Assembly (NCBI RefSeq): GCF_964204645.1
Contig: NC_134028.1
Coordinates: 9,052,001 to 9,116,000, forward strand
Length of the DNA stretch: 64,000 bases
Direction of reading: 5' to 3'
DNA from: Tubulanus polymorphus
Lineage: Eukaryota; Animalia; Nemertea
The notes below the pieces were generated by a model. That model worked only from the letters and a program-made list of their open reading frames with translations. It was not told the DNA's origin and made no database searches. The translations under genes and the position numbers were made by a program. Positions 1-64,000 of this stretch are shown piece after piece (within the stretch, counting starts at the first letter, position 1; each line of letters begins with the position of its first letter).

Positions 1-284
1 ATCATTAATGAACAATAATACACTCAGTAACATCTTTCATATTTCTGTATGCATCAAACAAATCTAATCAGTATTTCTCATTATAAGAGTAACAAATACT
101 GAACATCAGGAACAGTTGGCAGCTCTGTATAAGTGCAATGAAAAGTTTATAGAGGTCTGGCACATACTTATAATAAGGCCTAAAAGTAATCTAATTTCTA
201 TAGTGCTTTTTTTACTGTGATACAAAGTTCAATGGCATTTTCCATTAAATAGGTATCATTCCCCCCATTTATCAGTCATCTCTC

Positions 285-460
285 TCTGGGGAGAAGTAAC
301 TTCTAAGCAGCTGCAAGATGCTCATCAGACCGAGAACCTATTTTACTGCTGGGTGAAGAGAGGCAACGAGGATAAATGTCTTGGACGGGGACACTTCGGT
401 AATGTACGGGTTCGAACTCACGACCTGGCTTCCTAGAGTCAAACGCTCTAACCACTCGCT
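285..460 (-). mobile_element. tRNA-derived SINE in a POLD2 intron
   Basis: Minus strand reads cgagTGGTTAGAGCG (A box)...GAGTTCGAACCC (B box), then gtgtcc..caagacattt and cacccagcagtaaaatagg, motifs typical of the central domain of metazoan SINEs. No complete cloverleaf. 3' boundary approximate. Confidence 0.7.
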
Positions 461-818
461 CTTTGATCACATGAGGTCATATAGGTTGTTTGCCAAAGTG
501 CTGAGGACTAACCACTAAAAATAATCGGGGGGTTTATAAGCTCCCAGGGTCTGTCATATTTCTGCACAGGTTAAGGTTACAAACCTTGCTGTAAGATTAT
601 CAAACTCAAGCATTTTCATTCGATACAAACGTAAAGATTAGTTTATAGCTGCAATCACACAGAGACCTTATGTATCAGCCCTCACCAACCCAATAGCTGA
701 AACTTTCTCAAACTGCTCATTTGAATGTTGCCCCTTTGCCATTTTGGCTCATTCCCAAGATATTCAGAGCGAGCTCTTAAGCGAAATGGGCAAACACTAA
801 TGATCCAATTTCCCTTAC

Positions 819-1833
819 CTCGGTGCAGAGTTCTTTAAGGATGTTTGGTTTCAAGACCATTTTTTTAAACAAGGTTCCGATGACGACGCACGGCTTTTCT
901 GATTCAAGTTCAAACAATCTTACAATAGAAATGTCTTCACCTGAAAATAATAACATCAATCAATCGTGGAAGGAATCTCACTTGGAATTTCGCTTAGTGA
1001 ATGGCAAGAGTAAAAGCCTAAATAACGAGTCGAGTAGTACTATATAGGTATCAAGTAAAAGCCTATCATAGATCTTCACGGTTGATAGAACACTATATCC
1101 GTGTTGACGCGTGTTGACGCGATGTAGAGAGAATCCCACAATGATAAGAAAAAGTCCGATTTATATTTATACTCACTATTGTTGTTTATAATTACCCTTT
1201 GGTTTGCTTCCCTTTAATCTATTTTAGCGTGTAACTGTTTCTACATTATTTTCATTTAGTTTGTATCATCTCTGATTACTTGAATTAGTCTCCTTGTCTC
1301 TGGATTGTATATATCTCATAATTTTTGTAGTATCTCATTATTCCTGAAGATGACTATTAGGATATAGTCGAAACGTTGAAATAAACTACTATCTCGAAGT
1401 TACATTTTCGGACTTTTTCTTATCATTGTGGAATTCTCTCTATATCATAGATCTTATCTAGTTTGGAAATGAAGTCAAAACTTTTGTTGAACTGAACCCC
1501 TAAGTAGTTGCTGGGGTCCCTCGGGCGAATCCCCGTCATAATTTCTCCACCCAAAATACCTCCATCCATTTAAATATCCCACACGCTCACTACTCGATTC
1601 CGTTGTTCTAACGCAAAATTTGGATTATTCAACATATTTCAACGGACACTACAGAAGCTGATCTTACCCCATCTGTTTTTAGCGGCCTGCACGACTCTAG
1701 GTTTCAACGTGATTAAACGTTGCGAGTAAACGTGCGCGTACTGTCTCTCGTAATTCCGCTGTTTCAATTTAAAACGTTCCGACAGATCTTTATATTCCGC
1801 CGTACAACGATCGATGCTCAACTCGTCGTCCAT
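819..1833 (-). CDS. POLD2: DNA polymerase delta subunit 2, first two coding exons (1833-1668, 940-819); gene continues left of the window
   Basis: Spliced translation MDDELSIDRC...RNYERQYAHVYSQRLITLKPRVVQAAKNRWG|EDISIVRLFELESEKPCVVIGTLFKKMVLKPNILKELCTE matches the POLD2 N-terminus (RQYAHIY..RL..M.P; CxVxGTLFK.M.LxPxIL). GT-AG junctions keep the phase. An acceptor just upstream (~1855) implies a 5' UTR exon. Confidence 0.92.
1077..1442 (+). mobile_element. Penelope-like non-autonomous element with inverted repeats and an internal hammerhead motif
   Basis: 35-bp inverted repeats at 1125-1159 and 1408-1442, 13-bp flanking direct repeat TATCATAGATCTT (1064-1076, 1443-1455), internal CTGAAGA-stem-GAAACGTT followed by AATAAA. 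Confidence 0.65.
1338..1385 (+). ncRNA. Minimal type I hammerhead ribozyme motif (Penelope type)
   Basis: ttattc CTGAAGA t GACTAT taggat ATAGTC GAAAC GTT gaaataa: core boxes, 6-bp stem II, palindromic ACGT stem III and an imperfect stem I, as described for Penelope-associated hammerheads. Confidence 0.65.
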
Positions 1834-2210
1834 TCTTCTTCAATAACGATCGCTTGAAATAGAAAGAAAGTTGAACAGTTATTCATCGGTTATTATAGGC
1901 CTATACAGAATTTCGGAGATAATTTCGAATTAGTTAATTTTTCACTAATTCGCGTTCGTGAACAGATTCAATCATAGAGTTAACCCAATAGACCCCAGAG
2001 CATCCGCGACGTTCGAATGGTATCTCCGGTATATATATATATATATGAAGTTGCGGCGTCTGAATTAACTAATTTCGAATTAAGCTTTATTAATTTGAAA
2101 TTAATTATCACCAACCGGTAATTCGAATCAAAGTTAACCCCCGTTCGTGAAACCGGGCCCAGTTATTATAACGTATAGACCTACGTATGCTTATATGCTT
2201 ATCATCACTA

Positions 2211-2395
2211 CAGTGGAACCTCGTTATAACGAACTTGGATATAACAATTTACCGGTTATCACAGACCTAGAATTTCATCCCAGGGAGAATATTGATTAAT
2301 TTCACACTGGATATAATGAACTCGGCCTGCTGCCATACTGGTTATAACGAACAGATTTTTGCTCCCGTGAAGGTCGTTGTAACAATGTTACACTG
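2211..2395. mobile_element. Tc1/mariner (pogo/Tigger-like) MITE
   Basis: TA|CAGTGGAACCTCGTTATAACGA ... TCGTTGTAACAATGTTACACTG|TA: imperfect TIRs with TA target duplication. Confidence 0.75.
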
Positions 2396-2540
2396 TACAA
2401 GGACGGACAAAAAGACCACAAAATTAATCGCCCTCTTAGGCTGAAGTGGGCAAAAAGGCCTGTACCCGGGATTTCATAATATGTACAAAAACATGTATAA
2501 TCAATATTTTGAGGGCCAAAAAATAGCGGACACTTTGGTC

Positions 2541-2659
2541 AGCCAGCCAACCTTCAAAAACTATCCTAAAATTCGACGATCACCGCATTTTTTGTTACAG
2601 CTTGGCATCTGGATGCCAAAAAATGCTGTGATCGTCGAATTGTCCCTGATTGGCTGGCT
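2541..2659. repeat. Short palindromic element (MITE-like)
   Basis: agccagccaa / ttggctggct ends, with internal aattcgacgatcaccgcattttt / aaaaatgctgtgatcgtcgaatt inverted repeat. Confidence 0.6.
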
Positions 2660-2798
2660 GACTACAATCACAATGTAAGTTTTGATACGGTATCGATTTG
2701 AGCCTTCTTAATTTGGTCATACACACTCTCGATTGTGAAATTTTGGCTTAATCAATAATTGACATTGGCGGCTGATTAGTTGCATGCATTATTTTTAA

Positions 2799-3346
2799 CA
2801 CGTTCGCTGCCGCTGACGAGATAAATCGTCATGGTGGGTGCACCGCAGTTTGCCATGACGAGTTATATCGTCGTCGATTCAATGTCATTTCATAGCGTTA
2901 TGAATGACCTGGCAGAGGCGAGATAACAGCTAACAATAGTCTGGCAGTATGGAGAGACTAAGATATTATTTATGGGGGTAATTTAAGTCTGGTGCACACT
3001 TTTTTCAAAAGAGTCTTCAGAAAGCAATGAATTTTAGCTTCTATTCCGGCCAATACTTAGAGAGAATATATTAACGACATCATTCTATATCATTTTTACA
3101 ATAAAACCTTTATTGTTTTAGATTTCTATTTGATTTTTCACACTTTTCACTGGCAATGGGGACAAGAAAAAATTGGGAATCGCTTCACCATTGCCATCTC
3201 GTCATGTGGTTTTTTATACTAAAATAGATCAGTGTATTGATTTATCAATGTACAAATAGTGCTGGCAGCATATAAATTGTATAATGTCAAAAATTAGCGT
3301 TGGCAATGATGACCGGACCTTAAACAGCTAGGTGGCAGCGAACGTG
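2799..3346. mobile_element. Non-autonomous piggyBac-like element
   Basis: TTAA|CACGTTCGCTGCC ... GGCAGCGAACGTG|TTAA: perfect 13-bp TIRs with TTAA target duplication. Confidence 0.85.
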
Positions 3347-3462
3347 TTAAAGTCCCTGTGTAACTGTAGTAAAATTAAAAAGTAAAAGAACAAATTAATT
3401 GAGATGTTTTTGTCAGACGAAGACGACTGATTGATTTTAGTTTGCCTGACAAAAATACACTA

Positions 3463-4002
3463 ATGTCTATTTATTAATGGATGAGACCTGTTTTTCTGGG
3501 ATATTTTGCTTACTTTTTGGGATACATACCTCATTTATGTCTTAACAGAATGCCAAAAATCGCGGACAACAACTGAATATCCGATATATTTCCAGTTCTG
3601 TACCAATTAGATGGATTGGCAAAAAGACTCCTTAAGTCCAGTTGAATGAGAGAAAATCCTCCATTTTGTCAAATTTCTTGGATTTGAACATTGTTACCAT
3701 GCCTACGCCACCCTGATTTAGTTGTTGAGACCCCACAAGAAAAATAACTTCATTTTGTAGGCATGGTGACAATGTAAAAATTCAAGAAATTTCACAAAAT
3801 GGAGGATTTTCTCTCTCATTCAACTGGACTTAAGGAGTCTTTTTGCCAATCCATCTAATTGGTACAGAACTGGAAATATATCGGATATTCAGTTGTTGTC
3901 CGCGACTTTTGGCATTCTGTTAAGACATAAATGAGGTATGTACCCCAAAAAGTAAGCAAAATATCCAAGAAAAACAGGTCTCATCCATTAATAAATAGAC
4001 AT
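3463..4002. repeat. Long near-perfect inverted repeat (foldback), ~245-bp arms and ~50-bp spacer
   Basis: 3463-3706 is the reverse complement of 3757-4002 with only a few mismatches (atgtctatttattaatggatgagacc...catgcctac / gtaggcatg...ggtctcatccattaataaatagacat). Confidence 0.92.
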
Positions 4003-4743
4003 GATTAGTACAGGCAAGCCATCTACCCCTAGCCCCAACCATTTTTTCGAACACATTTGGCTTAACACGTACGTAGTGTTAGTAGAAGAGAGAGTAGAAT
4101 GATTATTGACTTAGTGAATTTTAAATCTGTTTAAATCGGTTTCGAACTGTTTCAAGCGGTAATTATTTTGATCTGTATAGGAGTTTGGGGTTCGAATCCC
4201 ACATTACCGTTCATGTGATTTCATTTTCATTATTAGATTACACAAATCAATATCATGAAATAGGAGCATAAAATTCATAATCGGTGGTGAAAATATGTAA
4301 TATTAGGCTAAATCAAATTTGAGTTCTATGAAATTCTGTCAACCTTCCTTCCTTAACGTTAGGTCTTGACCGTTCAATAAAACATGCATTCATTATTTTG
4401 TCTTTTTGAAACATAGTTAGTAGTCGTGTTCAAGTTCAAGTTCAAATTTATTTCACAGAAAGCATGACAGGCTATGTACACAGGTTGAGAGAAAACAAAC
4501 AATAAAATTTACAATTTTTTTAAACAAAGCACAATTATAAAAAGAGAGAGAGAGAACAGTAGCTTTCAGTGTGGGCCAAGCAAAGCCTTTAGGCCACTGT
4601 CGCAAGCACCCAGGGAAAAAATTAAAAGGAAATGAAGAAATAAAGGGGAAGGAAATGAAAGTTGATGATGTGTTTCTGCTGTGTACACGACGATACAATA
4701 ATGATAAATAAAGTGATTTCATTTAATTCACTTGAATTGAAAG

Positions 4744-4870
4744 TGACGTCATCGGGATTTGGGTAGTGCATTTAATCTAAAGCTCAGTCTTCTTTGTCAG
4801 TTTGACGCATTTTCCGAATTTCCTCGTCATTTTTTACATATTTACCCGTCGTGCGATCCGCCAGAACCAG
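4744..4870 (+). promoter_or_regulatory. Putative promoter and non-coding first exon of the SAP/zinc-finger gene
   Basis: Perfect CRE palindrome TGACGTCA (4744-4751), a CpG-richer stretch, and a good donor CAG|GTAATT at 4870/4871. The ATG exon at 7195 has its own acceptor, so an upstream UTR exon is needed. Confidence 0.45.
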
Positions 4871-5227
4871 GTAATTTTAACTTAATTTTAATTCAATAGT
4901 TCGATGATTAGTTTTGACGCGTATTTGATTCAAAGCGTAGAAAGAAAGCGAGGAATTCGTTGATCCGAACTGGCAACCCTTGCCTGGCGCAGGCAGCAGT
5001 TCAATAAATTAAAATCAATTAATAATTTATTGGGCACTGTCAAAAAATGTAACGTCAATTTTTTATCGTTGTGTTCGAATGGGTTTTTTGGCATCATAGA
5101 CAGTAGATAGGCTAAGATAGATAGAATAACAGGTCACGGAGATCTGGCGTGACAGACAAAGGTAATCGCCTAGCGCACGGCACCAATAAAACTTTTTTTC
5201 CTGTCCTGTGAAAAACTTTTTTTCATG

Positions 5228-6490
5228 TTTTTAGCCCACTTGGGACTTTTGTCCCAGTGGGCTATTGCGTTCACTTTTTGTCCGTTCGTCCGTCCGTAGA
5301 CGGAATCCAGTTATTTTGGGAAGTTTTGAAGACGCTTCGAGGTAATGTCTTGATATTTGGGTTACACATGTATCTACCCTAGACACATCTTCAGCCCAAA
5401 AACTGGCCCTGTCAGATTCAAGATGGCTGACTGGCAGCCATTGTTGTTCGCCAAAATCAGCACTTTTTACACATTTTTGAACTTTTTGAGGGAAATTTTG
5501 AAGACACCTTGATCAATTACCTTGATCTTTCGGATATATGTGATATCCCCCAGGGCCCATCAGCATAACAAAAATTGGGTCGCTCAGACTCAAGATGGCC
5601 GTCCTATGACCTTTTTAGTGCCAAAAAATGTTAATTTTGGTCCAAATTCTGAGTCCTGTAGCTTCCTACTGGTTTATCATTTCTCATTGCAATTTGTGAT
5701 GGGTATTCTTTGGAAAGGGATGTTTTATACCTGAGACAGGTATTTTTCATCAGCCAATTATGACGCAATTGGCGGCCATCTTGGTGTCAGCAGTACTCAT
5801 TCGTAAGTGGGAAAAAGTTTTTCCACATTATATTGATACCTAAGCGTATTTTGTTACCACAATCATTTAGAAAATTGTAGCTCATAACGTGTTCTATGAT
5901 TGTGGTGAGTTTCAAGGTCATTGGTTTTTGTATATGGCCACCAGGGGGCGTTGAATAATGCAATATCTGAGTATTTCTATATTATATTCGTATCAATGCA
6001 TATTTTGTAACCACAATCAATTGCAAAGTTGTAGCTCATGACATCATCTATAATTGTGGCAAGTTTTAAGGCCATTAGTTATTCTATATGGTCACCAGGG
6101 GGCGTTGAATAGTAGAATAACTTAGTATTTCCTTATTATATTGGTACCTAGGCATATTTTGTTACCATGATCAATTACAAAGTTATAGTTCGTGACATGT
6201 TCTATGATTATGGTGAGTTTCAAGGTCATTGGGTTTTGAATATAGTCACCAGAGGGCGTTGAATAGTAGAATTACTTAGTATTTCCATATTAAAGTGGTA
6301 ACGAGGCATATTTTGTTATCACAATCAATTACAAAATCGTAGCTGCTGACATGTTCTATGATTGTGGTGAGTGTCAAAGTCATTGGATTCTGTATATGGT
6401 CACCAGGGGGCGTTGAATATTGAAATTGTTAGATTGTTGAGCATTTGGAAACACTTCCCAAGTGGGCATGGTGTCCCTGGACCCCTAGTT
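5228..6490 (+). mobile_element. Helentron-associated non-autonomous element (HINE/DINE-1-like) with internal 154-bp tandem repeats
   Basis: T-rich flanks, sub-terminal inverted repeats CCCACTTGGGA (5235-5245) / TCCCAAGTGGG (6456-6466), a 5' hairpin, (GTCC)n microsatellite near 5280-5297, four ~154-bp repeats (ccagggggcgttgaata at 5941, 6095, 6249, 6403), 3' end ...ggacccctagtt. Confidence 0.8.
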
Positions 6491-7198
6491 TGTTTTGCTG
6501 TGTGCGGGGGAGTCTAAACCCAAAATGCCGAACAGAAAAACGTTTTCCACCATTCAAAGCACTGCTTGATTTGCAAAAAGTTTTTGTGTAGTCGAAAACG
6601 CGTTTCGTCCCGCGTGCGGTGGGGTTCCTCCTTATTACCGAGATGATGCAATTTATCGAGATCAACCGAGATGACATGAAATATAACATATTTATTTATT
6701 CCTTATCGTTGTTAACACTTGAATCATATGGATGCGGTGCGATGGATATTTTGTGTTTTACAAAATATCCACGGCTGAATAACTAATCAGCGAGCAACAA
6801 TGTATCATATGGCGTTACAAGAATTGATGTGAATAACTGAGTTAATTTTTGTCTCCATTGAACATTTAATCGTTTGCGGGCAAAACATTTTGTGAAAAAC
6901 GTGTTTTCTGTTTTGGCGAAACAAATATTATGCCGCCTTTATGAAATATAACCACTGATCACAGCTTTTATACTATCATTGATATCAGAGGAGATATTTC
7001 ATAGCCGTCGCAGGATTCTCACTAACAGTCAGATGCGACGGCCGACGGCTTATTTTGAAAGGACTGTAGGCCTTATTTTAACAGGAAACCGAAATGAATA
7101 TATCTCAAGAAAGTCACTCTAGAAAATCCACTCTCCAGTTCTAGATATTTCCATGCTAATAATCTTCTTTTTTTTTTCTATTTCCTATCTATAGAGTA

Positions 7199-10100
7199 AT
7201 GGACATTGAAGTACCGAGGCTTTCTTCCATGACCGTCGTGCAGTTGAAGAATTTATGTAACTCGCACGGAATTCCAAACAGCGGTAAAAAAGTGGATATT
7301 ATCGATCGGCTAACTCGACACGAGCTACAACTAAAACAGCAAAAAGGTACGATATCGTTTAACCTTCAGCCAGATAGGCCCCTATTCGTAAAATTTCGAG
7401 GGCCCTCTAGCGAGCAACAGTGTTGTAGGCCTACGCGGAGACAGTTCAAGGGGCACTGAAAAAGTATGCTTTTTATATAGGTGATATGTCGAAATAAAGA
7501 TTTTATCTATACATGATTAATAAATGATCCTACAAAGGTTATTTTCGCTCTCTCCCTTCTCATCCACCTGCCACCTCTCCCAATTCGCCGCATTGGCATT
7601 TGTCCCTTTACTGTGTCATAGAATACTGAGAATACTAATCTAAACATTCAGTGGATTCCTCATGGACAAAAAGGAAAGGGTGCAACACATGATGATATGA
7701 CGAATAGGCAGAATAGGAAGACACCTTGGCCATGTGGCCAAATGGTTCAATTCCATAGTCAACCTTTGACTTGCAACTGTGGAACTTCCTTAAAAAATTC
7801 TTTGCTTCCTAAATTCTCTGAATTATCAATTCATGCCAGCTTCATACTAAAATAGATATAGGTTTTCCTTTAATTTTTGCTAAAACAGATGAGGACGTAG
7901 TCGAAGAGTCGGATATTCCCATGAAAACTGCGGAAACCGAAGCGGATAAATCAACTGTTGATGCAGAGGTGAAAGTTGAACCGGTTGATGGGTCGGTTAA
8001 ACCTGATGCTGAATCGGTCAATACTGAGACTGAGCCAGTCGTACCCAAATCAGAATCGACCAATGGGGAACCAGCAGTGGTTAAAGACGAAGCAATGGAT
8101 ACAACCGAATTGCCAGCAACAGCTAATGACGAGAAAAAGGCTGACGATGATGATGTTGATGATGATAAGATATTGGATGAACCGGTGAGTCTGGGAATAT
8201 GTATCTCCGTAGGTCGAGATGAGTAGCTGTATCACTGCTAGCTGCGATCATTAGATCTAGCTAATTGAGGGTTAAATGAAAACTTCTAAACACCTTTTAT
8301 GTTTATGTCTTTAGGATGAGATCAAGGCTGATCAAACAGCTGAAGAAACTCATGTAGAAGAAAATACCGAAGTGAAAGGTAATTAAACTGTGATAATCAT
8401 ACCGTCATAGTAGCAGTCGAATCAGCATCCTCCTTGGCACCTTAGTTTCATCTGCTGAAGGGTATTAATACTTAATTCTCATGAATCCTTGTAAAAGAAT
8501 TTTAACAGTGTAACATTACTGGTGAATCAGTTGAGAATCACAATATCCGTGATAAGACGATGAGTAAAATTTTCAGTGTAAAAACATTTTCAGACTGCCC
8601 GAAATATTTCTAATTTTGAAATAAACTTTTTAGATCAATTCGTTTATTGTGGGATTTTTACTCATCTTAACAGTCAATGATCACACGTTATACGTGTACA
8701 TTGATATACAATACTAACCCTATCAACGGAGTGATTTATAAGAGGGTCCAGTGTGAAATAGAAATTACTCATTGTATCTGGACAATCGCACATGTCTCCG
8801 CTGGAAAAAGTTCTGCTGAATGCTGTCCATTTTCTCGCGATATCTTGTCCAAATGTCGTAAAGCTCTTTGAATATACATACCGCAAAAAGTCTTCGAATT
8901 CTGCAATGACCGTGTTTGTGTTCTATCGTTTGTACATCAGCTGACGATAATGCAACAGATCCGGCGACCATTGTTGAAAAGAATAAAACTCCGGTGAAGT
9001 TAACGTTGGAAGAAAGAATCGCACAGCGTCTCCAGGTAGGCTACAATCTATACTCTATCCCGGTCTTAATCATTTCACGATACCGATATACCGGTAGTTG
9101 GCTCTGGTAACTGACAGCGTTAACCCAAAAGAATAGAGCACTAGGACCTGTTTTGCGCATAACGATGATACTAGAAGTGTTTGACGGATAACTTTGTGCA
9201 AGACACCATTTTGAGATTTTGATTTATGAAAAAGGAACACTTTGAACTCTGTTATACAATACTCAATGTTTTTTCTTTTTTCTATATTCCTTAGGGAAAG
9301 CTAACTGAATTGAAGACTAAACACAATACTGAGTAAGTAATTTCGATTCACATCTTTTTCTAGATGTACTTACGAGAATGGTCTGGTTTTATATAGACGC
9401 GGTTGCGATTAAATCCTTATGACAATATTTGTAAAACCTCCTTGGGCCTCCCAGTTTCATGAAAATTTTGACAAAAACATAAATTTCGGTTTAGTTCCTA
9501 ATTTCCATATCCCCAACATCTGAAACTTCTTGGCCATTTTAAGCTCACCGGCGAATTCTTTCCCAAAAACTAAGGGACTCAATCAGAAAATCTAGAAAGA
9601 AGTCAGTGAAAACTCAGGGAGTTTGATTGGGAGACTCAATATTTCGTCGTTTTGATAATTTGATAATTGAGGTCGAGATTCTAAGAGTAATCAGTCAAGA
9701 AGTTTTTAACTTGAAAAATGACGAAGTTTAATGCAATGATTATGTATTCCATTTTAGGGAGATAACCGATGCATTGTTGAAAGACTATTTGACCGACGTG
9801 ATAAAAACAGTAAGCTGTGAAAAACCTGATAAGGAGAAAACCGAGACAGAGAAGCCCGATGATGTCGAGAAACCTAGCGCCGAGATAACAGATTCGGAGA
9901 AGACTGACGCGGAAAAAACCGATGCAGAAAAACCCACTGAAGAAAGTGAAGTGAAAGAAGTTGGAGAAATGATCTGTAAACTTTGTCGATTCAAGAGCGA
10001 TTTAAATGAGAAGGAGGTAATTTATACTAGCGAAACACCGCTTGAATTAGTGGAATTTTCTGCTACAGTCGAATACACTTAATTCGGTTCGGTTTTATCC

Positions 10101-13100
10101 AGATTTTGGTCTGTTCCGGACAATATTTGTAGTCCGCATGTTCATTGATATACAAGAAAATGGCTTTTAATCTGGATTTCCTGTAAACTGGATTAATTTT
10201 GATGGTCCCAAATGATCCGAATTAGCCAGATTCTGTATATTTTTTTGTGGTACAAACTGTCAGTCATAAATTTTTACAGAAAATGGAGACCCACTGCGCC
10301 GAAGAGGATCATCAAACTAAGTATGAAGCCTACAAAAAGAAATGTTTAGGTAAAATTGTTTTTGAGGAATACATAGTCGCCCAGGTTATAGATGATAAAA
10401 AGCCACCGAGCAAAATTCATGATTTGAAAATTTTCTTTTCAGAAAACAACTGCCTATATAGAGTCTACAATGAATGTGAGGTAAGAAGAATGAAAAACTT
10501 GATTATTTGTGTGGCTTTCTGCTACTATATACGGGGCTATAGCCTGACTGAAACATTGCTAATGTTTACTTCAAGGTTTGCTGCAAAGATGTGCCATACA
10601 TTAATTTTGTGGCTCACGAAGGAAGAGTCAAGCATCTACTGGTAAGAAAGAACTGCAATAGTATTATCAAGTGTTAACAATGAATTGGAGAACTTCCTAA
10701 TAATATATTGCTCAATTCGAATTCGTTCAAATCGGATATGAAATATCTTTCTTGATACGCATAATTTAATTGATAAGATACCTTGATACATGGCCACAGT
10801 TCTCGACTAGATATGGCTTAATCTTTTAAGACTTTTGATGAATTAATTTCCAATGTTTTATCTCTTCTTAAAAAGAGTAAAATCAATTTGAACTGAAGAA
10901 CCACCGGTGCAGACTCTTAACTGTTTCTAAGAAATTGGTGTATGCTTTCACTGAAATTGAACGTACTTAATCGTTATTGTTTAACCGGAAATGTTTTATT
11001 TTCAGATAATGAGCGTTTTGTTGATTTTGTTTTCATTCCATTTCTTTAGATTACTCCCTTATATCTATCCTGCCTACTCGGTCTGCGCAACGGACTGATA
11101 TGGGAAATATCCCGGTTCTCTGAACGGAGCAACTAAATTTGCTATAACTTAATATCCACTGCTGTTCTTAATGAAGCAGAAAAAAGGCCTCAGTTCAAAG
11201 CATTTTTTTTTCTCAAATATCACATGAAATTTGTGTAGGAGAGATGTGTGTGTCTCGCCGCAATCGGCGCTAGATGAAACAACACGCCTGCGCTGGTCTT
11301 GTGCCCTTTTTACAGAGTTTACGAAGTTTTCATGAAGCATTTTTTTCTGTTAACTGTACCAGTTACACTGCACATTTTAAAGCTCGCAGTGTAATTAATG
11401 CATTGTATGAAGTTGATTTTGTCATCGGCTGAAAGTTAAATGCGCTGTATTTTCTTTTGTTTCTTTTTTAGAATAAAATGTTAACGGAAAACGGAGGTGA
11501 GTTGTTCCTAGCCGGGGCTGTGTGTATGAAGCCTTGCCGTTGCCATCAGTTGTACTGATTTATTGCGACGTTTAACTGAAGCGCGTGAAGTTCCCAATTT
11601 GGCTGGTGCGCGGCGCTTCAGTCGGTCTCGTCCTCGTCGTCATCGATGTACGATGATGATGATTGACCGTTGTGTGATTGGCAGCTAGGGAACAACTAGG
11701 AGCGGACAGTCGATGGAAGGGCATGGAGGGCATTTCGGACCCGCGCCTGAACGTATAACTACGCGATCACGGGTTTTGGTTATTGTTGTTGTTTTTTTTC
11801 TTTGTAACCATCTCCCGTGTACCGTCATCAGTATATCATGGCTCGGGTGTCCCGTTTCGTGGTTCATTCAGTCAGAAACGAGTCACGACGCAAGTCGGCG
11901 CCACGTCTATCTATTTTATGCACGTCGTTGAGACCGCAGTTTCGATCTGAAAATTCCGGTGCTCGTGGATGGCACGTTTTTTCAAGAGTGAGAAAAAAAG
12001 GAAATGCGTTTTTCTGAACGTAGTCGTTGTCGGATATGTTGAAAAGAACGAGATTTAAGTATGCTCGCTTCGAGAAAGCAAGACGCCGAGATAGATCAAA
12101 CAGAAATGAATGTTTGTTCTGCCGAATTGTTTACGGAAAAACTGTTTACGATTTATTGAGATCAAGTATCTGAAATACACGCTGTGGATATCGAACTTTT
12201 CAGGTTTTGGAGAAACGTAGTTTTCTTGAGAGAAAAAAACCGAGTTTTCAGTTGTCTATTTGGCTGTATGCCAATAATGCCTGGTACTACTACGTATATA
12301 GATGTTCGAACTGCTGGAACGCAGGCATAATTCGAAATGTGTTCGACTCAGGATTCCTCGTCTGGAGACATTTAGCTACTGCAAAAAATACTATTTTGAA
12401 GTAGCTACTAATTCAAAAGTTTGGTAATATCAACCTTACACAAAGCTGTTCTGAGTTCAGCTGCAGGACTCGACTTATGTTCGCCTCGGGATTCCTCGAC
12501 CCTAAAAGAAAACCAAACTATTCGTGGCTGAATCCCGAGTAAACTGCATATTTGTTTAAATGCAGATGAGTTCGTTTTGAGAATTTGAAAATCAGATCGT
12601 ACTGATTTTCATTTTTTTCTGTTCTTCAAAGTTTTCCAAGTGAATTATGATGAACTTTAATGTGATTGATTTGTTTCTTGTTTGAATTTAGGTCCGGACG
12701 TCGATTGATTCGTTGTGCTAACTGTTTTCGTTCTTTCTTTCTTTTTTTGCGATGCTAATTTTATTTAGTCGCTCCGATGAAACTCGATAAAGCGCAGATC
12801 CAGGACGAATACGAAGCTATAAATACCCCTGAGAATCCATTACCAGGTACGAACATTTTTTTGCTGTACAGAAATTGATCAGAGGAATTCAGCTTGAAAG
12901 AAAACGATATCTTTTTGCCAACTGCAGCTCAGAAATTGTCGCCTGAAAATCATAAGTATGGAAAAATGAATACTATATACAGTAGAACTCGCTTAATTCG
13001 GATCACCTTTTTTTGTCCGAATCAAACAAAATCTGAATAATGTGCTCTCATTTGAATAGAAATAACCTAACCCTAATAAGAGGACTGGAATTTTAGTCCA

Positions 13101-16100
13101 AAATAAGTGAAAATCCATAAAAAACTGATCCGAAATAAGCGAGTTATACTGTATTGACTATTTCTGAGACATTTTGCTACTGCGGCCCCTCCCTTCTTCG
13201 AAATACTATTTCGACGTAGCCACTAATTCGAAAGTTTAGTATGTCAACTTTGAAAAAAGCTGTTCCGAGTTTAACTGCCAACACCTATTTCTGTTAAAGG
13301 AGCACGTTGGGTAGTTGAGTTGATCAAAGGAAATGATATGGAATCGTTTTCACTGACGTACATTTGTAAAGCTTGTAACAAAGACAAGAATATGTCACCG
13401 GAAGACATGGTAGCTCACATCCAAACTGGAGAGCATAAGATAAATATTCTTGTAAGTATAATGATTCTGTCGGCTTACGTTTCAGAAAGATTCTTTTTAC
13501 AATACTTTTTCGTAACTCCCTTACATGCAGTGCTCTCAACAATGGAACTATTGAAATATGTTAAACTTTCCATGCTGATAAGCTGCCAATAGTTAACCGC
13601 CCCTGTTACTCAGGTACTGACAACCATATTTTCCCCTGACCCACTGAACTATTTTTGAAATATTATGTAACCTTTCCTTTAAAACCACGAAGGCACTGAA
13701 TTTCCCCCTAACTACACTTGGCTTTCAACCATCCGCGATTGTCATGAACAGTTTCTGAAATACTTTACCTAATCTTGATACATAGATATTCTCAAATCAT
13801 CCCTGACTGTTAGCGACATTCTGAAATACTTATACACATACGAATTGCCATCTAAATGAAAACGCCCCTCCTGTCTTCTTGATTCTTATGAGCTGTCACT
13901 TTCAATGGATCACTGCTTATTCTGGAATACGGGTACTATTGAAAATTCACTTTAACCAGAATCGTGCTACCTATTCCAGAGAATCCAGCGATTTCCAGGA
14001 TTACTACCAAATTAACTAGAATACTTCAATCGAAACCTCAACCCGCCGAAAGGTTATTTGTCTATTTCTTGTATTACAGAAAAAGATATCAATGAAAGGC
14101 TTCAGAGCTGTTGAGGCGATGGTGAATGCGTATAATAAATCGCGACCGAGTGGAACAAGTCCACTTAAACTCAGCGAAGAAACGGTGAACTTTTTCAAAA
14201 AGAATCCAGACAAATTCTACAGATCAGAGAAAATCTCGTCATTAGTTTATGCTGGTGGGAAGGAATCGCTGGAAATGGTAATTGAGAATTTATCTTAAGT
14301 TTTTGTATTAAAGAAATAAACAAATAGTAATTATTTAGTATTATTATGTTCTCATGGTTTATGGATGTGTCTTTTCAGCACCACAAGGGTGATGAAGACG
14401 AAAGAGATATGGAGACTGGAATGAAGAAGAGAAAATCTGAAGATAACAAGGATAGAAGAGGGTTAAAGAAAAACAAAAGAGGTGACCGGCCGACGACCAG
14501 TTCTTAACGAACACCCTCGCTTAAGTTTATTGTTTATCATTAGAAAAACTTCTTGGATACAGAAACCTACTGTACATCAAGATGCGCCACATCTAGTAAA
14601 ACGAAAGTTGTACATATATTATCGTATATTTCAGATTCTGGGAGAAGGGGCCGTGATCAAAACAATGCATCAGGCAGTCCATCCAAATCATCAGTTGCGG
14701 TCAAAGATGAAGATGTCGTGGCTAAGATACAAACTCTCGTTAATGAAGATACAAGCGACATAATCGGTAAGAAAATTTGAATGAGCCTAATTTTGAACAT
14801 AGGTTTCATCTGGATCAATCATTTATATCCATGTATGTACCTATAGACATGATGTCTATAATAATACTAAGATAAGTTATGTATAGAAGTCTTTAGTTTA
14901 GCGCAAATGTAGATTTCAACTGCTGTACAATGTGCATTGTTATTGGGAACATTTTATCAATTCAATCAACCTGGCTTATTAAGAATCATGTTTAGGTATT
15001 TTTGAAAATCATTGGGTCTTTCCGTACATTACGTAGGTATCCAGTATTTGATTGAGAGACAATTCCCTAATGGAAAAGTTGAATATCATTGTTCCACCTG
15101 CCGAAATGATCTGGGAACCGACCAAACAGCTACCATTAAACATTACAGCGGATTTCAACACAAAAAGAATTACCTGGTAAGGAAATTGCTGACTAGTTGC
15201 GAATGTATTTGTGGAACATTATTACTTGAACTGGTGTTCGCAGCAAAATCCATATTTGCAGGTCCATTTTCCTGAGAATCTAAATTCTATTCCTGAAAAT
15301 GATTTTCAAAGTTGGAAAAACTACCTTTAGTCGTAGAAAAGAGTAAATTACCAGTAAATGACTGATAGGATCAGTTATTTGCCAATCTGAAGCAAAATGC
15401 ATTCTTTTCTGGTCTCCTCTCCTTATCAAGAAAAAGACCTTGGAACATGCTAATTTATATGCCTTGAGTGGTGATCCGTGGGTTGAAGGATGAACAAAAA
15501 AGAATTGTTTGCAAAATTTTAGCATGATGCCTTGTATCCTACTGGAGTGGCGCGCCTATCCTTGTTAGTGTCCCCATCCCTTTTAGTGTCAGGTTCTGGT
15601 CTTTACATGGATTAAGAGTATTCATCATCATGGCTAGGAACTTCTTCATTTCTGATTTCAGAAAAGGAATAAGAACGTTGAATTCAAGAAGATCGCCGAA
15701 CTGGACCGGACGCTTCGAGAGGGCGGTAAAACAAAAGACGAAATTCAACAAGAAATCGAAAAGAAAACTCATGAACTTTGTGAAGAATATCTGACAACTG
15801 ACCGGCCAAAGATCAAGGTTGATCAACAAAATTCTTGTAAGTTGATGGCGCTTTACGTATATGCAAAAGGTTTTCTTGGAATGAGGACCCTGCGGGAACT
15901 GTGGCTAGCAAAGATCCGCTAGTGTTCAGGGGCTAGATGCTCAAAAGTTGGTTAGAATTAACTGACAGATCAAACCATTGAAACCAGTGAGTACTGGAGA
16001 TCTTTAAGGAGACAGTGGCATCATATGACGTAGGGTAAAGTTCAATCGATGTAGCGCATGGACAATGTATACCTGTACACGTTAATACTGGTACATTCGT

Positions 16101-19100
16101 GTTCATACCATTTCAATATTCAATATCCGACATCTACAAAATTGTCATTACTTACCAATGTCATCTCATTGTCGACTATTATAGTCGAATGACTGTTCGA
16201 CTCTCGTTTCACGGTCGTTGTATATTTAGTTATTGCCACCCAACCTCTTTATTGAGTGCGGCCACTGGGCTTGTCCAGTGACAATTCCGTGCATTGTCTT
16301 AGATATATATCAATATGTACCTGCATGGTCCATGATAGATTCTAGATGAGCTAGATAAATCAAAAGATACATTAGGTAGTGACTGCATTTGGCGATACTA
16401 AAGAGCTCATCGTTATGCTGGTATTTCAGTCAGAGGAAACCGCGAAAGAAATTCCGGGAACCAGCAAGCGGCGGGCGGCAGACGTCTGCCTCAGAAACGC
16501 GGTCATCAGGATAGCGGTCGTCGCGATGGTGGCGGCGGCGGCGGCGGCGGAAGTGCCAGTCAAGCTAAACGACCGCGCGATAACCAACGACGTAACAACA
16601 ACAACAACAATAACCGTAACGATGGCAGACGTGACAGGCGCAATGAACGAACCGCTGGTAACCGTGGTGGTAACTGGTCAGTATTATTTTGCAGTCGGTC
16701 CTAGTTTGATTCCGAATTCAGCGGAACCTCATGATAAAGATCTCTGATATAACGATTTATCATTTACATAGCGAACTAAGAATTATCTCTGAATATTGAA
16801 ATTGTTAAATTGTTGAGCATTTTAAACCACTACCCAGGTGGGCATGGTGTCCCTGGACCCCTAGTTCTTAACAATTAATCATTTATGCAACCGACTTAAG
16901 GAATTTGATTTCCTATATTTCAGACTTTAACGAATAAAATATTTGTCTGACTTAAGTTTATAAATCCTGCATAGAGAGATTTTGATAGGAAAACAAACTT
17001 GAAAATTCCAGATCTAGAAATTCCTTCAGACATTTTCTGACTTGCACAAGTTTTACTGTATTATTTACTTCATCAATAACTAGGTCGATACAATCCATTA
17101 CACTGTCATTGTTTTATGATTTCAGGGGTAATACTAACAGATGGGTTGCATCACGAGGCCAGACAGGTAATAATTATGGAGGTTAGTACATATATTTGTA
17201 GGGACCAACCCATCCTTGGGTATATTTGAAGGGAAAAGGCTAGGGCTCTTCTAAGCCGTCAGGTCAAAGTGCCTATATGAAGGGACAGGGCTAGGGTTAT
17301 TTTGGCTACCGAGCCAAAGGATCTATCTAAAGTTCTGTAGACACCAAGACCAGGGTGTTATGAGACGAGGCCAGAATATGGGACCATCAGGTCTTTCTCT
17401 TGGGGCCAGCTACGAGATGAGACCCGGGTCTGATATGTACTCAGGTTCTAGCTGTTAGGCAAGTGATAGTCTCTTTCTCTATGTACCAGACCTGTGACCC
17501 ACCGCGCAATAAGCCAAATGTCTATGAACTTGTGTAGGATTTTGCCATATTTAATAATCCCAGGTTCTGTTCTACGTATGTTCACTAAAAAGTCTATATC
17601 ATGTTTTTATGATGAGCAGGTTATGGAAGAGCGATGGGAGATTTTAATAACAGCCAATACGATACAATGCAGAACTGGAGAGGATTCGGAGGGTAAGTAG
17701 ACATTACCATATACAGTCGCACACAACAATGGACGAAACTCAAGAGGTTCAGAATCATAACTACTGCACATTAAACCATATGCAATTAGGATGTTTGGGA
17801 CTAGAACAATCTTGCGATTTTGAACCTTTTCGCTGAAAATTACACCTCAGAAAAAGAAAAGCGCCTGCGCTTTATATGTTGACCTATAACTGTAGACCTC
17901 AAGGCATGTATCTCTGTCTTAAGTTGATCTATTTTAGTGTCTCATATGTATACCGGTAGCTTATGCAAATTGTAAATTCAACAGGAATGTGATAGCGTGT
18001 TGTTTAATATTTTTGATGCCAACAATGGCCGCTGCCAAACTGACATCCTGGACCAGGTTTTATACATTTCTAACCGGCATTGGCTGTACCTGGAGAGGCA
18101 TACTTATGCGATCTGGAAATGTTTGAGGGCTAATTTCAATGTTTCTTATGATACCATTAATTATGAAATATTGCTACATACCTGTATTCATCTACTAATA
18201 ATTCTGTAAGCGTCTTATTCAGTCTTCAAACTAGTTTTGGGTCAATAGGTCAATAGATCCAAAAATATCAATAGTTGACAATTTTCTAACAAACTATGTT
18301 ATTTTGTTCACAGAAACACTGCAATGGGTGGTAGTGGTGGATACAATGTACATGGTAATCAGGTGAGTGATTTGTTATTCCTTTTATTGTTACCATAGTA
18401 GATTAAAACACCTTCGCTGTCATTCTCAATTCTTCTGATTGACAAGGTGGCAATTGTCCAAGTACCGGTATTTATTTCGTTTTCAAAATTATTTCAGTTT
18501 CAAATGCAGCAACAACAACAGCAACAGCAGTCGTGGCAGCAACAGCAACAACATCAATCGAGTGGTAAACTGATGAATATGGTCAACGCTATGGTATGTG
18601 TAATTCTGTTTCACAAGGTCCTCTTATGCCTCTTCATAGGTCTACTTATGAATGAATGGGCATTTAGTCTTGCATAAAACAGAACTACATAGTGTTCCCC
18701 TCGGGCCCCTCAACCTGAGATAACTATGACATATTGTCACGATAACGCAGGGCTAAATCGGTATCAGGACAATTGCCCCCCGGACAACTGCCCCCCAATT
18801 TAAATCTTTTTAATCTTAAAGTAACACAGATATTTATTTCAAATTAATTAGACTAAGTGAAGTGAACTAATTCTAGCTAATTACTCTGGGACTGCTTTAA
18901 AGTTTTTGATTGGCTAAAGTGACACTAAAACTAATTCCAATAAATCAGCCAACATTAACTAATGCACTAATAAGTGGACTTATTAAGTTTCCTTTAATTT
19001 GGCAAGTGAATTATAATTACTGCACACAACATCAGTAATTCTGAATCTTATAAATCTATATTCAATAATATACAAATGAATTTCTAAGTAAAGTATTTAG

Positions 19101-20149
19101 GTGGTGTTAATCCAAATCAAAAAGGATTTTATTCGGGGCGGGGGGGGGGGCGGCAGTTGTCCGGAGGGCAATTGTCCTAGAATCGGCTAAATCATCACTT
19201 ATTGCACCCCTGTGTTAACTTTGCCGTTAATTTACCTAATTTTACTTTGTGTTAATTTACCTAATCACTGAACCAATTGATTCCTGTAAGGAAGTTGTGT
19301 ATGGAAATTAGTTTCTTGGCATCAGCTCGTCACAGGTTTGTTTCTGTTTTTGAATTATATTCACGTTTTCATTTACAGACTAATAACATGGATGAAGATG
19401 AAGCGGCGATGATTTTACAAATATCGAGTGCAGTTTCTCAAACTGTCCTACAGGGGAAGAGAAGAGGAGAAGCCCCTCTAGATATACAGGTAACGAACGG
19501 GCCGGCCTTTAGATATGTACCGGTCGAAAAAAGGGGGATGACAGAAATTCTCTACTGAAATTAAGCCCAATGCTTACATCCGGATCATAAGATAATATAA
19601 TCCTTAGTTCTAAAAAATCTGGGGTCATTTGCTCAAAAGTTGGTTAGATTAACTAATGGATAGTTCTCATAATGGCAAATAGAATTGCATTGTCATCACA
19701 AATTTATCCGGCAGTTTTCTCCAGCAATTTTTAAGCAACTAGCCCCTTAATTTCAATGCTTCTGGGGGCAGTCACTGGATATAACAAAATGGTTCGCTGA
19801 AGTTCGTTGTAACGAGGATTTGCTGTACCACTGTAGATTGCCAAAAAACTTCCATAGCCATTTCTCGGGTAATTTATGATTTATGGTGGGATATTTGTCG
19901 GTCTGTTTGTATAAGTTTGGTTTTAAATATTTGATATTTTTTCAGAGTCAGGTACAGACCGCATTAGCCGGACAGAACCAATGGGGTAACAACAGCGGTT
20001 ACTCGGGGAACCAGGGTGCGTTCTACGGCGGAAATAACCGCGGTCAACAAGTTCAACAGCACCAACAGCAAAACATGAGGTCTGGGTACAATAACCAACA
20101 AATAGCACCACCTAGTAACAACTGTTGGAACTTCGATAGTTATAAATAA
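7199..20149 (+). CDS. Multi-exon SAP-domain, multi zinc-finger (CG7065-like / U1-matrin-type) protein with acidic, RG-rich and Q-rich regions; putative nuclear RNA-binding protein
   Basis: Exons with GT-AG junctions, some boundaries approximate: 7199-7346 (SAP: LSSMTVVQLKNLCNSHGIPNSGKKVDIIDRL), 7889-8184, 8315-8378, ~8941-9035, ~9296-9332, ~9759-10016 (CKLC), ~10281-10349, ~10443-10480, ~10576-10641, 11472-11496, 12769-12846, 13300-13451 (PLPGARWVVE..YICKAC..H..H), 14080-14277, 14379-14481, 14635-14767, ~15037-15176 (IIGIQYLIE..YHCSTC..H..H), ~15662-15836, ~16430-16676 (RG-rich), ~17126-17181, ~17620-17692, ~18314-18363, ~18499-18593 (polyQ), ~19379-19489, ~19946-20149. AATAAA at ~20896. Confidence 0.8.
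8510..8666 (+). mobile_element. Short relative of the 1077-1442 element family
   Basis: Shared leader AATATCCGTG, inverted repeat gatgagtaaaa / ttttactcatc, shared 3' ttattgtgggattt, flanking direct repeat TTAACAGT. Confidence 0.5.
10066..10235. mobile_element. Tigger-like MITE (family copy 1)
   Basis: TA|CAGTCGAATACACTTAATTCGG ... CCGAATTAGCCAGATTCTG|TA; similar to 12980-13151 and 21226-21400. Confidence 0.65.
11497..11975 (+). ncRNA. Candidate structured intronic RNA element starting at the micro-exon 5' splice site
   Basis: Several nested complementary segments: 11500-11512/11684-11697, 11513-11536 hairpin, 11539-11548/11675-11685, 11575-11584/11613-11622, 11634-11645/11651-11662, long hairpin 11737-11852, 11853-11880, GCAA tetraloop 11886-11897. 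GC-richer than the surrounding intron; no TIR or TSD. Confidence 0.6.
12980..13151. mobile_element. Tigger-like MITE (family copy 2)
   Basis: TA|CAGTAGAACTCGCTTAATTCGGATCA ... TGATCCGAAATAAGCGAGTTATACTG|TA. Confidence 0.8.
16790..16866 (+). mobile_element. 3'-end fragment of the HINE-like element
   Basis: gaatattgaaattgtta..ttgttgagcattt..gtgggcatggtgtccctggacccctagtt is nearly identical to 6415-6490. Confidence 0.8.
18760..19184. mobile_element. Mutator-like MITE
   Basis: TIRs aggacaattgcccccggacaactgcc / ggcagttgtccggagggcaattgtcct and a 9-bp target duplication GGCTAAATC (18751-18759, 19185-19193). Confidence 0.8.
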
Positions 20150-20221
20150 TCAGATAGAAATAAGCCCCGGTAATTTGTTTGCAAGTAAATAAGTCCTTGG
20201 TTAATGTGGATGTGACCGTAT

Positions 20222-20700
20222 TTTACCTGTCTTTGTATTTAATCATGTTCTACTATTATCTTAGACGCACTTCCGTTGTAAAGAAACACTATATCTAACG
20301 CATGCGTGCGTACGCGATATTAATGGACCCAGCCCAGTTGCACTGTGGTAACATCTCCAGAATGGAACTTATATCTGTAGACCGGTCTTAAACTAAAACT
20401 TGGCTAAAACTAAAATGGTTTTAGACAGGTTTCAAGTCGAAATCTCGAACTCAACTGGCATTACCTGTCTTATGTATGTAATCATGTTCTATTGTTAAAT
20501 TAGATGCATTTTGTTGTAAATAATCACTCTATCTAATGCATGCATGCGTACGCGATATTAATGGACCCAGCCCAGTTCGCTGTGGTCTCCGAAATAGGTC
20601 TTATATCTCAAGACCGGTCTTAATTTGTTAAGACTGGCTGATATTAAGATGGTCTTAGGTTTTAAGTCCAAAGCTTGAATGCAACTGGCTGCAACTGGCC
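20222..20700. repeat. ~238-bp tandem duplication in the 3' UTR, each unit containing a small palindromic MITE
   Basis: ttacctgtctt..aatcatgttcta..tgcgtacgcgatattaatggacccagcccagtt..agaccggtcttaa..caactggc occurs at ~20222 and again at ~20461. Confidence 0.75.
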
Positions 20701-21225
20701 CCTGGTTAAGAATTACATCTTATTATAATGTGGATCATTGTTTATTTTTTGTCAGTGCTAGCTTAATGATATACGGGGATTTCGCATGAACATCTTATTA
20801 ATTTGTTAGAACTCTAGACTCGTTTTATATTTGTAACCTATTTGGTAAAACTATGTCGTGCGTTGTTTCAGTTGATACTCGGCTTATAGAATCGAAATAA
20901 AAGTCAAATTTTAATGAAACTATCTTTTTCGTTATGACTTCGTTGATGCGGATTATTTGTCACATTCCGGAGACACTTCAGCTGCGTACATACTAAACTG
21001 GTGGAAAGTTTCCATTTTCCTGTCGTTACTCAACGTTCCCATGAACTGCTAGAACTCGGTGAGACAATCGCCCGCCCTGTTGTCGAAGTCGCCGTCGCCA
21101 CCAATAAAGAAGACAAATTAACCTCATAATGCTTTATTCGGAATTTCACTTATTTCAGAATATAACTACAGTCCCCTGTAGGGTACACCAATACAGAAGA
21201 AAGTATAAAATGTTAATCTCTAGTA

Positions 21226-21400
21226 CAGTATTACTCGCTTAATTCGTATCGGTTTTATTCGGATTTTCACTTATTTCGGACTAAGATTACAGTCCCCAAT
21301 AGGGGATTTCTATTCAAGTGAGAGAACATAATTCGGATTTTGTTTTAATGCGGACAAATTGTCCAGTCCCAGGTGATCCGAATTTAGCGAGATCCACGGA
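21226..21400. mobile_element. Tigger-like MITE (family copy 3)
   Basis: TA|CAGTATTACTCGCTTAATTCG ... GATCCGAATTTAGCGAG; a partial related copy lies just upstream (~21130-21180). Confidence 0.65.
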
Positions 21401-22063
21401 TAATGCATTAAAATTGTCTTCATTACGATACATATAGCTATATATACTATGGGATAAATTGAGAGAGCGGGAAGGATAATCTGATTACATCGCTATAAGT
21501 ACATTGTATTCGCTTTTTTTCGATCCAATATCCGAGATACAAAAGTAAGTCCTAAACGTGATTGCGTTAGGTATTTTTATGATGATAAAATTATGATATG
21601 GATGGTAATGGTGTTTGTAATAAAACAGTGGTAGAAAGTCATTTGTTTCTTGGAAGAAGAAACGCTGAGTGTAGTAATGACACTACAGGGGGTTGTGATT
21701 ATTGATTGAACGATCATGCATCCAGTAGTACACATATACTCTATCATCTGAACCGTATCGATCCGCTAACGCTGCAGCCGTGCATCAACGTTTGAAAATG
21801 AGGCAGTAGCGTTATGACGTCATCACGCTGCAACCAGCATAAGATGCTGCAGAAAATATGGCCGAATAAATCCGATATACATTTCCACGGAATAAACGGC
21901 TCTGTTTAGGATGCTTTACACCAGAAACCGTCATACAGAAATACGGGATCTGAACATGTTTCGATTTAGCTTCGAAAAGATGTTCTGATCGCATTCACAC
22001 AATGGAAAACCGGTGGAAATGTTGAAAGGGTAGGGTTCTCTCCATATTGTAGTCGGATATTAA

Positions 22064-25000
22064 ATGTCTGGATCGTGTAAAATGTCGTCGATCGCTAAAG
22101 CTTGCGTGGATCTCACCAATGGAATTCGCGGATTACGAATCGGTTATAAATCTCTGTCTCAGGACGGCGCACAAAAAGGCTCGGAAACAACCTCGGCTAA
22201 ATGTAGCAGCAGCAGCAAACCAGGCTATAACAAAACCAAACCGAACGCCAAGATAAACGACTGGTATCTGAAGAAATTACCATACGTCAAAGATATCTGG
22301 AACGATGACCAGTTTCTCTCCAAATTCATGTATTATTTTTCGCCGCAAGAGCGCGGGCTTTTGGCGCAAGTTTGCTGTAAATGGAGGGATACGATTTATC
22401 AGATACAATATTGGGTTGGAGTTACTCCTGTGATTAAATGCCGAGACTGGAGTAAAGATGAACCGGGGCGATTAAAATTCTACCAAAGTTTACAGATGCG
22501 CGGGTTCGATTCGGTGTGTTTATTCGGTGCCACGGATGTTGACGTCAACGAATTCATAACTAATTTTCCGCCATCGCGCAAACACATTCGCTCGGCCAGC
22601 CTACGGTGTTCAAACATCACTGATTACGGGTTGGAGACGTTACTGGAGAAAATGATCTGTATTTATCGACTGGAATTATCGGGATGTAACGAAATCACCG
22701 AAGCTGGACTGTGGTCATGTCTGAACTCGAAAGTAATTTCGTTGAGTATAAGCGACTGTATTAACGTAGCAGACGACAGCGTTGGTGCGATATCGCAGCT
22801 TCTGCCGTCGTTGTACGAACTGAATCTACAAGCGTACCATGTCACCGACTCTGCGCTGGCTTTCTTCAGCTCAAAACAGAGTTACACTCTGTGCGTTCTG
22901 CGGTTACAGTCGTGCTGGGAGATCACTAATCACGGTATCGTTAATATCGTTCATTCCCTGCCCAATCTGACCGTGCTCAGTTTGGCCGGGTGCAGTAAAA
23001 TAACCGACGACGGTGTCGAGCTGATCGCTGAAAACCTAAGAAAACTGAAAAGTCTCGATTTGTCCTGGTGTCCTCGAATAACCGACAGGGCCCTTGAATA
23101 TATCGCTTGTGATTTGGGGCAACTCGAAGAACTAACGCTGGACAGGTACGTAGCCTATATATGTAAGCTTAGTAGGTTTCGCTGTAGTTTTTGTTTTCAA
23201 TCATTTGAATCGAATACCAGGGGTGGATACAGGGGTCGCACCTGCGGCACGTGCGACCCCTTGAATTTGTCAAGTGCCCTTTTCAAAAAGATTCTCATAA
23301 AAATACCGTCCGGCCCGCTACAGCGCCCGCAAAATCCGGCGTCCGGGCCTAGGAAATGAATTAGAATTCGAATTATTGTCGGAAAGGGCACGTTATATTG
23401 CAAAAAGGGCACATTTTACTGAATCAATTACCAAAAAATGGCACATATTATTGAATCAATTGCCAAAAGGCACGTTATATTGCCAAAAAGGGCATGTTTT
23501 ATTGTCAAAAAGGGCACATTTTATTGCGAAAAATGGCACGTTATATTGCCAAAAATTCAGAAAAGGGCTCCAAAAATAGTTTGAAAAATCCTGTTCAGGG
23601 CGGAATTAATCTCCAAAATGAGGGCGCATTCAATCATATTACTGAAGTGCTCTGACAGGGCACGACACAATGACTATCAGCAAGCTCAAATTGCCAAAAA
23701 AATCCTAAAGGCACATTGTATTGCCAAAAGGGCACGTTCATAAAAAATTCAGAAAAGGGCTAAAAGAATAGTTAGCTCAAAAATATCACTCAATAACTTT
23801 TATATCACATTCTAAAAGGGGCACGTTCAAATTGCAATAAATACTAAAAGTGGTATGTTATTGCCTAAAATTCAGACAATGGTATTTTTGCCATTTTGAT
23901 GCCTCAGATGCTCTGATAGCTGGGCTTCAAATTTTAAACTGATTCTAAACCCCTTGGTGGCTTCGTACCTTCGGTGCTCGCCTCGTCGTGGTAATACAAA
24001 TCCGGACAGGTGCCCTCTTGAATGAGTGCTACCCATTGAATTCGGGCCTAGATCTGCCCCTGAATACCGTACATGGAAAAACAGTTATATACGTATTAAG
24101 TAATTTAATGAGAACTCTGCAGTCGACTGTGGCAATCAGGGATTCCGCTAGTGGCAAGCAGGGATCCGCCAGGTGGCAAGCGTGAAAATTCGGACAACGA
24201 TGCCTGATTTTATCCCAAATTCCAACACGTAAAATCAGTCCATAATAATATTTATTTCGCCATGTACATCAGTATAAATGATATATAGATTATAAACAAT
24301 TTACATATATACGAGGCTGGATGCTTGGAAAGCCAATGGAGGCGCAGGCTGTGTCCCGTAGGGATCCAAGCACCCAGAAATTCAATCTCAGTGAAAATCT
24401 ATGAATCTATTAAAAATGTCGCTTTAAATTACTCGCCCAAAGATCACTCCCAGTTTATCCAATATTTCTTATTCCTGATCGAATTGTCCTATTGTTGCGC
24501 TTACCTTGGTTTCTCAAAATTTTGCTATCTAGTACATATTTCTAAACGTTTCTAATTGTCAGATCATTTTCCAGTTTCGTTCGAATTCATATTCATATCA
24601 CATGTTCGATAATTGTTTTCTTTTTTTCATTTTGAAAATTAACATAAATCTCCATTCTCTTATCAATTTCTGCATTTTCATACCAAGTTCTCTATTTCTC
24701 TAATTGCGAGTTAATTTTGCTACGTATGTGTAGTAAATTTCTCCATTCCTTTACGGTTTCTCCATTCATTCATGAATCCCTGTTTCTCAATTTCTTTAAC
24801 AATTAGAGGTGTACGCCTTGCCAATATGGAGGTGTATGTTTTGCCAATATGGTATTATTCAAGTAAATGCAAAATAGCGTTACTAGAATACTGCCGTTAC
24901 GACTATACGTACCTTGTAAATTTCACCATTATTGTCAAATCAATTCCTCCATTGTCTAAATCAGTTTGCCCATCTTGTATACAATATTATATATACTTGA

Positions 25001-26404
25001 ATTTCCATTTTCTGATTATTTTCCATTCTCTCTAGTTTCCATTCCCTAACTTCTCAATTTTCTTATTGGTGCTTTTTAATTGACCTTCAACTTGTTAATT
25101 GACCTTCACATTCCCGTTCGCTAGGTGTAACCACATAACAGACATGGGGGTCGGTTATTTGTCAACAATGACGTCACTGGTGAAATTGTTTCTACGATGG
25201 TGTACGCTGATACGAGATTTTGGTTTGCAGCACCTCTACACCATGAAAAATCTTAAAGTACTCTCATTAGCCGGTAAGCATCGGGAATGCATGTTTTTTA
25301 ATCAATATACCATGCAATAGCGCATCGACATCTCCTACCTGAATTATATTCAGCGACTGCTGTAGATCATAACAACCACCTGTCCCCACGGAGCACCGCG
25401 GACATTTCCGCGGACAGAAAGGGTTGGTCGAAGCTTGCGGTCGACCAGTAGTAGTATATTTATAATTATACCGATGGTAGCAACATCTCGAGCAACTATT
25501 CCATGTCTTTGAACACTAAGGCCGGTCCTCGATATTTTCTGACAGCCAGCATTTTCTTGGTCTTACCTTTTTCTTACTGTTGGTACATGTACAATCAACG
25601 ATGTTGCCAAAAATGAACCCCACCAGTCGCTTGCCCGTTCTGGCTGGATGGATGGTTGTTAGCCGAAATCTCCAACTGTGCGTACTTGATTCTCCAATAT
25701 CAGATGCCCTCAACAATAGATTGGTGGATTAAGTGGAGAGTCATAATGGGGCTGTTGGCCCTTGCCCCAACTCTTAATCCTGAGATCTGTTGCCAGGGGA
25801 CATGAATAATGGGAGGCATTTCATTCTATGACACAGTCCACAACTTGTTCTCCGACAGCCAGCATTTGTTGGTCATGGTCTCGCACTTAACCTTGGTAGT
25901 TGGTACCACATAAACGATGCCTGCGTGGAAAAGTGACACATTTTCCAAAATGAATTCGGCTGCGATTGAGTGTGCCGAGTTATTCGACCAGTGTGCTGAG
26001 GCTATGGGCATTGAATTTTGGCAAATCTGTCCCCATTTTCTAATGCCTGATTTGCGTTGAAAAAGTGTCTAAAGTTCATCGATACCGGTCTGAGACGTAA
26101 ACTGCGTCTCAGCATTTCGGTCCTAAATTGAATTTAGTAGGGTTTGAAACCACTGATGACAAAATTCGTCACGTTTACTTCATTACTTTTTTAAAGATGT
26201 GTTGTCGGAATTTTGAGTTCGTATCCGATCAATTTGTGTATTCATTTCGTTTTAGGCTGTAGTCAGTTATCGTCTGGAGGGCTGTCAGGGTTGTCGCAGT
26301 TACGCAATCTACAGGAGATTGAATTGACTAACTGCCCCGGTGCCACGACCGAACTTATAGCATACCTCAGAGAAAACATGAACAAAAGTCTAATCATTGA
26401 CTGA
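22064..26404 (+). CDS. FBXL16: F-box and leucine-rich repeat protein 16 (exons 22064-23145, 25125-25273, 26256-26404; alternative start ATG 22082)
   Basis: F-box-like [26 protein letters not shown], then FBXL16-type LRRs ([96 protein letters not shown]|CNHITD.G, LRWC, ELTNCPG). Junctions are in phase. Confidence 0.95.
23218..24062. mobile_element. Non-autonomous DNA transposon in FBXL16 intron 1
   Basis: TIRs CAGGGGTGGAT / ATCTGCCCCTG, flanking direct repeat AATAC, internal repeated aaagggcac/attgccaaaa units. Confidence 0.7.
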
Positions 26405-28316
26405 AAAAAACCAAACCGAATCCATAGAACGGGTATGACTATTTGACATGTATCCTGAAAAACCGATTTATCAATGGCATTTCTGCGAACGAGTCTATTT
26501 ATGAGGGAATTTGGAAAAGAAGAAAGAAATGCAGAACAGATTTGCTGCTTATTGAAATGATTTGTTATTTTGAAACTTGCGTATATAGTCGTGTAGGTCT
26601 TCACGTTTTCACGAGCGGTTTAATGTAGATAAATACGCTGTCTCGGCCGAGCATGCGAAATGCAGCGGCCCGTAGAAGCTATTGTTGAGCTGCTCAGACC
26701 TTTTTTTATTATTTGGAGTACGGATTTTTTTCAAGAAAAAAGTGGAAGGGGAAGATAAAGAATGAGAATCAAACAAAATTTATGGTAGGCGTTTTAAAAC
26801 GGAAGGGAACAGTAAGAATAAAAAAGTAGTGAAAATTGTGATGAGAATTCGATTCGAATGACGGTAGAAATGAAAAAAAAACTGACTTCTTTAGAAATTG
26901 CGATGGAAACACGTAGGAAAAATTTTCTTTAATTAATTTTCATTTTTACGGAATTCCGGGAGGCGGATCCGTATTACCAAGTGATGAATAGAAGGCCACA
27001 GTAAGAAACGGTACATTTTCGTGAAAACTGACGAATTCGGTTTGACGAGGTGAATAAACAGTTCTTCTTATTATTCGTCTGCTCGTGGAGTCGTCCTGAC
27101 ATCAGAGGATACTTCACGAGCAGGCAGAAATCGCTGCTGCCCGATAAACCGCTCGTGAAATCCGGTATATATTTCTATAGGTTTGGTTGTTGTGTGCAAC
27201 GAACGTGTAAAAAGTGATATAGAATATTATTTTGTTATCATTCCATTTTTGAACTAAATGTGATTTTTGCAATACGCAGTATCCGAGGTGTATCATCGAG
27301 TTTAGCGAAGTGTGTACAGGTACGTACGCGTATTATCGCCATTAGGTATCAATTCGATACAGTCGTAAGCGACACGATATAACCACCACGACTAGTCAAA
27401 CAAAAGCAATGTTTATTCGTAATGGAGCATTACTCTCTAGATACCATGACTTTTTCGATATCGATTATCAGCTAGATCGGTTAGCGAGTCCGAAGCCTAG
27501 ACCATAATGTATACGTGTACATGGCCGCATGTAATTAGTACACCTGTATATATCATCAATTTTATGCACGGGCGTCACCACATTCAAGTTCGAGCTCTAG
27601 TTTATTTCACGGAAAGCAAAATATACAGATATTGAAGAATAAATGGCAGTCAGTTTTAACTTTTATACATAGCCGCGCGTGGTTAACGACCAATACGACG
27701 CTGACGTCACGCACACAACTTCACAGCCTCCATATTTTAATTTCTCGGATCTCATTTCGACTTTGGTCACCAAAAATGTATGTAGATCACTCCTGATTAA
27801 TCATTAAGATTCATGTAGTATTACATAGGTCAGAATGCAGTTCCTTCGTTAAATTGTACAAAGCGGTTTTTTAAATGTCAGAATTTCATATGTAAAACCA
27901 GGGTTAACTAAATCCAGGTGATAACTATCATTTTCAAATGAAATAAAACATTATACTTATGAAGTAAGCCTAGTTTAAACAGGCTTTTGAAATTGCTATA
28001 TATATTACCTACGTGGTTCTATAAAATTTAGCAAGACGATTCTACCTACCAAGGTGAGATAGTATGCCATATTATTGAGTTACCAATTCAACGGTAGCCT
28101 ACGTGATTACATCAATGTTTCGGTAACGAAAACCTCTTATTCATTGTTTTCTAGCTCATTTGAAATATGTATTATCATTAGGATAAACTAATGCTGCCTT
28201 GAAATCTATGGGCCCTATTTGTAAATAATGCGGAAAATGATATTATTGATAATTGTCTTAGTTGTTTATGCGTTGCTAATTGATATTAAACATAGTATAA
28301 TGTATAACGATGATTG

Positions 28317-28319
<3 letters not shown>

Positions 28320-28401
<82 letters not shown>
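28320..28401. repeat. (TA)n microsatellite
   Basis: About 40 uninterrupted TA units. Confidence 0.98.
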
Positions 28402-28404
<3 letters not shown>

Positions 28405-28625
28405 GATGTATCTTTGAATTAATATGAAATTATTTATCTTAAGTACATATAGGAACCACAAATTGATTAAAATAAATGAAGTCAATTTTCGTGAAGAGTT
28501 GAAGTCGATTTTATAGGCACAAGGCGTTAACTGTCTTTTTTCATTAATTATAACTTATACCCATCCTATCTCGGCAGGGATTCGAACCTGATGGCATCGC
28601 GATACTGCCAGCTCGCTGTGGTTAC

Positions 28626-28953
28626 CATCCTCGCTTGCCAGGGGTCCGGTATCACTCCCGAACTCGCTTCCAACAGCCCCCTGGCCTCACGAAGCGTGAT
28701 TTCATTACTGGCGCTGTTGCGCATGACGGTCATATATCGATTTGCGAAATACTTCCTTGTTCGGTAAAACGTTCGCTGATTGGTCCATTTAACGGGAAAA
28801 CCAACATAAGTCTACTGACGGTTTGTTACAAGCGCTGTGATTGGTACGACCGGATTCTGGTCGGCTAGTAACGACTCCAACGACTCGTGAGGTCAAGGGG
28901 TTCGGGGAACAGCTTTAGCGTAGTGGGTTCGAATCCCTTGACGGGTGAAGATG
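28626..28953. mobile_element. Mutator-like MITE (copy 1), nested in a smaller inverted-repeat element (28558-28979)
   Basis: TIR CATCCTCGC.. / ..GTGAAGATG, 9-bp TSD TGTGGTTAC (28617-28625, 28954-28962), highly similar to 42643-42967. The host element has ends tacccatc..tctcgg / ccgagaatggggta. Confidence 0.85.
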
Positions 28954-29377
28954 TGTGGTTACCTACCGAGAATGGGGTACCGGCACCGCTACTGTGGCAA
29001 TCGAGGATTCCACGTATGGCAGGCGAGGATCCGCCTGGAGCTTAAAAGCCCAGTTCAAAGTTCATTGAAAATGAACTAATTTTCACTACGTATAACCTAT
29101 TATTTTGTTGAAGAAATAAACGGTACTTCAAAAATTGACACTTTTTTCGACCGCACGCTAGTTGACAGGTTGACAGGTAGACTGGTATATTCTCATTTTT
29201 AAAAGTTGGTAAGCAAAACCCATTATAGTTGGTGTTTTAATGAAACCGCATCTTCAGAGTAACGAAAATAATAAGATAATAATAATAATTTTACTTCGTA
29301 GATTTTACAAAATTTCATATTTCATTCATTTTCGGAAATGAAATATTAATGATTATTATTAGCTGATACATTTTCGT

Positions 29378-29425
29378 TTTCTCTGATGATGAGGTTTTAA
29401 AACCTCACGAAACTTTTAGAATAAA
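29378..29425 (+). ncRNA. Degenerate Penelope-type hammerhead motif
   Basis: ttct CTGATGA TGAGGTTTTAAAACCTCA c GAAAC tttt agAATAAA: core boxes and a palindromic stem II are intact; stem III is ACTT rather than ACGT. Confidence 0.45.
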
Positions 29426-30602
29426 CTTTTATATCATCAACATATCTCAAATATCCGACTATGGTTTCCGTCCTGTGGATAATTGAAACCACGTAATGAA
29501 GGTAGGACACATATCAGTTTCGGTCGACTCATTGATGTAACAACAAAAGTCCATACCTGGCAAAAATCTTCAACATGGTGAAGTTGGCCAGTAATAGGTA
29601 GATTACTGTCTACGTAAATCTGTAGTGAAATGGACAGTAACAACTGTAGGACAAGCCCATAGTTCACAGCGATCATGGACGACCTTGGTGGCAGACATCA
29701 ATCGTACATGCGCCAAACTACAGTCGTCAATCGTAACGTTTTATTTCGGATAGCCGCTTGACGATTCGATGCCAATGAAAGCTTATGCGCTGATATAAAT
29801 GATCAGGATCGAATATTGGAAATAAATTGACACAGTCGTTTCGAAGATTCCTGTTGGATGAAATAGATAACAGGAACGGGGTGTTTGGTTTCGTTGATGA
29901 TTAAGTTCAGTTGAAACTTCGGAACTGCCAACAAATTATCAACAGTGGGTTTTGTTCATCGACTCTGAAAAACTAAGATCAATACCAGTCTATCAGTTAT
30001 GGTAATTGCACGTCCCATATCAGCATCAGGGCGCTTACTTGTGCCCCTTTTACCCAATCAATGATGCATTTATCGATAGATTTGTGTTACGCCGAGAGGT
30101 ATCTATAGGCTTGACAGTCTTGTTTACTTTCTGGTACGCTCAGCTCCGGTAAGTCGGGTTTGCTTGAATACCGTTGTAAGTAAGTGTCGCCATAGTATAG
30201 CGTGGTAGCACCCGTAATTCTCACGGGTTCTAAAAAGGGTACCAGTGACACAGGGACCAGATGGTTTTATCATGTTCTTAAAACAACTATTATCATATCT
30301 AATTCTAATATCATATATTCACGTGAATTTACAAAGTGCCTATCTATACGTATATAGGGAAGACTGTCAAGCATCCCATCAAAATCTAGGAGCGGGTATA
30401 TCCTGACCTTGGAATCGTCATTAACTCAGCCTTGCATTTTCTCCTTGAATCAAATGAAGACATGATTTTCAAACCCATCGCAGATCGAAGATGGGTATTA
30501 TCAAGCAAGACACAGCTGTGCGGGCGTATTTCTTTGTGCCTTAAAAGTAGGAACGACATATGTTGCATATAACTGCAGTTGACATCAAACCAGGAATCGA
30601 AC

Positions 30603-31703
30603 ATGAAGCTACGTTATGTTATTTCTAACCGATGTTCGCAAATATTCGCCGTTTTGTTTTTTGTTCTACTTTGCGAATACGCGTTCGTCATATATAGCCA
30701 GTATAATGTAATATCGTCTAAAAGAACCAGACGATATTTCACGAGCGAGCGATCGCCGGAAGCACCGGCACCGTCGGATATTAAACCAATGGAACAAGAT
30801 GTTCATCGAATCGGCACCAACATGAAAGCGTACAAAGATAAACTACCCTTTAGAATCGACAACTTGCTCGATGCGGCGAAATATTTCGGTTATGGATTGA
30901 GGCGTTCGGAAATGAAAGACTTTCGAGAATTATTTTCTCTTTTCAAAAAATTGATGGACAGGCACGGCATCGAATTCATGCTAGTCGGAGGTTCACTCCT
31001 CGGCGCCGTTCGACATCACGGATTCGTCCCGTGGGATGATGACTTCGACGTGGCCGTGCCTCGCGAAAAATTCTCTCTCATTAAAAAATTATTCGATCAA
31101 AGAATTGCGTCGGCTAAGATCAAACTTGTGTCCTGGCCGTTGCGGAATATGCATTGGAAAGTTCACCTCGCAAAGAATCTTCTAATTCCAATACGAAATA
31201 AACCGGGCAAGCGATTCAGGCATTCGTGGCCGTATATCGACATATTTCCGTACGATACGCCTAACGACGTCAACATTACCTTACTATGCCTCAGAAAGTA
31301 CAAGAATATTTCACAGGCATTGATTTACCCGAAAGTTCGTGTACCGTTCGAAGGTTTCTGGATACCGGCTCCGAAGAGATGGACGTCATTTGCTGGAATA
31401 ATGTACAGGAATATTGGTCCAGACGGAAGATGCGCGGGAGGCCTTTACGACCACCGGCACGAAACCGGAAAAATGTTCATGAAAACCGTGAAATGTAAGG
31501 TTTTGAAACCGTTTTTTCCGTTCGTCGAGCGAACCTGTTTGGACGGCAAAATCGTAGAAACATTGAAAGTAGGGGAAACTGTGATACACGTGTGGTCTTA
31601 CGGTCGTTTAGATAAAACGGCGCCGGTTACTGAGATACCGTGGATACCACATTCCTGCAGCCAAAACTTCACAAACTTAACGATGCAACGTTCACCTAAC
31701 TAA
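30603..31703 (+). CDS. LicD/fukutin-related nucleotidyltransferase-fold protein (type II membrane), single coding exon
   Basis: N-terminal signal anchor (IFAVLFFVLLCEYAFVIY), LicD signature FMLVGGSLLGAVRHHGFVPWDDDFDV, WPYIDIFPY and PFEG...PAP. An acceptor (ctgcag) lies just upstream of ATG 30603. Confidence 0.9.
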   Translation: MKLRYVISNRCSQIFAVLFFVLLCEYAFVIYSQYNVISSKRTRRYFTSERSPEAPAPSDIKPMEQDVHRIGTNMKAYKDKLPFRIDNLLDAAKYFGYGLRRSEMKDFRELFSLFKKLMDRHGIEFMLVGGSLLGAVRHHGFVPWDDDFDVAVPREKFSLIKKLFDQRIASAKIKLVSWPLRNMHWKVHLAKNLLIPIRNKPGKRFRHSWPYIDIFPYDTPNDVNITLLCLRKYKNISQALIYPKVRVPFEGFWIPAPKRWTSFAGIMYRNIGPDGRCAGGLYDHRHETGKMFMKTVKCKVLKPFFPFVERTCLDGKIVETLKVGETVIHVWSYGRLDKTAPVTEIPWIPHSCSQNFTNLTMQRSPN

Positions 31704-33694
31704 GGGCCATGGATTAATCGTATGAACAAGTAGATACGTATCGCGATGATCCTCGTATATAGTTTGATCTAGGAGTATTTATCTGGACAAGGTTACGACA
31801 AGGCAATTACTCCAAAGTTTGCTGTACTTGTTTTTAGGCGTTCAGACGTACGTAGTTTTTTGACGCCTTATAAAACGTTACCATTATGAAAACTAAACAA
31901 CGTTAACCATTCAGCGTCATTTTACAAACGACAACCGTAAATCGATGTGCAAAACGTCACAGGTCTATGTGTACACTTACAAGCTATTTGGCAAAATGTT
32001 ATTGACAAAGATGTAGAATGGCTTCCTGTGATTATATAATGACCTCTATTTGAACGTCGAAATGTTATATTGCATTGAATAAAATGAGAGGACGTATTGT
32101 AATAGAAATGGATGTATGATTATATCAGAAGCGGCAGGCATATATAGAAATGATAAGTAAATCGGATTATTCGGTTAATTGGCGGATGTATACACGATTT
32201 GGAAGTCTGATATAAAAGTCAGACCCTGACATGGGGATGCTGGTGGAATGACGAAGCTATCTACGATCTGTGTAGGGCCGGTGTGAATTTCATCGGCGGC
32301 TACAAGCGGTCAATATGAAAACGTGAAAACATGTAATTTCAATATTCAAATATTTTAGAAAATATGTTCGATATTAGGGGTATGCAGGTTTCAAGGGATT
32401 AGCAATTTGTAAAAGCATAGCTGTCATATACGGCTCTGCATCCACTGATGGCATGTGTATTAGGTAACAATTCAATTCAATTCTTTATTGATCCTTATTA
32501 GATTGAAATTCAGGGATAAATTTCCCAAATTAAATAAATTTACAAATTCTAAAATAAGAAAATACAAAATACAAGACACATGGGTAATTCATTTAGAATA
32601 ACATGAATAAGTTATTTAAATGACAATGTCTACTTCAACCCAGACTCAAGACTAGGATATCGAGTGACAGCCAAACCGGGCCCGGGGACCGGGCCGGCTG
32701 GCTACACGATCATGCTCAAACTCATGATGAAGCAGACATCAGAAGAGCTCTTTCTTCAACCATGGAGGCAATGAAGTTGCAGACCAGCTTAGAGGCAAAA
32801 ATGAATCGAAGTCGGTCGCAAGTTGACAATTTTTTTTATTTAGACCAGTCGAAGACCTGTATCATCTACCCAATCGTCAAATCCCATAATTCCTCAAATT
32901 TCTTAAAACTTCGATTGCAAATTTGCAATTCCACACTAGCTTATCCCAGAAATTCTAAATTTTTTTCGCAGGCGTCAAATAATCTATTAAAATTAATTTT
33001 CTTGTTTTATCTGTCTTGAAGTATATAGATGTATAGTGACTTGAAGGTGCGTTTATGACCGAAAGATAATGGAGAATGCTTTAGCGGAGCTTGTGTGTGG
33101 CAACAGATTGAGCAAAACGATGGCCAGAGAAATCCGCCGAAGTTTCAAAGGGTAGTTCTAAAAAAATGATAGAGACTAGTGTGAAAACTATCATCACTGC
33201 AAGGTCCATGGACCTAGTAAGCGTCGGAAAAGAAATCTTTCATTCAATTACAGGAATATACCATTTCCCAGATCGCCGGATAGATTTTGCACCAAGCATC
33301 GCGTGGGTTCCTTGCATAAAACCAGCGTGTTATAGACATCAAGTGTGAAAATTTCGCGATGTGGTCAGGGCCATCCTCCCTCGGCAGAGATACGAATTAT
33401 ATGCTGTATATCGCTGTGAATTGTAAATCTTCCACGTTGGCCTCAATAAAAAAGAGAATAACGGGAAAAGTTCTTGACTTAGTTCCAATTATCAAATTCA
33501 CAAAAATCATGGATAAAAAATATAACTTTATTCATATAGATTGCTAATTATCACAGTCAGAATATTACAATGTACATATAGATAGAAAAGTCTAATTTGG
33601 TTGGCCTACGAAACTGTACATTGTGTGCAGAGAGTGTATTCGTGTTTCTCTGGGTAACCATATCATTAAATGGTCGTTACTGTGGGTGTCTAAA

Positions 33695-33913
33695 GCCTGA
33701 AGCCAAGCTCAGGTCAACTAAGATCCGACCAGATCATCAAGACCAATCGTAAGCCGAATCGCATGGATAGACCAGATCGCCGTAGCCAATCAGCAACGAG
33801 TTTTGCATCACATGACTTCGAGACTCGACGATGATCGAGTTCAGGTGGTCACGTGTGTAGTATCGCTGTTCTAACGTCGATCTAGTCGGGTCGTAAGTCG
33901 ACCTGATCTAGGC
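33695..33913. mobile_element. MITE with imperfect TIRs
   Basis: tcaggtcaactaagatccgaccagatc / gatctagtcgggtcgtaagtcgacctga inverted ends. Confidence 0.55.
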
Positions 33914-35168
33914 ATAGAAGCTAAGTCTTGTTGCCAAACTGCACATGGGCTGTTGCCAACAATCCCATGATTAAGCTCCTGCCGACGCAGACACTCATGA
34001 ATTAATGTGTGGTGCAATATAGCTCGGTTGAGTCGAATTTCTTCATATGTCATATTGAATATTTTGGACCCATTTTCTGTACATACTAATGTTTATCACA
34101 TTCGATCTCGACGTCGGACTTTGCAAGTCGCACACACACATAAATCTCTGTCCGAAAACGATTCGACTTCGTACCACAATTTACCGTGTAAAAAAACCTT
34201 GTCTCAATTTGAGAGCAACTTTGAATTGTGTACCGGCTTTAAACAAGAAATAGTAAACGGGTGGATGACGTAAGTTCTAGTAGTATTAAATGTAGGCCTA
34301 CTATGGTTAATTATGATATATAGATTATACGTCGATTAGGTTAATTAAGCTTATCACAATATACACTATTTTTCCATGACCAAAATATTTTGTCCAACAA
34401 TGCCATCCTTATTACCAGATTTTTTTCAAATCAAACTTTTACATTATTCCAGATTCATTTGACTCCCGGTTCTACGTTTAAAAACTAAATACATTTGTAT
34501 GTACAAAACTAAGTACAGTAGGGAATTACATTTAGATGGATACCAATAATAAGCTGAGCTGAGTCTTCTGTGATCGTACTTAGTAGTTACAGGTTTTACT
34601 TTTCCTTTAAAAAAACTATTTACAGAATGGAATAATCGTTTCAGCAAGCGAGCGACAGCAGCGAATTCTGATGGAATACAATGAAATTTTGTAACAAACA
34701 CCAATGTATAAAACTACGTTGCTCTTACTAAAACACAAATGATGGTTATATTCGAGTCTTCACGCAAGAGAGCGAGATATTAATGATATGATATTCGTGC
34801 ATTAAATGTAACAAGTTTTAGTCGCCAAACACATTTTTTCTAAGTTACTACGATAGCAGGTTGATGAAATCCTATTATCGGCACTCTGAAGCTGGAAATA
34901 TATTGGCATTAACACACTTCTTTACAAGCGTTAAAATTCTTGGGATCAAGTTCTACAGTTTGAACACTGTTTGACAGTTGTACGTACCAGCTTCACAAAA
35001 TTAAGAAATATATCGTCAAAATAAGTAATTTTTGTATTATCTTGATGCAAATGTAATCTAGAAGGAACTGGGGCCATATACAGTCGTTTTTGGAAACTGA
35101 ACAAATTATGGAGAGTTCAGATCAGATGTAGACACTTCAGCATCAATCATTCAAAAATCACAATTGTT

Positions 35169-38636
<3,468 letters not shown>

Positions 38637-40696
38637 GTTCAATCTTCCACAGATTCTGATCAAAGAATTTCGATTTTTAGTATATATAGTATTTATATAT
38701 ATATACGTTAAGAATTTCCACACGCAGTTAAACCCGGTTGTTGCTATTTTGTCGACTATTCAGTTGTCACGAATACTTTATTTCACAGCGCGGCTCCACC
38801 CAACACAACAGTCCTATATATTTGGATATAGAATACCCGGAATTACGAGACCGCTGGTATATGCCTACGCGTAAAACAAGACAAATACAGGTCTATATAC
38901 GGTCTATCGTGAAAACACGTTGACGTTGGCCGACCTGTAGAAGTGGTTAGTAATATACATAATACAAAGACTGTAAAAACCTGTATACATTATAAACATT
39001 TCGTGACATACATTAAATGGCACTGCGGTATTTCGTATACAGGAATTCAAAGTTGATCCGCCCAACAACGCAATTTTCGATTCATTCAGATACTTGATAA
39101 CCCATTCTTAAAAAATCTCATATGTTTCGATTAACATGTTTTTTTATGATAGTTATTGGGATGGAATGGACAGGAGGAAAGCAGTATGTCCCTTACAACA
39201 ATCCTGGAGCCATTGTACCAGAGTGTCAGGGGTCAACTCCGGAGAGTATACTTTACATCAAACTTCTCGGGTCCTGGATATTCTCTCATCAATCTATATG
39301 GACCTCGTCTAGAAATATCGGGATAGTGGATATCGGGACTCTCGGCCATTATATCCCGTCTTCCTTTGGCAAGTGATTCATACCACTTATTGGGCCTATG
39401 GTGAATATCAGATAGCGCTTCCGTCAGTCGTAGAGTGTCGTCGTTGTGATGCCGAGTTGTGATCTTTTTAAAGAATATTCACCGTATCATATTAATCATT
39501 CCATTGTATAAACCTTTCCCACGTAAATGAATGCTTTATATGCAATGGCCTTAATATTCATATAAACCTTCTTAATCTTCTAAAAGAAATAAGGAGTTTT
39601 TATATTCAGTTCCAAAAATGCATTAACCGTATTCTTTCTTAACGCATACATAATCCGCTTATCGAGAGCAGGCTTTTTAGCGACTTCTTTCTATTTACAT
39701 CGTGTATAAGCACAGGTTTAAGTTAGGGAAATACAACAGTTGTCATCATCTAAACATCTACTATTAGTGGTAAGACGTATCTCGCGAGGACGGAAGAAAA
39801 ACAACAACAATTCTGGTAGGTAAATCATATCAGAAATAACCATCTCGTTCTACTGTTGTGTTTTTAAACGCTAAAAGAGAATCCTCTTAATTCCTCAGCC
39901 GGAGGGAGTTGTACATCCATGGCTTTTTTTATGGCTTTCAAGATTTAAGTAACTCCGTAAAACGTTCGCTATTGCTGCTAAGTTTTTAAGATAAAAGTTA
40001 CCTCATTCGGCAGTTCATCGGAACTGGTTCTGATGAACCATTATTCTGTGGCTTTTTTGAAATAAAAAATGTTTTAAGTTTTAATATTGCTCTCGAGTCC
40101 CATTGTTACTTGGGCCTATGTGAGAAATGCATTTTACATAACCGTAGACTAAATATTCATGTGGTTTCAACGTTGCCAAAATCCATCTTACACGCATCAC
40201 AAATAGTTAAAAAAGAATGAAAACGATCCAAAAATGCAGAACAAAAAGTACGCTGATAACAAAATGGGAGTTATCAACTATCAAATGGCTAATTGTTCCA
40301 AGGTGGCTATGTGACTGAATCCTTATATTTTCCTTTCGGATACGAAATCCGTAAATTGCCTCCGTTTTTGTCTTTGTGCTGGCCATCCACTAGGAAAAAC
40401 TTTTGTAGTGTGTTTATGTGTTTACTAGTGTGGGAATAACTTAAAGCTTTGATAATATAATAGCTTTCATTTTATACCAAACACGAAGTATCAGTATATC
40501 ACGTACATTGCTGTTGGATGCATTGATTAAGAGAGAATAATTCATGGAACGGGCGCGGAAATATTAATTAACCGAGTTTAATAGGAGAATTTTCACATTA
40601 CCCCCATATTCTGAAATTTGTCTTGGCTTTTGTGGACCGTACTGTCTGTCATCCATCAAAGTATGTAACGTTTAATGAAATCATTCATTGCAGAAA

Positions 40697-41239
40697 ATGG
40701 ACAGATCGAGTAGTAGAGTAATAGAACTTCACACTACGAACGAAAATGATGATAATATCGACACGAAGAAACTGCTACGAGTTGGAGTAATAGAGATTGT
40801 CTTTGGTTTCTTGGTTTTGTTGATTGGAGTAGTAACGGCTATTCTACTGGTCAATATCATCTATCATTTATGGTTCGCTGTGTTGATCATGCTGTTTGCC
40901 GGTTTGACAGTCCATGCTCACCGCGTAAAGACTAAGAACTGGTTCACCGCTGCGATGGCCTTCGGAATTCTGAATTTCGTATTTTCGATATTCGTCATCG
41001 TTTGGGATTTCGTCTGCCTCGGCGTCGTCCACACGGCCTTTCAGAACGACACCGCCACGGCGACGAACAGGCCATTTGGTGTGGCCGCCAATGCAGTTCA
41101 GGATGACTCAATATTTGATGCACTATATTCATTAGAGATCATCTTTTGCGCGGTGATTTTCATCACAAGCTTCTTCCACATTATCAATGCAGCCGATTTG
41201 AGAAAAGAATTGGAAAAATCTGAGGGGACGGAAAATTAG
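40697..41239 (+). CDS. Intronless four-transmembrane protein, MS4A/CD20-like
   Basis: 180 aa with four hydrophobic helices; GVIEIVFGFLVLLIG and LWFAVLIMLFAG resemble the MS4A TM1/TM2 pattern; short cytosolic termini; acceptor ttgcag before the ATG. Family assignment is by pattern only. Confidence 0.7.
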   Translation: MDRSSSRVIELHTTNENDDNIDTKKLLRVGVIEIVFGFLVLLIGVVTAILLVNIIYHLWFAVLIMLFAGLTVHAHRVKTKNWFTAAMAFGILNFVFSIFVIVWDFVCLGVVHTAFQNDTATATNRPFGVAANAVQDDSIFDALYSLEIIFCAVIFITSFFHIINAADLRKELEKSEGTEN

Positions 41240-41482
41240 AAAAGAAAACGGAAAGTCCTTTAAACGACTTAAGAACATTTATAATAGCAGTTTATATTCA
41301 AAATCATTAAATTCTGAGTGCATGAACTCTATGGAAAAACCATATCAATTCTTAATACTAATCTGAATATAAGAATTTTAATTGAAAGAGTTACGACTAT
41401 AAGTAATTCAATTAATATACATTTCTTCTCAATCGTTTGTTTACATAATGCTTGTGTACGTATATGTATATTTTTCACAATT

Positions 41483-42364
41483 TTATTCTCTAGCCACCAG
41501 ATAACTTTCGATTTTAAGTTTATCAAAAGGAAACCCGTAAGTTTCATATGTGTGACGACGGATGACACTCTGTATTTGAGTGCGTTCTTCCTCGGCTAAT
41601 TCACTGACATCTCTTTGAGCGTAAAACGATAAAACGCAATCAGCGAGTCTCCGCATTTCTTTATCCTGTTCACAGATACAGGGTCGAGTTGGTCTCAAAG
41701 CGATGTGTAATGCAACTCCACATTCATCGGTAGAATCCAAAATGATTCGCATTTTTGCATCGATCAGAATCTTTCTCGTATCAAACGAATTCCACTGAAT
41801 GCTCGGGGCTTCCGCCTTCCACTCTCCTTTCCTTTGCAAAATACGATTGATTTCGCCGCACATCATCCCGACTGTATTTAGTACGTTAAGACATACAAAC
41901 GCGTGGCCACCATTTCGAGTAAGGCGACAGACGGCCTCGTGTATCACACGACCAGGATCGTCGAAATAATACAATACGTGGTTGAACACGATTAAATCGT
42001 AGAAGTTACTCGGTAGGAAGGAAGCCGCGGTCGTGTCCTCGACTGAGAATTTTCGATGATATACGTTGAAATCAAAACAATAGTTTGCAGCTAACAAACC
42101 AACACGTTCTTTCAATTCAGCAATCATCACACTGTTACATTCCACACAATCCACGCGCTCTAACTTTATTTCTTCGCCTACTGCGTTCATTGCATCTTCT
42201 AACGTATGACCTCGTGCCGGCCCGATCGATAGAACCCGCAGTCCATTTCCTTCCTGGTGGTAACAAGTCCGTAACGCGTCCGAAAGACGTTTCCGCATCA
42301 TTTCTCGTCCACTAAAATAAAACATGTATGCATCAAACGCGGAGGCATACGCTGCGTCGTCCAT
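41483..42364 (-). CDS. Class I SAM-dependent methyltransferase, histamine N-methyltransferase-like (copy 1), intronless
   Basis: 293 aa; motif I LRVLSIGPARG, acidic end of strand 2 (DCVECN), YDLIVFNHVLYYFDDP followed by LTRNGG; about 80% identical by eye to copies 2 and 3. Confidence 0.85.
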   Translation of the reverse strand: MDDAAYASAFDAYMFYFSGREMMRKRLSDALRTCYHQEGNGLRVLSIGPARGHTLEDAMNAVGEEIKLERVDCVECNSVMIAELKERVGLLAANYCFDFNVYHRKFSVEDTTAASFLPSNFYDLIVFNHVLYYFDDPGRVIHEAVCRLTRNGGHAFVCLNVLNTVGMMCGEINRILQRKGEWKAEAPSIQWNSFDTRKILIDAKMRIILDSTDECGVALHIALRPTRPCICEQDKEMRRLADCVLSFYAQRDVSELAEEERTQIQSVIRRHTYETYGFPFDKLKIESYLVARE

Positions 42365-42642
42365 CTTCGATAGCGAACCTCAAAACATATAGAACCCGTT
42401 CCACCCAGTGTCAAAGCATCATTTGCTATACATCGATATGGAACGCTTGCCGCGTTTCGAACGCATTTTCATCAACAATTTACTTTTATATAGTCTGTTT
42501 CACGATTCTCCTATATGTTCAACGCATTCAAGGACACAGACAATCTGAAATTAGATAACGAAGATATCGGTTAATGCAAAAACAAAATATGATGCTTTTA
42601 CAGATGCAAGCTGATTAGTTTGCCGGGTGACGCGGCACATAC

Positions 42643-42967
42643 CATCCTCGCTTGCCAGGGGTCCGGTATCGCTCCCGAACTCGCTTCCACCAGCCCCCTG
42701 GCCTCACGAGACGCGATTTCATTACTGGCGCTTTTGCGCATGACGTCATTATCGACACGCGACAATACTTCCGCGTTCACTACGTGTTCACTGATTGGTC
42801 CATTTACCGGGAAATTCCATAGATGCCTAATGTCATTTGTAACAAGCGCTGTGATTGGCCCGACCTGATTCTGGTCGGCTAGTAACGACTCCAACGACTC
42901 GTGAGGTCAAGGGGTTCGGGGAACAGCTTTAGCGTAGTGGGTTCGAATCCCTTGACGGGTGAAGATG
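42643..42967. mobile_element. Mutator-like MITE (copy 2) upstream of methyltransferase copy 1
   Basis: Highly similar to 28626-28953; 9-bp TSD GGCACATAC (42634-42642, 42968-42976); the paralogous site near 56615 is empty. Confidence 0.88.
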
Positions 42968-43785
42968 GGCACATACACATGAAGTTACGGTAGCTCCATG
43001 GGTGCCAGGGCCACGTTTTATGGTTACAGGTGGTGTTACTTCTCCTGGTATCCATCGACTTACATTACATAACCATATATAATCATCTGTAATTTTCTAA
43101 TGTAATCTAATTCGTAAATAAATGATGATAATAATTTCACCGGTAAAATGTTTGATGCTTGATTTTGTTAGTTTATCCATGCCATACAAAGATTATTTAG
43201 TTTCTATCGACGTTTTTGTGAAATTTCTCTGGAAAATTTCATTACTTGAATTCAATTTTGAAGATATTGTATATACATACCGGGTGTATCGAGAACCGGT
43301 GTACTATCTGATCTATGCAACATTTACTGTAGCAGCCTGCATAATGCATATATATGTTGACGGCTTAGATTTCCATCGAATTTTGATACATATATGCATA
43401 AATCAAAAGCACCAGATGTATATGTAAAGTATATAATAAGTAATGTATGATTTATTTGAGTGTCGAGTGGTGATTATCTTGGCCAGGTTCGTTTTGTTCG
43501 TTTTCTCTCATACGAAATCTGATGCGGAGAAAGTGAAAAAAGAAAACGGAGAGTCCTTTTCAACGACTTAAAAAAACATTTATAACAACAGTTTATATTT
43601 AGAAATCATTAAATTCTGAGTACATGAACTCTATGGAAAAACCATATCAATACTTAGTACTTATATGAATATGTAACTATAAGAATCTTATTTGAAAGAG
43701 TTATGACTATAAGTAATTCAATTAATATATATTTCTTCTGAATCGTTTGTTTACATAATGCTTGTGTATATATTTCATTACAATT

Positions 43786-44667
43786 TTATTCTCTAGCCAC
43801 TAAATAACTCTCGACTATTTGTTTATCAAAAGGAAACCCATATGTCTCAAATGTGTGACGACGGAGAACATTCTGTATTTGAGCGCGTTCTTCCTCGGCT
43901 AATTCACTGACATCTCTTTGAGCGTAAAACGATAGAACACTATCAGCGAGTCTCCGCATTTCTTTATCCTGTTCACTGATACAGGGTCGAGCTGGTAGCA
44001 AAGCGTTGAATAATGCAACTCCAAATTCATCGCTAGAATCCAAAACGATTCGCAGCATTTTTGCATCGATCAGAATCTTTCTCATATCAAACGGATTCCA
44101 CCGAATGGTCGGTGCTTCCGCCGTCCATTCTCCTCTCCTTGACAAAATACGATTAATTTCGCCGCACATCTTACCGACTGTATTTAGTACGTTAAGACAT
44201 ACAAACGCGTGGCCTCCATTTCGAGTAAGTCGATAGACGGCTTCGTGTATCACACGACCAGGATCGTCGAAATAATACAGTACGTGGTTGAACACAATTA
44301 AATCGTAAAAGTTACCCGGTAGGAAGGAAACCGCGGTCGAGTCCTCGACTAAGAATTTTCGATGATATACGTTGAAATCAAAACGATACTTCGCAGCTAG
44401 TAAACCAATACGTTCTTTCAATTCGGCAATCATAACACTGTTGCGTTCCACGCAGTCCACGCGCTCTAACTTTATTTCTTTGCCTACTGCGTATATTGCA
44501 TCTTCCAACGCATGACCTCGTGCCGGCCCGATCGATAGAACCCGCAGTCCATTTCCGTTCCGGTAACAAGACCGTAACGCGTCCGAAAGACGTTTCTGCA
44601 TCTCTGCTTGTCCACCACGATAAAACATGAAAGCGTCCAACGCGGAGGCATACGCCGCATCGTCCAT
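43786..44667 (-). CDS. HNMT-like SAM methyltransferase (copy 2), intronless
   Basis: Intact 293-aa ORF from ATG 44667 with the same motifs as copy 1. Its 3' flank (43540-43785) duplicates 41240-41482. Confidence 0.85.
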   Translation of the reverse strand: MDDAAYASALDAFMFYRGGQAEMQKRLSDALRSCYRNGNGLRVLSIGPARGHALEDAIYAVGKEIKLERVDCVERNSVMIAELKERIGLLAAKYRFDFNVYHRKFLVEDSTAVSFLPGNFYDLIVFNHVLYYFDDPGRVIHEAVYRLTRNGGHAFVCLNVLNTVGKMCGEINRILSRRGEWTAEAPTIRWNPFDMRKILIDAKMLRIVLDSSDEFGVALFNALLPARPCISEQDKEMRRLADSVLSFYAQRDVSELAEEERAQIQNVLRRHTFETYGFPFDKQIVESYLVARE

Positions 44668-45889
44668 GTTCAATATCGAACCTCAACAAATAGAATCCGT
44701 CCCAACCAGTATCAAAGAATGACGTTTACTTATCGATTTGGAACGCTTGCCAATGTTTGTACTAATTTTCATCAACTGTCAGAACTGGCTGGATTTTTAC
44801 CAAGTTTTTTTACTAAAAAAGTGTTGCCGAATGCAAGTACATTGTTAATATTTGTGAAAGCATAGGCAAACAATAAGTTACGTAGGTTTAGATAATAAAT
44901 GAGTTTTATTTTTGTAGAGAATAAAATGTTTTGTGAGATCACGCGGAGTCACGTGTTACTTATCAGTTGTCAGTTACTGCTTGCCTCCACCCCTCCTGAC
45001 AACGTGGCTAAGCATTCCCTCGGAGAAACACGAGTAGGATACTTCGTTATTTTCACTGACTTCAATTCTGTTTTCCGTTTCTCACGGAGCGGGGATATCA
45101 TAAAACCATTTCAACAACGATTCAATAATGAAAGATTTTTTCTTTATCGACCTTTTCACTGGTAGGATCGCTCTCGGAGCTATAACTAAAACAAAATCAA
45201 ATTACTTCACTCTGAGCATTTAACTCGGCATAAAATCCGAAACATGAAAATAAAATAAAATCGAGAATAAAATCGAAAACTCCGAAACATGAAAATAAAA
45301 TAAAATCGAGAATAAAATCGAAAACTATTTTCCTTTGAGTAACTAACCATATCCGAAAAAATGAAAAAGTTATTCAAAACTATTCTATTCTGAATTACCA
45401 CGTACCTCGGATAAAGATCGAAAACATGAACAAATTTTCAATTTCGTCTTTTGTGGCATTATCTCTCAACCATATGCTGATTTAGCAAATGATTGAATTG
45501 ATTAATAAAAAATTCTGACCGCACGTGGAAAAACAATGCTCCGTATGCGGGTAACTCATCCGAATCTTTGCTGGCGGAGAAGATCTCCAAAATCTCGTCC
45601 GAAAACTAGCCCGCCATATGACACAGAGATAGGACAGTGTGTTTCTTTCGTTGCTTCTCCTGAAATGCATTTTTGATTTCTTCCCACTTTTTCCTGGATC
45701 GAAATCCTTGCGATCAAAAGCTGCGCTGAAATAAGCTAGCCACAGATTTTACAAAAAAATTTAAACAAATTTCATTTTTTGGATGACGTGATATTTTTGC
45801 CGTACATATTATGCTATATTGCTCCAAATTATACATACTTTTTCGAATACAAAACGAAAGTAAATACATGGACATAAGATGATTGTTAT

Positions 45890-47164
45890 CACAGGGTTAA
45901 ATTCTCGTTTTTCAAAGCATTTTATCCCAGTGATAACTATCACCGGGATAAGAGCATTTATCCCGGTGATAACAAAAAGAAAATGGCTGACATTTCGATC
46001 TAATTTCTCACTTCAAGAACGAACTTATAGGATTTCTTGATGTAATAGATCCCAATGCAAACACAAATGATTGAAACGTATATTCGCGGTTCACATCACA
46101 GGATATAGATGCAGATAGGTGTGTTGCTACGGTGGTAACTTAATATTTCAATTCATTTTAACACAGGCCGAAATGCTTGTCACGGAAATCCTCCATTACG
46201 TATTTCATATCTTAGCAATTGTGCTATGTGTATATTTTGTCTTAAGATTGGTTTTGGGTCCGTAATAGCGTATAACGTTCATTCACTAGGCTCGTTGATT
46301 AACTGAGTTGAAAATCCCCTTTATAATGACAAACGCGCGCAGGTCAGCATCAGCACAGAGGTTCGAATCCCGCAAAATTATTGGACACACCGACTGAATC
46401 GCCGAAGGTGATGATCTTCAAGTGCCGACCCAGGCTCGTGCCATGCTTAACTACCTGAACATGTGCCCTTCAAAGTCAGTATAAAAAATTTGGGTCAATT
46501 TGCATGTTTGTATTTTTGCAAAATGAATAGCAATTTATTCTCAAATTATCTATTCAGGTACTTAATATTTAAGATCTGTCGTTTATTCAATAGGGAATGT
46601 GCCCCTTTTCACGGCAAAAAGTGCCTTTTTTCTTGAAATAGAACAGCCCCTCAAAACAGCTTGACCCTGACACACTAGGCGATTTTACTAATGATTCCGT
46701 TTAATTGCCTAGAATAGTGTCCCCCGACACGCGTGCACCAGTCAATTCCAAGGGATTTAAAAAATCATATGGTCCAAGGGGTTTTCGCTAGTATATATTA
46801 AGTGCCCTTTCTTCAATAATGTAACTAAATTAGATATATCATTGCCATGATCAGACACCATGCAACCATAACAATGAAAAAAATATTTTGTTACTATGGC
46901 CTTTGTCTCGGTACAGAACGACATGTACAAGTCACAATAGATACATTTTCTGATAATATTTTGATGATTTATCCTGGTTATAGTGTTGCTATCACCACGT
47001 TGAAGGTGTGTTAACTTTATCACTAGGATAGCTGATTTTATCCCGGTGATAAAGTTAACACAGGTTTGAAAAATGCACACTCCCAGTGATGAAAATATTT
47101 AACACCGGGATAGCAATTTATCACCGGGATAGGGCTTATCACCGCTTTGAAAAACGCAGCCCTG
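45890..47164. mobile_element. Probable non-autonomous DNA transposon (hAT-like ends)
   Basis: Ends cagggt..cgtttttcaaagc / gctttgaaaaacg..ccctg with sub-terminal repeated ttatcaccgggata motifs at both ends; no clear TSD. Confidence 0.45.
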
Positions 47165-49225
47165 CACAATATCTTAACATATATACACTGCAAGTTTTCT
47201 TAACACGTTTCTATCGTTTGCATTAAAATGATTTACTGAAAAATTGGGGTATAAACACATTTCGCAAATTCGAGTGATTGCATTCCAAAACATAATGGAA
47301 TTCGTCTCCAATTTTGTTTAGGTTACATTCTGTACATGCGATCGTCCCTTGGTATGTTTTGGTATCTACCAGTTTCAATAGGTAGTAGGTGATAAGAGCA
47401 TCTAAATCGGATAAGAGCCGAACGTAAATCCGATGGTAGGTTAAATAAACATTGCCCTGTTCCCCATTCTAATGTGCTAAAATAAGTGTCTAATTCAGCA
47501 ATTAAGTAATATTCAGCAATTACAGGTATTACACTGTATAGTGGTTGATTCGTGCCATACTAAAGGATTATTCTGTACGGCTAGAGTAACAATAAACCAA
47601 ATTCCACATTGGCCCGTTTTTTTTCGTTTTCTCGAGCGACAATTCAAAACTTAAGGTTTTTTTCCGGTAAGGCGAGGACTGCACAGGACGGTTGACAGAT
47701 GACACCATACACATATTCATATCTTTAAACCGCCCACAACACATTTATCGAACTCCCGCAAATCATATCAACGGAAGATAGCAAGGAATAGCTGATAGAT
47801 GCGACATTTTCCATGGCCGTCAATTTCGAGTTTGGAACTTGCTTTTGAAAGGATCATATCAAAAATAATACAACGACATAAACAATCTTCTTTACTCTTC
47901 CTTCTCTAGTTTTTTAATTTTCAGTTCCAGGAGTCGCAGTTCCATTTCAACTTTGTTCTAAAGCCAATATAACAACTTTAGACCAGTCTTAAAACTTAAG
48001 ACAACTTTTGGACTGTGCAACCGGCCCCTAGGACGACGCAATATTTGACGCAATATTCACTACCAGATTTCATTGCGCAAACTTTCAGGAAACCTCTTCG
48101 AAATGACTAATTAATCCCGTTAGATCATTGAAATTGTATTCTATGTGGGTCTTATCACAGGGATTGTATTTTAAACTACCAAAACCGTCGCGAATATATT
48201 CCTCAGAAGGTTTGCACCATAACATTGAATTTGAATTTGCATTTGTATCTTACCGATTAGCTTTCCGTTTTTCTGCAAATTTTGCTCTCCCAAACTCAGA
48301 ATACGTTCATTTGATGAATAAATTCTGGTTATGAGCAAAATGTAAGATGTTGTGCTTCGATTGATGTATCGTTTGTTGGATTTAGACGCTGAAATCACCA
48401 CGAGCTCTTCACATGAAGTTGAAAGGTAGAGGATTTTTGCTGCCATAGCAATTGCAGTACAGGATAATTTGGGGGTCTCCGGCACATTTAATCGCGATTT
48501 TGAGTGGTGGAAAGTTATCAAATAGCCTCCAAGTAGACATATCTAGAAAATATAGGATGTTTTGAACAGTTTAAAATAGATTTCATCGAAATCCTTTGGA
48601 TATTCGAGGAGTTACAGCAGTTTTAAATCGAAGTGTCTGTATAGGAGTTTCCGCCCTTTTTCTTTTTATATATATAGTACCACTGACCAGGGATACTGGA
48701 TGATCTAAGCTACAGTTCACCCCCAAACTTTTGATACGAGCCCCTGTGATTTTACCCTTCAATCCTTTATGACATTTCTCCTTCGATGTATTCAATTCAT
48801 GAATTGCAATCAGGTCTGTATTGTTAACTATAAAAGTAAAAAGAAGCCCTAAAGATCTATTGAATTGACGCTCATAATCTGCCATTGTCAGAACTGGTTC
48901 TTACCGAATTCGTTTTGCTAGAAAACTGTTGACAGATGTATGTGCACTGTTAATATTTGTGAAAGCATAGGCAAACAAAAAATATAGATCAAGATAAGAT
49001 AAAACCATTTCAACAACTATTCAATTATGAAAGATTATTTTTTGATCGATTTTTCTTTCGATCTTCACATAAAACGGTTAATCGGAATTACTTCACGCTG
49101 AGTTGTTAACTCGGGGGTAAAATCTGATCGAAACATGAAAGAATAAATCAAAATTATTTTCGTTTGAGTTACTAACCTCATCCGAAAAGATTATTCTCTG
49201 AGTGACTAACTCAGATTAAGATCGA

Positions 49226-49303
49226 CGCATCTCTGCTTGTCCACTACGATAAAACATGAAAGCGTCCAACGTGAAGGCATACGCTGCGTCGTCCATGTTC
49301 AAT
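49226..49303 (-). pseudogene. 5' fragment of a methyltransferase paralog (copy-2-like), truncated after ~23 codons
   Basis: Translates MDDAAYAFTLDAFMFYRSGQAEM. The upstream flank (49482-50070) matches the upstream regions of copies 1 and 3. Confidence 0.85.
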
Positions 49304-49481
49304 CACAGGGGCTCGTATCAGAGGACAGAGTTGTAGGTAGTGTAAAAAAAAATAATCTGTTTATCCAGTGTCATGTAAAAACGATAATCTGGTAATCCAG
49401 CGTCTATAATTACAAACCATAGACACTGGATTAACAGATTATCCTTTTTACACTACCTACAACTCTGATACGAGCCCTGAG
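49304..49481. mobile_element. Palindromic MITE with 8-bp TSD (hAT- or P-like) inserted at the methyltransferase start
   Basis: TIR CACAGGGGCTCGTATCAGAG / CTCTGATACGAGCCCTGAG; TSD TGTTCAAT (49296-49303, 49482-49489). A solo end of the same family is at ~48732-48749. Confidence 0.85.
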
Positions 49482-51130
49482 TGTTCAATAGCGAACCACT
49501 ACAAAATATATGGAGTCCGTTCCACCGAGTGTCGCACCATTATTTGCTATATATACTTGTCGATTTGGAACGATGCGCTAATTTTCATCAATTGTTTACT
49601 TTTCAATGGTCTTTTTCGCAATTCTCAAATATATTCAACGCATTCAAAGACACACAAGCTTAAATTAGATAACCAAGATTTTGGTTAATGCAAAAACAGA
49701 ATATGATGCTTTGATAGGTGAAATATGATTAGTTTGCCGGTTGACATATGAAGGTACGGTATCTAGTACATTAGATATTTGATGTTTGATTTTGATAGTT
49801 TATCTATGCAATACAAAGATTATTCAGTTTCCATCGACATTTTTTTGAAATTTCTTAAAAATTTCATAACTTGAATTCAATTTTGAGCATGTATATACAT
49901 ACCGGGGTGTATCAAGTACTTATCTATTATCTGATCGATACAACATTTGCTGTGACAGCTTGAATATTTCATATTTTATATTTTTACGGTTAAAGGCTTA
50001 ATTTTCCCTCAAATTGTCATACATATATGTATGAATTAGAATAACCAGATATATATATGTAACGTATAGTACACATGAAATATAAAGCTCTTTCTTTCGA
50101 GCAGATTCTATGTGTGTGCTGTACTGCCTGTTTAAAACCTAAATTTACTTACTGTCCCACAATACCGGCGGAAACCTGCAACTAGCTATCGGTAATTGGC
50201 ATGTCCCTTCAGGTATCCCGGACAACCGGTATGTCCCTTCAGGTATTCCGTACTACGCTGTCAATCAATATTTTTCGGTATCCGCGAACAGATTTATCAC
50301 GCGCGAACACGACCTCCAACTAGATGTTGAATCATCCTGGCTAGACACGGCAGTTAAAATCAAACGAAATTTACCAACCAAATGAATAACAGGGACAATC
50401 CCTATTTGAAGATCCAAACGATTTTAGGGGATTTATCATTTTTTGATTGCATTTCAAACCGTTTCAGTTGGTTTAAAGGGCGTAATCTGCTAAGAACGTA
50501 AGTAGCATTAATCTTGGAGCCTGCTTACTAAGTTGCTTGTTCTTCGAGCGAAATCAGATTTCTATTGGTCCCAAGCCGAATGATTGCGTTTAGGCATAAA
50601 CACACGAAAAGGCCTATTGATGAAGCCATACCTAATTGTAAATGTATAATACAAATCTTTTTCATATGAGTTGAAAGGAACGAACCCGCATTACATCTTA
50701 ACATTTCAATAAAGATCGAGTTTTGAATTGGAATCGTTTCTAGGTTCGACACTATGCTAGAAACAGAGTAAAGTTAACTGTAAAACCCACCTTTTAGAAA
50801 CCCTCTTTTTAAACCAAAAATGTAGAAAACCGGTTATCGCTGCTTTCCTGCTATGTTTTATTTCATTCACTATTGCAACCCAGAGTCAGTTCCATCTCGG
50901 TTAAGTTTGACTCTACGGATTAAATAAGTTTATTCAATGATATTTGACCTTTGAGTCTGCATTCATACGTATTCGCTTATCTATTAAGGTCGAGATACAC
51001 CGCCTGAATATATTTGGACATACCGGTAGTGCGAAAGTAAAGTATTAAAATTTAAGAAATGTATGGAATTGTAAAATTCTTCAGGTTCGGCATGTTTTTT
51101 CTCAAAATCGTAAAATCTTGTTACCTGCAA

Positions 51131-52174
51131 TTAGTTATTTTTGCATAAGATACATCTAAAGAATTCAGTTCGTATTTCGGTACCTGTTAAATAAATGAAT
51201 AGATTCGTGGAGTGTACAAGAGCTTTGAACATTTCTTGCACATTATACAGCACTCCCCAAACAATATCTGACAGATTCAAACGAGAAACTGTGCTCAACA
51301 GGGAAATAATCACATTCGGACTTGTGCCAACAACGAAAGTCAAGGCGATTAAAGACAGTACCTTAGTGGTTTTATTCACTTTCTCATTTTTGGTTTTCGT
51401 ATCCCCAAACTTATTACGTCGTAATTTAACGATAATTGCGATGTTAAATAACGAAACAAGGGAAGTCGTTAGATAAACATTAAGCATGCGTATTTTGACT
51501 GTAATGGCACCGATGTCATCGGAGTACCAACAAACACCTCGATAAGAAAAATGTGGCCCAGCCGGATAAGCAGTGATGTCATAGTAAACGGGGTATAAGG
51601 GATAGTACAAGCAGAACAGGGCTGGTACGAAAAATGTCAGACAAGTCGCTATGACGGCATTTTTATGGGTGCAGATGCGCTTTGAAATGAATGGGAAGAA
51701 AACCACACTAAAACGTTCTAACGATAAACTAACCATAACCCACATACTAACGAAATATATCACTTGAACGATATAATCTGAAATAACACATCCCAGGTAT
51801 GATGTTGAAAAAGGTGTTCGAATACGACGCCCGGTGAGCAGATACATGAACACATTGAGCCAAGCGAAAACCTCGACTCCTAAATAACAGTTGTCAATAA
51901 TCGCGATGAAACGCAAATATACTGAATACGAATGACGTCTCATAACTTTACCGCACATGATGAAAATGATCGTTAAATTGCCGAAAAATCCGACAACAAT
52001 TATGATGAAATGGCCGACGAGAAAGAGAATCGCTCCGTGCCTGGTCTTCAGTTGTTCACTGCCAGACATGAAGTCGATATATAGACCCGGAAAACCTGGA
52101 AGCGAAGAACGGAGATATATTTTGTTTTCATCTTCTTCACTGCAGGCGGCTGACGAATTACTGTTTTTACACAT
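51131..52174 (-). CDS. Intronless class A (rhodopsin-like) orphan GPCR, peptide-receptor-like
   Basis: Seven hydrophobic helices; GFFGN (TM1), SVYLRFIAIID (TM2), C at the top of TM3, SLERF..V.FP (DRY equivalent), ECL2 Cys, TM6 FVVGTSP, TM7 STNLFIY; first ATG at 52174. Confidence 0.88.
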   Translation of the reverse strand: MCKNSNSSAACSEEDENKIYLRSSLPGFPGLYIDFMSGSEQLKTRHGAILFLVGHFIIIVVGFFGNLTIIFIMCGKVMRRHSYSVYLRFIAIIDNCYLGVEVFAWLNVFMYLLTGRRIRTPFSTSYLGCVISDYIVQVIYFVSMWVMVSLSLERFSVVFFPFISKRICTHKNAVIATCLTFFVPALFCLYYPLYPVYYDITAYPAGPHFSYRGVCWYSDDIGAITVKIRMLNVYLTTSLVSLFNIAIIVKLRRNKFGDTKTKNEKVNKTTKVLSLIALTFVVGTSPNVIISLLSTVSRLNLSDIVWGVLYNVQEMFKALVHSTNLFIYLTGTEIRTEFFRCILCKNN

Positions 52175-53159
52175 TGATGAATTGTGTGCGTAAGCCAATT
52201 TCAAAGTCAAAATTGCAGTAGAAATCCGTCTCAAAATGGATTTCTTATAACAACAGTCGAGGATGATTCATCAGAACAATTTTCTAAAATTGACATCGTT
52301 GCTCTGTATTTCAGGATCTCGTAATAACGGAAAATAGATTTGTCGATAGAATGCGTCGATGTATCATTGCTCCTTCCTCTGTATAACAATATTCCCGAGC
52401 TTGCACAACTCTCAAAGAACTCTTGATTTTAATCGATGGCGGTTTTCTGATGTACTCAGAAAGATGTAATCGGTTTCTATCGGTTCAGCCATCTTCTGTA
52501 TCTAGATTCCTGTCTGGGCAAACGTACCAATCATTCCTATCAACTGTGATTATATAGACTTATTTCACCATTATAATTTTCATTGTAATCAATGCTGGCT
52601 ACATTGTTATACTGACTTTACACTGATTTCAAAATTCAGATTCCGATTATCAGATACATATAGTATGTGGTGATTTGCGGTTTCGTTTCAAAGCTGACGA
52701 TTATACGTTGACGCATTGGTGCCACATCAAGTTCGAAACATAAGGATTTCGTCACCAACTTTGAAAAGGTTACATTTCGTACATGCGATCGCTACGTGGT
52801 ATGTTTTGGTATCTACCCGTTTCAATAGGTATAGTAGGTTGTGGGCCAGTTGTCTGTGTCATCCGACAAATTATGTAACGTTTAATAAAATCATTCATAT
52901 ACTCATAACAGAAAAAAAAACCAGATCGAGTAGTAAGAATTCGGAAGTTATTGAAAATGTTGGTAGATATCTAACTTCAATGTTCAGAAGACGATGAATG
53001 CTTCGAGGTGACGAAACTATAGCTACCCCATCAAAATGATAGTTCTATCTTTTCAATGCAAATGCAATCTTTAATTAAATAATTTGGTTAGAATATGTAT
53101 TTTTGTCATACCAGTGTAGTACACACTTTGATAAAGAAGAATCAAGTAAAGCAACTATA

Positions 53160-55279
53160 CGACAGAACTCCGCAAAGCGAATAAAAATGACGATACTAAG
53201 AAAATGCTACGAGTCGGAAAAATAGCGATTGTGTTTGGTTTCTCGCTTTTTTGATTGGAGTAGTTACGGCTATTCTACTGGTCAACGTCATCTATCATTT
53301 ATGGTTCGCCGAGATCATGCTGTTTGCTGGTTTGACAGCTCAACGCGTAAAGACTAAGAACTGGTTCACTGCTGCGATGGCCTTTGGAATTCTGAATTTC
53401 GTATTTTCGATATTCGTCATCGTTTGGGATTTCGTCTGCCTCGGCGTCGTCCACACGGCCTTTCAGAACAAGATGATGGCTTTAGGTATAAAAGGTCTCT
53501 TTTTTAACACCGTTCACAACCTCTATTTGAATTCCAAATCTTGTGTATCGTTTAAAGGTGATACTTCAAATTTTTTCCCTTCAAACATCGGAGTAAGACA
53601 GGGTGAAAGTCTTTCCCCCCTGTTATTCGCTATTTTCCTTAACGATATTGATAAATTCTTCAACGATAACAATAGTAACTCACTCACCTTTATTAGCAAC
53701 CTATACAAAAAAAGTTTTGAAGAAGAAATTGAGGTATTACTGAAATTATTTGTATTATTATATGCAGACGACACATTTTTATTTGCAGAATCAGAATCTG
53801 AATTACAAAACAATTTAAATATACTATTTGATTATTGCCAAGTAAACAAGTTATTTGTTAACATTGATAAAACGAAAATAATGATTTTCGCAAGATCGAA
53901 GCAAAGATTAAAAAACCTTCCCGATTTTCTATTTGGTGATTAGACATTGGAAAGAGTAGATGAGTACAATTATCTTGGAATTTTGTTTTATTGGGATGGA
54001 AAATTTACAAAAGCGAAAAAAGCATTTCACGACAAAGCTGTTCGAGCAATGTTTGCTATTATTCAAAAAGGCAGAAGATGTAATCTTCCTCCAGACTTAC
54101 TTGATTGTTGTGTGGCACCAATTCTATTGTACGGGTGTGAAATATGGGGCCATGAAAATATCGATATACTAGAAAAAGTCCACACAAGGTTTTGTAAATT
54201 AGTTCTAAAAGTACCAAAATTCTGCCATAATACTATGATATATGGCGAGACTGGCAGATTACTTTTATCGACTACTATTAAACTTAGAATGATTAAATAT
54301 TGGAACAAAACTTTGAATGCTAACAAGTCAAAGCTGAATCTAGTAATGTATAATATTTTGTACGACTTATACAGAAAAGATTTATATGTATCTGATTGCA
54401 TTTGCCAAATTAAGGAAATTATACAAAACTGTGGGCTGAACTATGTGTGGCAAGACCAGGTAATCGATCTACGGTCGATAAATATCATAAAACAATCTCT
54501 AAAAGATAGATACATTCAGACATGGAGGGAAAAATTGCAAAATAGTGACATATGCGTAAATTATAGAATCTTTAAACTTAAATATGATTATGAAAACTAT
54601 TTATCCGTTGTACCGAACCACCTCATGTATAGTCTCGCTGAATTTCGGATCGGTAGCCGTAAATTAGATGCAAACAAACTTAGCAATGTAAATATTGATA
54701 GAAACGAACGTATTTGTACATATTGTAGTCTTAACAAAATCGGTGATGAATTCCATTTTCTTTTTTAGTGTTCCAAACTATACAATATACGAAGAGTTTT
54801 CTTAACACCTTTTTATGTAAATAGACCCAACACTTTTAAAATGTCACAATTACTTAATGCTGTAAATAACAATATATTAATTAAACTCGCTAGATTTGTA
54901 AATGCTGGTCTCAAGGTACTTAAGTAAAATTCATGTATACATATCTGTTATCTCTATTATTATTCTATTCTATGTGTATCTCTGTTTTCTTGTTTTTAAG
55001 TTTTGTAAATTATAAATTTTATTGTACAAATTCTTGTAACCTCTATGTACCAATGTTTGGTTAGAGCGAAATAAATAAACCTAAAACCTAAAACCTAAAA
55101 ACCTAAGAACGACACCGCCACGGCGACGAACAGTCCATTTGGTGTGGCCGTCAATGCAGTTTAGGATGACGCAATATTCAATGCACTATATTCGTTAGAG
55201 GTCATCATTTGCGCGGTGATTTTCATCACAAGCTTCTTCCACATTATCAACGCAGCCGATTTGAGCAAAGAATTAGAAA
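53160..55279 (+). pseudogene. Second MS4A-like tetraspan copy, disrupted by a LINE insertion
   Basis: 53190-53469 and 55106-55279 align with 40750-41239. Indels at the 5' end, LINE at 53470-55105, and a CAG->TAG stop at ~55161. Confidence 0.88.
53470..55105 (+). mobile_element. 5'-truncated non-LTR retrotransposon (RT domain and C-terminus; RTE-X/CR1-L2-like)
   Basis: GVRQGESLSPLLF, LLYADD, NIDKTKIM, YNYLG, LYGCEIWG, ERICTYC..IGDEFHFLF; in-frame TAG stops at 53941 and 54766; 3' UTR with AATAAA and a (TAAAACC)n tail; TSD AGAAC (53465-53469, 55106-55110). Confidence 0.92.
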
Positions 55280-55496
55280 AATCTGATACGGAAAATTAAA
55301 AAAGAAAACGGAAAGTCTTTTAAACGACTTAAGAACATTTATAATAGCATGAACTCTATGGAAAAAACCATATCAATACTTAGTATTTATATATATTCTA
55401 ACTATAGAACTTTTAATTCAAAGAAAACTACTGAAAGAAATTCAACCAATATATTCTTCTTCTTGCTGATATAATTTTTGTTTGTCTTTTTCGATT

Positions 55497-56378
55497 TTAT
55501 TCTCTAACTACCAAGTAACTTTCGACTATTTGTTTATCAAAAGGAAACCCGTATGTTTCATATGTGTGTCGACGGATGACATTCTGTATTTGAGTGCGTT
55601 CTTCCTCGGCTAATTCACTGACATCTCTTTGGGCGTAATACGATAAAACGCCATCAGCCAGTCTCCGCATTTCTCTATCCTGTTCACAGATACAGGGTCG
55701 AGCTGGTCTCAAAGCGTTGTGTAATGCAATTCCATATTCATCGGTAGAATGCAAAATTATTCGCAATTTTGCATCGATCAGAATCTTTCTCATATCAAAC
55801 GGGTTCCATCCCATGCGCGGGGCTTTCATCTGGCAGTCTCCTCTCCTTGGCACAGTACGGTTAATTTCGCCGCAGATCTTCCCGACTGTATTTAGCACGT
55901 TTAGACATACAAACCCGTGGCCTCCATTTCGAGTAAGTCGACAGACGGCCTCGTGTATCACACGACCAGGATCGTCGAAATAATACATCACGTGGTTGAA
56001 CACGATTAAATCGTAGAAGTTACTCGGTAGGAAGGAAGCCGCGGTCGAATCCTCGACTGAGAAATTTCGATGATAAACGGTGAAATCAAAACGATAGTTT
56101 GCAGCTAATAAACCAATACGTTCTTTCAATTCAGCAATCATAACACTGTTGTATTCCACACAATCCACGCGCTCAAACTTAATTTCTTCGCCTACTGTGT
56201 ATATTGCATCTTCTAACGCATGACCTCGCGCCGGCCCGATCGATAGGACCCGCAGTCCATTTCCTTCCTGGTGGAAACAAGTCCGTAACGCATCCGAAAG
56301 ACGTTTCCGCATCATTGCTTGTCCACCAAAATAAAACATGTATGCGCCCAACGCGGAGGCGTACGCTGCATCGTCCAT
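55497..56378 (-). CDS. HNMT-like SAM methyltransferase (copy 3), intronless
   Basis: Intact 293-aa ORF from ATG 56378, same motifs as copies 1 and 2, convergent with the tetraspan pseudogene. Confidence 0.85.
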   Translation of the reverse strand: MDDAAYASALGAYMFYFGGQAMMRKRLSDALRTCFHQEGNGLRVLSIGPARGHALEDAIYTVGEEIKFERVDCVEYNSVMIAELKERIGLLAANYRFDFTVYHRNFSVEDSTAASFLPSNFYDLIVFNHVMYYFDDPGRVIHEAVCRLTRNGGHGFVCLNVLNTVGKICGEINRTVPRRGDCQMKAPRMGWNPFDMRKILIDAKLRIILHSTDEYGIALHNALRPARPCICEQDREMRRLADGVLSYYAQRDVSELAEEERTQIQNVIRRHTYETYGFPFDKQIVESYLVVRE

Positions 56379-56832
56379 CTTCAATAGCGAACCTCAACAA
56401 AATATATAGAATCCGTTCCAACCAGTGTTAAAGAATTGTTCACTTATCGATTTGGAACGCTTGCCACAATTTCACAATTTTTCACGATTTCAAATATATT
56501 CAGCCCATGCAAGGAAACACAATCTTAAATTAGATAACGAAGATTTCGGTTAATGCAAATTCACAAACTATGATGCTTTAACAGGTGAAATATGATTTGT
56601 TTACCGGATGACACGGCATATACATAATTTGAACTTACGGTTCCTAGTATTTGATCCGTTAAATATTCAATCTTTGACTTTTGCAGTTTATCGATGCCAT
56701 ACAAAGATTATTTAGTTTCCATTGACGTTTTCGTGAATACTTTAATTTCACAACTTGAATTATGAAAATGTATATAGATACCGGGTGTATTATCTGATCT
56801 ATACATCATTTGCTGTGGCAGCCTGTATTAGG

Positions 56833-56835
<3 letters not shown>

Positions 56836-56919
<84 letters not shown>
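56836..56919. repeat. (TA)n microsatellite
   Basis: About 42 TA units; the paralogous site near 43349 has only a short atatatat. Confidence 0.98.
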
Positions 56920-56923
<4 letters not shown>

Positions 56924-57005
56924 CGATTTTGATACATATATGCATAAATCAAAAGGACCAGATGTAAATGTTAAGTATAATACGTATGTATAATTTATTT
57001 GAATT

Positions 57006-57406
57006 ATTAGTGGTGAATATTTTGCCCAGGTACGTACTGAGAAAAAAAGATAAATTCAAATTTCTAATGCAGATGCGGATCGAGAAGGTGACTTAAGGGG
57101 GAGCACGAATCCAGTCGGACATATTGGGCGGCCATCCCCGCCAAAAAGACAAACTTCCTGTGTTCGTGAAAATGACATCAATGCGTGAAAATATCTGTAG
57201 GTGGCGATACTAGGGCATAGTTGTAAACCGGAAATTAATTACTTTTAATAGATAAAATAAAATTAATTGAAATTGAGTTATTAGTGGTGACTATCTTGGC
57301 CAGGTTCGTACTACTAAGAAAAAAAGATACATTGAAACATTCAATTTTCTAATGCAGATGTGGATGCAGAAGGTGACTTAAGGGGGGAGCACGAATCCAG
57401 TCGGAC
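57006..57406. repeat. Direct repeat pair (~115-130 bp)
   Basis: tattagtggtga...tttctaatgcagatg...gaaggtgacttaaggggg.agcacgaatccagtcggaca at ~57006-57121 and ~57279-57407. Confidence 0.8.
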
Positions 57407-57951
57407 AGACTATCTCACGACGCAGATGGGGTATGCAAAATTATAAAAAACGAAGCCCACTAGATGCATTTCAGAGGCAATTTGAAGGCATGATCCTTAA
57501 TACAGGGCCGTCCACGTTCAGGCAAAAACTAAAGAGATCAATAGGAGAGTTATTATAGTACTGTTTCCTTATACACATTGTTTCCTTAATTTAATTGAAT
57601 TATTTCATTAGTCAATAAGAATGCTATTACCCATAGAGGTTATCGATATTGTACTCAGTGAATGAATCATCAACCATTAAAACAAAAAAAAAAATAACCT
57701 AAAAAACCTATTGAAGGGGCGCTCAACTGTCATTGTCAGAACGAGACGTTACCGAGTGTTTGGTGGTTTTTAATCTGCTATGAAATATATGTGCACCGTT
57801 TATATTTTGTGAAGGCTTAACAATGAATTAAGTTAAGATAAGAAAACGATTTATTTCATCAATATCACTATATACCAATTACATTATATACTTTGCCAAA
57901 TTAGTTCAATAATCTAAGAATTTTTCTTCATCCATCTTTTTCACGGAGTAA

Positions 57952-58389
57952 GGCCACACAAAAAGTGCTTGTTTCTCATCAGTTTCATTTTCCGCGCACA
58001 TTGAGGTCAAGTCAGTAAAAAAAGAAAGAAATGAAGATGCGCATCCGACAAGTAGAAATTTGTTTTCGTTTCTTTTTTAAATAATAGTTTAATTATAATT
58101 TTTAATAATACTCCCGCACGCATCCCGAATACGCGTAACAACCTGATCACACTTTTTACGTTTTTGTCATACAGTCGTTTCTCTGGCAGGTAAGTAATTC
58201 GGTAACGAAGTGCTTTTCGTCCGGGGAGAAAAAAATAATAAATAGTAGCCTTCGTCACTTATGGAATTTGGAATAAGGCTTTTCATTTCCCTCTCTTTTT
58301 TAAAATAGGAGATAGAAATAAAAACCTGCCTCCCTCGTTAGCTTTCCAAAAAGGGCTGATGAGAAGCAATGGTATTTTTTGCGTGGCCG
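57952..58389. mobile_element. Non-autonomous DNA transposon with GGCC termini (Zator-like, tentative)
   Basis: TIRs GGCCACACAAAAA..TTTCTCATCAG / CTGATGAGAAG..TTTTTGCGTGGCC; TSD ambiguous. Confidence 0.6.
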
Positions 58390-58988
58390 AGTACATATCT
58401 CTCATGTGTTGTAGACGTTTTCACATATTTCATCATATCTGAAAAAAATTACGTAAATGCATATGTACACTAGTTCTATATCAACGTATGAATAAGGATA
58501 GCTTAAAAATAGAAATAAGTGTCTTACCGAGTGCGAATCTCTTACGACAAATCATCATATTCATTTTCCCCAATATTGTCTTCCCTAATCGCCTTGTTAC
58601 CCCTAACCTTCGGGATCATCAAACGGAAATAAAATTCAATTAAATAAATGCGATCGCCTTAATTTAATAATGTGGTAACAACGCAATATCTCGGAAACTT
58701 TATTCGTTATACATGTACATTGGAAAATCTACGTAAAAAACCGAATTTGTAGATTTCGAGTTAAAGTTCAAGTTAGTTTATTCATCATGATCAAGTGCAC
58801 ATGATCGTCAATGAAAAACGAATCAACAGAAAAAGAAAACAATATATACGTATATACAATACCAGAATTACAAAAATATTTACAGGAAAAAGTGCATGGG
58901 AATGAATGATGAATACTTATATGAATTCGTTTCAATTTAATTATTACATTGATGGAACTATTGTATTCATAGATATCTTTTCTGTTCT

Positions 58989-59347
58989 CTAACGTGAATA
59001 TTCAAATGATGTATATGTATTGCAATCTATTGCATTGCATTCAACGATTTTCTTCAGTACGAAGGAATTGCCTGAATACTCAAAATGCTTAGTTACCTCC
59101 GCCAAATAATCGGCCCCTCCATGGTTTTCAATTGCTGTATAAGCTTTTTCCAATTCCTCATAATTGGATTCACTCTCATTGATAATACGACGCTTATCTA
59201 ATTCCGCCAAGAAATCAAACATAGTTTTGCATTTTTCCATATCAGCAGGAGGTATAAACGATGGATTTTTTCGATCTTTCCGAAAATAACTCTTCAACTT
59301 TCGAAACTCGTCTTTTGTGGTATTATCTTTCAACCACATGCGGATCC
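58989..59347 (-). CDS. Death-effector-domain-like exon of a possibly decayed multi-exon gene
   Basis: Acceptor cttgcag at ~59348. TKDEFRKLKSYF..IPPADMEKCKTMFDFLAELDKRRII....NYEELEKAY resembles the DED helix pattern. The reading frame of adjoining exons could not be resolved. Confidence 0.5.
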
Positions 59348-60110
59348 TGCAAGTAATCGAACTGATACACTAAAAGCTGGTCGCACATGAGAAAAAAGGA
59401 GCTTCATATATGGGTAAATCATCCAAATCTAAGCTCCGGCAAAAAAAAATCAAAATCAACGGAAAAAGCGATTGACATCATTGTGATTACAATCAGCATT
59501 CTAATGTTGAGAATTTGTGTAACACTCAGATGGATTCAGTATTAATTTTAATCCTGGGAAAAGTAAATTAATGTTATTCAAGTCCCCACAATGTACACTG
59601 AAAATTGGAATGTCCGATGACTTTTTTATGCCAGAATCTAGGTTACTACGATATAGCAAAGCATTTAGGTTACTTCATAGAAGTTAATGCAAACTTTGTA
59701 GATATGAGTGCCGAAGTCGATGAGTTCATTAGACGTCCCAATATTTTCAACGTCTTACGGAAGGCAGTGGCATCGGCAAAATTTCGAGAGAAAGATTCAA
59801 AATAGTCATGTAGATGCCGTGCTAGAAGAACTTGATTAAAGTATTGAAACCGCTCTTTTAGAAGATATCGCAATGTATGTGAATCATTCAATAAACTACA
59901 TAATAATAATATTCAATAATTAATGCGGTTCACATGAAACAGATAATTACCAAATGATTAACATATATAGACGCACATATACATATACATATAGAATTCA
60001 TATTACAACGACATATACAAAGAAACTATGATATATGAACTTGTCATATATATATAAACTTGTCACATCGCACTAACTCCAGTATTTGTGATAATAGACA
60101 GTCCGCGTGC

Positions 60111-61043
<933 letters not shown>

Positions 61044-63751
61044 TTTTCTCTTAATTGTAAAACATTTAAATTTCCCAGTTCGTTATGTAGGAGCGCTCAT
61101 GACGCCCACTGGTCTAGTGAAGCAGGAAAACACTGTTCGGCGATTCGTGTTCTGAAGAAATGTTCGTTGATGTGCGATGAATCATTGTAGACAGAGACAT
61201 AATTTCAAATCATCATCGTTCAAACAGTTGAGTCAGGATGAACTTTTTTCCAGACTTGTTCTCGTTTTTGTTCACGTCCAGTACAATAAATTGGTGGTTG
61301 AAATTTGGAAAGATTGAAATAGAATTGACTTAACAGACTTAAAAGATTTTAACCATACAATAATCATAAAATTCTATGCTGTTTCACACCTTGTGCGTAA
61401 GTCGTGTGCTCCACTTTTTATGGCATAAATATTTTGACAGACACATTTCTTAGTCCTTTTTTCATACATTTTCACAAATTCCCACTTAATTACACAGTCG
61501 TTTAAGCAGGCATCCATTTTTCACATTTAATTCAGTCTGACCCGTCTCAGGCGCAATATTCGGACGCAAACATTGTATACGTAGCTAATGAATGTGCGAA
61601 TCTTCTACAAACATTTTGATATAATCATATTCTATTCTATTTAATATGATCGTGAAGTAAGAATTGTTCGTTAACCTGGCCACCACCAGTCTAAATTACA
61701 CGATCAATGATAGTTCTAGATTATCATGGTGGCTGCTTCGGGCAATAAGTGAAAAAAATGCATGAATATTACCTCTGTTCAGTAAATTGCAAAGAGTCCA
61801 TATCTGCAGTTTCCGAAGTAGTGTCAATTTTCTGAAAATATAGACAAGATTATCTGAGATATGAAAGAACTCAACCGATAAACCATGATCTGCAGTATAG
61901 TTCAAAATTCTGCCTTATACTCAAATCTAGAGTTAGATAGTTTATTGCGGTACCGGGTAGAATTTACCACTCTAGTTTCTTGTATCTAATTAATACATAT
62001 TCTATCGCAATCATTAGCAAATGGACTTACCGGAGCTTGTAAGTTGCATTGGGCCTCCATCGTTTTCATTAGCTTGTTTGCAATATCATCCTATTTGCAT
62101 TACTTTACGTAGGCACAAAATAACCATAAAAATGAACTTACCCGGATGCGTCACACGTGGAAACTATTTCCACCAACGTATAACAAACATATAGATAAGG
62201 GCGACGAATAGAATGGAATGTCGCAACTTTTCAAAACGGTAATTCCCCGGATAGATGTATTACTCAAAGTAATGACTACAAAAGAATATGAATAATTTAA
62301 TGTTCCGATAGTAGGTTATTAGAATGATAAAAGTTAAAATTTTCCAGACTCTGCGAAATTTGACCGGGTAGGCCTGTGTAGGGAGGAGAGAGAGAGAGTA
62401 AAAGCATTTAACCCATTTCAGTCCAGGAAAAAGAGGGTCATAGCTTGTTAGTGTTTTCGGATAGTTTAGGCTGGAAAAAGACGATGGGAAGAGCCTTTTT
62501 GAGCCCCAATTGCTGTGGAACCCCCCTAACCAGGACTCTCAAGGCCCGACGGGCAGAAGAATCCGAATGAAAAGGGATGTTATCATGACCAACATATGTC
62601 TAACCTATCTGATTTATGTACAACAAAAATGATAGCTAAGCAATTAACTTCCTCTTTGAGATTAGAAAAACCAAGTAACATTGTGACGAAAGTAATAAAA
62701 GTATAAAAATTGTAGAGATTGAGTGTCATACTTTTTAAATGTAGCCTGAATCAGCCACTATAGTCTTTTTTAAGGACTCTTTTTTAAGAGCTGGGCCTTA
62801 TAAACAACAAGTTTTGAAACGGCGAATGAAACCCACAATTGAAGGAAAAAACTGTAACGATTTTGAGGTTTTGACTGAAACCTATGAACCGTTTTTAAAA
62901 AAACCTTTTAAAGGAATTCAACTGAAGTAGACAGTGCAGACTTGTTGATGAAAAACCAAGTTTCATTATGCTTAAGACACAACTGGTAAGGTTAATGATG
63001 CGACAAAACGCTGCATGTCCAAAATATTTCAAAAATTACTTTTCATTGATTCTGCGTAAACTTAACCTGCTCATTTCAATTGCACACGTCACCTCAAACT
63101 AATATCTCCAATAGCCATAAATTGGCAAAACGCAGTATCTTCCCTAACCAGTCGGTATCTAAGAAGAGAAAATGAAGTACGTATCCATATATTGAAAAAA
63201 TGAAGTATGTTGGTGACTTACTGCGTTCTGTCAATTTTTTTTTCTGACAACATTTGCAGAATTAATGTGTCGTTTTTTATAACTATTACAGCCATTTGAT
63301 AAAAGGGCAAACCTTCACGTGCGTAGATACTTCTCATTCGTAAGTGGAAACTGAGATGAGATCCCAAAATACATTTAAACTTTATCAAAATTGCGGGACG
63401 AGTATAATCATGTTACCGGTCGATTTCATTTCGTATTGGAATTAAACATCTGGTAAGGTTAATGGGAGTAACATTGTGTTAATGGTAGTAACGTAATGTT
63501 TTGTGTTCAATGAGATTTTCTTTTAAAATTTTCGATCCATTGATTAACGTCTGACTAGACTAACCGGCACCTCTCTTTCACTTGACTCACTCTCGGTCAT
63601 CTCGTAGGCACAGTATCGCTTATGAAAAATGATGTAATTTAATCAAGTTTAGTTAATTTCTCGTAATGGAGATACTTTTTCGATGATTAAACTGTTGTAC
63701 TCTGGACATGCATGGAGGATACAGAGGTCCGTCGCTGTCAGGACACAAGTT

Positions 63752-63922
63752 TGACGTCGGATGACATTCTGTGTTTGAGAGCATTCTTCCTCGGCTAATT
63801 CACTGACATCTCTTTGAGCGTAAAACGATAAAACGCCGTCAGCGAGTCTCCGCATTTCTCTATCCTGTTCACTGATACAGGGTCGAGCTGGTAGCAAAGC
63901 GTTGTGTAATGCAACTCCATAT
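63752..63922 (-). pseudogene. Internal/3' fragment of a methyltransferase paralog
   Basis: YGVALHNALLPARPCISEQDREMRRLADGVLSFYAQRDVSELAEEECSQTQNVIRR aligns with the C-terminal part of copies 1-3; homology ends abruptly on both sides. Confidence 0.88.
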
Positions 63923-64000
63923 TTCTCGGCGTGGCATATGTATGTGTTGAAGGTTTTAATTCTTACCTCAAATTTGATACACGTACGTAAAAATGACCCG

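What the first reader, a model, noticed from the sequence alone, without database searches (positions are those of the whole stretch)
11472..11975. Large folded RNA element sequestering the 5' splice site of a 25-nt frame-determining micro-exon: candidate autoregulatory splicing switch
Seen: directly after micro-exon 11472-11496 the intron begins GTGAGTTGTTCCTAGC. Positions +4 to +16 (AGTTGTTCCTAGC) pair with GCTAGGGAACAACT at 11684-11697 (one bulge). This closes a ~200-nt multibranch domain with hairpin CGGGGCT/AGCCTTG, stem GTTGCCATCA/TGATTGGCAGC, GCGACG/CGTTGT, ACTGAAGCGC/GCGCTTCAGT and TCGTCGTCATCG/CGATGATGATGA. A second domain follows: a long hairpin at 11737-11852 with a U-rich loop, CGTTTC/GAAACG, and CGAC-GCAA-GTCG (GNRA tetraloop). 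CGGTCTC (11623) is also complementary to GAGACCG (11930), allowing an alternative fold. Many pairs are G-U, so the fold favours the sense RNA rather than a DNA palindrome, and there is no TIR or TSD. Skipping the micro-exon gives CTG|TCG CTC CGA TGA, an immediate stop. Established: RNA-binding protein genes often autoregulate through unproductive splicing and NMD, and matrin/U1-type fingers can bind dsRNA. Inference: the host protein, or ADAR, may read this structure to gate U1 access. I do not recognise it as a known Rfam family.
Basis: partly seen in the sequence, partly recalled or inferred. Interest (0 to 1): 0.85.

Follow-up and report, generated by a model that had tools for sequence, protein, structure and literature searches.

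The report
Folded retained intron beside a micro-exon
In a ribbon-worm gene for a SAP and zinc-finger protein, the intron after a 25-base exon starts with a stretch predicted to fold strongly and is left unspliced in part of the transcripts of one RNA sample, so it likely acts as a brake on making that protein, as retained introns do in the human FUS gene.

Summary
The micro-exon (11472-11496) is real and spliced in. The first 200 intron bases are predicted to form a multibranch domain (z -4.6), the most stable start of the gene's 23 coding introns, closed by a helix at +4..+16. It is single-copy and has no Rfam match. New evidence points to retention, not skipping: one RNA-type run holds contigs across this whole intron and the one upstream, beside the spliced joints; two shallower runs of another sample do not show this. 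The host belongs to six SAP/zinc-finger paralogues found only in Tubulanus polymorphus. Best reading: a structured retained-intron brake of the FUS type (0.5). Conservation could not be tested, so function of the fold is unproven. A box C/D-like arrangement inside it is a minor rival.

The parts
7199..20149 (+). Host gene coding span, 24 coding exons: SAP domain, acidic linker, four C-x2-C...H-x5-H zinc fingers, Gly/Asn/Gln-rich tail (P0002, named XP_074647130.1, Tubulanus polymorphus, by the source)
10642..11471 (+). Intron 9 (830 nt, second longest); covered by one contig of run X2 that runs on into intron 10; holds a strong unused acceptor-like site before 11006
11472..11496 (+). 25-nt micro-exon (residues 359-367, directly after zinc finger 2); strong acceptor and donor by a matrix built from this gene
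11497..12768 (+). Intron 10 (1272 nt, longest of 23; GC 0.42, CpG o/e 1.43); covered end to end by one contig of run X2
11500..11697 (+). Domain 1: predicted multibranch fold closed by helix 11500-11512/11684-11697; arms at 11513-11536, 11538-11570, 11575-11622, 11623-11669
11556..11558 (+). In-frame TGA met when intron 10 is retained
11647..11757 (+). Box C/D-like arrangement (RTGATGA at 11653/11656, CTGA at 11747, 6-bp terminal stem); incompatible with the closing helix; unproven
11737..11852 (+). Long interrupted hairpin with a 20-nt U-rich terminal loop (z -3.1)
12692..12768 (+). 3' end of intron 10: AG-free zone of 77 nt (widest of 23), displaced pyrimidine tract, middling acceptor

Best explanation
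Intron 10 of this SAP/zinc-finger gene opens with a domain predicted to fold strongly, is left unspliced in part of the transcripts of one RNA sample, and likely works as a cis-acting retained-intron brake on the gene's protein output. Shown: the micro-exon is included; contigs exist for fully spliced, intron-10-retained and intron-9+10-retained forms; retention puts a stop at 11556. Predicted: the domain folds once about 200 bases are made and pairs +4..+16 of the intron. Inferred: the folded 5' end together with the unusual 3' end (77-nt AG-free zone) slows removal of intron 10, more likely at a step after first U1 binding (the helix covers +4..+6 and the bases behind) or by serving as a protein platform than by shutting U1 out; intron 9 stalls with it because a 25-nt exon is defined poorly when its downstream intron is held. 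Inferred and untested: the retained RNA is held in the nucleus or lost to NMD, and the host zinc-finger protein or its paralogues read the helices and close a feedback loop.
For: Run X2 (spliced GT..AG joints, so RNA-type): contig 11471-12796 spans intron 10 (depth figure 76.8), contig 10612-11500 spans intron 9 into intron 10 (32.3), a 34-nt contig ends in 11471-11500 (31), against 163.8 and 132.9 on the two spliced joints; 163.8-31=132.8, so the paths add up; introns 7 and 8 are joined across and the loose ends at 10278 and 12847 continue into the next exons. First 200 nt of intron 10: -79.5 kcal/mol against -57.7 for the next of 23. Introns 10 and 9 are the two longest; widest AG-free zone. 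Single copy: 146 of 155 genomic reads are 99%+ alike at an 80% threshold, depth like the flanks. Host has SAP and four H-x5-H fingers; weak links to matrin/U1-type and AKAP95/ZNF326 fingers. FUS shows the same layout (PMC12285722).
Against: No orthologous or paralogous DNA could be had, so no conservation or covariation. Retention is seen in 1 of 3 runs that hold the spliced mRNA; X5 and X6 (one other sample, depth 27.9 and 7.7) have no intron cover. Contig depths are not quantitative and the library type of X2 is not on record; only 6 of 23 introns lay in that stretch, 2 of them in part. The U1-site opening cost is ordinary; as a free duplex the closing helix is not unusual (the donor's best partner within 2.1 kb lies elsewhere, and 5 of 27 control windows do as well). 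z is as good on the reverse strand. The retention may owe everything to the 3' end.
Confidence: 0.5

Rival explanations
1. The fold is incidental. A GC/CpG-rich, partly microsatellite-like stretch happens to fold, and intron 10 is slow to splice because of its length and its 3' end (distal branch region, wide AG-free zone).
For: 20 other of 69 + strand clusters in the window reach z <= -4.49; reverse strand folds as well by z; few G-U pairs; donor accessibility ordinary; AG-free zone widest of 23.
Against: The domain starts at +4 of the very intron that is retained, is 22 kcal/mol more stable than any other intron start of the gene and is third by energy among + strand clusters, behind two single fold-backs.
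Confidence: 0.25
2. The intron hosts a small non-coding RNA, most likely an orphan box C/D RNA at 11647-11757 whose protein-bound form excludes the closing helix, so that snoRNP assembly frees the donor (SNORD86/NOP56- or SNORD2/EIF4A2-like); or a stable intron-derived RNA whose 5' end is protected by the closing helix.
For: Box C, box D 90 nt apart and a 6-bp terminal stem; 4 such loci on both strands of 64 kb, this the only one with 6 bp; 14 of 3000 shuffles of the element give a stem of 4 or more, 0 of 3000 of 6; forcing it drops pairing of +6..+8 to 0.09.
Against: Found after the fact among several RNA classes tried; box C lies in a (GAT)n run that dinucleotide shuffles do not model; the C/D form costs 21.6 kcal/mol in the precursor; no Rfam match on this strand there even at E 10; no clear C'/D' boxes by eye; guide target not tested.
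Confidence: 0.12
3. One reading: the closing helix blocks U1, the micro-exon is skipped, and the frameshifted mRNA goes to NMD under control of the host protein or ADAR.
For: Skipping gives a stop after three codons; helix covers +4..+16 with high probability; such hairpins cause skipping in MAPT and SMN2 (PMC9977717).
Against: GU and +3 stay free; opening cost ranks 5-16 of 23; the helix cannot form until ~200 nt are made; both micro-exon splice sites are strong; the unproductive form actually seen is retention.
Confidence: 0.08
4. Relic of a small fold-back transposon (MITE): the closing helix is its terminal inverted repeat.
For: The two strands are a 13-of-14 inverted repeat around a 198-bp unit with inner palindromes; most pairs are Watson-Crick; the window holds other fold-back elements.
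Against: No target-site duplication by inspection; no second copy in the window or among genomic reads at 80% likeness.
Confidence: 0.05

Closest known systems
FUS introns 6 and 7 (detained-intron autoregulation; PMC12285722: abstract, introduction and passages read)
   Same: Two long adjacent introns around one exon retained together; the downstream intron is the more structured; wide AG exclusion zone mentioned; skipping-NMD was proposed first, retention later.
   Different: FUS introns are conserved and FUS binding, nuclear holding and m6A control are shown; here none of that is tested, the host has no RRM, intron 10 is also retained alone, and the fold starts at +4 of the donor.
Donor-occluding structures of MAPT exon 10 and SMN2 exon 7 (PMC9977717: passages read)
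   Same: A helix overlaps the 5' splice site; in SMN2 a long-distance stem takes part.
   Different: Those promote skipping by blocking U1; here only the 3' edge of the U1 site is paired, the cost of opening it is ordinary, and the helix closes a 200-nt multibranch domain.
Plant structured motifs DEAD, 45ABC, GRP7&8, PTB2 (PMC12218528: passages read)
   Same: Structured intronic RNA overlapping splice sites in genes of RNA-binding proteins, tied to unproductive isoforms.
   Different: Those are one or two hairpins found across 100+ species with alternative sites or cassette exons; this is larger, animal, known from one species, and tied to retention.
SNORD86 in NOP56 and SNORD2 in EIF4A2 (PMC7038934 passages; PMC10324135 abstract)
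   Same: An intronic C/D-type element with two conformations that gate splice signals of its host.
   Different: The C/D arrangement here is unproven, matches no family, and the host is not a snoRNP protein.
AKAP95/AKAP8L/ZNF326 and matrin/U1-type zinc-finger proteins (host side)
   Same: Nearest named clusters by language-model features, 0.85-0.90; finger 4 aligns weakly with TUT4 and TUT1 fingers; a review says ZNF326 prefers paired motifs.
   Different: No sequence-level orthologue outside Tubulanus was found; no Pfam finger family passes its cut-off; N-terminal SAP; six paralogues. A link to fly CG7065/TEsup-2 is recalled from a motif resemblance and untested.

Membership tests
FUS-type detained-intron control | Specific retention of introns flanking one exon while neighbours are spliced | tested here: met
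   Run X2; not seen in X5/X6 of another sample
FUS-type detained-intron control | Retained intron is more structured than others | tested here: met
   Prediction only: most stable first 200 nt of 23 introns
FUS-type detained-intron control | Weak or unusual splice signals | tested here: inconclusive
   Donor strong, acceptor middling, AG-free zone widest of 23, by a crude 22-site matrix
FUS-type detained-intron control | Intron conserved between species | not testable with these tools
   No eukaryote genome held; no orthologue found
FUS-type detained-intron control | Nuclear holding, NMD resistance, binding by the host protein | not testable with these tools
   Needs fractionated RNA, NMD inhibition, CLIP
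U1-occluding donor structure (MAPT/SMN2 type) | Helix overlaps the U1-binding bases | tested here: met
   +4..+6 paired, -3..+3 not part of the helix
U1-occluding donor structure (MAPT/SMN2 type) | U1 site markedly harder to open than ordinary donors | tested here: not met
   Rank 13; 5, 14, 5, 16 of 23 in four settings
U1-occluding donor structure (MAPT/SMN2 type) | Exon skipping occurs | tested here: inconclusive
   No skip joint in 3 runs with spliced mRNA, but contigs drop rare and small variants
Box C/D snoRNA | Box C, box D and terminal stem at 70-130 nt | tested here: met
Box C/D snoRNA | Match to a described family | tested here: inconclusive
   No Rfam match; orphan families would be missed
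Box C/D snoRNA | Antisense element to rRNA or snRNA | not tested
   No rRNA or snRNA of this animal was at hand
Box C/D snoRNA | Accumulates as a discrete small RNA | not testable with these tools
   No raw RNA reads were listed
Intron-encoded telomerase RNA (nematode type, PMC12921731) | Template longer than one telomere repeat | tested here: not met
   Only one 7-nt match to the usual animal repeat (recalled), at 12499, outside the folded part
MITE | Terminal inverted repeats | tested here: inconclusive
   13-of-14 inverted repeat at 11500/11697
MITE | Target-site duplication and multiple copies | tested here: not met
   No duplication by inspection; single-copy depth at 80% likeness

The most novel reading that the evidence does not exclude
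Intron 10 carries a new class of large multibranch RNA switch, shared by the matching introns of a lineage-specific family of six SAP/zinc-finger genes and read by their own zinc fingers, that toggles between a donor-pairing fold and an open (possibly C/D k-turn) fold and so meters the whole family by intron detention.
Probability: 0.1. Interest if true: 0.75.

Novelty: new member of a known kind. Interest (0 to 1): 0.4.

Why it matters
Structured retained introns that meter RNA-binding proteins are described for mammals and plants; my one search that included Lophotrochozoa listed 6 papers, none containing that word. A nemertean case with a discrete 200-nt domain at the donor would extend the mechanism and give a compact test system. 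The five paralogues keep the micro-exon peptide, so their introns offer a ready test of covariation inside one genome. Without conservation data the value stays moderate.

Tried and rejected
Rfam, whole window at gathering score and 11300-12200 at E 10: 0 and 4 weak matches, none in the element on +. ARAGORN: none. Own genome not held. Exact 16-base donor pattern in metagenome contigs: 60 loci, none extending past 22 nt, no protein match: chance. Protein searches: only P0002; HMMER found 5 paralogues and 12 SAP-only matches among 18. Run X3 first looked like intron-rich RNA but has no spliced joint and both loose ends follow GATC sites with a shared linker: taken as a restriction-type DNA library and dropped as RNA evidence. 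No listed holder is on record as RNA. X8 and X9 do not cover the gene. Lack of X2 cover over the laid parts of introns 6 and 11, lack of a skip joint and lack of A-to-G differences are absences in contigs and prove little. Polymorphism test uninformative: 4 differences in 2721 nt in X7, none in 11497-12354. A 13-of-14 pairing between intron 9 (11125-11138) and the intron-10 acceptor is matched in 3 of 27 control windows: not significant. Single-sequence fold useless (pLDDT 39); Foldseek on the aligned model gave nothing at E 0.001; VIA-align mostly SAP. One column (hairpin-2 core) had a wrong register and is ignored; 5 of 24 donors were mis-numbered and were redone. Earlier findings: 5 look-ups, nothing. 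Supplements were not read.

Full report
Setting. The window is animal DNA. An exon of the host gene is identical to P0002, which the source names LOC141903086 of Tubulanus polymorphus, a palaeonemertean. P0002 maps onto 24 coding exons from 7199 to 20149 and includes the 25-nt exon 11472-11496. The protein has a SAP domain and four C-x2-C...H-x5-H fingers; that this spacing marks matrin/U1-type fingers is recalled, and is weakly backed by a profile match to a TUT4 chain (E 0.017), a structural match of residues 590-640 to TUT1 (Z 4.6, rmsd 1.3, 45 residues) and language-model neighbours of the zf-met and AKAP95 kind. The micro-exon peptide is kept in the paralogues. No orthologue from another species turned up.

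The fold. 11497-11700 folds at -82.0 kcal/mol, z -4.6, better than all 150 shuffles; the hairpin at 11730-11855 has z -3.1. The closing helix 11500-11512/11684-11697 holds in most contexts (22 of 24 at 37 C, 19 of 24 at 15 C with P at least 0.8), with a rival local hairpin at 11667/11716 reaching P 0.2 at 37 C and 0.67 at 15 C in some. Among the first 200 nt of the 23 coding introns this one is by far the most stable (-79.5 against -57.7). A local scan of the window found 69 + strand clusters at z -3.5 or lower, 20 others as low as this one, though only two fold-backs are more stable. G-U pairs are 7 of 68, against 2 of 59 on the reverse strand, a weak strand signal.

Does it block U1? The helix starts at +4, so the exon end, GU and +3 are outside it. 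Opening -3..+6 costs 3.4 kcal/mol, rank 13 of 23 donors; in four other settings the rank is 5, 14, 5 and 16. The helix cannot form before about 200 bases are transcribed. Both micro-exon sites score as strong in a matrix made from this gene. A U1 gate is therefore weakly supported.

What the RNA shows. Runs X5 and X6 (one sample) and X2 (another) carry GT..AG joints with the micro-exon included. X2 also has one contig over all of intron 10 (11471-12796, depth figure 76.8), one over intron 9 running on to 11500 (32.3) and a 34-nt contig ending in 11471-11500 (31), which I read as exon 9 spliced to the micro-exon with intron 10 kept; the spliced joints have 163.8 and 132.9, and 163.8 minus 31 gives 132.8. 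No path with intron 9 kept and intron 10 spliced is listed (3 records were not shown). Introns 7 and 8 are joined across, and the loose ends at 10278 and 12847 go on into the neighbouring exons. Taken at face value about a third of molecules keep intron 10, but the tool warns that contig depth is a poor measure, the library type is not on record, and X5/X6 show no intron cover. Retention brings a stop at 11556; skipping would bring one after three codons but no skip joint is listed, which contigs could hide. Intron 10 is the longest intron, intron 9 the second, and intron 10 has the widest AG-free zone (77 nt against 3-60).

Copy number. Of 155 genomic reads of X7 laid at 80% likeness, 146 are 99% or more alike, and depth over the element is like the downstream flank; a blastn of 11400-12400 against the window finds no second copy of the folded part. 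It is not a young repeat family.

Known RNA classes. Rfam gives nothing. There is no telomerase template (anatomy from passages of PMC12921731). A box C/D-like arrangement lies at 11647-11757: the only one of 4 such loci in the window with a 6-bp stem, rare in shuffles (14 and 0 of 3000 for stems of 4 and 6), but found after the fact, seated in a (GAT)n run and 21.6 kcal/mol uphill in the precursor. It would exclude the closing helix, as in the SNORD86 switch (passages of PMC7038934; abstract of PMC10324135), so it stays as a minor rival.

Mechanism. The best-fitting picture is that of FUS, where two long introns around one exon are retained, the downstream one is the more structured, and retention rather than skipping was later proposed as the feedback route (PMC12285722: abstract, introduction, passages). 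Here inclusion and retention are shown in contigs, the fold is predicted, and the causal link, the fate of the retained RNA and feedback by the host are inferred.

Literature seen. Search listings only; none of the listed titles concerns this gene or element. Passages: PMC9977717, PMC12218528, bioRxiv 10.64898/2025.12.16.694471 (says CG7065/TEsup-2 has U1-like fingers and is confined to arthropods, so my recalled resemblance to it is a lead only). No supplements were read.

Verdict. A real, single-copy, strongly folded intron start in an intron that is retained in one sample; a new instance of a known kind of control, with the decisive test, conservation, still open. Interest 0.4.

Noticed in passing
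P0007-P0011: Five paralogues of the host, SAP plus four or five zinc fingers, 24-29% identical, all from the same species and the same longest contig, with no relative found elsewhere: a fast-evolving, lineage-expanded nuclear family.
   Followed up: partly
window 11006 (intron 9): Acceptor-like site as strong as the best real ones, with no donor above threshold in that intron: possible decoy 3' splice site.
   Followed up: partly
window 11125-11138 and 12763-12776: 13-of-14 complementarity between intron 9 and the intron-10 acceptor; not significant against control windows.
   Followed up: yes
window 3623-3843 and 49285-49499: Near-perfect fold-backs (z -21.6 and -12.4), probably MITE-like elements.
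   Followed up: no
window 41483-42379, 43786-44682, 55497-56393 (- strand): Three similar ~298-aa open frames that look like SAM-dependent methyltransferases (recalled motif).
   Followed up: no
window 22064-23146 (+): F-box/leucine-rich-repeat protein gene just downstream of the host.
   Followed up: partly
window 30573-31703 (+) and 51131-52267 (-): Long single-exon frames resembling a LicD/fukutin-type protein and a GPCR (recalled motifs).
   Followed up: no
window 53200-54768 (+): Two consecutive frames resembling a LINE reverse transcriptase, interrupted by a stop, behind a copy of the membrane-protein exon seen at 40679-41239.
   Followed up: no
window 60040-61190: About 1.1 kb GA-rich microsatellite.
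   Followed up: no
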